64,000 nucleotides of DNA, taken from an uncultured Acidobacteriota bacterium. Its GTDB lineage: Bacteria; Acidobacteriota; UBA6911; RPQK01; JAPXNP01. Positions 1-64,000 of this stretch are shown piece by piece (positions within the stretch are counted from its first letter, which is position 1; the number at the start of each line of letters is the position of its first letter). The notes under the pieces are model-generated. The model made no database searches, was not told where the DNA came from, and saw only the letters and a list, made by a program, of their open reading frames with translations. The stretch lies in assembly GCA_963777605.1 (NCBI GenBank), contig CAVZRV010000008.1:256001-320000 (forward strand). The letters run 5' to 3'. Made by a program: the position numbers and the translations under genes.

Positions 1-530
1 TGCTGAACTCAGCTTCCGCGATTTTCACGATGGACGTCTACCGCAGGCTGTTCAACCCGACCGCATCCCAAGCCCGTCTGGTCCGGCTTGGCCGCTTCAT
101 GACGGTGGTATTCGTGATCGTTGGCTGTCTCCTGGCCCCGTTCCTGGACGATCCCGAACTCGGTGGGGTGTTCCAGTTCATCCAGCAGTACCAGGGATAC
201 ATCTGGCCGGGAACGGTGGCGGCCTTTGTGGTGGGATTCGCTCTCAGCCGGGCTCCTGCGGCAGCAGGGGTCGCGGCTCTCGTCACCGGGCCGGTTCTTT
301 ACGGAATCCTCCAGCATTGGGCTGCTGACGTCCACTTCCTGATCCAGGTGGCCGTTGCTTTCGGCCTGGTCTGCGCGGTGATGGTCGTTATCACTCTCGT
401 CGCTCCACTCGAGGCTCCGCGAACCCTGCCGGTGAGAGCGGGCATCGAAATGCAAACTGAACCCGGAGTTTTCGTTTTAGGTGGAGCGGTCATCGTCGCT
501 GTCATTACCTTTGTTTTCTTCTTCCGCTAG
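1..530 (+). CDS. Sodium:solute symporter (SSS family), C-terminal part; 5' end outside window
   Basis: Frame is open from base 3 ([15 protein letters not shown], typical SSS motif), followed by several hydrophobic helices; TAG stop at 528-530. Confidence 0.85.
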
Positions 531-616
531 CGTCCTGGAGAAAAAACCGTCCTGGACTTCGAAGTGGTTTGTTGTTGGCCAACGACTCGGCTAACGTAGA
601 AGCAGGAGCAAGGCCA

Positions 617-1618
617 ATGAAAGGACCCATTCTCACCATCGAGCGATTTGTCCAGGAGCGGCAACCAGGGCATGCCACCGGTGACTTCACGAAGCTTCTT
701 TACGACCTGGCGCTGGCGGCCAAGCTGATTGCATCCAAAACCGTCCGTGCCGGCTTGATCGATATCCTCGGCGAGTCGGGGGTCGTTAACGTTCAGGGCG
801 AGCGCCAGAAGAAGCTGGACGTTTACGCCGACGAAGCGATCGTCAAAATCTGCAATCACACGGGCCGACTCTGCGTGATGGCCTCAGAGGAAAGGGAGAA
901 GATCATATCGATACCGGAACCCTACCGGAAAGGAAGGTACGCTCTCGTTTTCGATCCGCTCGACGGTTCGTCCAACATCGACGTGAATGTCGGCATCGGT
1001 ACCATTTTCGGAATTCACCGCTGCGTTGACTGGCTTGGCCGGGGACGCCTTGAAGACGTCCTGCAGGCGGGGTCCAAACTGGTTGCCGCGGGATACGTGT
1101 TTTACGGATCCAGCACAATGCTCGTATACAGCACGGGTCAGGGGGTTCACGCCTTTACGCTCAACCCGGAACTGGGGGAGTTTATCCTGTCGAACGAGTC
1201 ACTCTCATTCCCCGAGCCTCCACAATACTGCAGCCTCAACAATGCGAGGAGGTGGTCCTGGGACTCCCGCGTCCGCGAACTCGCCGACTGGTTTCATGGC
1301 CGGGACGAGGACAGCCCTGAACTGTCAAGCCGTTACGCAGGTGCCCTGGTGGCTGACTTCCACCGCAACCTGCTCAAGGGAGGAATCTACTGTTACCCGG
1401 CCGAGGAGAACCTGGAGCAAGGCAAGCTCCGGCTGGTTTACGAAGCGGCCCCGTTGGCATTTCTGGCGGAACAGGCTGGAGGCGCGGCATCGGACGGACG
1501 TCGCCGAATCCTTGAGTTGCAGCCGGAAGCACTTCACCAGCGGACTCCGCTCTTCATCGGGAATCGTCACCTGGTTGAGAAGGCCGGGCAGATTCTCGCA
1601 AAGGGTCAGACCGGCTGA
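617..1618 (+). CDS. fbp: Fructose-1,6-bisphosphatase class 1
   Basis: Motifs [50 protein letters not shown]; ATG at 617 after AGGAG. Confidence 0.95.
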
Positions 1619-1699
1619 TGACTGCGCCATGGTCCTGGCCCAACTGCAATGGAGGCCTCCTGGGGAGTTCCAAGCGCCCTGATCACATCGAATGCTCTT

Positions 1700-1903
1700 G
1701 CCGGTCGCACAGATGGGGCGCTGTCCGGTGAGCGTTCCCAACTCTTCGAGTGCTGCCTCCAACCGGCCCAGTGTCTCCTCCAGGTCGGGCTGGGTATCCA
1801 GGAGTTCCAGCTCAAGACGCTGAGCGTTCACCATGATGAAGCAGGCACCCCAACCGATAGAAATTCCTTTCTCCAGAGAAATGCCTTGAAGAACTGATGA
1901 CAC
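1700..1903 (-). pseudogene. Possible remnant of a PTS enzyme I (PtsI/PtsP) N-terminus
   Basis: VLQGISLEKGISIG...DLEETLGRLEAALEEL resembles the PEP-utiliser N-terminal pattern (L.GI..S.GIAIG...E..RL..AL); similarity is lost after ~60 aa and the frame runs antisense into fbp; end coordinate approximate. Confidence 0.3.
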
Positions 1904-1964
1904 CCGGAGGGCCAGGGGATATCATCCTTGAAAACAATCGGATTGACCGGAAGGAGGAATCACC

Positions 1965-3959
1965 ATGGGAAGCAGGCGCGGAGCGTCCATATTGCATCGG
2001 TCCATGTGCAGACGTGCGGGGGCTTTCGGGAGGCGCTTTCATGGCGTATTTCCAATTGCAGCAGGGTTGATGTTGCTCGCACTACCGTGGGGGCTTTCGG
2101 GCTGTGCCGGATCCGGTTCAGGAGAAGGCACTCTACCGGTCACGGTTACTTTCGATTCATCCCTCGAAGCCGCGGAGAACACGCTTCGACTGGGGACCCC
2201 GGGAATCGAACTTCCGACCGACTGGACCGGGTACGAAGCACTCGTGATGGAACTCCGGGCCTCATCGCCGCAGCGGATGAGCTTGAAGATCTATAACAAA
2301 TCGGACGAATCAGGGAAACCGTCATACAGCCGGGTCCTTCTTCATCCTTATCCTAAAGTCTGGATTCGGGCCGCGATCCCGGTAGAACTCCTGACCGCTC
2401 CTCCCAGCACCGGTCACGACATGGCTGCAGTTGGGAACCGTTCCCGGCCGGGCTACTTCCTCGGATTGTGGGGGCCGTTCGTACCCCTGACTTCGGTCGA
2501 GTCAATCGGATTCGAAATGCAGAACCCGATCGGTTCTCCGACCCTGGAGATTCGTTCCGTCCGGTTGGAGAAAGTCTCACCGGGAGACGCTGTCCTTGAC
2601 GGATTGCCGCTGGTTGACGAATTCGGGCAGTACATCCACTCAGACTGGCCTGACAAGGCGAAGAGTGCGGAGCAGTTGGCGGCTGCCTGGTCGGATGAGT
2701 CGGCTAAGCTGGCACCGGGAGACTTCGGTTATTGCAGTTATGGTGGCTACACCAACACCCGGGCCAAGGCGACCGGGTTCTTCCGGGTTGAAAAGATCGA
2801 TGGCCGATGGTGGTTTGTGGATCCGGACGGCCACCTGTTTCTGTCTGCCGGAGCAGATGTAATGCGGCCGGACATGGTTACGAGAAGCCGCGGCCGAGAT
2901 GCGTTCTTCAAGGAACTTCCTCCGGGAGATCTCCGTTCCGGCCGCGGACGGGGGGATGACCCGGGCGTTTCGTTCCTGACCTGGAACATCTCTCGGCGTT
3001 ATGGATCCGACTGGCAGCCGGGCTGGGCGGACACGACCTTCCGACGAATGGCCGCGTGGGGCTTGAACACGGTTGGAAACTGGAGCGATCCCCGCCTTTG
3101 GGATGCTCACTTGATGCCCTATGTGATTCCTCTCTCCGGTTGGCAGACCGAAGTCGATTACCTCGGACTGCCCGACGTCTACTCCGAGGACTTCGTCCGG
3201 TTGTCGGATGAGAGGGCACAGGAACAGTGCGCGGGTCGCAAAGATGACCCCTGGTTGCTGGGCTACTTCCTGGCCAACGAACCGCCCTTCCCTCAGAAGG
3301 CCCGGCAGACCGTCGAACTGATCATGGCCGGACCGGAGACGGCGACCAAGCAGAAACTCAGCGACTGGCTGGCAGAGGCAGACACTCCAGAGCGACGTGA
3401 AGAATTCATCGGTGAGGCGCTCGATCGCTACATCCAGGTCACCAGCGCCGCGGTGCGGAAACATGACCCCAACCATCTGAACCTGGGGATGCGCAGCGGC
3501 GGCCATCCTACTGAATCCGAAATCCGCGCGGCACGGGCATTCGACGTGTACAGCGTCAATATCTACGACTACCAGGTTGGGCCCGAGCGGGTGCAGGCTA
3601 TCGCCAACCTCTGCGGCAAACCGATTCTGATCGGCGAGTTTCACCTTGGAACCCCGGGGCGCGGCCTGGCTGCGAGCCTGGTTCAGGTCCGGGACGCGAC
3701 CGAGCGGGCGAAGGGCTACCGGTTCTACGTCGAACAGGCCTTCTCGATTCCCGAACTGATCGGGACACACTGGTTTCAGTGGGCTGACCAGCCCTGTACC
3801 GGAAGGTTCGACGGCGAAAACTACAACATTGGATTCATCGATGTGACCGATCGTCCCTACGCGAACATGGTGGACGCCCTGCAGGAGACCCATCAGCGCC
3901 TTTACCGGGTGCACCTGGGGGAAGCGGAACCCTACTCGGAACGGCCGGCCGTTAACTAG
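1965..3959 (+). CDS. GH50-like beta-agarase family glycoside hydrolase, probable lipoprotein
   Basis: Motifs VDEFGQY, ATGFFRVEKIDGRWWFVDPDG, WGLNTVGNWS, GYFLANEP and IGEFH (two catalytic Glu), HWFQWADQP.TGR.DGENYNIG; lipobox-like LSGC; exact start uncertain. Confidence 0.85.
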   Translation: MGSRRGASILHRSMCRRAGAFGRRFHGVFPIAAGLMLLALPWGLSGCAGSGSGEGTLPVTVTFDSSLEAAENTLRLGTPGIELPTDWTGYEALVMELRASSPQRMSLKIYNKSDESGKPSYSRVLLHPYPKVWIRAAIPVELLTAPPSTGHDMAAVGNRSRPGYFLGLWGPFVPLTSVESIGFEMQNPIGSPTLEIRSVRLEKVSPGDAVLDGLPLVDEFGQYIHSDWPDKAKSAEQLAAAWSDESAKLAPGDFGYCSYGGYTNTRAKATGFFRVEKIDGRWWFVDPDGHLFLSAGADVMRPDMVTRSRGRDAFFKELPPGDLRSGRGRGDDPGVSFLTWNISRRYGSDWQPGWADTTFRRMAAWGLNTVGNWSDPRLWDAHLMPYVIPLSGWQTEVDYLGLPDVYSEDFVRLSDERAQEQCAGRKDDPWLLGYFLANEPPFPQKARQTVELIMAGPETATKQKLSDWLAEADTPERREEFIGEALDRYIQVTSAAVRKHDPNHLNLGMRSGGHPTESEIRAARAFDVYSVNIYDYQVGPERVQAIANLCGKPILIGEFHLGTPGRGLAASLVQVRDATERAKGYRFYVEQAFSIPELIGTHWFQWADQPCTGRFDGENYNIGFIDVTDRPYANMVDALQETHQRLYRVHLGEAEPYSERPAVN

Positions 3960-4080
3960 TGTCCTGGCACGCATCATATGACGCTTTCAGAGCCCCGCTG
4001 GTACTGCACATTCGCGCGCCTGGCAGTTGGCTGCTTCTCGCCTTGCTGACAGTGCCATATGATGCGTGACAGGACGCTAG
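3956..4080. mobile_element. MITE (~125 bp non-autonomous IS derivative) flanked by CTAG at both ends
   Basis: Terminal inverted repeats 3960-3980 (tgtcctggcacgcatcatatg) and 4056-4076 (catatgatgcgtgacaggacg) match 19/21; CTAG at 3956-3959 and 4077-4080. Confidence 0.75.
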
Positions 4081-4955
4081 AGCCTTGTGCCGCAGATCAT
4101 GCAGAATTGGGCGTCTTCGTCGTGGCCCTGGCGGCCACAGCCGGGACAATCTTCTTGCGACTGTTGCCGCCGGTAGGCCTGGGTCAGTTCCGCCGTCACG
4201 ATACCGGTTGGAACCGCGATGATCCCGTAGCCGAGAATCATCAGGAGCGCGGCGATGGTCTGGCCAGGCACGGTCTGAGGCGCGATGTCTCCGTACCCAA
4301 CGGTGGTCATTGTGACAATCGCCCAGTAGATCGCCCTCGGGATGCTGGTGAAGCCGCTGGTCGGTCCCTCGACGAGATACATAGTGGCTCCCACGGTTAC
4401 GACGACCGAGAGAACCGTCACAATGAAGACGGTGATCTTGTACTGGCTGGCTCGCAACGCTTCCCGGAGCAGGTGAGCTTCGCCGATGAAGCGCGTCAGC
4501 TTGAAAACCCGGAATATGCGAAGCAGTCGAAAGACCCGGATAACCAGCAGGGTTTGCGCCCCCGAGAAGGTGACACTGAGGTAGGTGGGGAGGACAGCCA
4601 GCAGATCGATGATCCCAAAGAAGCTGAGTCCGTACCGAATCGGGCGTCGGACGCTGGCGAGTCGGAACAGGTATTCGACCGAAAAGAGAATGGTGAAAAG
4701 CCACTCGATGCCGTAGAGAATAGATCCATACTCCGTTCGGATCTCGGCGACGCTTTCCAGCATGACGGCAACCACGCTAAGAACGATTGCACCCAGGAGC
4801 GCAACGTCGAAGGCCTTGCCTGCCGGCGTCTCCGCCTCAAAGATGATTTCGTAGATACGGCTACGTCCGGGAGAGAGAGGGCGTTCCTCCCGAACCGAGT
4901 GTCGGGCCGACAATAGAGGACGATCTTCGGGGTCTTGCAATCGACCAGTTCCCAT
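4077..4955 (-). CDS. Voltage-gated potassium channel (6TM ion transporter)
   Basis: S4 RVFRLLRIFRVFKL, selectivity filter TTVGYGD, C-terminal CxxC...CxxC zinc ribbon. Confidence 0.95.
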   Translation of the reverse strand: MGTGRLQDPEDRPLLSARHSVREERPLSPGRSRIYEIIFEAETPAGKAFDVALLGAIVLSVVAVMLESVAEIRTEYGSILYGIEWLFTILFSVEYLFRLASVRRPIRYGLSFFGIIDLLAVLPTYLSVTFSGAQTLLVIRVFRLLRIFRVFKLTRFIGEAHLLREALRASQYKITVFIVTVLSVVVTVGATMYLVEGPTSGFTSIPRAIYWAIVTMTTVGYGDIAPQTVPGQTIAALLMILGYGIIAVPTGIVTAELTQAYRRQQSQEDCPGCGRQGHDEDAQFCMICGTRL

Positions 4956-5209
4956 GGAATGCCATAACTCTACCCAAGAAACCTGACCGGGCCAAGAACC
5001 CGGCCATTGTTTGCGAAAATCGTGCTCTCAAAAAGCCTTCAAGTCCCGAATCTGGCCAGGTCGATCATTCCCCGCCGGGTGATCGGGAACCGGGAGGCTG
5101 AAATGGTGTAGGATTTCCAGACTATCGACGGCCTGCAGGCGGCGGTCCACCTTACTGCGACCGAAGCCGCGCGGGCGAAAACGGCAGAGTTTTCGTGGAG
5201 AGATCGAGA

Positions 5210-5995
5210 ATGAACGACGGCCTTGGGAACAGTGGTCCCGCCATCAGAACCTGGGAAGGCCAGTACCGTGTACGACAGGACGAGGTCGGAGCCAACGGTG
5301 AACTCCAGGTCCCCTCTCTCCTCAACTTTCTCCAGGACGCGGCGCTTCACCATGCAGAGGAAATTGGAGTCTCAATCCGCACAATGGAGCAAGAAGGAAA
5401 GGCTTGGGTCTTGCGGACGATCCGGGTCGAACTCGTGCGTCCTCTGATCTGGGGAGACGTGGTAAAGCTCCAGACCTGGCCGACTGGGATCAACGGTCTG
5501 CTCGCTTTCAGGGACTACCACCTGCTGAATCCTGCCGGCCAGATCTGCGTCCGGGCGGACAGTTCATGGCTCATGATCGATCGTGCCCGTCGCAGGCCGA
5601 TCCGCCTGCCTGCTGACTGGAAGTCCTGGAATTTCCCCGGCCGACGGGCGTTTAAGGAGCGACCGAGCGACAGGCTTGCAGCAGACGCGGATCGGCAAAC
5701 CGGAACCGCCCAGGTTGAGGCCTGGGACCTGGACTTCAACGGCCACGTCAATCACGTGCACTACATCGATTGGTTACTCAGGACTCTGCCCGAGGACCTG
5801 ACCGGAGAATTTCGGCTCAACGGAATGACGGCCACGTTTATCCAGGAAGCCGTACTCGGGGAGCAACTCTGCATCGAGTGCAGCCCTCTCCCCCAGGTGC
5901 AGGACTTCCGTGAACTGCAGCACAAGATCACGCGCCTCAAGGGGTCCGGTCTGGTGGTCGCAGCAGCCACGGCCTGGACTCCCGGTCAGGCTTGA
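5210..5995 (+). CDS. Acyl-ACP thioesterase (FatA/B-like double hotdog)
   Basis: LLNFLQDAA..H, WVLR, TWP, AFRDY, DLDFNGHVNHVHY motifs. Confidence 0.9.
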   Translation: MNDGLGNSGPAIRTWEGQYRVRQDEVGANGELQVPSLLNFLQDAALHHAEEIGVSIRTMEQEGKAWVLRTIRVELVRPLIWGDVVKLQTWPTGINGLLAFRDYHLLNPAGQICVRADSSWLMIDRARRRPIRLPADWKSWNFPGRRAFKERPSDRLAADADRQTGTAQVEAWDLDFNGHVNHVHYIDWLLRTLPEDLTGEFRLNGMTATFIQEAVLGEQLCIECSPLPQVQDFRELQHKITRLKGSGLVVAAATAWTPGQA

Positions 5996-6033
5996 CCAGT
6001 CGGACCGGGCAGACTCATCCGACCAGTCCGACT
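5995..6033. repeat. Degenerate 9-mer tandem repeat (gaccagtcg-like) between convergent genes
   Basis: gaccagtcg gaccgggca gactcatcc gaccagtcc gac. Confidence 0.5.
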
Positions 6034-6052
6034 CTTGCTCGCCCGGGGACGA

Positions 6053-8173
6053 CTACTTGTCCGACTTGTTGAACACCTGGTTACGGGCAAACTTGACCAC
6101 GTCGTAGGGCGCCGGCTGGCCACCGAGCCAACGGTGAAACCAGTCAAGGTGCGCGTTGTAGTAAAACGCCATCTCGTACCAGTTAGGCCAGTGTCCGGCC
6201 CCCGGAAAGACGACCAGCCGCGACGGGACGTCCATCTTCTGCAGGTCAGTGAAGAACTCGAGGCTCTGAGTATAGGGAACCCGGAAATCCTGCTCCCCGG
6301 TGATCACCAGACAGGGGGTTTTGAAATTCGTCACGAATTCGGAGGGGGACCATTTCAGGTAGAGATCGGACTTCCAGGGCGGTCCGCCAAGGTCTCGTTC
6401 CGGGAACCAGAGCTCTTCGGTAGACCCGTACATGGCGACGAGATCGTAGACACCCATCATGGATGCGATCGTCTTGAAGCGGGTCGTGTGTCCCTGAAAC
6501 CACATCATCATGTATCCGCCGTAGGACCATCCCATCGCCCCCATCCGGTTCTTGTCTACGTAGGGGAGTTCTTCGAGGGCGTCGGTGACCTTCATGAGGT
6601 CCCGGAAGACCCTCCCGCCCCAGTCCTTTCCGATCGCATCGGTGAAATCCTGGCCGAAGCCGGTGGAGCCGGTCGGATTGGGGAAAGCGACGACGTAGCC
6701 TTTCCCGGGGTAGACCTGCCAGTCACCCCGATAGGAATCCATCCACTGGGATTGCGGCCCGCCATGAACGTTTAGAATCAGCGGGTATTTCTTGGATGGG
6801 TCGAAATCATGTGGTTTCACGATAAAGACCTGAACCTTGTAGTCGCCGTCTCCCTGGACCCACATCTCCTCGGCGGGCCGGATATCGACCGACTCAACCA
6901 ATTGCCGGTTGAACTGGGTCAACTGTTCGCCTTTGTTCTCGCCCCAAACCGCTCTGAAGATTTCCGGAGGGGTCCCGATCGTTCTTCGGGAGTAAATCAC
7001 CGTCCGCCTATCGGGAAGGAATACCCAACCATCGATCGTCCCGTCATCGAGGACCTCTTCGATCTTCGATGAACCGAGCTGCATTCGGTAGAGCGGGTTC
7101 CGGCCGTGAACTTCACCCTGGAAATAGATGTGAGTCGAGTCGGGAGCCCACCCGATTTCGTCGATCCAGTTGTCGAAGTTTTCCCGGTCCGTGAGGTAGC
7201 GTACCGTTCCGGAAGTCCGATCGTAGATAGCAATTCGAAAGAGGTCGGACTCGTACCCCGGTGTGGTCTGGCTGCGGTAGGCGATGTACCTTCCGTCCGA
7301 GGAGTAGATCGGGCTGCCGTCCCACCCCCGGTTGGACGCAGTCAGGTTGACGGCGCTGGAGGGCCCGATTTCCTCGTCAAGCGGGACGACCCAGAGGTCG
7401 GCGTTGGTCGAGGAGGCCGGGTCCGCATCGTGATTGGAGACGTAGCAGATTTCCCGACCGTCCGGTGAGAAGTCGAAACCTCGGTCACCGGAGAGAGAAA
7501 ACGTTGGGCTGTCCCACTTGCCGGGGGTCAAGTCTTTGACCACCGCGCCAGAGTTCGGGTCAACCAGCAGAATGTGGGTGTACTTGCCGTCCCTCCAGGA
7601 GGTCCAGTGACGGTACAGGAGGGAATCGGCAAGGTGAACCTTGAGCTTCCCTTTGGTCATCGAGTCGACGTTCTTTCGGTTGCATTCGCCGTTGCTTCCG
7701 CACTCGGGGAAGACCTCGGCGGTTACGGCGATCCATCTCCCGTCCCGGGACCAACGCGGTTCCGACAGGTCGAGAGGGTAGTGGGTCAACTGGCGGGCCT
7801 CGCCTCCATCGATTGGGATCACGTAAAGCTGAGATAATCCATCGTTCCGGTCGGACAGAAAGAGGATCCGCTTGCCGTCCGGAGAGAAGACCGGTGAACG
7901 GTTGTTGTCCCGCCCTGTGGTCATTTGACGGAGGTCACTGCCGTCACTCTTCATCATCCAGATCTCAGACCAGGTCCGTCCCATTTCGAGTTCGTATTGA
8001 CGGACGGTGAACGCAACTTCCCCACTGCCGGGGTTGAAGACGGGAGCCCCGACAAAGGCGGTCCGATAGAAATCACTGATTTCGAAGGGAGCCCTGTCGT
8101 TCGCCGGCGCACCCAACATCGGAGAACCAGAAACGGTCAGAATTCCCAACCAGCAAGCGAGTCTCAATCTCAT
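6053..8173 (-). CDS. S9 family (prolyl oligopeptidase / acylaminoacyl) peptidase with signal peptide and PD40 propeller
   Basis: HGGP, nucleophile motif GWSYGG, DFRV and AGH triad residues, repeated FSPDG. Confidence 0.95.
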   Translation of the reverse strand: MRLRLACWLGILTVSGSPMLGAPANDRAPFEISDFYRTAFVGAPVFNPGSGEVAFTVRQYELEMGRTWSEIWMMKSDGSDLRQMTTGRDNNRSPVFSPDGKRILFLSDRNDGLSQLYVIPIDGGEARQLTHYPLDLSEPRWSRDGRWIAVTAEVFPECGSNGECNRKNVDSMTKGKLKVHLADSLLYRHWTSWRDGKYTHILLVDPNSGAVVKDLTPGKWDSPTFSLSGDRGFDFSPDGREICYVSNHDADPASSTNADLWVVPLDEEIGPSSAVNLTASNRGWDGSPIYSSDGRYIAYRSQTTPGYESDLFRIAIYDRTSGTVRYLTDRENFDNWIDEIGWAPDSTHIYFQGEVHGRNPLYRMQLGSSKIEEVLDDGTIDGWVFLPDRRTVIYSRRTIGTPPEIFRAVWGENKGEQLTQFNRQLVESVDIRPAEEMWVQGDGDYKVQVFIVKPHDFDPSKKYPLILNVHGGPQSQWMDSYRGDWQVYPGKGYVVAFPNPTGSTGFGQDFTDAIGKDWGGRVFRDLMKVTDALEELPYVDKNRMGAMGWSYGGYMMMWFQGHTTRFKTIASMMGVYDLVAMYGSTEELWFPERDLGGPPWKSDLYLKWSPSEFVTNFKTPCLVITGEQDFRVPYTQSLEFFTDLQKMDVPSRLVVFPGAGHWPNWYEMAFYYNAHLDWFHRWLGGQPAPYDVVKFARNQVFNKSDK

Positions 8174-8263
8174 GAACGATCCACCTCCTCATCAGCTCAA
8201 CGGGACCCGGCACCGACCCAATTCCATGATTCGGGAACCGGTTCTCCCCGGGTTCCCATTACT

Positions 8264-9457
8264 TCAGGGGTTGCTGTCCCGATTCCGCCTCCATTCGTCA
8301 ATGAATGTCTCCAGGTTCTCCCAAGTTCTGGGTTCATCGACGGTGAGGTTGTCTACCGGGCAAAGGACGAATCCCGACGGGCCAAGGACCTCGATCGCTT
8401 CTCTGACCGCAGACCGGACTTCGTCTTCCGTGCCCATCTCTACCGTTACTGCTCCCGATACTCCACCCCAGAGGCAGACTCGGTGACCGATCTCCCGCTT
8501 CATCCGGGGCATGTCGGTGTAGGTTCCCTGGACCGGATCAATACCAATCAGAACGTCGATCCCGGCCTCCAGGTACTGGTTCATCATGGGTACCGTGCCA
8601 CTGGAGCAGATATACCCGAACTTTGCACCGCAACTGTGGGCCAACTCCACTTCCCGCTGCAGTCTGGGGAGAACGTGCCGCCGAAAAAACGCGGGAGTCA
8701 CGAAATCACAGCCCTCGTACCATGCCCTCCGGATGACGAGGTCAACGGGTGACGACAGAAGCAGTTCCATTCGCTTCACGTTCCAGTCGTGGACAAGTCC
8801 GATCAAGGCATCAACGAATTCCGGAGACTCCATGCTGAGGATGGTCAGGTTCTGCATTCCGCAGAGCCAGTCCGCCATGTCGAGGCCGACGCCCCACCCT
8901 GCGGCCAGCAGCACTTTTCGCGCGTCGGCAAACTCCTGGGCTCTCTTGGACTCGGCCTGGTATTCGAGCCGGTCCTCCTCGGACGGGGGTGTCAGCAGGA
9001 ACTGGAGAGCGTCCAGGTCCTCAGGTCCGGTCACGAGAGGTTTGACGGCTCGGGGAACCTGGTAGTCGTCCACAAAGGGTACGTGGTCGCCGTGAGGCCA
9101 GTCGTCGGAGGGGTGAACTTCAGTGGAAAGGGTACCCGCCGGGGTGATGTATTCCTTGTGCAGAGCTTTTCCGCCCCCGGGTCTTGTCTCCTGCCATTCC
9201 CGGGTGGTTACCTCAGGGCAGAGCCGAACGGGCAACCCGCGGAGATCGGGATGCTCCATCCGGCTGGAGCGAGGTGCAGTTGGGATGAAAAGCATGGAGT
9301 CAAGGCCCATCTCCAACTCGGCATCTACCAGGGCGTACAGGTCTTCGTTAACGCGCTTGCGCTGGATCGTGAAGCTCATGAAGCAGCAGGGAATCCGGTC
9401 TGAGTCTTGGAAATCGATGGTTCTCCGCATCCGCTCTCTTGAATTCAACTGGCTCAT
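8264..9457 (-). CDS. Uroporphyrinogen decarboxylase / MtaA-CmuA superfamily protein
   Basis: MSQLNSRERMRRTI...DRIP N-terminus, TPAGTL, C-terminal VCLWGGVS...GTEDEVR...GFVL..V. Confidence 0.8.
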   Translation of the reverse strand: MSQLNSRERMRRTIDFQDSDRIPCCFMSFTIQRKRVNEDLYALVDAELEMGLDSMLFIPTAPRSSRMEHPDLRGLPVRLCPEVTTREWQETRPGGGKALHKEYITPAGTLSTEVHPSDDWPHGDHVPFVDDYQVPRAVKPLVTGPEDLDALQFLLTPPSEEDRLEYQAESKRAQEFADARKVLLAAGWGVGLDMADWLCGMQNLTILSMESPEFVDALIGLVHDWNVKRMELLLSSPVDLVIRRAWYEGCDFVTPAFFRRHVLPRLQREVELAHSCGAKFGYICSSGTVPMMNQYLEAGIDVLIGIDPVQGTYTDMPRMKREIGHRVCLWGGVSGAVTVEMGTEDEVRSAVREAIEVLGPSGFVLCPVDNLTVDEPRTWENLETFIDEWRRNRDSNP

Positions 9458-9517
9458 GGGTTTCCCCCTTCCTATCCGATGAGTCCGGCAGCCCTCCCAT
9501 AAAGATCCGGTGAATGA

Positions 9518-9618
9518 AGCTGAAACCCGCCGGTTTGGCTCATAACCCGGTTTTTAGCCATGGTGCATCGCCATGCTACATCATGTCCGGGAACCCGGCT
9601 AGCCGGTGGGTTAAAGCT
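9518..9618. repeat. Degenerate palindromic REP-like / IS200-IS605-end-like element
   Basis: agctgaaacccgccggtttggc is an imperfect inverted repeat of gctagccggtgggttaaagct, with an inner aacccggtttttagccatgg. Confidence 0.4.
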
Positions 9619-9823
9619 CAATATCGTATGATGTTGGGGACCGGACCGTCGGCGCAGGGGTCGGCGGATATCCTGTGCCGGGTATCCGGCAGGGTTTCCC
9701 GTCCGGGGAACCGGTCACTTCCATGACGGGATCAGACGCAGAGGGACCGACGCATATTCGTGCTGACGGACCAGCGCGGCTCGGCTTGGTTCCGGAACAG
9801 GTACCGGAAAGGAATCGGAAGCA

Positions 9824-11284
9824 ATGAAATGCTTCTCTCGAACTGGACTCTTGTTGATGTTACTGGCAGGCGGGGGGCCGCTCGGCGTTGTGGCTGCCCA
9901 GACGCCGGAATCGCGACCCTCGACCGGTGGGCCCTCTTCGCCCGCAGAATCGGTTCCGTTGTTGAGTGATCAAAGCCCGCTCCTCGGGAGTGTTCCGGAA
10001 GGTGAAGCGACCGGCGAGGAATTGGACTTGTCGTTGACCGATGCGGTGGCGCGTGGTTTGCGAAGCAACCTCGGGGTCTTGTTGAGCGGGCATGGGCGCA
10101 CCGCCGCAGAGGGAGAACGTCGCCAGGCGCTGAGTGCCCTGCTTCCCAAGCTGTCGGCCGGATTGAATGAGGCGGTCCAGCAGACCAATCTGGCCGCGCT
10201 TGGATTTCCAGGATTTCCCGGAATTCCCCAAATTATCGGTCCCTTCAGTGTTTTCGACGCGAGAGCCTACGCCAACCAGGATTTGCTGAACCTGCCCGCC
10301 CTGCACCGGCTCAATTCTGCGTCCGAGGATCTCAAGGCTGCTGACTTTTCGTATCAAAACGCACGGGATCTGGTTGTCCTCGGAGTGGTCGGCCTCTACC
10401 TGCAGGCACTCTCCGGGAAGGGTCGGGTCGAGGCCGCTCAGGCCCAGTTTGAGACGGCTCAAGCCCTCTACACCCAGGCGACTTCGTATAAGGAAGCCGG
10501 GGTCGTACCGGCGATCGAGGTTCTCCGTGCCCAGGTCGAAATGCAGTCTGAACAGCAAAGGCTGATCTATCTCCAAAACCGGTTTGAGAAGGAGAAATTG
10601 AAACTGGGTCGTGCCATAGGATTTAGTCCTGCCCAGCGATTCCGTTTGACCGACGATGCTCCTTACCGGCCAATGCCCCTGATCACGGTTGACCAGGCGA
10701 TCGAGCGGGCCTACGCATCCCGTCCCGACTATCAGAGTGCCCGGGCCCGCCTGCGATCGGCTTCTCTGGCCAGAAAAGCCGCGGAGAGCCAGCGACTGCC
10801 TACCGCGGACGTCGATTTCAACTACGGCACGATCGGACGGAGACCGGGAAGTTCCCACGGCACCTTCTCCTTTGCCGCGAATGTCGATGTTCCCATTTTC
10901 GAAGGCGGCCGGATCTCGGGAGAGGTCATGGAGGCGGAAGCCCTGGTTCAGGAGAGACAGAATCAGCTGGACAATCTTCACGCTCAGATCCGCTATGACG
11001 TGGAAACTGCGTTCCTTGACATCCGTTCGTCCGAGAACCAGGTCAAGGTTGCTGAGGACACCATTGATTTGGCACATCAGCAGTTGGAACAGGCCCGTGA
11101 TCGGTTCACAGCCGGAGTGGCGACAAACATCGAAGTTGTTCAGGCCCAGGCCGCACTGGCAACGGCCAACGAAAACTACATTTCGAGTCTCTTTGGCTAC
11201 AACCTGGCAAAGGCTGAGCTTGCCCGGGCCCTTGGCGGGGCAGAGAAGATCGTTCTGGAATACCTGCGGGGAGACACGAAATGA
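9824..11284 (+). CDS. TolC-family outer membrane efflux protein
   Basis: Signal peptide, LSLTDAVARGL.SN, two OEP repeats (ALLPKLS; VPIFEGG; RFTAGVATNIEVVQAQ). Confidence 0.93.
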   Translation: MKCFSRTGLLLMLLAGGGPLGVVAAQTPESRPSTGGPSSPAESVPLLSDQSPLLGSVPEGEATGEELDLSLTDAVARGLRSNLGVLLSGHGRTAAEGERRQALSALLPKLSAGLNEAVQQTNLAALGFPGFPGIPQIIGPFSVFDARAYANQDLLNLPALHRLNSASEDLKAADFSYQNARDLVVLGVVGLYLQALSGKGRVEAAQAQFETAQALYTQATSYKEAGVVPAIEVLRAQVEMQSEQQRLIYLQNRFEKEKLKLGRAIGFSPAQRFRLTDDAPYRPMPLITVDQAIERAYASRPDYQSARARLRSASLARKAAESQRLPTADVDFNYGTIGRRPGSSHGTFSFAANVDVPIFEGGRISGEVMEAEALVQERQNQLDNLHAQIRYDVETAFLDIRSSENQVKVAEDTIDLAHQQLEQARDRFTAGVATNIEVVQAQAALATANENYISSLFGYNLAKAELARALGGAEKIVLEYLRGDTK

Positions 11285-12633
11285 GCGCAGCTCAAGATCA
11301 AGAATCGAGGCCGACAGATGCGCCTGAGGGAAACGCTTCAGATGAACGACCGCAGACCCGAAAAGACGGGGCTCGACCGTTATCCCGCAAGCGCCGCTAT
11401 GCCAGGTGGATCGTTCCCCTGGTGTTGGTGATCGCGGCCGTGGTGGGATACCAGGTGTGGGCCTACTATACGGTACGCGAATCGACCGATGATGCCCAGG
11501 TGAACGGACACATTCATCCCATCAGTGCCCGTGTCGGAGGCACGGTCATCGCCGTCAATGTAGACGAGAATGAAACTCACGACACCGGGACGGTCCTCGT
11601 GCAGATTGATCCCAGGGATTACCAGGTGGCACTTGAAAGGGCCCAGGCCGACCTGTTGGAGGCTCAGGCCGCGCTCGACGCGAGCCAGACCGGCGTGCCC
11701 ATAACCTCGACGACCACCGCCAGCGAGTTGAGCGGATCGGAGGCGGGCGTGCTGCAGTCGCGGGCGGCTCTCGAAACGGCTGAACGGGAGTTGAATGCGC
11801 AGAAGTATCGACTCAGTTCGGCCCAGGCCCAGTTGCAGCAGGCGGAGGCAAACTACAAGAAGGCTGCTCGGGATCTCGATCGAATGAAGCTGCTCATCTC
11901 CAAAGAGGAGATCTCCCGACAGCAGTTTGACGCCGTACAGGCAACTGAAGAGTCCCTCCAGGCCGTAGTCGCCTCTTCCGAAGCTGTTGTTGATGGGGCC
12001 GATGCGGGGATTCGGATTGCCGAAAGCCAGGTGGAAGTTGCACGTGCCCGCCTTGGGCAGGCACAGGCGGCCGAGTCGGCCGCCAAAACCGCCCCCCAGC
12101 AGGTCTCGGTCAGCCGGTCCAAAGTCAAATCGGCCGAGGCCCGGGTCAAGCGGGCCCAGGCCGCCGTGGACCAGGCCAATCTGAACCTGGAGTACACAAC
12201 CGTAAAGGCCCCGATCGGTGGAATCATCAGCAAGCGGAGCGTCGAAGTCGGCCAGGTCGTCCAGGCCGGGCAACCGCTGATGGCGATTGTTCCCCTGGAC
12301 GAAATCTGGGTGACCGCGAATTTCAAGGAGACCCAACTTGAGAACTTGAGGGTGGGACAGCCTGTCACGATTTCGGTGGATGCCTATGGCCATGATTACA
12401 AGGGGCGCGTGGAGAGTTTCTCGCCAGCAACCGGGGCCAAATTCAGCCTGCTTCCGCCGGAGAATGCCACCGGGAACTTCGTCAAAGTCGTACAGCGCGT
12501 ACCGGTTCGGATTGCGATCGACAAGGGACAGGATTCGGAACATCGGCTCCGTTTGGGTCTCTCTGTTGAAGCCACCGTGGTAACGGGCAGACACGGCAAC
12601 GACCAGGGCTCAGGTGGAGGAAGCGTCGAGTGA
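11281..12633 (+). CDS. emrA: HlyD/EmrA-family membrane fusion protein
   Basis: STDDAQVNG, long coiled coil, WVTANFKETQL, PATGAKFSLLPPENATGNFVKVVQRVPVRI; ATGA overlap with tolC. Confidence 0.93.
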   Translation: MSAAQDQESRPTDAPEGNASDERPQTRKDGARPLSRKRRYARWIVPLVLVIAAVVGYQVWAYYTVRESTDDAQVNGHIHPISARVGGTVIAVNVDENETHDTGTVLVQIDPRDYQVALERAQADLLEAQAALDASQTGVPITSTTTASELSGSEAGVLQSRAALETAERELNAQKYRLSSAQAQLQQAEANYKKAARDLDRMKLLISKEEISRQQFDAVQATEESLQAVVASSEAVVDGADAGIRIAESQVEVARARLGQAQAAESAAKTAPQQVSVSRSKVKSAEARVKRAQAAVDQANLNLEYTTVKAPIGGIISKRSVEVGQVVQAGQPLMAIVPLDEIWVTANFKETQLENLRVGQPVTISVDAYGHDYKGRVESFSPATGAKFSLLPPENATGNFVKVVQRVPVRIAIDKGQDSEHRLRLGLSVEATVVTGRHGNDQGSGGGSVE

Positions 12634-12725
12634 GGTGTCAGTTTCACGGACGCAGACCGGGAAGGTCTCGTTCGGGCTGAGCGCCTCGGCTGCGGAGTGA
12701 CCGGCTCCGCGGGTGGAGATGCATC

Positions 12726-13355
12726 ATGGAATTTCGGGTTGTGACTATTGCCAGAGAGTGTGGTAGCAGGGGCGGCGCAATTGCACGACTGCTTGGCGAG
12801 CGGTTGGGCTGGAGTGTCCTCGATCGGTCCCTGATTTCCGAGGTCGCTCGGCTTGCCAAGGTCGATCCCAAGCTCGTAGAGCGGTACGACGAAAGCGTTG
12901 ACAGTTGGATTTACAGGCTCAGCAAGAAGGCGCTCTGGAAAGGAGCATTCGAGGGTGTGGCCATGCCCGTGGAGGAGTCGTGCTTCGATGCTCAGGCCAT
13001 GTCCCAGATCGTCGCCGGGGTTATTCGCCAGGCTGCCGATGGTGGCAACTGCGTGATTGTCGGCAGGGGAGGGCAATGTCTCCTCCAGGATCGGGAGGAC
13101 GTGTTCCACGTCTTCATCTACGCGCCAATTGAGGATCGAATCCAGAGACAGGCAGAGCGCTTTGGTCAAACCACGGAGATGGACGTCGAGCAGTATCTCG
13201 ATCAGGTCGATCGCCGCAGGGCCGAGTGCGTCCGCTGGCTGTTTCAGCAGGACTGGACGAACCGCCACCTTTACCACCTGATGGCCAGTTCCACGATCGG
13301 CGAGGAGCGGGTCGTGGACGCGGTGGTGGAGGCGATGGGGAAGGAGCGGTCCTGA
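12726..13355 (+). CDS. Cytidylate kinase-like family protein (PF13189 type)
   Basis: VVTIARECGSRGGAIARLLGERLG, CVIVGRGGQCLL, HVFIYAPIEDRI, D..R...Y.L motifs. Confidence 0.85.
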   Translation: MEFRVVTIARECGSRGGAIARLLGERLGWSVLDRSLISEVARLAKVDPKLVERYDESVDSWIYRLSKKALWKGAFEGVAMPVEESCFDAQAMSQIVAGVIRQAADGGNCVIVGRGGQCLLQDREDVFHVFIYAPIEDRIQRQAERFGQTTEMDVEQYLDQVDRRRAECVRWLFQQDWTNRHLYHLMASSTIGEERVVDAVVEAMGKERS

Positions 13356-13357
13356 CC

Positions 13358-14923
13358 TTGGCGAACGAGACGCCGGACTCAAGACCCCAGGTGAACCCCT
13401 GGATCGTGGCGATTTCCGTGATGTTTGCGACATTCATGGAAGTCATGGACACCACGGTGGTCAACGTGTCCCTCCCTCACATCGCGGGAAGCCTCTCCGC
13501 CAGTGTTAACGAGGCGACCTGGACGTTGACCTCCTACCTGGTTTCCAATGCCATTATTTTGCCGATGACCGGTTGGCTGGCGAATTACTTCGGTCGCAAG
13601 CGACTGCTGATGATGTCGGTGACCGGGTTCACGCTATCCTCGTTGGTTTGCGGTATTGCTCCCAGTCTTCCCGTGCTGGTGTTCACCCGGATCGTTCAGG
13701 GCGCGGCCGGCGGTACGCTACAACCCCTCTCGCAGTCGATCCTCCTGGAGGCCTTTCGCCCGGAAGACCGGGGAAAGGCGATGGGTTTCTGGGGTCTGGG
13801 CATTGTCGTGGCCCCCATCATGGGACCGGTTCTCGGAGGCTGGCTGACCGACCAGTACAGTTGGCGATGGGTCTTCTTCATCAATATCCCCGTCGGGATC
13901 ATTTCTCTCGTCATGACCAAGGCGTTCGTCTTTGACCCGCCCTACATCGGGAAGAACCGAAAGCGGATCGACTACTGGGGAGTGGGCATGCTGGCCGTCG
14001 GAATCGGGGCGCTCCAAGTGCTTCTCGACAAGGGGCAGGATGAGGACTGGTTCCAGTCACACCTGATGACTGCGCTGGCGGTGATCGCAGCCGTTTCCCT
14101 CATCCTTCTGATCATCCGCGAGTTGAAGACACGAGATCCGGTTATCGATCTGCAGGTATTTCGGAAGCGTACTTACAGCGCCGGGGTGTTCCTCATGACC
14201 TCGCTGGGGTTCGTGCTGTACGGGAGCCTGGTGCTGGTGCCGATTCTGATGCAGACACTATTGGGCTACTCCGCCTTCGAGGCGGGAATTGCCATGGCTC
14301 CACGCGGGTTCGGGTCGTTTCTGACCATGCCGATCGTGGGAGTTCTGGTCGGAAAGTTTGATCCCCGCAAACTGTTGGCGATGGGCTTTACGCTGTGCGC
14401 GTTCAGCCTCTACAAGTTGTCCATTCTAAACCTGAATGCGGGCTATTGGGACTTCTTCTGGCCCCAGTTCATTCAGGGTGTGTCCCTGGCTTTGCTTTTT
14501 GTGCCGCTGACGACGACTACCATGGACCCGATTGCGAATGAGAACATGGGGAATGCAACCAGCATCTTCAACCTGCTCCGCAACATCGGGGGTAGCATGG
14601 GTATTGCGGCGGCAACCACCTACACTGCCCGTCATCAGCAGCAGTTGATCAGCGTCTTCGGCCGCCACATCAACCCGTACGATCCAACTTCGCAGTTGGC
14701 CGTCGGCGAGATTCAGTCCCACCTCATGCAACGGGGAGCGGACCCATTTACGGCCGCTCAACAGACTCACGGGATCCTTTTTGGAATCGTTCAGCAGCAG
14801 GCGGCGCTCGTCTCATTCATGAACGCCTTCCTGATCCTGGGGATCGTGTTCCTCTGCGTCCTCCCGGTAATCCTGATCATGAAGAAGCCGGCAGACAGAA
14901 GAGGAGCGCCGCCGATGCACTGA
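13358..14923 (+). CDS. emrB: DHA2-family MFS efflux permease (EmrB-like)
   Basis: FMEVMDTTVVNVSLPHIAG, WTLTSYLV, WRWVFFINIP, LDKGQ..DWF, FNLLRNIGGS; TTG start after AAGGAG, 2 nt downstream of the kinase-like gene. Confidence 0.93.
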   Translation: MANETPDSRPQVNPWIVAISVMFATFMEVMDTTVVNVSLPHIAGSLSASVNEATWTLTSYLVSNAIILPMTGWLANYFGRKRLLMMSVTGFTLSSLVCGIAPSLPVLVFTRIVQGAAGGTLQPLSQSILLEAFRPEDRGKAMGFWGLGIVVAPIMGPVLGGWLTDQYSWRWVFFINIPVGIISLVMTKAFVFDPPYIGKNRKRIDYWGVGMLAVGIGALQVLLDKGQDEDWFQSHLMTALAVIAAVSLILLIIRELKTRDPVIDLQVFRKRTYSAGVFLMTSLGFVLYGSLVLVPILMQTLLGYSAFEAGIAMAPRGFGSFLTMPIVGVLVGKFDPRKLLAMGFTLCAFSLYKLSILNLNAGYWDFFWPQFIQGVSLALLFVPLTTTTMDPIANENMGNATSIFNLLRNIGGSMGIAAATTYTARHQQQLISVFGRHINPYDPTSQLAVGEIQSHLMQRGADPFTAAQQTHGILFGIVQQQAALVSFMNAFLILGIVFLCVLPVILIMKKPADRRGAPPMH

Positions 14924-15043
14924 TTGCGTCCGGTCGCCTACTTGAGTTGGAATCGGATCGCAGCGTCGGCATGGGCCGAGGTTTTTCCCCTTTCCTCGAA
15001 AATCCGGTGACACGCACCAATCAAACTCGTAACTCCCTTGAAC

Positions 15044-15258
15044 AAGAGATTTTCCTGCAGGCCTGGTACGAATTATTCGTGCAGACATCTGCCCTGTGTT
15101 CTCTAAAGGAAGATTGAAGAGCGAAACCACGAGACCTCAGAATGGTTGCGTTCAGGGCCTAGTGGGGCGACCGCATCTCGCGGAATGGAGGGGACCCGGC
15201 ACTCCGAAAGACTGTTGCAACGATGCTTAAAAGGTACCAGGCCTCAGGAAAAAGTCTT
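15044..15258. repeat. Long-range imperfect inverted repeat in the gap between convergent operons
   Basis: aagagattttcctgcaggcctggtac (15044-15069) vs gtaccaggcctcaggaaaaagtctt (15234-15258). Confidence 0.5.
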
Positions 15259-15293
15259 ATCCTGCAGCTGTTTACGGATCCAAACGGTGCGTG

Positions 15294-15539
15294 TCACCGA
15301 ATTCGTGACGCCTGGCGGTCGCGCTCCGTAGCTTTGCGGCCGATCAGGAGAAAAACGATGCCGCTAATCAGCATGAATGCTCCCCACCAGAGGCTGGGAT
15401 TGGTTTCGCCCAACACGGTCTTGGGCAATTCCGTGGCGGCGTAGTAGACGCCCGTCAAGGTGATGATGGCACCGTATACCGTCAGGACCATTCCAACCCA
15501 GCTCCAAATCGAAATCATGGTCGCTTGCTGCTTCGACAT
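15294..15539 (-). CDS. Small two-helix membrane protein downstream of SSS transporter
   Basis: ISIWSWVGMVLTVYGAIITLTG...LWWGAFMLISGIVFL; GGAGG RBS; same strand and 15 bp after the SSS gene. Confidence 0.7.
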   Translation of the reverse strand: MSKQQATMISIWSWVGMVLTVYGAIITLTGVYYAATELPKTVLGETNPSLWWGAFMLISGIVFLLIGRKATERDRQASRIR

Positions 15540-15554
15540 AGCCGTCCTCCGCCC

Positions 15555-17225
15555 CTACCAGAAATAGATGTTCAAGGCGATGCAGAGCGCCAGTGCGATC
15601 GCCGCCCACATCTCGGGTTTTTTCCAGAATGGTACCTCCTCCAGGGAGGTGATGTCGGTCAGGCCTCTTACCAGCCCTGTTAACTCGCTTATGGGCTTGG
15701 GCTTCGTTACCAGGCTGACGATAATCGTCAGGCTCAGGGTCAGCAACCAGGCCCACCAAGCACGCCAGAGGTTCTCAGCCATGTCGCTCGGATGGTTGGA
15801 AAGAGTGACGGAATAGGCGGAGATCCATTCGAATCGGAGCGCGATGAAGAGGAAAAAGGAAGTGCTCATTCCGACGAGGAGTCCCCAAAATGCGCCGGCC
15901 GACGTAGTTCGCTTCCAGAACATCCCCAACAGCATGGTCGCGAAAAGGGGCGCGTTGACCCAGCTGAAAATCGCCTGGATGTAATCCATGATGCTCTCGA
16001 ACGCCATCGCCCAGTAGGCTGTGAGGATCGACAGGAAAATCCCCACAATCGTGGTCACGCGGCCTACCCAGACCAAGTGTTCGTCGGTAGCATCCCGCTT
16101 GATGATCGCGCGGTAGATGTCGTACGTCCAGACCGTGTTGAACGCTGAGACATTTCCGGCCTGGCCCGCCATGAAACCCGCGAGAAGCCCGGTGATCCCG
16201 AGCCCGACCAGCCCCGCCGGGTAATAGCGCGCGATCAACAGCGGCAGTGCCGAGTCATACCAGATTTCGCCATTCTCTTTGGTCATGAGGGCGAAGCCGC
16301 TGTCGGGGTTCTGGCCCAGTTTCCAGGCAACCAGCCCTCCTCCGACGACAATGAACGGCAAAGCCATCTTGAAGAACGAAGCGATCACCGGAGTGTTCCG
16401 GGCGGCCTGCAGGTCGCGAGCCGAGAACGCACGCTGGACGATGAGAAAGTCGGTCGTCCAGTACCCGAACGAGAGTACGAAACCAAGTCCGATCACGATC
16501 CCGAGCCAGGTGACCCCCATCTCATTGGCCGAAGCACTGCCGGTCGTGGACCAGAGCGCGGACATCTCAGGAGGGAGGCTGGCAAGCAACTTGCCGATGC
16601 CTCCCACCTCCACCAACCCGAGCAGGGCAACCAGGAAGAGCCCGAACCAGATCAGAAAGAACTGGATGATTTCAGTGAGAATCGCCGACAGCAGTCCGCC
16701 CATGGTGATGTAGGCCGCCACCGCGGCCGCCGAGATCCAAATCGACACGTGCATGTTCCACCCCAGGACGATGTGAAAAACCACCGCCATGAGGTAGAGA
16801 TTGATCCCACTCATCAGAACCGTCATGAAAGCGAAAGAAAAGGCATTCAGGAGCCGGTTCTTTTCGTCGAAACGCAGCAGAAGATAGCCCGGGATCGAGT
16901 GGATCCGGCTGCTGTAGTAAAACGGCATCATGAAGAGGGCGAGGAAGAGCATGGCCGGGACTGCCCCGATCCAGTAGAAGTGCGAGACGAACATCCCGTA
17001 CTTGACGGTTCCGCCGGTCCAACCCAGGATTTCCAGGGCCCCCAGGTTGGCAGACAGAAAAGCCAGGCCGGCCACCCATGAACTGTTGCGCCGGCCTGCC
17101 AGGAAAAAGTCTTCTCCTTTGTCACCGAACTTCTTCAGGTAGATACCAATCCCGATGATCGCTCCGAAATAGAAAAGGATCACCAGCCAATCCACCAGGT
17201 GGAGAGTGATTTGATTAGAGTTCAT
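15555..17225 (-). CDS. Sodium:solute symporter family protein
   Basis: DFFLAGR, GLAFLSANLGA, FGYWTTDFLIVQRA, NVSAFNTVWTYDIY; about 13-14 TM helices. Confidence 0.93.
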   Translation of the reverse strand: MNSNQITLHLVDWLVILFYFGAIIGIGIYLKKFGDKGEDFFLAGRRNSSWVAGLAFLSANLGALEILGWTGGTVKYGMFVSHFYWIGAVPAMLFLALFMMPFYYSSRIHSIPGYLLLRFDEKNRLLNAFSFAFMTVLMSGINLYLMAVVFHIVLGWNMHVSIWISAAAVAAYITMGGLLSAILTEIIQFFLIWFGLFLVALLGLVEVGGIGKLLASLPPEMSALWSTTGSASANEMGVTWLGIVIGLGFVLSFGYWTTDFLIVQRAFSARDLQAARNTPVIASFFKMALPFIVVGGGLVAWKLGQNPDSGFALMTKENGEIWYDSALPLLIARYYPAGLVGLGITGLLAGFMAGQAGNVSAFNTVWTYDIYRAIIKRDATDEHLVWVGRVTTIVGIFLSILTAYWAMAFESIMDYIQAIFSWVNAPLFATMLLGMFWKRTTSAGAFWGLLVGMSTSFFLFIALRFEWISAYSVTLSNHPSDMAENLWRAWWAWLLTLSLTIIVSLVTKPKPISELTGLVRGLTDITSLEEVPFWKKPEMWAAIALALCIALNIYFW

Positions 17226-17298
17226 TCCTACCCCTCATGTCACATCTGCTGATACCGAAGGCACATTGCCGATTCATAATAAGTCCAGTTCAAAGCCC

Positions 17299-18729
17299 CT
17301 ATCCGCGACCGGGTTCCGCCCCATTGGGAGATGTCGGCACGTAGAAGCTCCACTGGCGATCGTGGGCTCGCTCGTCGTCCCACTCCGGAGTCGGCGGAAA
17401 GTACTCCCGCTCGGGGTCCTTCAGATCCCGCTTCACGGCGTCTTCGTTCAACTCGATACCGAGTCCGGGAGCATCCGGAACCGGGACGAAACCGTCACGA
17501 GTCATGAACGGCTTCGGAGGCCCTTCGACTGCGGTCTCGTACCGCGGGTCATCCACCCCGTGGTGCTCCATGACCAGGAAGTTCTCGGTTGCGGCCGCAC
17601 AGTGGATGCTCGAGAAGAGAGTAACCGGCCCTCCCGCCATGTGCATGGCCATGGAAATGCCGTTGCGCTGGGCGTAATCACCGATCTTTTTGGTCTCCAG
17701 AAGTCCCCCTGACGTGGCCAGGTCGGGATGAATCATGGAGACTGCCCTGCGGTCGATCAGTTCCTGAAAACCGTCCAACAGGTAGATGTCTTCACCCGTG
17801 AGCACGGGTGTCCGGCACGAATTCTTGAGCCGCACCAACTGGTCCGGGTACCACCACGGGACCATGTCTTCGTACCAGGCGAAATTGCACTTGTCGAGTC
17901 GCTGCGCCAACTTGATCCCGTCCTCGATGCCGAAATGCCCGTAGTGGTCGGTAGCCAGCGGGATCTCCCAGCCCACTCCGTCCCTCACCGCAAGGCAGTA
18001 CTCTTCCATCAGCGCCAGACCCTTTTCGGTTAAACGAATCCCGGTGAAGGGATGGGGCTTGGAGGTCCACTCCCAGTTGTCGTCACCCCACTGCTGGAAC
18101 GGGTTCACGCCCTGTCCTTTCGGCCAGGTTACCGCGCCCTCGATCCCCTCGAGGAGAGAGATCTGGACATCCATTTTCAGAAATGAGAATCCCTCATTCA
18201 TCCTTCCGAGCAACCGTTCAGCCTGCTTTTGGGGATCCTTCTCGAAAGTCGTGTCGGCGTAGAGCCGGATCTTGTCCCTGAACTGTCCCCCCAGCATCTG
18301 CCAACAGGGGACTCCCCAGGCTTTACCGGCGATGTCCCAGCAGGCCTCTTCAATGGAAACAGGGCCGGCGGACTGGCGGGCGTGAGAGCCGAACTGCTTT
18401 ATGTGCCGGAAGATCTTGTCCACGTGACAGGGGTTCAGCCCAAGCACCCGACTCTTCAGCATGAGTGCGTAGGTCGGGCTCGCGCCGTCGCGGAGTTCTC
18501 CGTAGCCATGGAGTTCCTGGTTGGTGTCCAGTCTGAGAACCCAGTGACCGTGAACGTTGCAGACCCGCAGGTCGGTGATCTTCAACCTGGATGGCTGAGA
18601 ATTCGTGTTGACGTTCTGGGCGACGGCCTCGTAATCCTCGGAAGTAACGACGCATCCCGCAGCCAGGGCTGCGCCGACTCCCGTCGCCTTCCGCAGGAGG
18701 CATCTCCGGGTGATCCCGTAATTCTTCAT
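17299..18729 (-). CDS. Mandelate racemase/muconate lactonizing (enolase superfamily) enzyme with Tat signal
   Basis: TRRCLL twin-arginine leader; ACWDIAGKAWGVP, FLKMD, TDHYGH, WYED, TGED, HPDLATSGG, AMH; ATG at 18729 after GGAGAGG. Confidence 0.9.
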   Translation of the reverse strand: MKNYGITRRCLLRKATGVGAALAAGCVVTSEDYEAVAQNVNTNSQPSRLKITDLRVCNVHGHWVLRLDTNQELHGYGELRDGASPTYALMLKSRVLGLNPCHVDKIFRHIKQFGSHARQSAGPVSIEEACWDIAGKAWGVPCWQMLGGQFRDKIRLYADTTFEKDPQKQAERLLGRMNEGFSFLKMDVQISLLEGIEGAVTWPKGQGVNPFQQWGDDNWEWTSKPHPFTGIRLTEKGLALMEEYCLAVRDGVGWEIPLATDHYGHFGIEDGIKLAQRLDKCNFAWYEDMVPWWYPDQLVRLKNSCRTPVLTGEDIYLLDGFQELIDRRAVSMIHPDLATSGGLLETKKIGDYAQRNGISMAMHMAGGPVTLFSSIHCAAATENFLVMEHHGVDDPRYETAVEGPPKPFMTRDGFVPVPDAPGLGIELNEDAVKRDLKDPEREYFPPTPEWDDERAHDRQWSFYVPTSPNGAEPGRG

Positions 18730-18960
18730 CCCACCTCTCCTGAGTAAAGTACTGCCCGGGTTGAATTCCTCCCCGCTGAATCCGGGCGCAAGAGGCCAGT
18801 CGCTGATCGGTTCACGATCAGACGGTAGCGTAACATCCTGGGAAAAAGAAGACCAAGAGGAAATCTCCGAGAGAAGCGATGCCGACTCGGTGCGATCGCC
18901 GTGGCATCCGCCATGCCGGAGATCCCGGGTTCGGCTGAGTTGAAACTTCAATTGGGATGA

Positions 18961-18989
18961 GTTCCTGGTTCCTGGTTTCTCGTTCCTGG
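18961..18989. repeat. Heptamer tandem repeat (gttcctg)x4
   Basis: gttcctg gttcctg gtttctc gttcctg. Confidence 0.6.
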
Positions 18990-18996
18990 AGGGAGA

Positions 18997-19240
18997 GTAA
19001 TCCGGGCAGGCCCTGCCTGCTATGGCGGCCGGGCAGCTTGCCCGGCGGAAGTGAACATTCTCAATCCAGGATTCTTGATTTCCGGTTTGTTCTGAAACAG
19101 GACTGAATCGTACTTTCAGTCCTGCAATGCGGTCTCGGCTGCCATTCCCGGGGCGTTGCCGCCGGGCTGAAATTGACCCTGCGCCGTTGGCGCCCTCGTC
19201 TGGCGATGCTTCACCGGTCTCACTCTTTGAATGATCCGCG
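18997..19240. repeat. Dispersed ~240 bp REP/BIME-like palindromic element, copy 1
   Basis: Shares gtaatcc.ggcag, ccgggcagcttgcccgg, tcaatccag, gaatcg.actttcagt, cccggggcgttgccgccgggctg, tgaccctgcgcc, aatg.tccgcg in the same order with 31872-32116. Confidence 0.8.
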
Positions 19241-19277
19241 CGGGGGCGGGGCTAACTTGAAGCAACCGCACGACCGG

Positions 19278-20045
19278 TTACGCGAATCCTTGGCGAGGGG
19301 GATGTTCCAGGTGTTTGAAAACGGCTTCCCGGTAGGTTCTTCCAAGTGGGACTCGACTTTCGTCCTTCATCACGATTTCGAAATCACCGTGGGAAAGCAC
19401 GCTCAACTCTTTCACGAACTTCACGTTGACCAGGTGACTGCGATGGACTCGAATGAAAATAGCCGGGTCGACGCGGGCTTCCAGGTTCTGAATCGTCTCC
19501 CGGTAGAGCACTGACCTGCCCTCGAAGAACAGCCGTACGTACTTGTCTTCGGCGGCGACCCGGCTGATGGAGCCCATCTCGATAAATACGATCCGGCCCG
19601 AAAGGCGGAGCAGCAAGCGCTGAAGGGGAGTCTGCTGTTTCCTCATCTCCGCCAACAGTTCATCGATGCGGGGATCGCGAATTCCCGACATCGGCTCTGC
19701 TGCACGGTCAACGGCCTGTCGAAAGCGCTCCTCCTCGACCGGTTTCAAGAGGTAATCGAGCGCCCTGACCTCAAATGCCTTGATCGCATACTGATCGAAG
19801 GCGGTGGTAAAGATCACCCGCGGCCGGTCGGCTCCGAGGGCCTCGAGAACTTCGAACCCGTTCATTCGCGGCATCTGAATGTCCAGAAAGAGCAGGTCAG
19901 GTCGGCGCTGTTCGGTCAGTTCAACGGCCTGTTCGCCGTTTTCCGCCTCACCTACGACTTCGAACCTGGGGTCTCCCTTGAGGAGCCGGATCAGCTTTCG
20001 CCGGGCCGGTGGTTCATCGTCAACAATCAGCACTCGGATGCTCAC
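19278..20045 (-). CDS. LytTR-family response regulator
   Basis: REC domain (VDDEPPAR, FLDIQMP, DYLLKP) plus LytTR (FIRVHRSHLVN). Confidence 0.95.
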   Translation of the reverse strand: MSIRVLIVDDEPPARRKLIRLLKGDPRFEVVGEAENGEQAVELTEQRRPDLLFLDIQMPRMNGFEVLEALGADRPRVIFTTAFDQYAIKAFEVRALDYLLKPVEEERFRQAVDRAAEPMSGIRDPRIDELLAEMRKQQTPLQRLLLRLSGRIVFIEMGSISRVAAEDKYVRLFFEGRSVLYRETIQNLEARVDPAIFIRVHRSHLVNVKFVKELSVLSHGDFEIVMKDESRVPLGRTYREAVFKHLEHPPRQGFA

Positions 20046-21172
20046 TTGCCGGTCTCCATTTCAGCCTGTCGAGCCCTGGCCGCCGGGATCGAAACGCGAA
20101 CCGTCAAGCCAAGCGTCGAAGAAGAGTCGAGTTCCATGCTCATCTCTTCGCCGTAGAGATTTCTCAACCGTTCAAGGGTGTTCCTCAGCCCAACTCCCTT
20201 CTCAGCCGCGGCATCGAGTCCCCCGGGGAACCCGGGACCGTTGTCGCCAACTTCAATCTGGAGAGCGTTCCCGACGAACCTGGCGGTAACCGTCACGCTT
20301 AGCAGTTCCACGTCTCCCAGAGAACCATGCTTGACTGCGTTTTCCACCAACGGCTGAAGGAGAAATACAGGGACGGGGACGCCTGTTGCATCCGAATCGA
20401 CATCGAGTTGAAAGCTCAGACGGTTTTGAAACCGGCACGACATGATCTCCAGGTAGGCCTCGACGAACTCGATCTCCTGTGCCAACGGTATTTTTTGCCG
20501 TTCGGCCTGGTCCAGGCTGTAACGCAAGAGGCGACTGAGTCGGGCGATCATCCGATCCGCCGAGTCGACGTCCTCGTACATCAGCGAGGAAATCATGTTG
20601 AGCGTGTTGAACAAGAAGTGAGGTTGCAGCTGTCCGCGCAGCGCATCCAGGCGGGACTCGACCAGGCTGGACTGAAGATGGGCGGCCCGCAACTCAAGTG
20701 CCGCCGCTTTCTTTTCCTCTTCCTGTTTTTCGAGGTAGATCCAGATGAAGTGAACCGCGATGACGATCCCGAAATAGGCCAGGAACTGTTTTTGGTACTC
20801 CATCCAGAAGCGCAGGAAAGGATCTCCCATCTGGTAGGCGCCCAGCCCCAGGGCAGGGTAGAGGATAATCCGCGATCCCGTCATGATCAGCGTGTGACTG
20901 ACGCCGAAAACGGCGCTGGCCCCCAGGTGGACGGGGACGGCCCAAAACCAGTTTTCTCGCCGAACCGGGAAATGTCCAATGAATGGCAACACCAGCGGCA
21001 GGAGCAAGAAGACGCCGTAGGAGCCAGTGAACTCGTTGACTAGAAGCGCCTGATACGGGGTAGGGTCCCCCTCGAGCAACTTCTTCGCCAGGAACGTGGA
21101 TGAGCTCAGAAGCCCCATGAAGGTGCAGAAGGCGAACAATGCCAACCACTTCTTCCAAGGTCCCACTTGCAT
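20042..21172 (-). CDS. LytS/YehU-family sensor histidine kinase
   Basis: QLQPHFLFNTLN, LLQPLVENAVKHG, DNGPG, GVGLRN; four N-terminal TM helices. Confidence 0.95.
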   Translation of the reverse strand: MQVGPWKKWLALFAFCTFMGLLSSSTFLAKKLLEGDPTPYQALLVNEFTGSYGVFLLLPLVLPFIGHFPVRRENWFWAVPVHLGASAVFGVSHTLIMTGSRIILYPALGLGAYQMGDPFLRFWMEYQKQFLAYFGIVIAVHFIWIYLEKQEEEKKAAALELRAAHLQSSLVESRLDALRGQLQPHFLFNTLNMISSLMYEDVDSADRMIARLSRLLRYSLDQAERQKIPLAQEIEFVEAYLEIMSCRFQNRLSFQLDVDSDATGVPVPVFLLQPLVENAVKHGSLGDVELLSVTVTARFVGNALQIEVGDNGPGFPGGLDAAAEKGVGLRNTLERLRNLYGEEMSMELDSSSTLGLTVRVSIPAARARQAEMETGK

Positions 21173-21271
21173 CGCCCCCGGTCCATTCCGGCGGAATGTG
21201 TTTCCCGCCTGATCATCTACATCCTAGTATCCCATCACACATCATGTGACGGAACACCAGAATCGTCGTGG

Positions 21272-22471
21272 TTAAACCGAATCCCCTGAAACGGGCTGAC
21301 GGAGCCCTTTTACCCATTTCAGTGGCAGAGGAATCGGGCGCGCCAACTTCAGCCCGAAGGCAGGACGGAGGAGATTCATTCTTCGGATCGGAAACTCGTA
21401 GAGCAGCCAGCTTCCAAGAAAAGTGATCAGGGCCAGCAAGAGGAACTTGACAGTAATCCCGGCATTCCAGCCCGCCAGGTAGTAGCCGGCAACCACGGTG
21501 ATTGTCTGGTGCAGGATGTAGAAGGGATAAACCGCCCCGGTGGCATAGCTCAGAAGGCGACTCGAGAACCTCAGATAGCGATATCCGAAACCCAGAATTG
21601 AGACGATCCAGAACCAGAGATTCGAGCTCTGCAGCAGCCGGTAGAGGACGTCGCCACCGACGGGGACCTTGAGTCCACCGTACCAGCAGAGGTAGAGGAG
21701 AGTCGTCGTTCCTGTCGCCAGCAGGAGGGATCGCATTCGATTGCGTTCCAGGACCGGCCAGACGCAATCGGAAGACGCAAAACAGAAGCCCAGTGTGAAG
21801 ATGATCAGCGTGGTCGTGAATTGGGCCCAATCGCCGAACAGATTGTTCCGGTTCTCAGGCCAGAAAGGCCGGAGAGTGAGCTCGCTCAGGGCCAGCGGAG
21901 CGGAGCCCAGCAGCAGGAGAGGGTAACTGGCGAAACGATCCATTACCCGCTTCAAGAGAGCCCGGCCCTTCTCAGTCTTGAACCATGCGAACGGCAACAG
22001 CATGAGAAGGGAAAAAGTGAAGATGTAGGGAATGTACCAGAGGTGATGCCAGCTGAAGTTCCCTTCCGGGTACGGCCGGAAGTCCAGGATCGTCGTGTAA
22101 AACTCCGTGAATCCGCTGAAATGCCTCCCCTGAAAGAGTCTTTCGAAGTAGACCTGGGGTGGAATGACGACAAACATCCCGAAGACCAGGGGAAGCAAGA
22201 GGCGTTTGATCCGTTCCCACGCGAATCTCCGCGGGGCGTACTTCTCCATCGCAAACCAGACCGCAGCTCCCGAGATAAAGAACAGCAGCGGCATTCTCCA
22301 CTGGTGCAAGAAGATCATGACGTACTCGAAAGCCGCGCTCCTTTGCGGGTTCTTCACGTGCCAGTCCCAGTTGTTGAACATCATCCCGGTGTGAAAGAGG
22401 ATCAGGAGTGCGAAGGCGAGCACTCGCAACCAGTCCAGGTCGAAGCGCCTCTGGTAATTCTTTCTTGCCAT
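21272..22471 (-). CDS. Acyltransferase family 3 (OpgC/MdoC-like) membrane protein
   Basis: RRFDLDWLRV, WRMPLLFFISG, RLLLPLVFG, HHLWYI, AVYPFYILHQ. Confidence 0.9.
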   Translation of the reverse strand: MARKNYQRRFDLDWLRVLAFALLILFHTGMMFNNWDWHVKNPQRSAAFEYVMIFLHQWRMPLLFFISGAAVWFAMEKYAPRRFAWERIKRLLLPLVFGMFVVIPPQVYFERLFQGRHFSGFTEFYTTILDFRPYPEGNFSWHHLWYIPYIFTFSLLMLLPFAWFKTEKGRALLKRVMDRFASYPLLLLGSAPLALSELTLRPFWPENRNNLFGDWAQFTTTLIIFTLGFCFASSDCVWPVLERNRMRSLLLATGTTTLLYLCWYGGLKVPVGGDVLYRLLQSSNLWFWIVSILGFGYRYLRFSSRLLSYATGAVYPFYILHQTITVVAGYYLAGWNAGITVKFLLLALITFLGSWLLYEFPIRRMNLLRPAFGLKLARPIPLPLKWVKGLRQPVSGDSV

Positions 22472-22563
22472 GGTTCGATTCCTTTTCGGATCGGCGACAA
22501 ACGAATTTCAATCGGTTCCAGGATTCACCCTATTGGCCCGGAGTCGTCGCTGCCAACCGCATT

Positions 22564-22595
22564 GTCGCGAGCTGCGGCTTGGCGTCGCGAACTGC
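22564..22595 (-). promoter_or_regulatory. Candidate LytTR binding direct repeat upstream of the acyltransferase
   Basis: gtcgcgagctgc (22564-22575) and gtcgcgaactgc (22584-22595), 20-bp period; minus strand GCAG(T/C)TCG resembles LytTR half-sites. Confidence 0.5.
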
Positions 22596-22719
22596 ACGGG
22601 GAGGGCCGGATTCCATTCCATCTCCGGGCCTGGTGCCTGCAAGTGGAAGCCGATCGAGGGGAGGTGATGCCGGGAAAGCGTCAGGCTGTCATAATGGTGA
22701 ACTTCGAAAGAGTGTTGCA

Positions 22720-24315
22720 ATGATCGACCAGTTCATCAGCCACCCGGTGGCGCTCCTATTCGTGATCATTGCCCTGGGTTCGGCACTGGGGAACCTGCGG
22801 GTTGCCCGCATTTCTCTCGGCTCATCGGGAGTGCTCTTTGTCGGCCTCCTTTTTGGTCATCTCGGCGTGAAGCTCCCGTCAACAGTGCAGGACCTCGGGA
22901 TCATTCTCTTCGTGTACGCCATCGGGCTTCAGGCCGGGCCCAGGTTTTTCAACCAGTTCCGGCACCGGGGCATCATCTTTGCAAAGATCGGCGTGATCGT
23001 TGTCCTGGGCGGAGCTCTCATTACCTGGGCGACCACCTGGATCATGGGACTCGACCCGGCCCTGGCGGTGGGGATGTTCGCCGGTGCCTTGACGAGCACC
23101 CCCGGGTTGGCCGCCGCCATGGACGCCGCCGGTGATCCTCGGGTCAGCGTGGGATTTGGAGTGGCCTACCCGTTCGGCGTGATCGGGGTCGTGCTCCTGG
23201 TCCAGCTCCTGCCAAGGCTTCTCGGGGTCAACATCCCAACCGAGGAGCAACGATTGAGCCAGGCTGAGCTCGCCTCCAAAACACTACAGAGAAGACAGTT
23301 CAAGGTCAGCAACCCGGCTTGTATAGGAAAGTCCCTGGCGGAACTGCGGTTCCACCGGTTGAGCGAAGTCAATATCACCCGGCTTTCCCGGGCGGGACAG
23401 GTGAGCCCGGTCCGTCAGAACGAGATCCTCCAGCAGAATGATGTCGTCGTTGCCGTGGGCAGGCCGGACGAACTTCAAAAGCTCGAAATCCTGTTCGGGG
23501 AGGAGATTCAGGGAGAGGAGATCTTTGAAACGACCGACGTGGTTTCCAGGGATGCCATGGTCTCGACTGACTCAATGGTGGGGAAGTCCCTGAAAGACCT
23601 GGATGTCGTCAAATCGTACGGCGTGGTGGTCAGTCGGGTGTTCCGGGAGGAACTTGACTTCATTCCCACCGGCAGCTACACGTTGGAACTCGGGGACCTG
23701 ATCCGCGTCGTGGGCGCCAGGGAGGATTGTGAACGTTTTGTCCAGGCCGTCGGGGAAAAGGAGAAGCGGATATACGAAACCAGTATCTCGGCCCTCTCGA
23801 TCGGGATCTTTCTCGGAGTCCTGCTGGCCTACCAGGAATTCTCACTCCCCGGCGGAGCCACGTTTCGCCTCGGGCTGGCCGGGGGACCACTGTTCGTCAG
23901 CCTGGTCCTGGCACATTTCGGGCGTATCGGCCGTCTCAACATCCGGACCCCACGTCCGGCCAAGTACATCCTTCAGCAACTGGGCCTCGTACTCTTCCTG
24001 GCGGGTGCCGGAACCGCGGCAGGAGGATCGATCGGCACGGTCATCGCCGATTCCGGAGTTTCTCTACTGGTCGCCGGGGCGATGGTGACGGTTTTTTCCT
24101 CCATGCTGGGCTTCGTGGTCAGCCGTTACGTGTTCAAGCAGGATTTTCTCACCGTCCTGGGATCAATCTGTGGAGCAATGACCAGCACGCCCGCCCTCGG
24201 AGCGATCAGCGACCTGAGCAGCCGGAGCGAGCCAGTGCTTGCCTACACTGGTGTCTACCCGGTTGCGCTGATTGTGATCACCGTGGTCTGCCAGCTCCTC
24301 TACTTCTTGATTTGA
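22720..24315 (+). CDS. Aspartate:alanine exchanger (AspT/YidE/YbjL) family transporter with two TrkA-C domains
   Basis: GVLFVGL, LFVYAIGLQAGPRFF, GALTSTPGLAAA, YPFGVIG, GLAGGPL, GAMTSTPAL, YTGVYP. Confidence 0.92.
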   Translation: MIDQFISHPVALLFVIIALGSALGNLRVARISLGSSGVLFVGLLFGHLGVKLPSTVQDLGIILFVYAIGLQAGPRFFNQFRHRGIIFAKIGVIVVLGGALITWATTWIMGLDPALAVGMFAGALTSTPGLAAAMDAAGDPRVSVGFGVAYPFGVIGVVLLVQLLPRLLGVNIPTEEQRLSQAELASKTLQRRQFKVSNPACIGKSLAELRFHRLSEVNITRLSRAGQVSPVRQNEILQQNDVVVAVGRPDELQKLEILFGEEIQGEEIFETTDVVSRDAMVSTDSMVGKSLKDLDVVKSYGVVVSRVFREELDFIPTGSYTLELGDLIRVVGAREDCERFVQAVGEKEKRIYETSISALSIGIFLGVLLAYQEFSLPGGATFRLGLAGGPLFVSLVLAHFGRIGRLNIRTPRPAKYILQQLGLVLFLAGAGTAAGGSIGTVIADSGVSLLVAGAMVTVFSSMLGFVVSRYVFKQDFLTVLGSICGAMTSTPALGAISDLSSRSEPVLAYTGVYPVALIVITVVCQLLYFLI

Positions 24316-24323
24316 GGCAGTAT

Positions 24324-25778
24324 ATGCGCTTTGCTGACGAGTACATTGAGAACGTTCTCCAACAGAACTTCCAGGATTTTCGAGATCTCTTTTTCGAACA
24401 CCTGCTCGACATCCACTATGCCCATCTGGTCATGCTCCGCGAGGCCGGTATCGTGTCGGCGGAGACCGCGCGGCGCCTCGTGGAAGCTCTCGACTCGATC
24501 GATTCCGACCTCCTTGACGACGTCGAGTTTGACGGGTCCTTCGAGGACGCCTTCTGTTTTGTGGAAGAACAACTGGCTCGAATCGCCGGACCAGACACGG
24601 CCGGGCGACTCCACACGGCTCGAAGCCGCAATGACATCGACGTGACTCTTTACCGGCTGCGTTGGCGGCAGGACTTTGCCGCAGTGCAGGCATCGGTCCT
24701 CGATCTCCGCTCGGCTCTACTCGAACTCAGCGTGCGCGAACTCGAGACCATCCTCCCGCTCCACACTCACACTCAACCGGCCCAGCCGTCGACGGTAGCC
24801 CATTACTTTCATGCCGTCATCGAGCACCTCGAGCGGGACAATCAGCGCTTTCGCAACGCACTTCTTACGCTCAATCGAAACCCCCTCGGATCCTGCGCCA
24901 TCACGGGAACCGGTTTCCCGATCGATCGGGACCGAACCAGCGATCTGCTCTCATTCGACGGTCCAGCCGGAAACACCTATGCCGGAATCGTTGCCGCCGA
25001 CTACCTGCTGGAGGGGATCTCCGCGGCTGCGGTACTGTTGTCGATGCTGGGGAGATTCACCCAGGACATGCTGCAGTGGTCGATGCGCGAATTCGGTGTT
25101 CTGCATCTGGGCGACGGATATGTTCAGCCGAGCAGCATCATGCCGCAGAAACGGAATCCCGTTTCTCTGGAGCACTCGCGTGCGTTGATCAGCCGGGCTC
25201 TGGGGCAGGCGCAGGCAGTCTTTCAGGTCCTCCACAACACTCCATTCGGCGACATTGTGGACGTTGAAGACGACCTCCAGCCGCTCGTTTTCAGGACGCT
25301 TCAGGATACCTTGCGCCCCCTGAGATTGCTGGCAGCCGCACTCTCCACCGCGTCTTTTGACCGCGCCCTGCTCGAAAAGCGGGCCGCTGAGGGGTGGATC
25401 ACCATCACCGACCTGGCCGATGCTCTGGTGACGCGGGAAAACATGGCGTTCCGGACGGCGCATCAGTTGTCCCGCATGGTAATTCAGTCTGTCGAGACGG
25501 GAACCGCATCGTCGCCCGAGGAAGCCCTCGCCGCCGCAAGCAGGGAGTTGATCGGTCGGGAGATCCAGATCACGGCGAGTGAAATCTCCGAGTTGCTCAG
25601 CCCGCGCGCCTTCGTGAACCGGAGGAGGACGGTCGGCGGACCCAGCCCTGCGATCCTCGGCCAGGCTCTCGAAGAATCCCGGAAGATGCTGGAACGGGAC
25701 CGATCGGAATTGGAATCCTTCCTGGGGCGCCTGAAGTCTTACCGCTCCCGGCTCAGGCAAACGGCCAGGAGTCTCTGA
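24324..25778 (+). CDS. argH: Argininosuccinate lyase-like C-N lyase (fumarase/aspartase superfamily)
   Basis: LHTARSRND, THTQPAQP, PLGSCAITGTGFPIDR, SSIMPQKRNP; lacks the canonical YNKDLQEDK segment. Confidence 0.8.
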   Translation: MRFADEYIENVLQQNFQDFRDLFFEHLLDIHYAHLVMLREAGIVSAETARRLVEALDSIDSDLLDDVEFDGSFEDAFCFVEEQLARIAGPDTAGRLHTARSRNDIDVTLYRLRWRQDFAAVQASVLDLRSALLELSVRELETILPLHTHTQPAQPSTVAHYFHAVIEHLERDNQRFRNALLTLNRNPLGSCAITGTGFPIDRDRTSDLLSFDGPAGNTYAGIVAADYLLEGISAAAVLLSMLGRFTQDMLQWSMREFGVLHLGDGYVQPSSIMPQKRNPVSLEHSRALISRALGQAQAVFQVLHNTPFGDIVDVEDDLQPLVFRTLQDTLRPLRLLAAALSTASFDRALLEKRAAEGWITITDLADALVTRENMAFRTAHQLSRMVIQSVETGTASSPEEALAAASRELIGREIQITASEISELLSPRAFVNRRRTVGGPSPAILGQALEESRKMLERDRSELESFLGRLKSYRSRLRQTARSL

Positions 25779-25862
25779 CCGGCGTCGACTCGAACGCCCG
25801 GTCGTTTGTAAAAGAGTCTGCCGATCGCTGGTTCAAACCGCGGCACCGAAACTCGGTTGATC

Positions 25863-26606
25863 CTATTTCAGAATGGAGTCGAGGAGACTTTTCGCTTTTT
25901 CCGCGGCACCGTTGCCAAGCTTCCGCTTGATCAATTCCTCGGCTCCGCGGCGGGCCGCCAGCCGGGCGGCAGAGTTGACGAACTCCCTCAAAACCTGGGC
26001 TCCGATCTCGCTCGGGGTGCCACCGTTTGCTCCCCCAACATTGGAGAGGTTGATCGCCGGCAGTTCCTCCTCGAGCGGTTCCTTCAGCTGGGGAGCCGTG
26101 ATCTTCATTTGGCCGGCCTCGAAGACGAACCGATCGATCTTGAGTCGCTGGGCTTCACCCCGCGGCTCCTCGGGACCCTGGGAGGAAGGCTCTCCTTCTT
26201 GCTTCTTGAGGTTGTCCACGATGACGTCCAGGTTTCCCTTGCCTTCAGCGTTTTTCTCGTAGCTCACCCGCGGGGAGATGACCAGGAGCTCTTTGAGGAC
26301 GATCGGATTTGCGGCGATGCTTCCGAGGTCAACTACAAACGTTATCTCGTCGAGTTCAAAGGCGTTGCCGCTGGAGAATCCGGGCGGGTTGGCAACCGTC
26401 AGTCCCCGGATCGTTCCCTTTCCGTCTCCCAGCGACAACTCGACGGAATCCAGGGAAACTCGGGTTCCAGTGACTTCCGACCCGTAGCGCCCAATGGCAA
26501 CTTTTACGAGGGCATCCAGATTCGAGCGCAGCAGAAGGACCACTCCCACCACGCAGATCACCAGGACAATTCCCACTCCAATGACAATCTTGGTCTTGGT
26601 CGACAT
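25863..26606 (-). CDS. AsmA-like membrane-anchored protein
   Basis: N-terminal TM anchor, then GSEVTGTRVSL..V.L, GLTVANPPGFS; typical AsmA N-terminal pattern. Confidence 0.65.
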   Translation of the reverse strand: MSTKTKIVIGVGIVLVICVVGVVLLLRSNLDALVKVAIGRYGSEVTGTRVSLDSVELSLGDGKGTIRGLTVANPPGFSSGNAFELDEITFVVDLGSIAANPIVLKELLVISPRVSYEKNAEGKGNLDVIVDNLKKQEGEPSSQGPEEPRGEAQRLKIDRFVFEAGQMKITAPQLKEPLEEELPAINLSNVGGANGGTPSEIGAQVLREFVNSAARLAARRGAEELIKRKLGNGAAEKAKSLLDSILK

Positions 26607-26753
26607 GATTTCTTCCCCCAAGTCCGGATTCAAATAGTGGCCGGCTGACGCGCTTTGCCTGGGATGATATGTCTTTGCGTTGAGGCGGGGCAAGCCGCCG
26701 GGTTTCATTACGCTGGCGATCCTCTACAATAGCTTTCGGCAAGGAGGAGTGTC

Positions 26754-28313
26754 ATGCGGGAACGTCTAATTTTCATCGTAGTTTTGCTGCTTTCATTCAG
26801 CTCGGGCCTGGCCTTCACCCCGGGTCCAGGCGAAATCAAGGTGTTGATCATCGACGGGCAGAACAATCACCAGTGGCAGGTGACGACACCGGTAATCAAG
26901 GACATCCTGGAGAATACCGGCAGGTTCGTGGTCAACATCATGACTACTCCTTCGGCCGGTGTCGCCACTTCCAATTTCAACCCGGATTTCGATTCCTATG
27001 ACGTGGTGCTGAGCAACTACAACGGGGAGGCTTGGCCGGCAGGCATCCGGGAGGCATTCGAACGATTTGTTCGAAACGGAGGTGGGTTCGTTGTCTATCA
27101 TGCAGCCGACAATTCCTTCCCGGACTGGCCCGAATACAACCGGATGATCGGACTCGGCGGGTGGGGCGGCCGAAACGAGAAAGACGGCCCCTACATTCGT
27201 TGGCGGGACGGGAAAGTGGTCCGGGACAACTCTCCAGGGCCGGGCGGTTCCCACGGGCAGCGTCACGAGTACGTCATTGAAAACCGGGATCCCGGGCATC
27301 CGATCATGAATGGCCTCCCGGCCAAATGGCTCCACTCCCGTGACGAACTTTACGATCGCCTGAGGGGACCGGCCGAAAATCTCGAGGTCCTCGCCACGGC
27401 GTACTCGGACCCGGACACGGGAGGCACGGGTCAGGAAGAACCCATTCTCATGACGATTCGGTACGGGAAGGGACGAGTTTTTCACACCGTCCTGGGCGAC
27501 AACATCCTTCCGCTGGCCAACGTCGGCTTTCAGGCAACCCTGGCTCGAGGGACCGAATGGGCGGCGACCGGCCGAGTTACTATCCCGGTGCCAAGGCAGT
27601 TTCCGAATGCCACCAGGATCGTCAACCGTGACGCCGCGACGCCCTACCTGCGGGATGCCGTCGATTGGAGACCGCTTTTCAACGGGAAAGATCTGACCGG
27701 CTGGAAGCAGGTCAACGGAACTGCACAATACAAGGTGATCGGGGAAGAAGGTGTCCTCGTGGGGACGACCGCCAAAGGAAGCCCGAACTCGTTTCTTGCC
27801 ACCGAGCACGAGTTTGGGGACTTTGAACTGCGGTTCGAAGTGAAGCTGGACAACCCTGAGTTGAATTCAGGAATCCAGCTGCGCAGTCACCAGTACGACT
27901 CGGAGCGTGAGGTCAACGCTGGTGGCCAGAAGTTCCGCGTGCCCAAGGGACGGGTATACGGGTATCAGGTCGAGATCGAAGCGGCGGCCGACCCCCGTTA
28001 CCCTGACGCCGATTTTGGGGATGCCGGATGGATCTACGACGAAGCCCGGCGCGGCTGGCTCTTCGACGACGCCCAGCGAAGCGACACTCTCAAGCGATCT
28101 GCCTTCATCAACGATCACTGGAACCAGTACTTCATTCGATGCCTTGGGGGCCGAATTGAGACCTGGATTAACGGAATCAAGATCGCCAATCTCAACGACG
28201 ACATGGACCGGCGCGGTCGAATCATGCTGCAGGTGCACATGGTCCCGGACGACCAGGGGCCCTGGAGTGTTCGGTGGCGCAACATCCAGATTCGGGAACT
28301 GGACTCGGAGTAG
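26754..28313 (+). CDS. Secreted ThuA-like plus DUF1080 (3-keto-disaccharide hydrolase) two-domain protein
   Basis: Signal peptide; [31 protein letters not shown]; then [32 protein letters not shown]. Confidence 0.88.
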
Positions 28314-28326
28314 GAATGTGACCGCT

Positions 28327-30810
28327 ATGGGATCGGAAACGCCTCAAGAGAGACGACCCCTGGGCCAATCGAGGTTCGGGAGTGAGTCCGAGGCTTCCCT
28401 CGGGGTAAGACCGTTGAAATTGTGGTACGAGCGACCGGCAAAACAATGGACCGAAGCGCTCCCGGTCGGCAACGGACGCTTGGGGGTGATGGTCTACGGC
28501 AAGCCGCGGGAAGAGCTTCTTCAACTGAATGAAGATACCCTCTGGTCGGGAGGGCCAAAAGAGTGGAACAACCCTGAATCGCGGAAATGGCTGTCCCGGG
28601 TGCGGGAGGAAATCTTTCGCGGAAACTACCCCGAGGCCGACCGCCTCAGCCGAAACATGCAGGGTCCGTATAACCAGTCCTACCAGCCGTTGGGCGACCT
28701 GACTCTGCGGTTCGATTTCGATGGAGAGTCAGTCGACTACTACCGGGAACTCGACCTCGACAGGGGCGTGGTGCTGACTCGGTTCCGAGTGAACGGGACA
28801 ACCTTTACCCGGGAGGTTTTCGCGAGCTGCCCCGACCAGCTCGTCGTGGTCTCCCTCACCTCGGACCGTCCGGGCTCGATAGGGTTTACTGCCTCGCTTG
28901 CCAGCCCCCTTCACCACCAGGTTTCCGGTGAACCACCGCGAAGGCTGGTCCTTCGCGGCCGCGCGCCGGCCCATGTCGATCCCAACTACCTGGGAAACAC
29001 GAAAGAACCCGTTGTCTACGAACAAGGGCCGAACGGGGAAGGCATGCGCTTTACGGTCGTTCTCCAGGTTTTGAACCAGGGGGGGAGCATCAGCGTTACG
29101 GACTCAGATTTGACCGTTGAGAAGGCTGATCGGGTGGTCCTCCTGATTTCGGCGGGGACGAGTTTCAACGGCTTTCAGAAGTCGCCGGGCCGCGAGGGCA
29201 TCGACCCGGATCGGGCAGCCTTCGGCGGCCTGGAGAAAGCCGCGCCTTCGCCCTACGAACAATTGCTCGAGCGGCACCTTGCTGACTACCGCGCACTCTT
29301 CAGGCGAGTCGAGTTGAAACTGGGCGCATCGAGGGATGACTTGCCGACCGACCGGCGAGTGACTCAGTACGAGCCGTCCGCCGACCCGGGGTTGGTGGAA
29401 CTGATTGTCCAGTACGGCCGCTATCTCCTGATCTCTTCCTCCCGGCCGGGAACGCAGCCCGCGAATCTCCAGGGAATCTGGAATAATCAGATGCGTCCTC
29501 CCTGGTCCAGTAACTGGACCATGAACATCAACAGTGAGATGAACTACTGGCCCGCGGAGACCGCCAATCTTTCGGAGTGTCATCTGCCGATGCTGGATTT
29601 CATCGCCGAACTGGCAGTGAACGGGAGGGAGACCGCCCGGGTCAATTACGGCATGAATGGCTGGGTCGCACATCACAACTCCGACCTCTGGCGACAGTCG
29701 GCTCCGGTCGGCAACTACGGGTCGGGGAGCCCGACCTGGGCGAACTGGGCAATGGCCGGGATCTGGCATTCCATGGACCTCTGGGAACACTTCGTTTTCA
29801 CACAGGACCGCGACTACCTCAGGGCCCGGGCCTATCCGGTGATGAAAGGGGCCGCGGAATTCGCCCTCGACTGGCTGATGCGGGACCAGGTGGGGAACTG
29901 GGTCACCGCGCCGTCGGTTTCGACCGAGAATACCTTCCGGACGGCCGATGGCCAGGTCGCCCAGGTCAGCATGGCCTCGACCCAGGATATCGCTCTGCTC
30001 TGGGACCTCTTCACGAACTGCGTGGAGGCTTCCAGAATTCTGGGAGACGATGAAGCGTTTCGGTCACGCCTTCTGGAAACCCGGGCTCAGTTCCCTTCAT
30101 ACCGAATCGGGGCGCGCGGTCAGTTGCAGGAGTGGTTCAAGGACTTCGACGAGCCGGAACCTCACCATCGTCACTTGTCCCACCTCATTGGAGCGTACCC
30201 GGGCCGGCAGATCACGCCGCGGCGTACGCCGGCGCTGGCCGCCGCGGTCCGGCGATCTCTTGAGCTGCGCGGAGACGAGAGCACCGGCTGGTCGATGGGA
30301 TGGAAGGTCAATCTCTGGGCGCGACTTCATGACGGGGACCGGGCCCTGCGCCTGATCGATTACATGCTGCGCCTTGTCGGCACCAATGAGACCAATTACA
30401 CGGGCGGAGGGGGTGTCTATGCCAACCTTTTCGATGCCCACCCGCCATTCCAGATCGACGGCAACTTCGGTGTGACGGCCGGCGTCATCGAGATGCTCGT
30501 CCAGTCCCACGAGATCGATTCGAACGGCAGGAGTGTGCTGGGACTGCTCCCGGCACTGCCGTCGGCTTGGCCAGAGGGGAGTGTCAAAGGTGTCCGGGCG
30601 CGTGGCGGGTTCGAAGTCAGCCTTGGCTGGGATGACGGCAAACTCTCGCGGGCATCTGTGCGTTCACTGGCAGGCTGCCCCTGCAGCGTCCGGCTGGCTG
30701 ATCGCACCATCGAATTGAACCTTCAAAAGGGCGAGACCGCCCGGCTGGACGGGGCCTTGAATCGGATCGGCTCCGGCCGGGACGGATCCCGCCGGGAGCG
30801 AGACCAATGA
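28327..30810 (+). CDS. GH95 alpha-L-fucosidase family glycoside hydrolase
   Basis: [60 protein letters not shown]. Confidence 0.95.
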
Positions 30811-31820
30811 AAGTCCTTTTTGTCGGAGGAACCGGCAACATATCGGCCGCCTCCAGCCTGCTGGCTTTGGAAAAGGGGATCGAACTTCACCTGCTCAACC
30901 GGGGTTTTCGCAGGCTGGACCTGCCCGGAGCCCGGTGGCACACGGCCGACATCCACGACCCTGAACAGGTCCGAAGTGTGCTCAAGGACCAGTATTACGA
31001 TGCCGTCGTCAACTGGATCGCCTTTGAACCGTCGGACATCCAGCGCGACATCGACCTCTTCCGCGACCGGACCGATCAGTACGTTTTCATCAGCAGCACG
31101 GCCGCCTATCAGAGGCCGCCGAGCCACCCGGTGATCACTGAATCGACTCCGCTCCACAACCCGCGGTGGAAGTACGCCCAGAACAAGATTGCCTGCGAGG
31201 AGCAGCTCAATAACGCCTATCGGGAAGGGCAGATCCCCATGACGATCGTCCGACCATCCCTCACCTACGACACGGTGATCCCCATTCCGATCGGCGGCTG
31301 GGACAACTACACCATCATCGACCGGATGAAGCGGGGGGAAAAGGTGGTTGTTCACGGGGACGGAACCTCGCTCTGGACGATCACTCACTCGGAAGACTTC
31401 GCCAAGGGGTTTGTCGGGCTCCTCGGGCACCAGCAGGCAATTGGGCACGCCTTTCACATCACCTCCGACGAACTGTTGACCTGGAACCAGATTTACCAGG
31501 CCGTCGCCGCGGCGGCCGGAGTGGAGGCGAAAATCGTCCATGTTCCTTCCGACCTGATCGCCCTGATCGACTCCGATCGGGGAGACAGCCTGCTCGGCGA
31601 CAAGTCGCACAGCGTGCTGTTCGACAACAGCAAGATCAAGCGGTTCGTGCCCGAATACAAGGCTACGATTCCCTTCAAAGAGGGAATCCGGAGGACCGTC
31701 AAGTGGTTCGAAGCCGACCCGGCCCGGATGAGGGTTCTTCCCGAGAAGAACGCCCAAATCGATCGCATACTGGCGGTCTATGAGCCATTTTTTGAGAGGG
31801 TCGCCGCGGAAGCAGTCTGA
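30807..31820 (+). CDS. NAD-dependent epimerase/dehydratase (extended SDR)
   Basis: [28 protein letters not shown]; ATGA overlap with the GH95 gene. Confidence 0.9.
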
Positions 31821-31871
31821 GTCGGTGTCGGAAGGGTCGGACCTGAACCTCCATCCCTGGATGACTGCAGT

Positions 31872-32116
31872 GTAATCCAGGCAGCCGTGCCTGGGATGTC
31901 GCCCGGGCAGCTTGCCCGGCTGAAGTGAAAAGGGGGTCAATCCAGCATTCTCGGTTTTCGGTTCGACCCGAAACAGCCCGCCACCGGAATTGAATCGCAC
32001 TTTCAGTGCTGCATTGCCACTTCTGCGCCCAATCCCGGGGCGTTGCCGCCGGGCTGGAAATGACCCTGCGCCTAATCTGGCGCCACCCGCTGTCTCCCCC
32101 TCTCAATGCTCCGCGG
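31872..32116. repeat. Dispersed ~240 bp REP/BIME-like palindromic element, copy 2
   Basis: Colinear with 18997-19240, including ccgggcagcttgcccgg and cccggggcgttgccgccgggctg palindromes; lies between convergent genes. Confidence 0.8.
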
Positions 32117-32166
32117 AAGCCGCACGGGGGAACGGGCTGGTCCCTCCCGTCCGACGTGAAACGGTT

Positions 32167-35049
32167 CTAATCTTCGTCCTCGTTCACTTCGTCTTCCGCG
32201 GGGCGGGCGGGCCATCCTGTGCGCAGGTGGTTCCAGTGCAGCATGGTGTTGAACACCAGGGCGTGGCTGCCGTGGGTTTCCCACCGCCAGAAGGGATGAA
32301 TTGCGAACATTACGACGTGCCCCTCGCCCACCGGGACATCGACGACCGCCGGCTTTCCGGCCAGTTCCCGGCCGCCGCGAAGCATCCCGCTCATGAGGAT
32401 GTCCTTCTTGGCGAAGCTCAGGACCGGGCGCGGGACCTCCTGTTTCCAGGTCTCGTCCTTGGCCCAGTCGGGAGTCGAGAACCCGCCCACGCTCTTGTCG
32501 ACGTCGAACACGGGCGACTGGCTGAAGTGAACCGCCACGTCCCCGGAATAGCCGTACACGATGGGGCTCTCCGCATCGGTTACGCCGGTCTTGAGAACCG
32601 ATCCTCGGGCCAGCAACTCGCGAGTCCGCAGGATTCGAACCCGCTGAGTCAGGGCCGTCTCGACGGCAAAGTTGCAGGTGTTGCCTTCAACGATGATGAC
32701 TCCGCCGTTGTGCACGAAGTCCGCCAGTCTTTCCAGACCTCCATATCCCATACCCTTGCGCACGTCGTCGGTCTCGTCGATGACTCCAAGACTTGGGTAC
32801 TCGTCGGAATGCCTCCACGGGATCGGATCTCCAACTTCGGTGGTCCCGGCGATCAGGCGCCGCGTATCGGCCCAGCTATTGGGAAGGATGATGACATCAA
32901 ACCGGGAAAGGTCCTCGACGGCCAGGTCCTGCTCCGACAGGTAGCTGTAGGGAACCCCAAGCCGGTCGAAAGACAGGCGCCACCAGCCCGCGTTTTGCGG
33001 CGTCACTACCCAGGTGTGGACCAGGGCGACGCGGGGAACACCGACCTCGTGGGTCGGGACGTCGGGCATTTCGTCGGCCGTTTCAACTGAAACGCCCCCA
33101 TCCCGAGCCGCCTTCTCGATCTTCTGCCGAAAACCGGCCGCATTTCCTGCCGTCGGAATGATGAACGTACCTGGGTTGTACGATTTTCCACCGAACTCGA
33201 ACGGCTTCTCAGCAGCCAGGAACTTCACATCATCAAGGCGAAACCGCAGCAGAGAGACGGCATCGTCAGTGGTCTGGTTGACCAGGTACGCGACCCCCTC
33301 CGTGTCTTCAATGGAAGGTTCCGGGCGAAGGTCCCCGGTGATCAGGTCCATCGGGACCTCGAGGACAGCGGGATCACTGATCTCCACAGCCTCCACATCT
33401 CGCAGGTAAGGAAGGGTCCATCCGGTGTCGTCGTAGGGGGGCTGGTCTGCTTCGGGGAAGTGCTGAACGCCCAGCAGAATCCTGGCCAGGGCCCGGTAGG
33501 GCTGGTCGAGACGGACAATGTAGGAGCCGGTCTCGAAGCTCCTGGCCTGGTCCTCAGTCTCCCCGCCTTCCTTCCTTTTTGACTTGGCAGTTGCGTTCTC
33601 GGTCGCCTTTTCCTCTCCGTTTTCAGCTTCCTTGCTGTCTTTGGAATCGGCTTTCTTCGCGGGCGTGAATGAGTCCCGGAGCCGGTGCACTTCGAGGCCC
33701 TGTTGCCGGAGCAGGTTGACAAGGTCAATGGTCGCCAGGGGTCGCTTCTGCTGGGCAGGGAAGATGAACGCGTGCGGTGCTTCCTCTTTCCCCTTCCGGA
33801 TGGCGCCGCTGCTCTTCTTCCAGAAGTCATCGAGGAAGCGGGCTCGATTGCGGGCGACGTAGTTGAGAGCGGTGAGAAGGGCTGTCTCCTGGTAATTGAT
33901 GTTGTTCCGGAAGGACCAGAGCGCCTTTTTCAGCGGCGGGTTGGTCCGGTACCACTCCCGGGAAGTCGATCGCTTGGGGAGTTTTCTCTCCTTGGTTTCG
34001 GGAATCGAGTTTCCGAAGGTCTCGTAGAAACGCCCGATCGAGTTGCGATTGTTGGCGATCCAGAGCAGGTAGTTGCCTGCCCATCCAGTGTAGAAGCCGT
34101 GTGTCCACGCTCCCGGCATGCCGAAACTCGTCAGCGCCGAGACCTCTTCGTGGGCCAGGGTGTGCCATTCATTCACGGTAATGGCGTCGATGTTCTCGTT
34201 GTAGGGTCCGGTTCCGGTGGAGATGTAGAGGTAGGGGACCGATTCATGCAGATCGTGTCCGACGGTCGGCTTCCAGTAGAGAAATCCGCTCAGGATGTTC
34301 CGGGTCAGCGCCAGGGCCAGGCCGAATCCGTCCCGGTTGTTGTCGTGGGCCACGTAGTGTCCCCAGTAGACCAGGGGAGGTCCCACATCGTTGTGCGCCT
34401 TACGATAGTTGTAGACATCGACCATCCGGTCGCGCCCGTCGGGTTCGGCGACGGGGACGATCACCGTGATCACATTCTCGCGGATGTTGCGGATCAGGTC
34501 GGAGTCTTCGACTGCAAGCCTGTAGGCCAGCTCCATGAGCATTTCCGGACTTCCGGTTTCGGGGGAATGAAGGCCGCCGGTCACGTAGTAAACGGGCTTC
34601 CCGAGCCGGACGATCTCGTCTTTTTCGTCCGCGGGGAGGCCGCGCGGATCGGCCAGCCGGTTGAGGTAGTTGCGGTACTTCTCCAGGTCCCGGATGGTCG
34701 CTTCGTCAGCCACGATGACCTCGATCATTTCCCGGTCTTCCTCGGTGTGCCCGATCGATCGAATCTTCACCCGGTTGGATGCTTCATCGAGAGCCCTCAT
34801 GTACCCGTAGATCTCGTTGACGCGGTGCAGTTGGTCGGGGGCTCCAACAATCCGGCCGAAGTGGTCGAGCGGCGACGGCACCGTGTCAGAAGCAGGAAGG
34901 TGGTCCACGAGTTCGCTCAAAAACCGGGATTCGGTAGTGAACTGACGAATCTGCGAGTCGTAGTCGCCACCGCCCTGGCCAAACGCGGAGGTCAGAAAGA
35001 AAAACAATGAACAAAGGCAAACCAAATGTGCGGCCCGGAGCAATCGCAT
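32167..35049 (-). CDS. M14 family zinc carboxypeptidase-like secreted protein
   Basis: Signal peptide, zinc motif HSPE, HDNNRD, DLHES; C-terminal glutamine-amidotransferase-like domain; GAGGAG before ATG at 35049. Confidence 0.88.
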   Translation of the reverse strand: MRLLRAAHLVCLCSLFFFLTSAFGQGGGDYDSQIRQFTTESRFLSELVDHLPASDTVPSPLDHFGRIVGAPDQLHRVNEIYGYMRALDEASNRVKIRSIGHTEEDREMIEVIVADEATIRDLEKYRNYLNRLADPRGLPADEKDEIVRLGKPVYYVTGGLHSPETGSPEMLMELAYRLAVEDSDLIRNIRENVITVIVPVAEPDGRDRMVDVYNYRKAHNDVGPPLVYWGHYVAHDNNRDGFGLALALTRNILSGFLYWKPTVGHDLHESVPYLYISTGTGPYNENIDAITVNEWHTLAHEEVSALTSFGMPGAWTHGFYTGWAGNYLLWIANNRNSIGRFYETFGNSIPETKERKLPKRSTSREWYRTNPPLKKALWSFRNNINYQETALLTALNYVARNRARFLDDFWKKSSGAIRKGKEEAPHAFIFPAQQKRPLATIDLVNLLRQQGLEVHRLRDSFTPAKKADSKDSKEAENGEEKATENATAKSKRKEGGETEDQARSFETGSYIVRLDQPYRALARILLGVQHFPEADQPPYDDTGWTLPYLRDVEAVEISDPAVLEVPMDLITGDLRPEPSIEDTEGVAYLVNQTTDDAVSLLRFRLDDVKFLAAEKPFEFGGKSYNPGTFIIPTAGNAAGFRQKIEKAARDGGVSVETADEMPDVPTHEVGVPRVALVHTWVVTPQNAGWWRLSFDRLGVPYSYLSEQDLAVEDLSRFDVIILPNSWADTRRLIAGTTEVGDPIPWRHSDEYPSLGVIDETDDVRKGMGYGGLERLADFVHNGGVIIVEGNTCNFAVETALTQRVRILRTRELLARGSVLKTGVTDAESPIVYGYSGDVAVHFSQSPVFDVDKSVGGFSTPDWAKDETWKQEVPRPVLSFAKKDILMSGMLRGGRELAGKPAVVDVPVGEGHVVMFAIHPFWRWETHGSHALVFNTMLHWNHLRTGWPARPAEDEVNEDED

Positions 35050-35234
35050 GTTCGCTCTCCTCATCCCGGTTCAATACATCGTTCCCGAAAGCACCCAACA
35101 GAATAGCCGGGATATCGGGCCGAGGCCAGCGTCAATCGACAGCACAACGGCAGGAAGGACTGGAAGCGTTGTAATATCTATGACGATGTCTTGGGGAACC
35201 GGCTTGGTTACTTCTCCTACCTCCAGGTGCGGGC

Positions 35235-36455
35235 ATGAATGAAGCCTGCCCGCGGTTGCGTTACCTGGAGGCCTTCCCGATCACCGAGGAGGGTCGGAAT
35301 GCGATCCTTTTGAGAGACCCGTGGCAGATCGCCGAGCGGGCGATTGTCGTCACTCCAGAGCTCTACGCCCTTCTGGCAATGTTGGATGGAACGAACTCTC
35401 TGCGGGACTTGCAGGCGGAACTGAGCCGTCGTTCGGGTCAGCTGGTATACGAGGAACAGGTCCAGGGAATCCTCGATCAGCTTGACGAATTCCTGTTCCT
35501 GGACAATGAGCATTTCCATGGGGAGAAACGGCGCCTGCTGAGGGAGTTCCGGGCGGAAAGGATCAGGTACCCTGCTCACGCCGGCGCCGGTTATCCGGAA
35601 TCTGGCGAAGAACTCCGCCAGTTGCTTGATTCGTTTTACACTGACCCGTCGGGCGCGGGTCGCCCCGACGCCGGCTCAGGGAAGGAGACCCGGGCTATCG
35701 TCGTTCCTCACATCGACCTCCGCCTGGGCGGGCCGACCTATACCCATGCCTACCGGCGTCTCGGTGAGGGAGAAGCTGCGGATGTCTTCGTGATCCTGGG
35801 AATTGGCCATATGGGATTGCCCAGGCCCTTTTCCATCGGTCGGAAAGATTTTCAGACACCGCTCGATCTGGCATCGTTCGACCGGGAGTTTGTTGCGGCA
35901 CTTGGCCGAATCCTGGGTCCGGAGACCTTTGCCGAAGAATTGAATCATCGCCTTGAACACACGGTGGAGTTCCAGGTCCTCTTCTTGCAGCACCTCTACC
36001 CGGATCGGGCCTTTGACATCGTTCCGATTCTGACCAGCTTCTCCTACGAGGATCTGGAGGATCCGAAGACGGCCGGGGATGTCGAGCAGTTCAGTTCCGC
36101 CTTGCGCGAAGTGGCACAGCAGTCTGGTCGTCGAGTCTGTTTCGTGGTCAGCGTGGACCTCGCCCACCTTGGGCCCCGCTACGGAGATCGGGTCGCTCCC
36201 GACGCGCGCGCGATCCGCGAATCACTTGCGGCGGACCTGGAAGTGCTCGGGTCGGTTGCGGATGGAGACCCGTCCGGGTTTCTCCGCCGGATCCGTGACG
36301 AAGAGGATCGTCGGCGCACCTGCGGATTCTCGGCGATCTACACGTTGCTGAAGACGTATCCAAACCTGAGAGGAGAACTGCTCGCGCACAGCCATTGCCA
36401 GATTGACGACTCCGGCTCGATTGTTTCCTATGCCAGTCTGGCATTCCCGGCTTGA
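35235..36455 (+). CDS. MEMO1 / AmmeMemoRadiSam system protein B with N-terminal extension
   Basis: PAHAGAGYP, VVPHID, GIGH, EHTVEFQVLFLQ, SVDLAHLG, TCG, SIVSYAS. Confidence 0.88.
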   Translation: MNEACPRLRYLEAFPITEEGRNAILLRDPWQIAERAIVVTPELYALLAMLDGTNSLRDLQAELSRRSGQLVYEEQVQGILDQLDEFLFLDNEHFHGEKRRLLREFRAERIRYPAHAGAGYPESGEELRQLLDSFYTDPSGAGRPDAGSGKETRAIVVPHIDLRLGGPTYTHAYRRLGEGEAADVFVILGIGHMGLPRPFSIGRKDFQTPLDLASFDREFVAALGRILGPETFAEELNHRLEHTVEFQVLFLQHLYPDRAFDIVPILTSFSYEDLEDPKTAGDVEQFSSALREVAQQSGRRVCFVVSVDLAHLGPRYGDRVAPDARAIRESLAADLEVLGSVADGDPSGFLRRIRDEEDRRRTCGFSAIYTLLKTYPNLRGELLAHSHCQIDDSGSIVSYASLAFPA

Positions 36456-36496
36456 TTTCAGTTCTCGTCTCCGTCATTCGAACAAGGATCTTGATA

Positions 36497-37750
36497 ATGA
36501 GTCATTCCAATCGACGAGATTTTCTCGGCGGAATTGCCATGGCCGGCGCCGCGGGCGCCCTCAACGCAAATGCCCAGCCGGGCGATGCTGTTCGAGGTCC
36601 ACTGCAGGATGGCTCATTTGACCGAAAGGTCTGGATTGAAGTTGCCACCAGGCTGGCCTATCCGGTGCTCGAAAACCTGGCCCGCGGGGAATTTTCGAAG
36701 AAGTTCCCGGCCGAGGGGGAACGTGCCCCGTTTGCCGCCCTGGAAACGTTTGGCAGGCTCATGTGCGGAGTCGCTCCGTGGATTGAACTCGGAGGCGACG
36801 GCAGCGAAGAAGGGAATCAGCGGGTCCACACGGCTCTGCTCGCCCGAACGGCTCTGGCGATGGCAGTTGATCCCAACTCCCCCGATTTCATGAACTTCAC
36901 CAAGGGAGCCCAGCCCCTGGTCGATGCCGCCTTCCTGGCCCAGGCAGTGCTGCGGGCGCCGGTTCAGCTCTGGCAGGGACTCGATGGACGGACGCAGGGG
37001 AACCTGATCACTGCCCTGCTCTCCACTCGCTCGATCATTCCCTACCAGAACAACTGGCTGCTGTTCAGCGCCATGATCGAAGCCCTTCTCTACAAGCTTG
37101 GCCTTCAGGCCGACCTGATGCGGATCGATCTTGCACTCCGCACGATGGAAAGCTGGTACCTGGGGGATGGAATCTACGGGGATGGACCAGATTTCCACTG
37201 GGACTACTACAACAGCTACGTGATCCAGCCCTTCATGCTCGACATCTTTGAAGCCGTCCAGTACGTTGGCCGGGATTTGCCGGGTCGCTATGCCCTGGCC
37301 CGAAAGATCTCCTCACGCTACGCCGCCATCCAGGAGCGGTTGATCTCACCCGAAGGCACCTACCCTCCCATTGGGCGGTCGATCGTTTACCGGTTCGGGG
37401 CTTTCCAGCTCCTTTCCCAGATGGCCCTCCGAAATGAACTGCCTCCCGGGGTCAGCCCCGCCCAGGTACGAAGTGGCCTGACCGCGGTCATTCGTCGCCA
37501 GATGTCGGCACCGGGCACGTTCGACGACGCGGGGTGGCTGAATATCGGGTTCGCCGGGAACCAGCCTTCCCTGGGAGAGGGATACATTTCGAGGGGAAGC
37601 GGCTACCTCTGCGCCGCCGGGTTGCTCGCACTCGGACTTCCCGCGTCCCACCCGTTCTGGTCCGGTCCTGGACAGCCATGGACCGCTCTCAAAATGTGGT
37701 CCGGTCAGGACATGCCCCGCGATATCGGCCTCTACGGACGAAACCCCTAG
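36497..37750 (+). CDS. DUF2264 family protein with Tat signal
   Basis: SNRRDFLG leader; LETFGRLMCGVAPW, QPLVDAAFLA, NNWLLFSAM, WYLGDGIYGDG, GRSIVYR, YISRGSGYL. Confidence 0.88.
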   Translation: MSHSNRRDFLGGIAMAGAAGALNANAQPGDAVRGPLQDGSFDRKVWIEVATRLAYPVLENLARGEFSKKFPAEGERAPFAALETFGRLMCGVAPWIELGGDGSEEGNQRVHTALLARTALAMAVDPNSPDFMNFTKGAQPLVDAAFLAQAVLRAPVQLWQGLDGRTQGNLITALLSTRSIIPYQNNWLLFSAMIEALLYKLGLQADLMRIDLALRTMESWYLGDGIYGDGPDFHWDYYNSYVIQPFMLDIFEAVQYVGRDLPGRYALARKISSRYAAIQERLISPEGTYPPIGRSIVYRFGAFQLLSQMALRNELPPGVSPAQVRSGLTAVIRRQMSAPGTFDDAGWLNIGFAGNQPSLGEGYISRGSGYLCAAGLLALGLPASHPFWSGPGQPWTALKMWSGQDMPRDIGLYGRNP

Positions 37751-37757
37751 AGCAACA

Positions 37758-39123
37758 TCACAAATGTCCGCATATCCGCCTTGCCAGGGCAGGAATATCG
37801 AGCCCTGAGAAATTGCCCGACGACATCATGAGGAGGTTCCGGTTGTTCCAGTCGAGTCCCTCGATGTGACTTGCCACTGCACCGATCTCGGTAAAAACCT
37901 GGACCTTCTCCGAACCGAAAGACCTGGCGACTTCACCCGGGTCCAGGCGGGGAAGGCGCTTGTGCTGCGACGGTGTGCGGGTCAAAGTAGACCAGGGCCT
38001 CTTCGGCCGCGTCGAGCGATCCCCGGTAGAGTTCCAGAAAGGACGCGGTCAGACTGCTGAAGGTGTGCAACTCGAGACAGGCAACCAGGCTTCGACCAGG
38101 AAAGGTATCCTTGACCGCCTGTGTCGTCGCCCAGACCTTCGAAGGTGAGTGGGCGAAGTCGAGAAAGACGGCGCAGTCGCTGGTTTCGAGGACCCGATTG
38201 AGGCGCCGTGCCGCCCCGGGGAAGCTGGTGATGGCCTGGTAGAAGTGCTCGTCGCTGATACCCAGGGCCCGGCAGACCTCCCAGGCGGCCGAGATATTCT
38301 CCATGTTGTGGCGCCCGATGAGCGGCGACTCCACGTGCCCCCATTCCGTTATGAGTTGGAACTTCCCCCCCGATGGGAGATAGGGATGAGCCGGGTAGGG
38401 AACGGCTTGGCAGGGAGTATCTGTCGAATTCACGAGGGTGGCCAGTTCATGGTCGCTTCCGTAATAGAAAAGGGTCCCCTGCTCGTCGAGTTGCCCGATG
38501 AAATCCCTGAAGGCTTCCCGGTACGTGTCAAAGGTGGGGAAGACGTTGATGTGGTCCCAAGCGATCCCCGTGATGACGGCGATGTTCGGCCTGTAGAGCA
38601 GGAACTTGGGGCGACGGTCGATTGCCGAGGCGAGGTACTCGTCCCCCTCGAAGACGGCTACTTTGGAGTCGTCGGACAGGCCGACCATGGTGGAAAAGCC
38701 CTCGAGTTGGGAACCGACCAGGTAATCGAACGGTATCCCGACGCTGCGGAGCACGTGCATGATCAGCGATGTGACGGTCGTCTTTCCATGGCTTCCAGCG
38801 ACTACGACCCGGGTTTTGTACCGGGTCTGCTCATACATGTACTCGGGAAAGGACTGAATCTTCAATCCCAGTTCGAGAGCCCGGACCAGTTCGGGATTGT
38901 CGGCCCGGGCATGCATCCCCAGGATCACGACATCCAGATCCGGCGTGATCCGGCTCGAGTCCCAGCCCATGGATTCGGGAAGCAGTCCGGCGGCTTCAAG
39001 CCGCGATCGGGAAGGTTCGGAGATCTCGTCATCCGAACCGGTCACCCGGTAGCCTTTTTGTTTCAGAGCCAGTGCCAGGTTGTGCATCACGGCCCCACCG
39101 ACGGCGATAAAGTGTACGCGCAT
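37758..39123 (-). CDS. mpl: Mur ligase of the Mpl/MurC type, frameshifted near 37965
   Basis: HFIAVGGAVMHNLA, AGSHGKTT, EGDEY, DHINVF, DFAHSP; C-terminus (HKRLPRL...LLMMSSGNFSG) continues in another frame to 37758. Confidence 0.8.
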
Positions 39124-39131
39124 AGAAGAAC

Positions 39132-39173
39132 ATTTTAGATTTTCGTTTTTTGATTTGCGATTTTTGGTTTTCT
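39132..39173. repeat. Heptamer tandem repeat (ATTTTCG-like) x5-6
   Basis: attttag attttcg ttttttg atttgcg atttttg gttttct. Confidence 0.7.
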
Positions 39174-39215
39174 TGGAGCGCGCGAACCGACAGGTCCGCC
39201 TGCGGCTGTCGCCTC

Positions 39216-39250
39216 TTGACAGGTGGTGAATAAAAGGTGAAAATCAATCC
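39216..39250 (+). promoter_or_regulatory. sigma70-type promoter of the imu cassette with overlapping direct-repeat operator
   Basis: TTGACA (39216-39221), 17 bp, GAAAAT (39239-39244), 6 nt, ATG; GGTGAA repeated at 39225 and 39236. Confidence 0.6.
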
Positions 39251-40075
39251 ATGTCTCAGCCGTCGATTCCCCTTGACCTGTTTCCGTCTCCGACCGAAAA
39301 CAGCCTGCCGGTCGAGCAGAAAGCTGCCCCTAAGGCTGACCTCGACGCACTGCGCCTGCAGGTTGGTCGCTACGAATCGAGCGGTTTTTTGCCGACCGGT
39401 CTGGACGACCTGGATCGCCTGCTGAAGGGAGGGATTCCACGGGGAAAGTTGGTGGAAATCACAGGAAGCCTGTCCAGCGGCAAGACCAGCCTGCTCATGT
39501 CTATCCTGATGAAAGCGACCCGGGAAGAGGAGTTCGTTGCCTATGTTGACACCTTCAACAGCCTGGACCCGGACAGTGCGCTGAAAGCGGGGGTGAACCT
39601 GGCACGGTTGCTCTGGATCCGCTGCCGCAAGACTGATGAACCTCTGAACGCCGCCCTGAAAAAGGCTCTCAAGGCAGCCGACATTCTGGCCCAGGCGGGT
39701 GGTTTCGGGGTGATCGCCCTGGATCTTCAGCCTGCGGAGGAGCAGCGCAATTGCCGGGTTCCGCTGCAGTCCTGGTTTCGTCTGCAGCGGGCATTGAAGG
39801 GAACTCCCTCCACGATCCTGGTGATTGCCCCTTTTCGGACGGCCGGAAGCGCTGCATCACTGGCCCTTTCTCTCGAACGGCGGAACAGTCGCTGGTCCCA
39901 CCAGGGTTCTCGATCCGCCAGTGTCCGGTTTCGTGTAGAAGCATCCGAATTGACCGGTTCCGCGGCACAGGTTCCGTTTTCCACGACAGGCAATAGTCTT
40001 CAGGGTCTGGAAACCCAAGCCCAGCTTCTGAGAGGTATGCCCGGTGGCACGGTCCCGGTTTATTGCAGTTTTTAG
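39251..40075 (+). CDS. imuA: RecA-like ImuA-type protein
   Basis: PTGLDDLDRLLKGGIPRGKLVEITG..SSGKT, AYVDTFNSLDP, AGVNLARLLWIR, GGFGVIALD; first gene of the imu cassette. Confidence 0.8.
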   Translation: MSQPSIPLDLFPSPTENSLPVEQKAAPKADLDALRLQVGRYESSGFLPTGLDDLDRLLKGGIPRGKLVEITGSLSSGKTSLLMSILMKATREEEFVAYVDTFNSLDPDSALKAGVNLARLLWIRCRKTDEPLNAALKKALKAADILAQAGGFGVIALDLQPAEEQRNCRVPLQSWFRLQRALKGTPSTILVIAPFRTAGSAASLALSLERRNSRWSHQGSRSASVRFRVEASELTGSAAQVPFSTTGNSLQGLETQAQLLRGMPGGTVPVYCSF

Positions 40076-41303
40076 TTCCGAACCCCGGCGATTGTTCGCT
40101 GTCGCCGAGATGCTGGCTCCCCGGGTGGAAGTCTGCGCTCCGGACGGACTGGTCCTGAAAGTTCCGCCCCGTTACGAGCAGGACACCTTGAATCGCCTGG
40201 GTGAGCTGACCGGACGGGACGTCCGAATCGGAGGCGGGTCGAGCCGAACGGTCGCAATTCTGGCAGCCAGATTCGCGTCTGGAACTATCCTGGGGCCGGG
40301 GAAAGAAGCCGGCTTTGTCGCGGCTCTGCCGTTCGATGCGCTGGTCGAGTGTGGGGAACTCGACACCCGGATTCTCTCCACCCTGAGGGACTGGGGGATT
40401 CGGACACTGGGGGAACTTGCGTCTCTGCCCCACAATGCACTGGTGGCTCGATTGGGACAGAAAGGGGTTGCGCTGCAAAGCCTGGCCCGGGGGGAAGACA
40501 GTGAATTCTTTCCCCTCTACCGGCCCCAACCCGAATTTCGCGAAGAGCAGAACCTGGAGTGGACCATCAACCTGCTGGAACCGCTGGTTTTCCTGATCGG
40601 CGGGATGCTGGCGAGCTTGTGCGGACGCCTGCGCAGTCAGGGGCTGGCAGTTGAATCGATCCTGACCCGGTTCCAATTGAGCAATGGTTCCCTGTTCGAA
40701 CGGTCACTTTGTCTGGCTCTCCCGATGCAGGATCCCCACGCGATTCTTTCTCTGATCAGGCTCGACCTGCAGACCAACCCGCCACGGGCTGGGGTCACAG
40801 CGATTTCGCTCCAGGCGATACCCGGACGACCTCGGATCTTTCAGCATTCCCTGCTCCGCCCTACGGCGCCTCAACCGGAGAAACTCGCCCAGACCCTGAC
40901 CCGTCTCAAAGCCATTGCCGGAGCGGAGAACGTGGGCAGTCCGAGGATCCTGGACACTTACCGTCCCGACGCCGTTCGGATGGAGGAACTGTGCCTGGAC
41001 CCGTCTCCCCGGGCCGCCGCACGGGAGCGGCACCACCAGACGCCTCTCGCCGTTCGCCCGCAAGGAACCAGTCGGCTGACTCTGCGGAGGCTGCGTCCGC
41101 CGCGTCCCGTGGACCTGCACAACGAGCAGATCCTGTCGTGCGCCGGCCCCTGGCGGTCTTCGGGGGACTGGTGGACCAACTGCGACAACGACTCCTCCTG
41201 GTCCCGGGATGAATGGGACATCGAGCGTCCCGACGGAGTCATTTACCGGGTCTTCTGGGACCACCAGAACAGCCAGTGGTTCATGGAGGGGATCTATGAC
41301 TGA
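40044..41303 (+). CDS. imuB: ImuB-like inactive Y-family DNA polymerase
   Basis: WGIRTLGELA.L...L.ARLG, LARGED, LEPLVF, C-terminal GPWRSSGDWW...RDEWD...WFMEGIYD. Confidence 0.85.
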   Translation: MARSRFIAVFSSEPRRLFAVAEMLAPRVEVCAPDGLVLKVPPRYEQDTLNRLGELTGRDVRIGGGSSRTVAILAARFASGTILGPGKEAGFVAALPFDALVECGELDTRILSTLRDWGIRTLGELASLPHNALVARLGQKGVALQSLARGEDSEFFPLYRPQPEFREEQNLEWTINLLEPLVFLIGGMLASLCGRLRSQGLAVESILTRFQLSNGSLFERSLCLALPMQDPHAILSLIRLDLQTNPPRAGVTAISLQAIPGRPRIFQHSLLRPTAPQPEKLAQTLTRLKAIAGAENVGSPRILDTYRPDAVRMEELCLDPSPRAAARERHHQTPLAVRPQGTSRLTLRRLRPPRPVDLHNEQILSCAGPWRSSGDWWTNCDNDSSWSRDEWDIERPDGVIYRVFWDHQNSQWFMEGIYD

Positions 41304-44300
41304 CCCGACCGTCGGGGGAACGAGGCCCCTCGAAGATTTCACGCTCTCGGGCAGTTCGGCAAAGGTGTGCTCCCCTCCACCGGAGACCAGGCCCGCAGTT
41401 GTAGACAACTCAACTGCTGGAAGTAACTTCACGGTTTTTGGCAACTCCGCGACTGGAGGAAATCACAGGACTGAAGACGCCTCCGCGAAGAGCGGAAGCT
41501 CCGTCCCTCCGCTTCCGCACTCCAAAGCAAATCGTAAATCTTTCATCGAGTTGCACGCCTGCAGCGCCTTCAGTTTCCTGGAAGGGGCCTCCACTCCGGA
41601 AGCCCTGGCCCAGGAAGCGGCCCGGCTCGGCTACCCCGCCCTGGCCCTGCTCGACCGCAACGGGGTCTACGGAGCCCCGCGCTTTTACCGGGCCTGTCGC
41701 GAGGTGGGGGTCCGCCCGATTGTCGGGGCCGAAGTCAGTCTGCCGGAAGGGCGACTGGCGCTTCTCGTGGAGTCCCAGGCCGGCTACAAGAACCTGTGCC
41801 GGTTGATCACCAACCTGCAGCTCCGCTCGGAGAAGGGAACCGGCGCACCAGCCTCGAAGAGATCTCCGGTTTCACCGAAGGGCTGGTCTGCCTGACCGCC
41901 GGCGGAAACGGAGCCCTGGCTCAACTCATGAAAGCAGACTCGAAGCGGGCCAGGCCTTTTCCTGGAAAAGCTCAAACAGTGCTGGGGCCGGGAAAGAGTC
42001 TTCGTTGAACTGCAGCGCCACTTCTGCCGGGAACAGGAGAAGTTGAACCAGGGCCTCGCCGGCCTGTCCGAGGCAGTCGGCCTGCCGCTTCTGGCCACCA
42101 ACGGCGTCCGCCATGCCAGGGTTTCGGGGCGGATCCTCCACGACATCCTGACCTGTATTCAGCACAAGACCAACCTGGATCGAGCCGGGTGCCTGCTGAA
42201 CCGGAACGCGGAGCGCCACCTCAAGGCCCCTTCCGAAATGGCCGACCTTTTCTCGGACTGCCCCCGGGCCGTGGCCAACACCCTGGAACTTGCTGAGCGA
42301 CTCGATTTTACCCTGCAGGATTTGGGTTACCGGTTCCCCTTTTACCCAACGCCCAACGGCGAAAGCATGCACCGGTACCTGCGCGCGGTCACCCATGCAG
42401 GAGCCCGGGAGCGCTACCGTCCCTATCACGAGAAAGCCCGCCGCCAGATCGAGTACGAACTCGCGATGATCGAGAAACTCGGCCTGGCCGGCTACTTCCT
42501 CATCGTCTGGGACATCGTCCAGTTTTGCCGGCGGAACGGGATCCTCGCCCAGGGACGCGGATCGGCGGCCAACAGTGCGGTTTGTTACAGCCTGGGCATC
42601 ACCGCGGTTGACCCGGTGGGGATGGAACTCCTCTTCGAACGCTTCCTCTCCGAAGAACGGGGAGAGTGGCCCGACATCGACCTGGACCTGCCCAGCGGAG
42701 ACCAGCGGGAGCAGGTGATCCAGTACGTCTACGAACGCTATGGCCGTCGCGGAGCGGCCATGACCGCCAATGTGATCACGTACCGGGCACGCAGTGCGGC
42801 TCGTGAAGTGGGCAAGAGCTTCGGGTTCCCCGGAGACGTGGTGGATCGCCTGTCGAAACTGCTCGTCTCCTGGGGAGAATCCGACCTCGACAACGACCGG
42901 GATCTGCTCGAGCGCTGCCGAAAAGCCGGCCTCGACCCGTCTGTCCGACGGGTCCGGCAATTCGCCCGGCTCTGGAGAGAGATTCAGGACCTGCCCCGCC
43001 ATCTCGGCCAGCACAGCGGGGGGATGATCATCAGCCAGTCCCAACTGGACTCGGTGGTCCCGCTCGAAAACGCCAGCATGCCGGGGCGCACCGTCGTTCA
43101 GTGGGACAAGGACGACTGCGCCAACCTGGGCATCATCAAGGTCGATCTCCTGGGGTTGGGGATGATGGCCGTTATTCACGAAGCGCTGGAATCGATTCGC
43201 GGCCGGAAGATCCCGATCGATCTTGCCCACCTGCCGCAGGACGATCCCAAGGTCTACGACCTGCTGCAGAAGGCCGACACCGTGGGAGTTTTCCAGGTGG
43301 AAAGCCGCGCCCAGATGGCGACGTTGCCCCGGCTCAAGCCGAAGCGGTTCTATGACCTGGTCGTGGAGGTGGCCATCATCCGTCCCGGGCCGATCGTGGG
43401 GGAAATGGTCCACCCCTACCTGCGACGTCGGGAAGGCCTCGAACCGGTGACCTATCCCCACCCGTCACTGGAGCCGATTCTCAAGCGGACCCTCGGAGTT
43501 CCCCTCTTCCAGGAACAGCTGCTCCGTATCGCCATGGTCGCAGCCGGGTTCACCGGGGGCGAAGCCGAGGAATTGAGGCGGGCACTGGGATTCAAGCGGC
43601 CGGATGACGCCATGCGGAAAATCGAAGACAAGCTGCGCAGGGGGCTCGAACGCAACGGGATCACCGAGGAGAAATCAGGCCTGATCATCAAGTACATCAC
43701 TTCTTTCGCGCTCTACGGGTTTCCCGAATCCCACGCCGCCAGTTTCGCCTTACTGGCTTATGCCAGCGCCTACCTCAAGACCCACTTCCCGGCCGATTTC
43801 TATTCGGCGCTGCTCAACAACCAGCCCATGGGTTTTTATCATCCCGCCACCCTGGTCAAGGATGCCCAGCACCGGGGTCAGCGCGTCCGTCCCGTGGACA
43901 TTCAGAAGTCGGGCTGGCGCTGCACGATCGAAGCGGACGGCTCGATCCGGCTGGGGCTGATGTACGCCCGGGGTCTGCGCAAGGAAAAAGGCGAACGGAT
44001 CGAGGATGAACGTCGGCGGCACAGGTTTACCTCGATCGAGGACCTCCAGCAGCGGGTCCGCCTGTCCCGTGGCGAAATCACCACGCTGGCCCGAGTCGGA
44101 GCCCTGAATTCCTTCGGCATGCGACGGCGGGAGGCGCTCTGGCAGGTTGAAAGCGCCGGCCGCTCGGCCGGGCCGCTGCTGGACCATCTTCCCGAGGAAT
44201 TCACGGCTTCTCCATTGAAGGATATGAACCCGACCGAACGCATGGTTTCTGATTACAACGGGACCGGCATTACCATCGGGCCTCACCCCATGGCACTCAA

Positions 44301-44640
44301 ACGGGAATCGTTGAAGCGCATGCGGGTGGTTCCTGCCGTCAACCTGAATTCCGTTCGGGACGGCCACCGGGTCCGGGTCGCGGGAACGGTGATTGTCCGG
44401 CAGCGGCCGATGACGGCGAAGGGATTTCTTTTCCTCAGCCTGGAAGATGAAACCGGAATCTCGAACATCATCGTTCGCCCGCAGATGTTCGATCGCGACC
44501 GTCTCGCCCTCATGAACTCGTCGTTCCTGGTCATCGACGGGGTCCTGCAGAAGCAGAGCGGCGTCCTCTCGGTCCGGGCCGAACGCATCCGGCCTCTGGA
44601 AGTCATTGAGACAGGCCCGGCATCGCACGACTTCCACTGA
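41296..44640 (+). CDS. dnaE2: Error-prone DNA polymerase DnaE2 (ImuC) with two compensating frameshifts (~41845, ~41960)
   Basis: PHP domain FIELHACSAFSFLEGAS, GRGSAANS, PDIDLD, PRHLGQHSGG, YGFPESHAASF, C-terminal SHDFH; segment 41846-41960 reads SLEEISGFTEGLVCLTAG in the alternative frame. Confidence 0.9.
41490..41527. repeat. REP-like hairpin (GCGGAAGC...GCTTCCGCACTCCAAA) inside the dnaE2 N-terminal extension
   Basis: gcggaagc (41492-41499) pairs with gcttccgc (41511-41518), followed by actccaaag. Confidence 0.55.
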
Positions 44641-44705
44641 TGAAGTTCCGAATATCGAACATCCGAGACCAACGGCAATTGGAGTACTGAGTTACTCTAT
44701 AAGTT

Positions 44706-46685
44706 ATGGATTCAAGACGAGTCGTGATTTCGAACATCCGCCCCCAAATCGAGTCGGGCCGATTCCCGGTCAAGAGGGTGACCGGGGATACGGTTCTCGT
44801 CCAGGCCGACATCCTGTGTGACGGGCATGACGCCCTTACCGCGCAATTGCTCTACCGAAAGTCCGGCGAGGACCTCCCCTGGGAAACGGTCTTCATGACC
44901 CACCAGGGCAATGATCTTTGGACTGCGTCCTTCACTGTGTCGGACCTCGGGTTCTATGAGTACACGGTTCGAGCCTGGGTGGATCACTTCGAGACCTGGC
45001 GGAGAGACCTGCGCAAGCGGATCGAAGCCGAACAGGATATCGCAGTCGAACTGCTGGTTGGTGCACGCCATGCTGAATCGGCGGCCCAGCGGGCGGAGCG
45101 GTCAGATCGGGAACAACTCCAGGAGTTCGCCCACTTTCTCCGCACCGATGAAGATATTCAGTTGAAGATTCCGCTGGCCCTTGACGACGACCTCGCTGAA
45201 ATCATCCGCCGATATCCGTCTGAAGACCAACAGGCGGTAGCTGACCGGGAATTGAAGATTCAGGTCGACCGCCCCCGGGCATGCTTTAGCAGTTGGTACG
45301 AGTTCTTTCCCCGTTCTTTTGGAAACGATGGGCAGCACGGGACCTTTGCCGCTTGTGAGCAGGCTCTGGAGGACGTGGCGAAGATGGGCTTCGACGTCGT
45401 CTACCTCCCCCCGATCCATCCCATAGGTGAGACCAAGAGGAAAGGAAAGAACAACAGGCCCGAGTCGGAGCCGGTCGATGTCGGGAGCCCCTGGGCGATC
45501 GGGGCATCCGAAGGCGGACACAAGGCCGTTCACCCTCAACTCGGGACGCTGGAGGATTTTCGCCGGTTTGTCTCCAGAGCCGATGACCTGGGCCTTGAGG
45601 TCGCGATCGATATTGCGTTCCAGTGCTCACCGGATCATCCGTATGTCAGCGAGCATCCCGAGTGGTTTCGCTCGCTCCCGGACGGCTCTATCCGGCATGC
45701 CGAGAACCCTCCCAAGAAGTATGAAGACATCGTCCCGTTCGATTTTGAGACTGGAGCAGTCGAGGCGCTCTGGGAAGAGCTGAAGAGTGTCTTCCTGTTC
45801 TGGATTGAACAGGGAGTTCACATCTTTCGCGTCGATAATCCGCACACCAAGCCATTCCCCTTCTGGGAGTGGGTGATTGGCGAGATCCGGGCCCAACACC
45901 CGGACGTCCTTTTCCTGGCCGAAGCGTTCACTCGCCCCAAGATCATGTACCGGCTCGCCAAGTTGGGATTTTCCCAGTCCTACACTTACTTCGCCTGGCG
46001 AAACACCAAGGCGGAGCTGATCGAATACTTCACTGAGCTGACCCAGACGCAGGTTCGTGATTTCTTTCGTCCCAACGCCTGGCCGAACACTCCCGACATC
46101 CTGACCGAGTACCTTCAGACGGGCGGCCGTGCCGCTTTCATGATCCGCTTTCTGCTGGCATCCACACTTTCCGCCAACTACGGCATCTATGGTCCGGCGT
46201 TTGAATCGTGCCTTGCAACGCCACGCGAGATGGGCAGTGAAGAGTATCTCGATTCAGAGAAGTACCAGCTTCGCCAATGGGATCGGGACCAGACCGAAGG
46301 CTTTCGTGCCCTGATCGGCCGCGTCAACCAAATTCGACGGCAGAACCCACCGCTTCAGACAAACGAAACGCTGAAGTTTCACCCGGTGGACAATGAGCAA
46401 CTGCTCTGTTTCAGCAAGGGAGGCGGCTCGGCGGGTGACCTCATCCTGATGGTGGTCAATCTCGACCCCCATCACGAGCACAGCGGCTGGATCGAACTCC
46501 CGCTGGAGGAACTGGGATTCAATTCTCACGAGGCATATCAGGTTCACGACCTGATCAGCGACGCTCGTTTTCTCTGGAACGGGGCCCGCAATTACGTCCA
46601 ACTCAATCCTGGCGTGATGCCCGCGCACATCTTCAAGGTGCGTCGAAAGCTTCGCACCGAGCGAGATTTCGAGTATTTTCTCTGA
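44706..46685 (+). CDS. glgE: Alpha-1,4-glucan:maltose-1-phosphate maltosyltransferase
   Basis: WYEFFPRS, YLPPIHPIG, GSPWAIG, QCSPDHP, AENPPKKYEDI, FRVDNPHTKP, SEEYLDSEKY. Confidence 0.96.
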   Translation: MDSRRVVISNIRPQIESGRFPVKRVTGDTVLVQADILCDGHDALTAQLLYRKSGEDLPWETVFMTHQGNDLWTASFTVSDLGFYEYTVRAWVDHFETWRRDLRKRIEAEQDIAVELLVGARHAESAAQRAERSDREQLQEFAHFLRTDEDIQLKIPLALDDDLAEIIRRYPSEDQQAVADRELKIQVDRPRACFSSWYEFFPRSFGNDGQHGTFAACEQALEDVAKMGFDVVYLPPIHPIGETKRKGKNNRPESEPVDVGSPWAIGASEGGHKAVHPQLGTLEDFRRFVSRADDLGLEVAIDIAFQCSPDHPYVSEHPEWFRSLPDGSIRHAENPPKKYEDIVPFDFETGAVEALWEELKSVFLFWIEQGVHIFRVDNPHTKPFPFWEWVIGEIRAQHPDVLFLAEAFTRPKIMYRLAKLGFSQSYTYFAWRNTKAELIEYFTELTQTQVRDFFRPNAWPNTPDILTEYLQTGGRAAFMIRFLLASTLSANYGIYGPAFESCLATPREMGSEEYLDSEKYQLRQWDRDQTEGFRALIGRVNQIRRQNPPLQTNETLKFHPVDNEQLLCFSKGGGSAGDLILMVVNLDPHHEHSGWIELPLEELGFNSHEAYQVHDLISDARFLWNGARNYVQLNPGVMPAHIFKVRRKLRTERDFEYFL

Positions 46686-46704
46686 AGATCTCCGGTAGAT
46701 AATC

Positions 46705-48804
46705 ATGAACAGTGACCTGATTTACCAGATGGAGGAACTTGCGCGCCTGGTTGGCCTGCAGACGGAGTACTACGATGGGCTTGGCCAGTTCCGCAAGCCG
46801 TCCACAGATTCTGTGTTTGCCGTCCTGAAGAGTCGCTGCACCGATCTCACGGACGTCAGTGATGTGCCTGGTTGCCTTTGGGAAACTCGCAGAGAACGCG
46901 CCTGCCGTCCCTTGGAACCGGTGTCGGTGGTCTGGGAAACCGGTCCGAAGGTATTCCGGCTGAACGTTCCAGCTCGAATCGAAAACTCCACGCTGGAGTT
47001 GTCGGTCCAATTCGAGTGCGGTGGCACGACTCGAATCTCACTGTGTCCGGCGGAGTTGAACGTGAGTGGCGGCTCCGAATGGGATGGGGAGCGTTTCCAG
47101 ATAAGAGAGCTTTCAATCCCCGACGACTGGCCCCTCGGCTATCACCGCCTGCGCCTGGAAGGGGCAGGTCTCGAGTCGGAGAGCATGCTGATCTCGGCGC
47201 CCGCGCGAGCCCACCAGCCGGTGCGCACGTCCACGTGGGGCGTTTTTCTGCCAGTCTATGCTCTCCACTCCGAGGAAAGTTGGGGAGCTGGAGATTTTAC
47301 TGACTTCGCAGCCTTCATGGAGTGGGTGTCCAGCCGGGGCGGGCGCCTGATCGGGACACTCCCCCTGCTCGCAACCTATCTCGATGAGCCCTGTGCCCCC
47401 AGTCCCTATTCTCCGATCAGCCGGAGATTCTGGAGCGAATTCTACGTTGATCCCCGACGTGCTCCGAACTGGGAATCGTGTGCCGCCGCAAGAGCACTTT
47501 TTGAGTCGCCCTCCTTTCAGTCCGAGATTGGCGAACTCCGGAGCAGTCCCCAGGTCGAGTATCGGGGTCAGATGAAGCTGAAGCGGAAGATCCTTACTGT
47601 CCTGGCCGAGCACTGCCGGAGCGGTGAGTCGGGTACCCGCCAGGAATTCGAGAGTTTTGTCAGCGCCCATCCCGGCATCGCGCGCTATGCCACTTTTCGA
47701 TCTGCCGTAGAACGGCTCGGAGCCAACTGGAGGGCTTGGCCGGAACCCCAGAGAAGCGGGCAACTCAACCTAAAGGATCGAGACGACGAGAGACTTTTTT
47801 ATCACCTTTATGCCCAATGGGTGACCCAGTTGCAGGCGGAGTCACTTCTTGCGGCCGCGCGCGCGAAGGATGTCGGCCTCTATCTCGACCTGCCCCTCGG
47901 AGTCCATCCCGACGGTTTCGATGCCTGGGACGAGAGGGAGAGCTTTGCCGAGGGAGTTTCGGGGGGATCTCCTCCGGACGGTTTCTTTACCGAGGGACAG
48001 GATTGGGGCTTCCAACCCATCCACCCCGAGAAGGAGCGGAAGAAAGGTTATCGCTATTTTCGATCCGTTCTGGGCCACATGATGAAGCACTGCGACATGC
48101 TCCGGATCGATCATGCCATGAGCCTGCAGCGTCTGTTCTGGGTTCCCCTTGGACACGAGGCGAGTGACGGTGTTTATGTCTACTATCCGTCGGACGAACT
48201 CTTTGCCGTCGTTGCCCTGGAGTCAACACGGCACAATTGCACGGTTGTCGGCGAGGACCTGGGCACGGTGACCCCCGAAGTCCGCGAGCAGATGCACGAG
48301 CACGGCATCCTCCGGATGTACGTGGGTCAGTTCGAGTTCAACACCGAACAAAATCCTCCTTTCAACGCACCGATTCCGGAAATGGTGGCGGGGTTAAACA
48401 CTCACGATACTGCAACGGCGGCCGGGTTTTGGCATGGGGACGACATTGAACTGCGTCACGAACTGGGCTTGCTGGAAGGGGAGGACCTGGAAAACGAACG
48501 CCGCGGGCGAGTCTACGTGAGGGAACGCATAATGGAGCATCTCGGCATCACCGGCGACCCGCTCTCGGAAGAGGTCCAGCAGGAGGTCCTGCGCCGCTGG
48601 TTGGCTTTCCTCGGAGAGAGTGAATCCGTTCACGTGCTGGTCACGCTAGAGGATCTTTGGGGAGAGCGCCGCCCGCAGAATGTTCCTGGAACTGTGGACG
48701 AAAAGCCCAACTGGCGGGGCAAAAGCCGTTACTCATTTGAAGATTTCAGCGCCGACGACAAGGTCCTGGAGCTCCTGTCCATGATCGCCCAGTTGCGCCG
48801 CTGA
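46705..48804 (+). CDS. malQ: 4-alpha-glucanotransferase (GH77)
   Basis: WGAGDFTD, SPYSPISR, LYLDLPLG, GSPPDGF, GQDWG, LRIDHA, GEDLG, NTHD, QNVPGT..NWR. Confidence 0.95.
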   Translation: MNSDLIYQMEELARLVGLQTEYYDGLGQFRKPSTDSVFAVLKSRCTDLTDVSDVPGCLWETRRERACRPLEPVSVVWETGPKVFRLNVPARIENSTLELSVQFECGGTTRISLCPAELNVSGGSEWDGERFQIRELSIPDDWPLGYHRLRLEGAGLESESMLISAPARAHQPVRTSTWGVFLPVYALHSEESWGAGDFTDFAAFMEWVSSRGGRLIGTLPLLATYLDEPCAPSPYSPISRRFWSEFYVDPRRAPNWESCAAARALFESPSFQSEIGELRSSPQVEYRGQMKLKRKILTVLAEHCRSGESGTRQEFESFVSAHPGIARYATFRSAVERLGANWRAWPEPQRSGQLNLKDRDDERLFYHLYAQWVTQLQAESLLAAARAKDVGLYLDLPLGVHPDGFDAWDERESFAEGVSGGSPPDGFFTEGQDWGFQPIHPEKERKKGYRYFRSVLGHMMKHCDMLRIDHAMSLQRLFWVPLGHEASDGVYVYYPSDELFAVVALESTRHNCTVVGEDLGTVTPEVREQMHEHGILRMYVGQFEFNTEQNPPFNAPIPEMVAGLNTHDTATAAGFWHGDDIELRHELGLLEGEDLENERRGRVYVRERIMEHLGITGDPLSEEVQQEVLRRWLAFLGESESVHVLVTLEDLWGERRPQNVPGTVDEKPNWRGKSRYSFEDFSADDKVLELLSMIAQLRR

Positions 48805-48908
48805 GAGTACGGCCGACTCCCCTGAAATGGCAAATCGAAAATCGTGATCCCGGATCCGATTTTGCTCTTAACTTGATGATAACAACAATAAATTCTATAA
48901 ATTAGAGT

Positions 48909-50861
48909 ATGGTTAAAGCCACAACAAAGAAGCGTACCCCCGGAGCGAGAAAGCCGAAGGCAGCCTTCTCGCTCCTTTCTGATCAAGATTGTTATTTGTT
49001 CAACGAGGGCTCCCACTACCGTTTGTGGGAGAAGCTCGGCTCCCACCTCGTCAAAGTGGGGCCGAAGTCCGGCGTGTACTTTGCCGTCTGGGCACCCGAA
49101 GCCTTGGAAGTCTCGGTAATTGGAGACTTCAACGGGTGGAATCCCGCCAGCAGTCCCCTGCAGCCCAAGGGGGGCACAGGAATCTGGGAAGGGTTCGTCG
49201 AGGGGATCGGGAAAGGCACCATCTACAAGTACCACATCCGATCGAAATTTAATGACCACCAGGTCCAGAAGGCTGACCCGTACGCCGTCCACGCGGAGGT
49301 CTCTCCCAAATCGGCATCGATTGTCTGGGATTTGGATTATGAGTGGAGCGACCAGGAGTGGATGGAATCGCGGGCAAAACGAAACGCCCTCGACGCCCCA
49401 ATGAGTATCTACGAGGTTCACATGGGCTCTTGGATGCATGCTCAAGAGGATGGCGATCGGCCACTGACCTACCGGGAGATCGCTCCCAGAATGGCCGAAT
49501 ACGTGAACCGGATGGGTTTCACGCACGTCGAGTTTCTGCCCATCATGGAGCATCCCTACGGAGCCTCCTGGGGATACCAGATTACCGGGTTCTTCGCTCC
49601 GACCAGTCGCTTCGGGACGCCACAGGACTTCATGTATCTGGTGGATTACCTTCACCAAAACGGCATCGGCGTCATCCTGGATTGGGTTCCGTCCCACTTC
49701 ACTACCGATGATCACGGACTGGGGTACTTCGACGGTACCTGCCTCTACGAGCACGCCGACCCGAGACAGGGCTACCACCCCGATTGGGGCAGCTACATAT
49801 TCAACTACGGGAGAAACGAGGTAAGGGCCTTTCTAATCAGCGCGGCCTGCTACTGGCTCGATCTCTACCACATCGACGGGTTGAGGGTAGACGCCGTCGC
49901 TTCTATGCTCTACCTCGACTACTCTCGAAAGGACGGGGAATGGATCCCGAACCGGTATGGAGGAAAGGAGAACGTCGATGCTATCTCCTTCTTGCGCCAG
50001 TTCAACAACGAAGTATACCGGGCCTTCCCCGATGTCCAAACGATCGCCGAGGAATCCACTTCCTGGGGCATGGTCTCAAGGCCGACCTACCTGGGTGGGC
50101 TCGGTTTCGGTATGAAGTGGGACATGGGTTGGATGCACGACACGCTGGAGTACATGTCCAAGGACTCCATTCATCGTCGATTTCATCACAACAACCTCAC
50201 GTTTCGCATGCTGTACGCATTTCACGAGAACTTCGTTTTGCCCCTGTCTCATGACGAGGTCGTCCATGGAAAGGGGTCACTGCTGGGTAAGATGCCGGGG
50301 GATGACTGGCAAAAGTTCGCCAATCTCAGGGTGCTGTTTGGGTATATGTACGCCCAGGCAGCCAAGAAACTGCTGTTCATGGGAGGGGAATTCGGACAGT
50401 GGAACGAGTGGTATCACGAGGTCAGTCTCGACTGGCATCTGACCGAGTTGCCTCTTCACTCCGGCCTCCAGAAATGGGTTGCTGACCTGAATCGCCTCTA
50501 CCGGGAACAGCCGGCCCTGCACGAACTCGACTTCGATCCTGCAGGCTTTGACTGGATCGATTGCGGCGACGTTGACCAGAGTGTGATCAGCCTCCTGAGG
50601 AAAGGGCGCAGGGAAGAGGACGTAGTTGCCGTCGTGTGCAACTTCACACCCATTGTTCGCCAGAACTACCGGGTCGGGGTCCCGACAGGGGGATTCTGGG
50701 AGGAAATGCTGAACAGCGATGCGCAGGACTATGGTGGCAGCGGCCAGGGAAACCTCGGCGGCGTGATTGCGGCCCCGGTTCCCTTCCATGGCCGGCCATA
50801 CTCGGTCAATCTCACCCTCCCCCCACTGGGAGTGGTCTTCCTGAAGAACCGCCAGCTATAG
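48909..50861 (+). CDS. glgB: 1,4-alpha-glucan branching enzyme (GH13)
   Basis: [48 protein letters not shown]. Confidence 0.97.
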
Positions 50862-51019
50862 AACATTTGTGATTTGTGGGGCGTGTTGCCCAAATCCTCT
50901 TCCCGAGATGTCAGGGTAACTTATGGGAATAGAGTAAAAGGAGGACAGATCGTGGCAGAATCTCCGTAGTCAAAGGTTCAAGTGCTAATGGAGAAATCAG
51001 TGGGATAGCGATTAAAATA

Positions 51020-52736
51020 TTAAAGAGCGTTCTGCTCTAGAGGTAAGAATGCCCCAAAAGCGCTGCCCAAGCCCGGTTCGCTTTCTACTGTGACGACGCC
51101 GCTGTGGGCGCGCACAATCCCCAGGACCACAGCCAGGCCCATACCGCGTCCGGTGAACTTGCTGGAGAAAAAAGGATCGAATAGCTTCTCCATATCCTTA
51201 TCCTCAATCCCGCAACCCGTATCAGTTACTTCCAGGCAGGCATAGGCATTGTCCTGCGGTTGCCAGTCCAAAGGGAAACGGTGTGCTGCCTTGATATCCC
51301 GGGCAAGAACCGATTTGACACTCAGGCGAATGGTACCCTCTCCCTCACCGATAGCCTCCCCGGCATTGGTGATCAGGTTGGTCAGGATCTGCGAAATCTG
51401 GTTCGTATTCGCCATGATAACCGGCCCTGGAACTGGAAGATCGGTTTCCAGCGTCACTTTTCCAGGCACAATGGCTTGAAGCATGGGCAGCGCCTTATGG
51501 CAGGCCCCTGAAAAATCCATGGGCTCATTTTTCCCGAATGATTGACCAAGGTAGGTCAACATCAGGCCGCTCATCTCGGCTGCCCTTTTGGAAGCATTCA
51601 AAGCCTCGGTGATATTAGTGTCAGGACTCGCCCCTTCGGAAAGCGCTATCATCGGACAGATCGAGATTCCCGATCACCGCCCCGAGTATGTTGTTGAAAT
51701 GATGCGCGATGGCCCCGGCCATGCGGCCCAGACTTTCAGCCTTCTGAAGCTGCCTGTTTTGAGCCTCCAGTTTTGCCTTTTCGGTTTCCGCCTGCTTGCG
51801 TTCGGAGATGTCCCGTTCGACATACAGAATGCTTTCAGGATTGCCGTTAGAATCAACCAAAATAGTGGAATTAACGTCGATATAAAACCGGCTTTTATCT
51901 TTTTTAACAGCCAGATATTCTGTCAGCCTATGATCCTTTTCACCGGCCAGAACTTTGCGAATATTGTCAATCAGTTTTTTGTGATTTGAAGGATCAATAA
52001 AACCTAAAACTGATTTTCCTAAATATTCATCTTTTTCCGCGGTAGAAAAACCATGCATTTTGACCAGTTTATCGGAAATCAGTTGTATCTTCCCATCTAA
52101 AGATAATATTCCTATTCCATCAGGTAAGAGTGATGTGATGGCTTCGATTTTTTGGTTGCTTTGCTGTAGGGCATCCCCGGTCTGCTTGCGCTCGGCAATC
52201 TCGCGCGTCAGTTCTTCATTTGTCTTTTGCAGATGGTCATTTGCCTCGGAAAGCTGCATCGTCCGTTCGGCTATCAGCTGTTCAAGAACCTGATTACGCT
52301 CCACTAACGCTTGCATTGGATAGACTTCGCCATCTTGAACCAGGTTGTAGGGAATGGAAATACTGCTGTGACAGATTTTCCAGCCTTCGGATTCTTTGCG
52401 GAAAATCAATACCAGTCGAGCTGTCTCTCGTGACAGGATATGCTCTTTGAAAGGTAGATGAATAGTAAAAAAACCGGTGGTAACGGCTATCGTATCACTC
52501 AGTGACTGGATGGCCACATCCTTGAGTTCGATACGGAGCGGATTTTTGACCTCGGTGAAGTCCTGGCGGGTAATCGCGACCCATTCTTCCCTGTCTTTAA
52601 CCAGAAAATCCCCACCTCCTGTAAAGCCGGAAAAGTCATCACTGAAACAGGTGGTGAGTTGATCGTCACGTGATGAATACATCCGCAGGTAGTCGTCAAA
52701 CAGTTGTCGTATTTCCTGATACTCGTTTACATCCAT
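51020..52736 (-). pseudogene. SnoaL/NTF2-PAS-HisKA-HATPase sensor histidine kinase, frameshifted at ~51653
   Basis: N-terminal SnoaL-like domain (FSGFTGGG, WKICHSSIS), PAS (RDISERK), H-box AHHFNNIL; HATPase (NLITNA, DTGCG, FDPFF, GRGMGL) continues in another frame after LDLS[g]MIAL. Confidence 0.8.
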
Positions 52737-52898
52737 TGATTAAGGGGCCTTTTCATCTGTCCTTCGTTTTAGTGAATGCGGGCAACCCTTTTATTACTAG
52801 ATAACTTCAATGCACTTTATCAAGAGACAGGGCAATGTCATCCTCCTGTTTCCCCCTTCTACGACTTCTGCATGAGACAAGAATATATCCCTGCCAGT

Positions 52899-53190
52899 CA
52901 CACTTGTCCAAATTAGGAATTCAGGATTGAGGGGCTGAGCCCGGCCTCGTACGATTGGGTTTGTCCAAAAGCCTGATCGAAGAGGAGGACCCAGCCCATG
53001 AACCGATTTTGCAGCATCTTCAGTCAACTTCTCCAGCTTTTTCCGCGCCTCGAGTGCCAGGAGCTGGTCCGCGAGACGAAAGCCGAGCATCACACCCGAG
53101 GATTTGCCAGCTGGACGCAGTTCGTCGCCATGCTGTTCTGCCAACCGGGCCGCGCCCACAGGTTGAGAGAAATCTGTGGAGGTCTGGACA
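52899..53190 (+). mobile_element. IS4-family transposase N-terminal fragment (DUF4372 type) with putative left end
   Basis: 52998: MNRFCSIFSQLLQLFPR...RGFASWTQFVAMLFCQ...LREICGGL, then similarity is lost; cacacttgtccaaattag is a candidate terminal repeat; AGGAGG RBS. Confidence 0.8.
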
Positions 53191-53280
53191 TGAACAACGC
53201 CAAAATCAAAATGTTACATGGGTGCCCTTTGATTCTTCCGCTTGTCTCCGGACACTGTGAGTGGCATCATTTCTTCCCTT

Positions 53281-54792
53281 ATGGCTCGAGTCTTAGATCA
53301 GTTCGTATGCATTCACGGCCACTTCTATCAGCCGCCTCGGGAGAATCCCTGGACCGGAAAGATCGATCGCCAGCCCACTGCCGAGCCGTTCCATGACTGG
53401 AACGAACGGGTTTGTGCCGAATGCTACGAGCCCAATACCCGGTCCGTCATTCTCGGCCCCAATGGTAAAGCCGAACAGGTTGTCAACAACTACGCCCACA
53501 TGAGTTTTAACTTCGGGCCGACGCTGTTGAGGTGGCTTCAGGAGGGATCGCCGGATACCTACAAAAAGATCCTCCGTGCCGACCGACTCAGCAGGAAACG
53601 TTTCGGTGGTCATGGTGCAGCGATCGCCCAGGCCTATCACCACAGCATCCTTCCCCTTGCCAATCGGCGGGACAAGGTGACCGAGGTGCATTGGGGAATT
53701 CGGGACTTCGAAGCCCGGTTCCGGCGCAAGCCTGAAGGAATGTGGCTTCCGGAAACCGCGGCCAACCTGGAGACGCTTGAAATCCTGGCAGACGAGGGGT
53801 TCAGCTTCACGATTCTGAGCCCTTACCAGGCTGCCCGAGTTCGCAAACCCGGAAGTACCTCCTGGGTCGAAATAGCGAGAGGAACGGTGGACTCTCGCCG
53901 CCCTTACCTGGTGCAGTTGCCGTCCGGAAAGAGCCTCTTCGTCTTCTTCTACAACGGCGAAATTGCTCGTGGGGTGGCCTTCCAGGGCCTGCTCTCCAAC
54001 GGTGCGGGCTTCGCGAGTCGCTTCGGCGAATCCCTGGACGAGACCTACTCTCCCCAGTTGGCCCACATTGCCACCGACGGCGAGAGCTACGGACACCATC
54101 ACAAGTTCGGGGACATGGCTCTGGCCTACGCGCTTCGGGCCATCGAAGCCAGTCCCTCCCTCTCGTTGACGGTCTACGGCGAGTTCCTGGAGAAGGTGCC
54201 GAACCCCTGGCAGGCGGAGATTCTCGAAAATTCATCGTGGAGTTGCGCCCATGGTGTTGAACGCTGGCGAAGCGATTGCGGCTGCCAGACCGGGGCTCCG
54301 GAGGGCTGGAATCAGAAGTGGAGAACACCCTTGCGGGAAGGGCTCAACTCGCTCAGGGATGCGGCCGCGGCCCTTTTTGAGTTGGAGGGAAGAAAATGGC
54401 TCAAGGATCCTTGGGCAGCTCGGGACGACTACATCGAGGTCCTGCTCAGCTCGTCCGCTGCTGTCCGGCGGCGTTTTCTCTCGAAGTGGGCAAGAAAGTC
54501 AAGGCTCACGGCGGATGAGAAGATGCAGATTTTCGGCCTGCTCGAGAGCCAGCGCTATGCGCTGATGATGTTCACCAGCTGCGGGTGGTTTTTCAACGAC
54601 ATCTCGGGGATTGAGACGATCCAGATTCTGAGTTACGCGGCGCGGCTGATCGAGCTCTGTCGCGAACTCTTCGACATCGACCTGGAGCCGGGATTCCTGG
54701 AGCGTCTAGACGAGGCCAAGAGCAACGACCCGGACCAGGGCACGGGCCGGAAAATATACCAACATCTGCGATCTACGATTTGCAATTCCTGA
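53281..54792 (+). CDS. GH57 family / DUF3536 glycoside hydrolase
   Basis: CIHGHFYQPPRENPW, SFNFGPTLL, GMWLPETA, ATDGESYGHH, WSCAHGVERW, MFTSCGWFF. Confidence 0.93.
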   Translation: MARVLDQFVCIHGHFYQPPRENPWTGKIDRQPTAEPFHDWNERVCAECYEPNTRSVILGPNGKAEQVVNNYAHMSFNFGPTLLRWLQEGSPDTYKKILRADRLSRKRFGGHGAAIAQAYHHSILPLANRRDKVTEVHWGIRDFEARFRRKPEGMWLPETAANLETLEILADEGFSFTILSPYQAARVRKPGSTSWVEIARGTVDSRRPYLVQLPSGKSLFVFFYNGEIARGVAFQGLLSNGAGFASRFGESLDETYSPQLAHIATDGESYGHHHKFGDMALAYALRAIEASPSLSLTVYGEFLEKVPNPWQAEILENSSWSCAHGVERWRSDCGCQTGAPEGWNQKWRTPLREGLNSLRDAAAALFELEGRKWLKDPWAARDDYIEVLLSSSAAVRRRFLSKWARKSRLTADEKMQIFGLLESQRYALMMFTSCGWFFNDISGIETIQILSYAARLIELCRELFDIDLEPGFLERLDEAKSNDPDQGTGRKIYQHLRSTICNS

Positions 54793-54801
54793 TTTGGCCG
54801 C

Positions 54802-54836
54802 AAAAGTGAAAAGCGAAAATCGTAAATCGAAAATGT
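54802..54836. repeat. Heptamer tandem repeat (AAAATCG-like) x5
   Basis: aaaagtg aaaagcg aaaatcg taaatcg aaaatgt. Confidence 0.7.
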
Positions 54837-54882
54837 CTTCGGATTGCATTTAGGGTGCCCGCGAGACTAGACTTTCGCGAGT

Positions 54883-56274
54883 ATGCAAGTTCAGAAATTC
54901 CTTCTTCCTGAGTCCGAGATTCCACGCCAGTGGTATAACCTGGCGCCAGATTTGCCAACCCCGATGCTGCCTCCGCTTGGCCCTGACGGCCAGCCGGTTT
55001 CTCCCGAGATGCTGGCCCCGATCTTTCCTATGGGCCTGATCGAGCAGGAAGTCAGCACCCAGCGCTGGATCGACATTCCAGAGGAGGTCCTGGAGATCCT
55101 CTGCCGCTGGCGCCCGAGTCCCCTGCGACGCGCTATCCATCTGGAGCGATTTCTCCAGACGCCGGCGCGGATCTACTACAAGGACGAAAGCGTCAGCCCG
55201 GCGGGCAGTCACAAGCCCAACACGGCGGTTCCTCAGGCTTGGTACAACAAGCAGGAAGGGATCGAGAAGCTGACCACCGAGACCGGTGCCGGCCAGTGGG
55301 GCAGCGCGCTGGCGTTTGCGTGCCGCCTGATCGGCCTGGACTGCAAGGTCTACATGGTTCGAATCAGCTTTGACCAGAAACCGTTCCGCCGGATCATGAT
55401 GGAGACCTGGGGTGCCCGTTGCATCCCGAGTCCGAGCCAGGAAACGTCCGCCGGTCGGGCCATTCTGGAGAAGATTCCAGACACGCCGGGCAGCCTCGGC
55501 ATCGCGATCAGCGAGGCAATCGAGGAGGCGGTCAGTGATTCCACCAAGAAGACGCGCTACTCGCTCGGCAGCGTTCTAAACCACGTCCTGATGCACCAGA
55601 CGATCATCGGCCTGGAGGCGAAGAAACAGCTGGCACTGGCCAATGAAACGAAACCGGACGTCGTGATCGGGTGTGCGGGCGGCGGGAGCAATTTTGCCGG
55701 CCTGGCATTCCCCTTCGTCTACGACAAGATCCACGGGGCCCAGATCGACATTATCCCGACCGAGCCGACGGCATGTCCGACGATGACCCGGGGACCGTTC
55801 TCCTACGACTTCGGAGATGTCGCAGAGACGACGCCGCTGATGCCGATGCACTCGCTGGGTCATGCCTTTGTGCCGCCTCCGATTCACGCGGGCGGGCTTC
55901 GCTATCACGGGATCGCGCCGCTGATCAGCCAGACGATCGTCGAAGGCCTGATTTCGCCGCGGGCGTACGATCAGCTCAAGTGCTACCAGTCGGCAGTCAC
56001 CTGGGCTCGGACCGAGGGTACAATCTGTGCTCCCGAGACCAGTCACGCTCTTGCCTGCGTTATCGACGAAGCCATCAAGGCAAAGGAAGAGGCCAAAGAG
56101 AAAGTCATCCTGGCCTGCTTCAGTGGCCACGGTCTCATGGACCTCGCCGGATACGAGAAGTACTTTGCCGGTGAGCTCACCGACTACTCGCTGCCGCAGG
56201 AAGAGCTGGACGCCTTTACGGAGGTGTTGGAGCATCATCCGAGTGCCGCGGTTCGTCGCTCCGGCCGCTGGTAG
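54883..56274 (+). CDS. trpB2: TrpB2-type tryptophan synthase beta-like PLP enzyme
   Basis: [18 protein letters not shown] (PLP Lys), [37 protein letters not shown]. Confidence 0.93.
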
Positions 56275-56291
56275 AACGCCCCTTGCAGTGG

Positions 56292-56328
56292 TTCCGGAGA
56301 AACCGGTTTTGTGCCGGTTTCTCCGGAA
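56292..56328. terminator. Perfect 15-bp stem hairpin after trpB2 (terminator or REP-like)
   Basis: ttccggagaaaccgg-ttttgtg-ccggtttctccggaa. Confidence 0.55.
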
Positions 56329-56348
56329 AAACCCCGAAAGCAGGTGAG

Positions 56349-57854
56349 ATGTTCCGAATCTGTCCGCTGCTTCTGTTTCTGCTGGCGGGGTGTGCTGGTC
56401 CGAGTCCGGAGCAGGCGCGGTCTGTGCGCAACGTCCTCTTCATAATGGGGGACGACCACTCGGCCGAGGCCCTGGGTTGCTACGAAAACCCGATCGCTCG
56501 GACCCCGAACCTGGATCGGCTCGCCTTCGAAGGCGTTCGCTTTGACCGTGCCTATGCAAATGCGCCGGTCTGTACTCCCTCTCGACAGTCGATCATCACC
56601 GGAAAACTTCCCCATGCCGTCGGTGTAACCCTGCTCGCCACTCCGCTTTCCGAGTCGGAAACCACCATCGGCGACTACCTGGGTTCACTCGGGTTTGCTA
56701 CTGGGGCGATCGGCAAGATGCACTTCAACAGTGACCTGAAGCATGGCTTCGATTACCGGGTGGACACCGCCGAACACAGGGCCTTCCTCAAGGAACATCC
56801 ACCGCGCCCAATTTCCCCCGACCTGCCGGTGCGTCCTCCCTGGAAACCGTTTCAGGATCCGGCTCGAATCTGGCTGAATGCCGAGGGACTCCCCGGCGGC
56901 CTGTACGACGCCGATTCCGAAGGCACGTTCTTCACGAACAAGGCGATCCAATTCCTGGAAGACCACCGCCGCCAGCGTTTCTGCCTCTGGCTCAGCTACC
57001 ACGAGCCCCACTCTCCGTTCAATTTTCCGGTCGAGTTTGCTGGGCGCTTTGATCCCGCGGAGATGCCGCTTCCGGCCGTCGGACCCGATGACGATCGGTG
57101 GGTCCCCAGGGTTTTTCGGGACTTGACCGAAGAGGAAAGACGGGGGATTGTGGCGTCCTACTACACCTCGGTGGAATACCTCGACCGCAACGTGGGGCGC
57201 GTTCTCGACGCTCTTGACCAATTGGACCTGTCCGATGAGACGCTGGTGATCTACGTGGGAGATCAGGGGTACCTGTTGGGTCACCACGGACGATTCGAGA
57301 AACACACCATGTGGGAACCTGCTGTCCGGGCTCCACTGTTGATGAAAGCCCCCGGTCTTGCGGCCCGGTGGGAGCCGGCCCTCGTCGAGTTCATCGACCT
57401 GTTTCCCACGATCCTCGATTACCTCGATGTTGAACAGCTGGCCGGCTTGCAGGGCAAGAGCCTGAAGCCGTTGCTCGACGAAACGGTCGAAAGCCACCGT
57501 GACTCCGTTTTCAGCGAGTTCCTGGCCGACAACACTGCCATGATCCGGACCGCCGAATGGAAGTATATCTTCGCCACCGGGCAGGCCGATCTTGCCATGG
57601 GGTACGAAACCGGCTTTCCACCACCGGGCCCGATTCACCGGCTCTATGACGTCCGCAGTGACCGGGAGGAGTTTCACAATCTGGCCTCCGAGCCGGCAAT
57701 GGCTGACGATGTAGAACGTCTTCAGGGCCTGATGCTGGATCGGTTCAAAAAAACCGACCCGAGAGCTTCCCTGCTGCCTGACGGCCTCTCGGTCGTGGAA
57801 CAGCTCAGCTGGTTCTGCCAACCCCCGGAATCGACATCTACGATTTCTGATTGA
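56349..57854 (+). CDS. Formylglycine-dependent sulfatase (S1), probable lipoprotein
   Basis: NVLFIMGDD, TPNLDRLA, CTPSR signature, GKMH, PH.P, GDQG, lipobox LAGC. Confidence 0.93.
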   Translation: MFRICPLLLFLLAGCAGPSPEQARSVRNVLFIMGDDHSAEALGCYENPIARTPNLDRLAFEGVRFDRAYANAPVCTPSRQSIITGKLPHAVGVTLLATPLSESETTIGDYLGSLGFATGAIGKMHFNSDLKHGFDYRVDTAEHRAFLKEHPPRPISPDLPVRPPWKPFQDPARIWLNAEGLPGGLYDADSEGTFFTNKAIQFLEDHRRQRFCLWLSYHEPHSPFNFPVEFAGRFDPAEMPLPAVGPDDDRWVPRVFRDLTEEERRGIVASYYTSVEYLDRNVGRVLDALDQLDLSDETLVIYVGDQGYLLGHHGRFEKHTMWEPAVRAPLLMKAPGLAARWEPALVEFIDLFPTILDYLDVEQLAGLQGKSLKPLLDETVESHRDSVFSEFLADNTAMIRTAEWKYIFATGQADLAMGYETGFPPPGPIHRLYDVRSDREEFHNLASEPAMADDVERLQGLMLDRFKKTDPRASLLPDGLSVVEQLSWFCQPPESTSTISD

Positions 57855-57984
57855 GGATTTTGGATTTTCTCGACGAATCTCAAATCACAGTTCACCCATC
57901 GAAAATGTCTATAGGATTGATGTTGAGCATAAAAATAGATTGTTATGATTTACTTCTTGCATTAAATGACGTATCCTGTCCGCG

Positions 57985-58758
57985 ATGAAGTCATCGCTGG
58001 CTGAAATTGCGGATCGACGGGAGCGACTGGCGACGTTGCTGCGCAAGGAGGGATACTTGTCGGTCAACGCCCTTTCATCCCGCTTTGGGATTTCCGAGGC
58101 GACCGTCCGCCGCGACCTGAGCGCGCTGGAAAAGGAAAACCGGATCACTCGCACTTACGGCGGAGCACTGTCGGAGTTCGACGCCCTTTTCGTTCCCTTT
58201 TACCAGCGGAACACGCAGAACCGGGACGCCAAGACCCGCATTGCCCGGGCCGTCCTGCCTCTGCTCGAGGACAAACAGACTCTCTTTCTGGACGCTGGCT
58301 CAACGGTCTTCGCAGTCGCGGAAGCTGTCGCATCGAGCCGGTTCGATGTAACGGTCGTTACCAACAGCCTCCCCGTTGCGGAAACGCTGGCGGCAGCCAA
58401 TTCTCTGAACGCTCACCTCCTTGGGGGTTGCCTGCTTCCCCATCAACTGGTTGTTGTCGGTCCAGGCACCAGCCTCAGCCTGACGGCCTGGCAATTCGAC
58501 CTGGCCCTCCTCAGCGCTGAAGGGGTCAGTGCCCAGGGACTCTGGAACTCCGAAAGCGAGATCACCGATTTTCAGCGACACGTCTGTGGCCGTAGTTCCT
58601 CGACGGTCTTCTGTGTCGATTCCAGCAAGATCGGTCGATTGGCCGCCAGTTTTCTGTTGCCTTGGAGCCAGGTGGAGAGGGTGGTCTCGGATGCTACCGG
58701 GGAACAGGTGGCCGACCTGGGTGACGATGCTTCAAACGTAAAGTGGATTGCGGCGTGA
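57985..58758 (+). CDS. DeoR/GlpR-family transcriptional regulator heading the BMC locus
   Basis: SEATVRRDL HTH, RTYGGA, FLDAGST, VTNSL, DSSKIG. Confidence 0.93.
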   Translation: MKSSLAEIADRRERLATLLRKEGYLSVNALSSRFGISEATVRRDLSALEKENRITRTYGGALSEFDALFVPFYQRNTQNRDAKTRIARAVLPLLEDKQTLFLDAGSTVFAVAEAVASSRFDVTVVTNSLPVAETLAAANSLNAHLLGGCLLPHQLVVVGPGTSLSLTAWQFDLALLSAEGVSAQGLWNSESEITDFQRHVCGRSSSTVFCVDSSKIGRLAASFLLPWSQVERVVSDATGEQVADLGDDASNVKWIAA

Positions 58759-58785
58759 GCCGCTTTATTGAATCGGAGTGGAGAC

Positions 58786-59112
58786 ATGGAACTGGCGAGA
58801 GTTGACGGCTCGGTTGTCGCGACCATGAAGGTCGAGCGACTGGTGGGTCACAAGTTGCTCCTGGTAACCCTCGTCCGCGCCGACATGACGGCGACCGACA
58901 CGCACGTGGTGGCGATTGACACGGTCGGATCGGGAGTCGGGGAAATCGTGCTGGTGGTTCGAGGCAGTTCGGCGCGACAGACGGACAAAACGTCAACGGT
59001 CCCGACCGATGCCACCATCGTGGCGATCGTGGATGCGGTCGTGTATCACGGGAAAAGTGTCTACGAGAAAACATCGCACGCGGAACCGAGCCATGTTTCT
59101 AGGAAGAATTGA
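58786..59112 (+). CDS. BMC-P pentamer (EutN/CcmL family) 1
   Basis: MELARVDGSVVATMK...LLLV...VAIDTVGSGVGEIVLVVRGSSAR...PTDATIVAIVD. Confidence 0.95.
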   Translation: MELARVDGSVVATMKVERLVGHKLLLVTLVRADMTATDTHVVAIDTVGSGVGEIVLVVRGSSARQTDKTSTVPTDATIVAIVDAVVYHGKSVYEKTSHAEPSHVSRKN

Positions 59113-59374
59113 CGGAAAGATTTGGGCGACGGCCAAAGATGAACGCCTCAAGGCTGTCCGTTTCTGCCTGATGCAGCAGGTGGACGAACATGAGCAGCCG
59201 GTCGGAGACGTTATGGTCGCGGTCGATTCGATTGGAGTCTCGGAAGGTGACCTGGTCTTTTGGGTCAACAGTACTGAGGCCGGTTTTGTCCGGCCGGACC
59301 GGGGGCTTCCGACCGAAGTCAGTATCGTCGGGCTGGTAGACCGGGTCGACCTGGATGCCCGGTCCGAGGAGTAA
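59093..59374 (+). CDS. BMC-P pentamer (EutN/CcmL family) 2
   Basis: MFLGRIDGKIWATAK...VAVDSIGVSEGDLV...LPTEVSIVGLVD. Confidence 0.92.
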   Translation: MFLGRIDGKIWATAKDERLKAVRFCLMQQVDEHEQPVGDVMVAVDSIGVSEGDLVFWVNSTEAGFVRPDRGLPTEVSIVGLVDRVDLDARSEE

Positions 59375-59380
59375 GCGGTC

Positions 59381-59650
59381 ATGTTTCTCGGTCGAGTCGT
59401 CGGAAGCATCGTCTCCAGCGCCAAGCACCCCAGCTACGCAAGGCAGAAGCTGATGATCGTTCGCCTGACCACTCCTGAGGGCGAACTCACCCGCCGGATG
59501 ATGGTGGCCGTGGACGCCGTCGGATCGGGCTCGGGGGACTGGGTCCTGATCTCCTCCGACGGACAGGGTGTGGCCGACATCCTCGGCTCCGACACTCTGC
59601 TTCCCATCCGGGAGATCATCGTTGGAATTGTGGATCGCGTGAACGTATGA
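59381..59650 (+). CDS. BMC-P pentamer (EutN/CcmL family) 3
   Basis: MFLGRVVGSIVSSAKH...VAVDAVGSGSGDWVL...IIVGIVD. Confidence 0.92.
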   Translation: MFLGRVVGSIVSSAKHPSYARQKLMIVRLTTPEGELTRRMMVAVDAVGSGSGDWVLISSDGQGVADILGSDTLLPIREIIVGIVDRVNV

Positions 59651-60414
59651 CACGAAAAGAGATGCAAGCACTGGTGGAAGCAGTAACCCGAGAGGTTCTC
59701 GCTGCCCTTGCGAAGGAGTCCTCCGGACCCGCTAGCGGTTCGGCGTGCGCGTGCAAAGGCGGCTGCGGATGTTCGAACGATTCGTCGTCCGGGGTGATAT
59801 CGACGCCTTCCGGGGAAGACTCGTCAGATCGGGTGCGGTTTGATGGCCGACTGCTGACTGAGGACACGCTTCGCAGGCTCCCCCTGAACGGACAGGCGGA
59901 AATCGTTCTCGGTCCCGGGGTCATCGTGACGCCGCTGGCCAGGGACCGCGCCGCCTTCGTCGGAGTCAACCTCGTGTCCTCCACCGGGCAACCGGGCCGA
60001 AGGCACTGTCCTCCCCGGCAAACAGAACCTTTCCTGGAGCAGGTCGCCTACTTTACGGCCCGGCCGGTACTGACGGTGGAGCGAATCCTGCGGAGTGAGA
60101 TCGAAGCGGTGGGTGCATCAATCGCTGTCTGCCCGGTCACCGGGAAAGTCGAAGAAGAGCTGGAGGGAGCGCTTTCATGCGCGGCCCGGGTGTCCGAGGG
60201 GTCGATTCAACGTGCTGTCGTACTCGCTGAAGATGTCTACCTGGTACAGCGTCACGCCAACCGACTGCCTGGAGTAAGAGCCCGGGTCTGCTCAGATGCT
60301 CGAAGTGCCCTGGAGAGCCGCCGCTGCGACGATTCCAACGTCCTGCTTTTGAGCGGGCGCCTCCTCGGCCAGACCATGATTCGAAGGATTGTGCAGGCCT
60401 GGTTGAGCGAGTAG
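59647..60414 (+). CDS. BMC-associated protein: encapsulation peptide, linker domain and degenerate RpiB/LacAB-like domain
   Basis: EMQALVEAVTREVLAAL amphipathic helix; LLTED...VIVTPLARD domain; C-terminal ANRLPGVRA.VC...SRR.DDSNVLLLSGR. Confidence 0.75.
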   Translation: MTRKEMQALVEAVTREVLAALAKESSGPASGSACACKGGCGCSNDSSSGVISTPSGEDSSDRVRFDGRLLTEDTLRRLPLNGQAEIVLGPGVIVTPLARDRAAFVGVNLVSSTGQPGRRHCPPRQTEPFLEQVAYFTARPVLTVERILRSEIEAVGASIAVCPVTGKVEEELEGALSCAARVSEGSIQRAVVLAEDVYLVQRHANRLPGVRARVCSDARSALESRRCDDSNVLLLSGRLLGQTMIRRIVQAWLSE

Positions 60415-60427
60415 GAGAACGATCGAA

Positions 60428-61744
60428 ATGAGTCTGAGTGAACAGGTTCGCGAAGCCGGTGTAGTCGGAGCAGGAGGTGCAGGCTTTCCGACGCACGTCA
60501 AGATGGCGGCAAAAGCCGAGTGGTTGCTCGCCAACGGGGCCGAGTGCGAGCCGCTGCTTCACAAGGATCGTGAGTTGATGATTCACTTCGCCCCAGAGGT
60601 GATGAAGGGAATTGATCTGGCCGCAACGTCAACCGGGGCGTCAAAGCGTGCCATCGGAGTGAAGGCCAAGAATCCCGCGGCGATCGAGGCCCTGCGCAAG
60701 GTTAACGATGGCTCCCGCGCCGACCTGGTCGAATTTGGCGACTTCTACCCGTCCGGTGATGAGTACGAGGTCGTCCACACCATCACGGGGCGGCTGATTC
60801 CACCCCAGGGGATCCCTCTCGACGTCGGAGTCGTGGTCAGCAATGTTGAAACGCTCTTCCAGGTTCTCCAGGCTACGCGGGGAAATCCCGTGACCCGGAA
60901 ATTGCTGACGGTCACCGGCTTGGTCCGCGAGCCTGCCACGCTCTGGGTCCCGATCGGGATGTCGTTCCGTGACCTGCTCGCTCTAACCGGCGGTCCCGCT
61001 GTCAGCGAATTTGCCGTTATGGAAAGCGGGCTTCTGATGGGGAAACTGGTGCAGGATCTGGACTCTCCGGTAACGAAGAAGACCGGAGGCCTGATCGTCC
61101 TTCCCCGAAACCACGCCCTGATACGACGGTACGAGACTCCTCCTGCCGCCCAGGCTCGCATCGGTAAGTCCGCCTGTGACCAGTGCAGTTACTGCACCGA
61201 ACTCTGCCCCCGTTACCTGTTGGGATATGACGTTCGCCCGCACGCCGTCATGCGCAGCCTAGGCTTCACGGCATCCGGTTCGGAAATGTGGAACGAGTAC
61301 GCGAAGCTTTGTTGTGGATGTGGCATCTGTACCCTTTACGCCTGCCCGGAGGGCCTGTTCCCTCGCGAAGCCTGTCTCACCGGGATCGCCGATCTGCGGG
61401 GCCAGGGAAAAGGTCGATGGGAAGGATCGCGCGAGGTCAAGGTTCATCCCATGAAGGAGTATCGCAGGGTCCCGATGAAGCTGCTTGTCCAAAAACTGGG
61501 AATCGAGAACTACGAGGCCGAGGCACCTTATAGAGACGCGAACCCGACTCCGGCGGTCGTGCGCATCCCCTTGAAACAGCACGCCGGTGAAGCCGCCCTT
61601 CCAGTTGTTTCGGTCGGTGACCGGGTGACTCCCGGCCAATTGATCGGCGAGATCCCGGACGGCAAGCTGGGGGCCCGCGTCCATGCCAGCATTCCGGGCC
61701 GGGTGACCAGGATCAACGGAATTGTGGAAATCGAAAGGAACTGA
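60428..61744 (+). CDS. pduS: PduS-like (RnfC/SLBB, 4Fe-4S) flavoprotein oxidoreductase
   Basis: AGVVGAGGAGFPTHVK, NGAECEPLL, YPSGDE, CDQCSYCTELCP, CCGCGICTLYACP, LKQHAG, VHASIPG. Confidence 0.9.
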   Translation: MSLSEQVREAGVVGAGGAGFPTHVKMAAKAEWLLANGAECEPLLHKDRELMIHFAPEVMKGIDLAATSTGASKRAIGVKAKNPAAIEALRKVNDGSRADLVEFGDFYPSGDEYEVVHTITGRLIPPQGIPLDVGVVVSNVETLFQVLQATRGNPVTRKLLTVTGLVREPATLWVPIGMSFRDLLALTGGPAVSEFAVMESGLLMGKLVQDLDSPVTKKTGGLIVLPRNHALIRRYETPPAAQARIGKSACDQCSYCTELCPRYLLGYDVRPHAVMRSLGFTASGSEMWNEYAKLCCGCGICTLYACPEGLFPREACLTGIADLRGQGKGRWEGSREVKVHPMKEYRRVPMKLLVQKLGIENYEAEAPYRDANPTPAVVRIPLKQHAGEAALPVVSVGDRVTPGQLIGEIPDGKLGARVHASIPGRVTRINGIVEIERN

Positions 61745-61750
61745 CCGGAC

Positions 61751-62299
61751 ATGATGAATGCCGTCGGGCTCATCGAACTGAGTAGTATCGCCGCCGGCTT
61801 CGAGGTTGCCGACACCATGTTGAAGGCGGCTGAAGTCGAACTGATCGTGTCTCGGACTATCTGTGCAGGGAAGTTCATGGTCATCATCGGCGGAGAGGTC
61901 GCTTCGGTTCAGGCCGCCGTAGAGGCCGGCGCCGAGGCCTGGGAAGGTGCCGTCATCGACACCATGGTGATCCCCAATGTCCACCCCGCCGTTTTCCCGG
62001 CTATCGCAGGTACAAGGGAGGTCCAGACAAGAGGTGCACTCGGGATCCTGGAGGCCTTCTCAGTGGCTTCGCTGATCGAGGGAGCCGATGAAGCCGTCAA
62101 GTCGGCGGACGTGGAATTGATTGAAATCCGCCTCGCCATGGCACTGGGCGGAAAAGCTTTTGTCACGATGACCGGGGAAGTTTCGGCCGTCCGGGCCGCC
62201 GTCGATGCGGGTGCCGCACGGATCGGGGAGAAGGGGCTGCTCGTGAATATGGCGGTGATCCCGTCTCCTAGTCCGGAACTCTACCGGGAGCATATCTAG
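61751..62299 (+). CDS. pduT: PduT-like tandem-domain shell protein (BMC-T)
   Basis: GLIELSSIAAG..VAD.MLK, TICAGKF (Fe-S Cys kept), ALGILEAFS, RLAMALGGK. Confidence 0.9.
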   Translation: MMNAVGLIELSSIAAGFEVADTMLKAAEVELIVSRTICAGKFMVIIGGEVASVQAAVEAGAEAWEGAVIDTMVIPNVHPAVFPAIAGTREVQTRGALGILEAFSVASLIEGADEAVKSADVELIEIRLAMALGGKAFVTMTGEVSAVRAAVDAGAARIGEKGLLVNMAVIPSPSPELYREHI

Positions 62300-62315
62300 A
62301 GATCGAGGAAGAGGA

Positions 62316-63011
62316 ATGAACCGGACGAGCACTTCCTGCAGAGAATGTGGCCTTTGTGAAGTCCCGCGGGCCGAAGACCTGACTGCCCTGGTCGAATCGG
62401 TGGTCCGAGAGGTCATCGACTCGATGGGTGCCGTTCGGAGCCGAACCATTCCGGTCGGCGTCTCCGCCCGCCACATGCACATCACTCAGGAGCATTTCGA
62501 AATTCTTTTTGGCTCGGGCAAGACGCTCACCAAGCTTCGGGACCTGAACCAGCCGGGGGAATTTGCGGCCAATGAGACCGTTATGGTGGTAGGGCCCAAG
62601 CGACGCAGCATGGAGGTCCGCATTCTCGGGCCCACGCGGAAGCGCACCCAGATCGAACTGGCTTATTCGGACGGCATCTACCTGGGCGTGGACTTGCCTC
62701 ACCGCCTGTCCGGGGACATCGCGGGAACGGCGCCGCTCGTCCTGGTCGGTCCCGCCGGCGTGGTTGATCTGGAGGAAGGCGCGATCCGTGCAAAACGGCA
62801 CATCCACATCAATCCTCAAGAAGCACGTCGCCTCGGAGTCAGGAACGGACAGATCGTTTCGGTTCGAACTACGGGCGAAATGAGTGTCACCTTCAACAAC
62901 GTGGTCATTCGAGAGGGTGAAGGCCTCAATCTCGAAATACACCTCGACACCGACGAGGCTAACGCTGCCGGGATACGCTGCGGCGACCCGGTGGAGCTGA
63001 TCGTGGATTGA
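62316..63011 (+). CDS. pduL: Phosphate acyltransferase PduL with N-terminal encapsulation peptide
   Basis: PVGVSARHMH, DLNQPGEFAA, RILGPTR, RLSGD, KRHIH, HLDTDEANA. Confidence 0.95.
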   Translation: MNRTSTSCRECGLCEVPRAEDLTALVESVVREVIDSMGAVRSRTIPVGVSARHMHITQEHFEILFGSGKTLTKLRDLNQPGEFAANETVMVVGPKRRSMEVRILGPTRKRTQIELAYSDGIYLGVDLPHRLSGDIAGTAPLVLVGPAGVVDLEEGAIRAKRHIHINPQEARRLGVRNGQIVSVRTTGEMSVTFNNVVIREGEGLNLEIHLDTDEANAAGIRCGDPVELIVD

Positions 63012-63027
63012 GGGGGGAGTCGAACCG

Positions 63028-64000
63028 ATGGCTGATATCGACAAGGAACTGGTCAAAACCATTGCGAACCGCGTGATTGCCGAACTTGGGCGCAGCGGCG
63101 CCACCGATCCGCCGCCTGCTTCGGGTTCCGGCGACGGAATCTTCGATCGAGCTGCGGACGCGATTCAGGCAGCCGTGGTCGCCCAGCAGGTCTGGGCGCG
63201 AACCCCAATGGCGGCCCGGGATAGAGTGATCTCCCGGCTTCGCGCCGCGATGCACGAGCACGCCGACGAGTTCTCGCGCATGGCCCAGCAGGAAACCGGC
63301 ATGGGCCGTGTTGCCGACAAGATCCTCAAACATCACAACGCCGCCGCCGCCACCCCGGGGATCGAAGATCTGACCTCCCGGTCTTTTTCGGGCGACCAGG
63401 GGCTGGTCGTGGAAGAGTACGCCCCGTACGGGGTCGTGGCGGCCGTGACCCCGTCAACGCACCCCATTCCGGTGTTGCTCAACAGCATTATTATCATCAC
63501 GGCTCCGGGAAACGCGGCCGTCTTCAGCGTTCACCCGGCCGCCAGCCAGGTCTCAGCGCACGCTATGGCGATCTTCAACCGGGCCATTCGCGAGGCCGGT
63601 GGACCGCCAAACCTGGTTTCAATGATTCGGAAACCGACGATGGAGGCGGTCGATGAGTTGTTCCGGCACCCGGATGTCGCCTTGATCGCGGCAACGGGAG
63701 GGCCGGCCCTTGTTGCGGCAGCCTTCCGCTCAGGGAAGAAGGTTATTGCCGCCGGGCCCGGCAATCCGCCCGTCCTGGTAGACGAAACCGCTTCACTCTC
63801 CGCCGCTGCCCGGGAAATCATCCTCGGGGCCGGCTTCGACAACAACATCCTCTGCATCGCCGAGAAAGAGATCTTCGTGGTTGGTTCCGCCTTTGACGGC
63901 TTTGCCGCGGCGATGGAGCAGGCCGGTGCGGTTCGCCTGAACCGGCTCCAGATCCAGGCTCTGACCGAACGGGCCTTCATTTCTGAAGGACACGGCAAGT
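63028..64000 (+). CDS. CoA-acylating aldehyde dehydrogenase (PduP/EutE family), truncated by window end; absent from the ORF track
   Basis: Manual translation: MADIDKELVKTIANRVIAELG (encapsulation peptide), ETGMGRVADK, TPGIEDL, PYGVV...TPSTHP, ATGGP, AGPGNPPVLVDETA, FDNNILCIAEK. Confidence 0.93.
   Translation, partial: MADIDKELVKTIANRVIAELGRSGATDPPPASGSGDGIFDRAADAIQAAVVAQQVWARTPMAARDRVISRLRAAMHEHADEFSRMAQQETGMGRVADKILKHHNAAAATPGIEDLTSRSFSGDQGLVVEEYAPYGVVAAVTPSTHPIPVLLNSIIIITAPGNAAVFSVHPAASQVSAHAMAIFNRAIREAGGPPNLVSMIRKPTMEAVDELFRHPDVALIAATGGPALVAAAFRSGKKVIAAGPGNPPVLVDETASLSAAAREIILGAGFDNNILCIAEKEIFVVGSAFDGFAAAMEQAGAVRLNRLQIQALTERAFISEGHGK

Follow-up and report, generated by a model that had tools for sequence, protein, structure and literature searches.

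The analysed window, a stretch of 64,000 nucleotides from an uncultured Acidobacteriota bacterium, contains at its 3' end the first three-quarters of a twelve-gene bacterial microcompartment (BMC) operon, while the remainder lies 3' of base 64000 (Table 1). The initial annotation listed nine tightly packed genes on one strand, and this is borne out by the open reading frames and Pfam matches, which place all nine on the forward strand from position 57985 to the window end, with gaps between neighbouring genes of -20 to +27 nt from the DeoR through the aldehyde dehydrogenase (AldDH) gene. It also noted that no signature enzyme was visible, which holds for the window and reflects an edge effect, as an aldolase gene is located shortly past base 64000. 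A BMC-H gene and an aldehyde-generating enzyme were expected there, and both were found by Pfam in the retrieved downstream sequence, which contains the remainder of the AldDH gene, one BMC-H gene, a class II (FucA-like) aldolase gene and an acetate kinase gene. The BMC-H gene starts 176 nt 3' of the AldDH stop codon, and the aldolase gene follows 15 nt after BMC-H. The complete order is DeoR-P-P-P-RpiB-PduS-T-PduL-AldDH-H-aldolase-Ack, preceded directly upstream by a sulfatase gene. All eleven genes other than that for acetate kinase are intact and keep their key residues. Genome-wide, the three matches to PF00936 and the three to PF03319 all fall within the operon, making it the sole BMC locus of the genome.

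Table 1 Genes of the microcompartment operon. Positions are window coordinates; L002 coordinates, used for the sequence 3' of base 64000, equal the window coordinate minus 56999.
Feature	Position	Strand	Profile matches
DeoR-family transcriptional regulator, first gene of the cluster	57985..58758	+	PF00455 3.4e-37, PF08220 8.7e-18
BMC-P pentamer 1, 108 aa, short C-terminal tail	58786..59112	+	PF03319 6.3e-27
BMC-P pentamer 2, 93 aa	59093..59374	+	PF03319 5.3e-21
BMC-P pentamer 3, 89 aa	59381..59650	+	PF03319 6.6e-22
RpiB-like probable pseudoenzyme, 255 aa	59647..60414	+	PF02502 1.3e-12, residues 175-254 only
PduS-like flavin/Fe-S NADH dehydrogenase (MNdh)	60428..61744	+	PF01512 6.4e-42, Fer4_17 4e-15, RnfC_N 1.9e-14, SLBB 7e-7
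PduT-like tandem-BMC-domain shell trimer (BMC-T^SE), pore cysteine	61751..62299	+	PF00936 5.8e-48, two stretches
PduL-type phosphotransacylase	62316..63011	+	PF06130 4.2e-70; NF011652 239 bits (cut-off 209)
CoA-acylating AldDH, N-terminal encapsulation peptide	63028..64000, cut by window	+	PF00171 6e-30 (window part)
BMC-H	L002 7633-7935 (outside window)	+	PF00936 6.8e-30
Class II aldolase (FucA-like)	L002 7951-8769 (outside window)	+	PF00596 1.8e-52
Acetate kinase, frameshifted	L002 8875-10105 (outside window)	+	PF00871 7.1e-95

Regulator, shell and electron-transfer proteins

The DeoR-family protein would act as the regulator of the operon. Every NCBIfam equivalog score of this protein is below its cut-off, and in same-family loci DeoR is 59-69% identical and its position unchanged. 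The shell would be built of one BMC-H, one BMC-T and the BMC-P triplet. The three BMC-P (EutN/CcmL) proteins are mutually divergent, with identities of 32% (P2 and P1), 33% (P2 and P3) and 36% (P3 and P1). The ATG at 58786 was taken as the start of BMC-P 1 because the PF03319 match begins at residue 7 of a longer TTG open reading frame, and the gene overlaps that of BMC-P 2 by 20 nt.

The PduS-like and PduT-like proteins constitute the published MNdh/BMC-T^SE module for NAD+ recycling, and the function of the PduS-like protein is putatively assigned by analogy with Sutter et al. 2024 (PNAS). While the pair was initially regarded as a hallmark of PDU and GRM compartments, that study describes a general module, found across many BMC types in 2,172 loci, of which 361 have no alcohol dehydrogenase, and its two genes follow an adjacency rule. 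Here, the PduT-like gene likewise starts only 6 nt 3' of the MNdh gene, the PduS-like protein combines a Complex1_51K FMN/NADH domain with two Fe-S motifs, seen as Cys clusters at residue 250 (CxxCxxCxxxC) and residue 295, residue 38 of the trimer is a pore cysteine, and the locus includes an AldDH and no alcohol dehydrogenase. However, Cys38 lies within a C-A-G-K motif (C-[A/S/P]-G-K in relatives), whereas the published pore motif is CP(G/S)K.

The RpiB-like protein

The RpiB-like protein comprises an N-terminal encapsulation peptide (EP) helix, a Cys-rich linker, a conserved mini-domain of ~50 aa carrying a T-P-x3-D motif, and a degenerate RpiB domain. An AlphaFold model (pLDDT 85) shows a helix at residues 3-25, disorder at residues 28-46 and a confidently folded mini-domain, and the best Foldseek matches are the RpiB structures 1nn4 and 2vvr (E about 1e-9, ~126 aligned). 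In alignments with solved RpiB proteins, LAEDV stands in place of the catalytic ICGTG and SRRCDD in place of SREHND; the protein is without the catalytic Cys and His, and its NCBIfam scores are all far below cut-off (46 compared with 135). The SPU counterpart described in Commun Biol 2024 similarly combines an N-terminal EP with a linker and an RpiB fold in which the catalytic Cys66 is not kept. According to the same study, this SPU RPI shows almost no activity and binds to the signature enzyme. Three clade homologues of the present protein have Asp at the Cys66 position, as reported for SPU RPIs. In contrast, His99 is reportedly kept in SPU RPIs and is lost here, and the segment corresponding to the linker contains the conserved, confidently folded mini-domain. 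By analogy with the role proposed for the SPU counterpart, the RpiB-like protein is most likely a non-catalytic subunit that organises cargo. A borrowing of the gene from SPU loci is not supported, as profile and Pfam searches revealed homologues in planctomycete PVM loci too.

PduL, aldehyde dehydrogenase and aldolase

The N-terminus of PduL displays a CxxCxxC motif followed by an EP, as judged from motif and helix pattern, and cysteine motifs adjoin three EPs in the operon proteins. The full AldDH comprises 475 aa, ends at L002 7456 (window-equivalent 64455) and matches PF00171 (6e-37) and NF011927 (565 bits, cut-off 403). In a tree of 35 rows, it belongs to a clade of eight rows with a support of 100. 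This clade and 15 planctomycete PVM rows are split (support 99) from Bacillota PVM-like and other rows; the AldDH groups with the planctomycete PVM AldDHs, yet outside their clade. Residues 8-204 of the aldolase align with solved L-fuculose-phosphate aldolases (E 1.7e-27), its best solved matches, and the PSSE, HAH and NHG motifs are kept. Its C-terminus forms an amphipathic ...ALVEAVTAAVMRQIGK tail, read as an EP, and this tail pattern is found in all 20 clade and planctomycete aldolases among those listed.

Relationship to known microcompartments

The particular feature of the locus is its gene order, conserved in a small clade. Among 80 aldolase-anchored public loci, the twelve-gene order occurs in three, and a fourth from a KSB1 metagenome-assembled genome (MAG) shows it with three inserted genes. 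Three further same-family genomes share the order, giving six same-family genomes in total. The gene content itself does not support the earlier proposal of a hybrid, possibly uncharacterised subtype, as these enzymes and shell proteins already appear together in a Latescibacteria locus catalogued as "SPU-like" (Axen, Erbilgin & Kerfeld 2014, section 29 and Dataset S2). Compared by gene list only, both loci encode AldDH, PduL, a PduS/RnfC-like protein with a tandem BMC protein (183 aa in the listed locus) beside it, an RpiB-like protein (~230-240 aa in the listed locus), class II aldolase, acetate kinase, BMC-H and three BMC-P. However, the listed order is PduL-H-H-P-PduS-T-P-RpiB-P-Ack-aldolase-H-AldDH, it has three BMC-H instead of one, no DeoR is listed beside it, and its host belongs to a different phylum.

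Canonical PVM loci (Planctomycetes/Verrucomicrobia; Erbilgin 2014; gene names from Sutter 2021 Supplementary Data 6) resemble the present locus in their AldDHs, which group together, and in an RpiB-like homologue upstream of the aldolase, placed after a BMC-P where it is in the locus. They differ in having two BMC-H rather than one, in gene order and in phylum, and the proteins are only 39-54% identical. The present locus has neither PvmO (Ldh-like) nor PvmL (flavoprotein PF02441), and MNdh and BMC-T^SE lie in the main locus here, whereas 18 of 20 PVM occurrences are in satellite loci. SPU loci share the BMC-P triplet, PduS and PduL, but their signature enzyme is DeoC/DERA instead of a class II aldolase. 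Finally, the ACI loci of Acidobacteria (Sutter 2021) share the phylum, a class II aldolase with a C-terminal EP (49-57% identical to the present one), the BMC-P triplet and at least one BMC-H. Yet they read aldolase-H-P-P-P, with AldDH on a satellite locus and a 2-hydroxyacid dehydrogenase present, whereas the present main locus itself encodes AldDH, PduL and Ack and has no PF00389/PF02826 gene.

Alternative explanations

The same organelle could act on another ketose-1-phosphate, either L-rhamnulose-1-phosphate only or 5-deoxy- or 5-methylthio-ribulose-1-phosphate of the SAM-salvage "DHAP shunt", releasing an aldehyde other than lactaldehyde, e.g., acetaldehyde. Such a substrate would agree with the aldolase reaching no NCBIfam equivalog cut-off (e.g., 127 against 264 for FucA NF005302) and obtaining similar scores with several models for class II aldolases, epimerases and decarboxylases, and class II aldolases are termed promiscuous in Axen 2014. 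It is nevertheless unlikely given the fucose-related genes of this and related genomes and the solved fuculose-phosphate aldolases that match best. In this genome, a three-domain L-fucose isomerase (639 aa) adjoins an FGGY kinase (490 aa) on contig C29, away from the operon, and a GH95 fucosidase is encoded at window positions 27907-30810. In related KSB1 and unclassified MAGs, such genes lie within or beside the locus itself: in two KSB1 loci, DeoR and the BMC-P triplet are separated by an FGGY kinase, and in one further related locus fucI is just 3' of ack.

It is hardly credible that the operon encodes an SPU (deoxyribose-5-phosphate) microcompartment whose DeoC-type aldolase is encoded elsewhere, even though the EP-bearing RpiB-like protein, PduS, PduL, AldDH and BMC-P triplet are all typical of SPU loci and the genome has four DeoC-family matches. 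None of these four genes is near shell genes or has an N-terminal EP-like extension (the canonical DeoC has 228 aa), the operon itself encodes a class II aldolase whose C-terminus bears an EP, and the AldDH groups with PVM AldDHs among the sampled loci, in a tree that contained no SPU AldDHs. Decay of the locus in the present strain would explain the acetate kinase gene, in which a one-base frameshift in the assembly places the first 42 aa in one frame and the other 372 aa in another, while the gene is in a single frame in five relatives. A second window gene, encoding a DnaE2-like polymerase (41209-44640), is also interrupted. Consensus indel errors would account equally well for two broken genes within 64 kb of an assembly of 53 contigs, and with the other eleven operon genes intact, a pathway loss seems very improbable. 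In one 151-nt metagenome contig (~98% alike, depth 2), a loose end of 9 letters immediately ahead of L002 9009 may hint at a variant lacking one C at the GGCC site, which would leave the frame open.

Proposed pathway

The operon probably encodes a catabolic microcompartment of the PVM family with a class II aldolase as its signature enzyme, i.e., a fuculose/rhamnulose-phosphate metabolosome with MNdh/BMC-T^SE NAD+ recycling. This agrees with the initial view of an organelle for a sugar-derived aldehyde, and the PVM likeness then noted is strengthened by the class II aldolase, DeoR, the BMC-P triplet, acetate kinase and the grouping of the AldDH. Latescibacteria loci of matching content were read as fucose/rhamnose BMCs in Youssef 2015. 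Points against the present reading are the aldolase scores below every equivalog cut-off, a search of the genome (96.7% complete) that did not find the RhaA family, the C-A-G-K pore motif, the kinase frameshift, the absence of PvmO and PvmL, and a host outside Planctomycetes and Verrucomicrobia.

The organelle most likely burns fucose-type sugars. L-fucose, and perhaps L-rhamnose, would be converted to the ketose-1-phosphate outside the shell by the fucose isomerase and FGGY kinase encoded elsewhere in the genome. Inside the shell, the aldolase, carrying its C-terminal EP, would cleave this to DHAP and L-lactaldehyde, and the acylating AldDH would convert lactaldehyde, CoA and NAD+ to lactoyl-CoA and NADH. 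As the locus encodes no alcohol dehydrogenase, it is MNdh that would regenerate NAD+, with the electrons passing through a 4Fe-4S cluster within the pore of the PduT-like protein to an outside acceptor. PduL would form lactoyl-phosphate from lactoyl-CoA, regenerating CoA, and the acetate/propionate-family kinase would yield lactate and ATP. If the break in the acetate kinase gene is real, this last step of the pathway needs another kinase.

Gene content of the microcompartment operon

The operon is encoded on the forward strand and comprises, within the window, all of the genes named by the initial annotation, as recovered by ORF listing and Pfam. The Pfam E-values across these bacterial microcompartment (BMC) genes lie between 1e-12 and 4e-70, and chance matches are therefore no concern. 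The three pentamer (BMC-P) genes of the EutN/CcmL type share a pairwise identity of only 32-36%, and the distances between the operon genes in the window lie between -20 and +27 nt. Scanning the operon for promoters and terminators was uninformative, with 0 promoter-like sites (1.8 expected) and 8 terminator-like sites (8.7 expected).

The hexamer (BMC-H) and the aldehyde-generating enzyme had been predicted to lie beyond position 64000, and both, the latter a class II aldolase, are indeed found in the 13 kb following the window (G000:C8:256001-320000), examined as L002. The operon ends after an acetate/propionate kinase gene, as the next genes are a glycogen-phosphorylase-like one in convergent orientation and one for an HrpB helicase; a glycogen-phosphorylase-like gene is also located downstream of the operon in the acidobacterial locus L018. 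A whole-genome search found no further BMC-domain or EutN-domain genes, and the shell inventory is therefore one BMC-H, one tandem-domain trimer (BMC-T) and three BMC-P, although at 96.7% completeness of the assembly a satellite locus could still have been missed.

Coordinates of the operon and of other features. Positions refer to the window unless a locus is named; the L002 coordinate is the window coordinate minus 56999. L026, L056 and L064 are loci in other genomes.
Feature	Position	Strand	Remarks
DeoR	57985-58758	+	ORF listing, Pfam
BMC-P 1	58786-59112	+	EutN/CcmL gene; ORF listing, Pfam
BMC-P 2	59093-59374	+	EutN/CcmL gene; ORF listing, Pfam
BMC-P 3	59381-59650	+	EutN/CcmL gene; ORF listing, Pfam
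RpiB-like protein	59647-60414	+	255 aa; last 80 residues match PF02502
PduS-like	60428-61744	+	ORF listing, Pfam
Tandem-domain BMC protein	61751-62299	+	ORF listing, Pfam
PduL	62316-63011	+	ORF listing, Pfam
Aldehyde dehydrogenase (AldDH)	from 63028, past window end	+	475 aa at full length; ORF listing, Pfam
BMC-H			100 aa; 176 nt after AldDH
Class II aldolase	L002 7951-8769		272 aa; PF00596 1.8e-52; 15 nt after BMC-H
Acetate/propionate kinase	L002 8875-10105 (window-equivalent 65874-67104)		105 nt after aldolase
Glycogen-phosphorylase-like gene	L002 10090-12186		convergent to operon end
HrpB helicase			beyond glycogen-phosphorylase-like gene
Enolase-superfamily protein and sodium:solute symporter	15555-18951		550 aa, MR_MLE_C (enolase-superfamily protein)
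GH95 alpha-L-fucosidase	27907-30810		27 kb upstream of operon
RecA-like (ImuA-like) ORF	39251-40075		precedes DnaE2-like gene
DnaE2-like error-prone polymerase	41209-44640		interrupted
Alpha-glucan metabolism cluster	44706-54792		GlgE-like maltosyltransferase, MalQ, branching enzyme, GH57/DUF3536 protein
Sulfatase	56283-57854	+	ends 130 nt upstream of DeoR
CrcB fluoride channel and DUF190 genes	L026 6597-7318		between BMC-T and PduL; operon otherwise collinear
PduL fusion with mini-domain match	L056 10839-11996		domain E 1.7e-4
218-aa protein with mini-domain match	L064 13401-14057		domain E 3.8e-4

The two parts of the kinase gene lie in different frames, with the frameshift near L002 9008-9009, and the break appears to come from a single additional C within GGCC. 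Both parts are in one frame in five relatives. Four DNA sequencing runs with small shares (0.04-0.09) and no RNA run were listed for this DNA; the contigs stop short of spanning the site, and the only hint they give on the kinase frame is the loose end of one 151-nt metagenome contig (~98% alike), which fits the form without the extra base. The DnaE2-like gene of the window is also interrupted, as its PHP-domain ORF ends at 41895, two in-frame stops follow and the domain resumes near 42043. This would be a second broken gene, or else the assembly contains a second indel within these 64 kb.

Comparison with described microcompartment types

The locus belongs to the PVM family of organelles and displays a clade-specific gene order in an acidobacterial family. 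Axen 2014 defines the PVM type by its signature enzyme, a class II aldolase (PF00596), and such an enzyme lies inside the locus, along with the core AldDH, PduL-type PTAC, acetate kinase (frameshifted in the assembly) and DeoR; the shell inventory of the whole genome agrees with this type as well. However, the gene order differs from the canonical one and from the 15 planctomycete loci mapped here. According to Supplementary Data 6 of Sutter 2021, PvmB is PduL, PvmD/E are BMC-H, PvmG is the kinase, PvmH/K/M are BMC-P, PvmJ is AldDH, PvmL is a flavoprotein, PvmN is the aldolase and PvmO is Ldh-like. PvmL and the NAD+ regenerator PvmO of the Ldh family are without counterpart in the operon, as neither PF02441 (PvmL) nor PF02866 (PvmO) was found among its 12 genes or the flanking ORFs scanned. 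In addition, while PVM has been restricted to Planctomycetes and Verrucomicrobia, the nearest named loci are titled Acidobacteriota, and the AldDH groups with the planctomycete clade, not inside it.

The initial annotation had proposed a hybrid, possibly an uncharacterised subtype. Instead, the locus is of a described kind, accounted for by the PVM family, the 'SPU-like' gene set of 2014 and a module from 2024, MNdh/BMC-T^SE, even if no label for this architecture was found in the accessible part of the Sutter 2021 supplement. All genes listed for the 'SPU-like' locus in Axen 2014 are present here, yet their order differs (PduL-H-H-P-PduS-T-P-RpiB-P-Ack-aldolase-H-AldDH in Dataset S2), and that locus carries three BMC-H and no adjacent DeoR, whereas one BMC-H and a DeoR are found here. 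The BMC of Latescibacteria was read as a fucose/rhamnose organelle in Youssef 2015. The SPU1-7 types share with the locus a PF02502 protein (RPI) with an N-terminal encapsulation peptide (EP) and loss of Cys66. However, their signature aldolase is an EP-bearing DeoC/DERA (PF01791) in or near the locus; here, PF01791 is absent from the operon, and the genome's four matches are all on other contigs, none with an EP-like extension. Finally, the ACI type has its AldDH on a satellite locus, and its main locus carries a 2-hydroxyacid dehydrogenase; the AldDH here is in the main locus, where no PF00389/PF02826 match was found.

The tandem-domain gene follows the PduS-like gene by 6 nt. The PduS-like protein (MNdh) contains an FMN/NADH domain and two Cys clusters, while the BMC-T pore retains Cys38 within a C-A-G-K motif, in which the Pro of CP(G/S)K is replaced; relatives display C-[A/S/P]-G-K. 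As reported in Sutter 2024, where the PduS/PduT pair was renamed MNdh/BMC-T^SE, the two genes are adjacent in 97% of 2,172 loci, 361 loci are without alcohol dehydrogenase, and PVM occurrences are on satellite loci in 18 of 20.

Relatives and AldDH phylogeny

An aldolase-anchored scan of public genomes returned 397 relatives. The 80 best loci were retained, and 13 query pieces were mapped onto them by tblastn. The same 12-gene order is also found in three further genomes of the window's own family (L110-L112).

Gene orders among the best 80 of 397 relatives.
Architecture	Loci	Gene order
As here	3 loci titled Acidobacteriota (L016, L017, L018); the L017 contig ends within ack	DeoR-P-P-P-RpiB-PduS-T-PduL-AldDH-H-aldolase-Ack
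As here with three inserted genes	1 KSB1 MAG (L026)	FGGY kinase, CrcB and DUF190 added
Planctomycete PVM	15 loci	PduL-H-H-Ack-P-AldDH-P-...-aldolase
ACI-like	about 10 acidobacterial loci	aldolase-H-P-P-P
Bacillota	8 loci	aldolase-AldDH-H...-PduL-P

Among 15 genomes of the window's own family, 8 encode a relative of the RpiB-like protein, six at full length and two cut by contig ends; three of these ORFs are letter-identical to those of L016-L018 and were counted once each. Across the phylum, an AldDH match at E <= 1e-60 was found in 29 of 301 evenly sampled genomes, with an identity of 73-74% in only two same-family genomes and 40-49% in the rest. Both tallies include one unpublished genome (G018), on which no individual claim depends. 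In a quick IQ-TREE analysis of AldDH (35 rows, with ORFs < 380 aa and matches above 1e-30 dropped, built without SPU, ACI-satellite and Latescibacteria AldDHs), this architecture forms one clade of 8 rows with support 100. A split with support 99 unites this clade with the 15 planctomycete PVM rows and separates both from Bacillota and other rows.

A degenerate RpiB-like protein and EP-side cysteine motifs

In the AlphaFold model of the RpiB-like protein (pLDDT 85), an N-terminal helix (3-25) is followed by a linker that is rich in Cys and disordered, then by a small domain of beta-alpha-beta-alpha-beta topology (62-111) and lastly by an RpiB fold (132-254); the top Foldseek matches are RpiB structures (E about 1e-9). 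Yet where solved RpiBs have their catalytic motifs ICGTG and SREHND, this protein reads LAEDV and SRRCDD in sequence alignments. At the positions of Cys66 and His99 (E. coli numbering), whose roles are taken from the SPU paper (Commun Biol 2024), comparison with 3he8 and 2vvr reveals Ala for Cys and Cys for His, and the protein scores 38 bits against the NCBIfam rpiB cut-off of 139. Asp occupies the Cys66 position in three clade homologues, as reported for all SPU RPIs in the SPU paper; SPU RPIs keep His99, which is also lost here.

A direct search of genome contigs with the RpiB-like protein gave 599 pattern matches and 0 confirmed. A profile of eight clade sequences detected homologues in 18 planctomycete loci (E 3.6e-15 to 5.6e-5). 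These sit between a BMC-P gene and the aldolase, where flanking genes fall in the locus, and five of the six put to Pfam score above the 24.7-bit threshold of PF02502 (25-33.5), the sixth scoring 22.4. Four columns are invariant in 18 aligned sequences: three in the mini-domain (T95, P96 and D100) and one in the RpiB domain (N231). The SPU paper describes RPI as unique to SPU loci, nearly inactive and binding the signature aldolase, with a proposed packaging role. Judged by sequence, the homologues in planctomycete PVM loci show that this uniqueness is drawn too narrowly, and by analogy with SPU RPI we propose that the RpiB-like protein here serves in packaging. Co-folding of the aldolase with the RpiB-like protein, run without controls, scored 0.02 against a mark of 0.32 and speaks neither for nor against binding. 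A search of the accessible literature found no report of RpiB in PVM loci or of this BMC in Acidobacteriota.

Folded alone, the mini-domain (residues 58-118) reaches pLDDT 82. Foldseek against the PDB gave no match at E <= 0.001, the best hit of a wide VIA-align search (Z 5.9, Cas1 N-terminal domain) is in a range the tool calls common, and a profile search of PDB sequences returned only a PDH-E2 peripheral-subunit-binding domain (E 0.26). In the protein atlas, the best score (0.83) was to unnamed clusters, with PduM-like (PF15953) at rank 27 (0.77), and PF15953 weakly matches one planctomycete homologue (E 0.014). These fold and family matches are leads only. The ~45-aa T-P-x3-D mini-domain also matches two Bacillota BMC loci, at the C-terminal end of each protein, and this distribution suggests that it may be a mobile module of BMC accessory proteins.

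Cys clusters are located beside the EPs of three cargo proteins, as CxCx4CxC in the linker of the RpiB-like protein, SCRECGLCE/CxxCxxC at the N-terminus of PduL and CxxC...C in the C-terminal linker of the aldolase. The PduL motif is found only in the acidobacterial family, while aldolase Cys220 is invariant in 19 sequences, planctomycetes included. Taken jointly, it could be speculated, though we consider it rather improbable, that the RpiB-like pseudoenzyme is a shared cargo-nucleating subunit of aldolase-type BMCs, with T-P-x3-D as its working part and the Cys clusters as cross-linkers. Such a subunit may be shared by SPU, 'SPU-like' loci, the clade with this architecture and canonical planctomycete PVM, and the EP-side Cys clusters would form metal- or redox-dependent cross-links condensing the core.

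Predicted substrate and pathway

The aldolase aligns with solved L-fuculose-phosphate aldolases, keeps the FucA catalytic motifs PSSE, HAH and NHG, and has at its end an amphipathic tail, as is typical of EPs. The EP pattern L-V-x2-[IV]-T-x2-V-[LIM] occurs in four proteins, C-terminally in the aldolase and N-terminally in AldDH, PduL and the RpiB-like protein. As the aldolase lies below every NCBIfam equivalog cut-off, its substrate can only be inferred. In the proposed pathway, it would cleave L-fuculose-1-P to give lactaldehyde and DHAP. Lactaldehyde would then be converted to lactate by AldDH, PduL and the kinase, with formation of ATP, and NAD+ would be recycled by MNdh and BMC-T^SE.

Several sequence features support this pathway. 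A three-domain L-fucose isomerase gene adjoins an FGGY kinase gene on another contig of the host genome (C29), and related loci of KSB1 and of unclassified genomes have an FGGY-kinase or fucI gene within them. The sulfatase upstream of DeoR and the GH95 fucosidase also count in its favour and fit use of sulfated fucan. Less favourable is that the RhaA family was not found in a genome search. The sulfatase adjacency is absent in the one relative checked (L016). Elsewhere in the window, the enolase-superfamily protein adjoining the symporter may belong to a second route alongside the BMC pathway, one that uses a sugar-acid dehydratase of the fuconate/rhamnonate type, and an alpha-glucan metabolism cluster is located between the DnaE2-like gene and the sulfatase.

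Implications

The locus falls within described microcompartment biology, and the main value of its analysis is to clear up the finding, as the hexamer and the signature enzyme that seemed to be 'missing' merely lie beyond the end of the window. Modestly new are the degenerate RpiB-like subunit shared with planctomycete PVM loci and the Cys motifs beside three EPs, which could guide work on cargo-core assembly. As predicted from its genes, the locus would offer a clean example from nature of a core of the PVM type with only MNdh/BMC-T^SE electron export and no alcohol-forming side reaction. It would also extend the host range of the PVM-family fucose/rhamnose organelle by one family of Acidobacteriota, in a form that differs from the ACI type of the same phylum.
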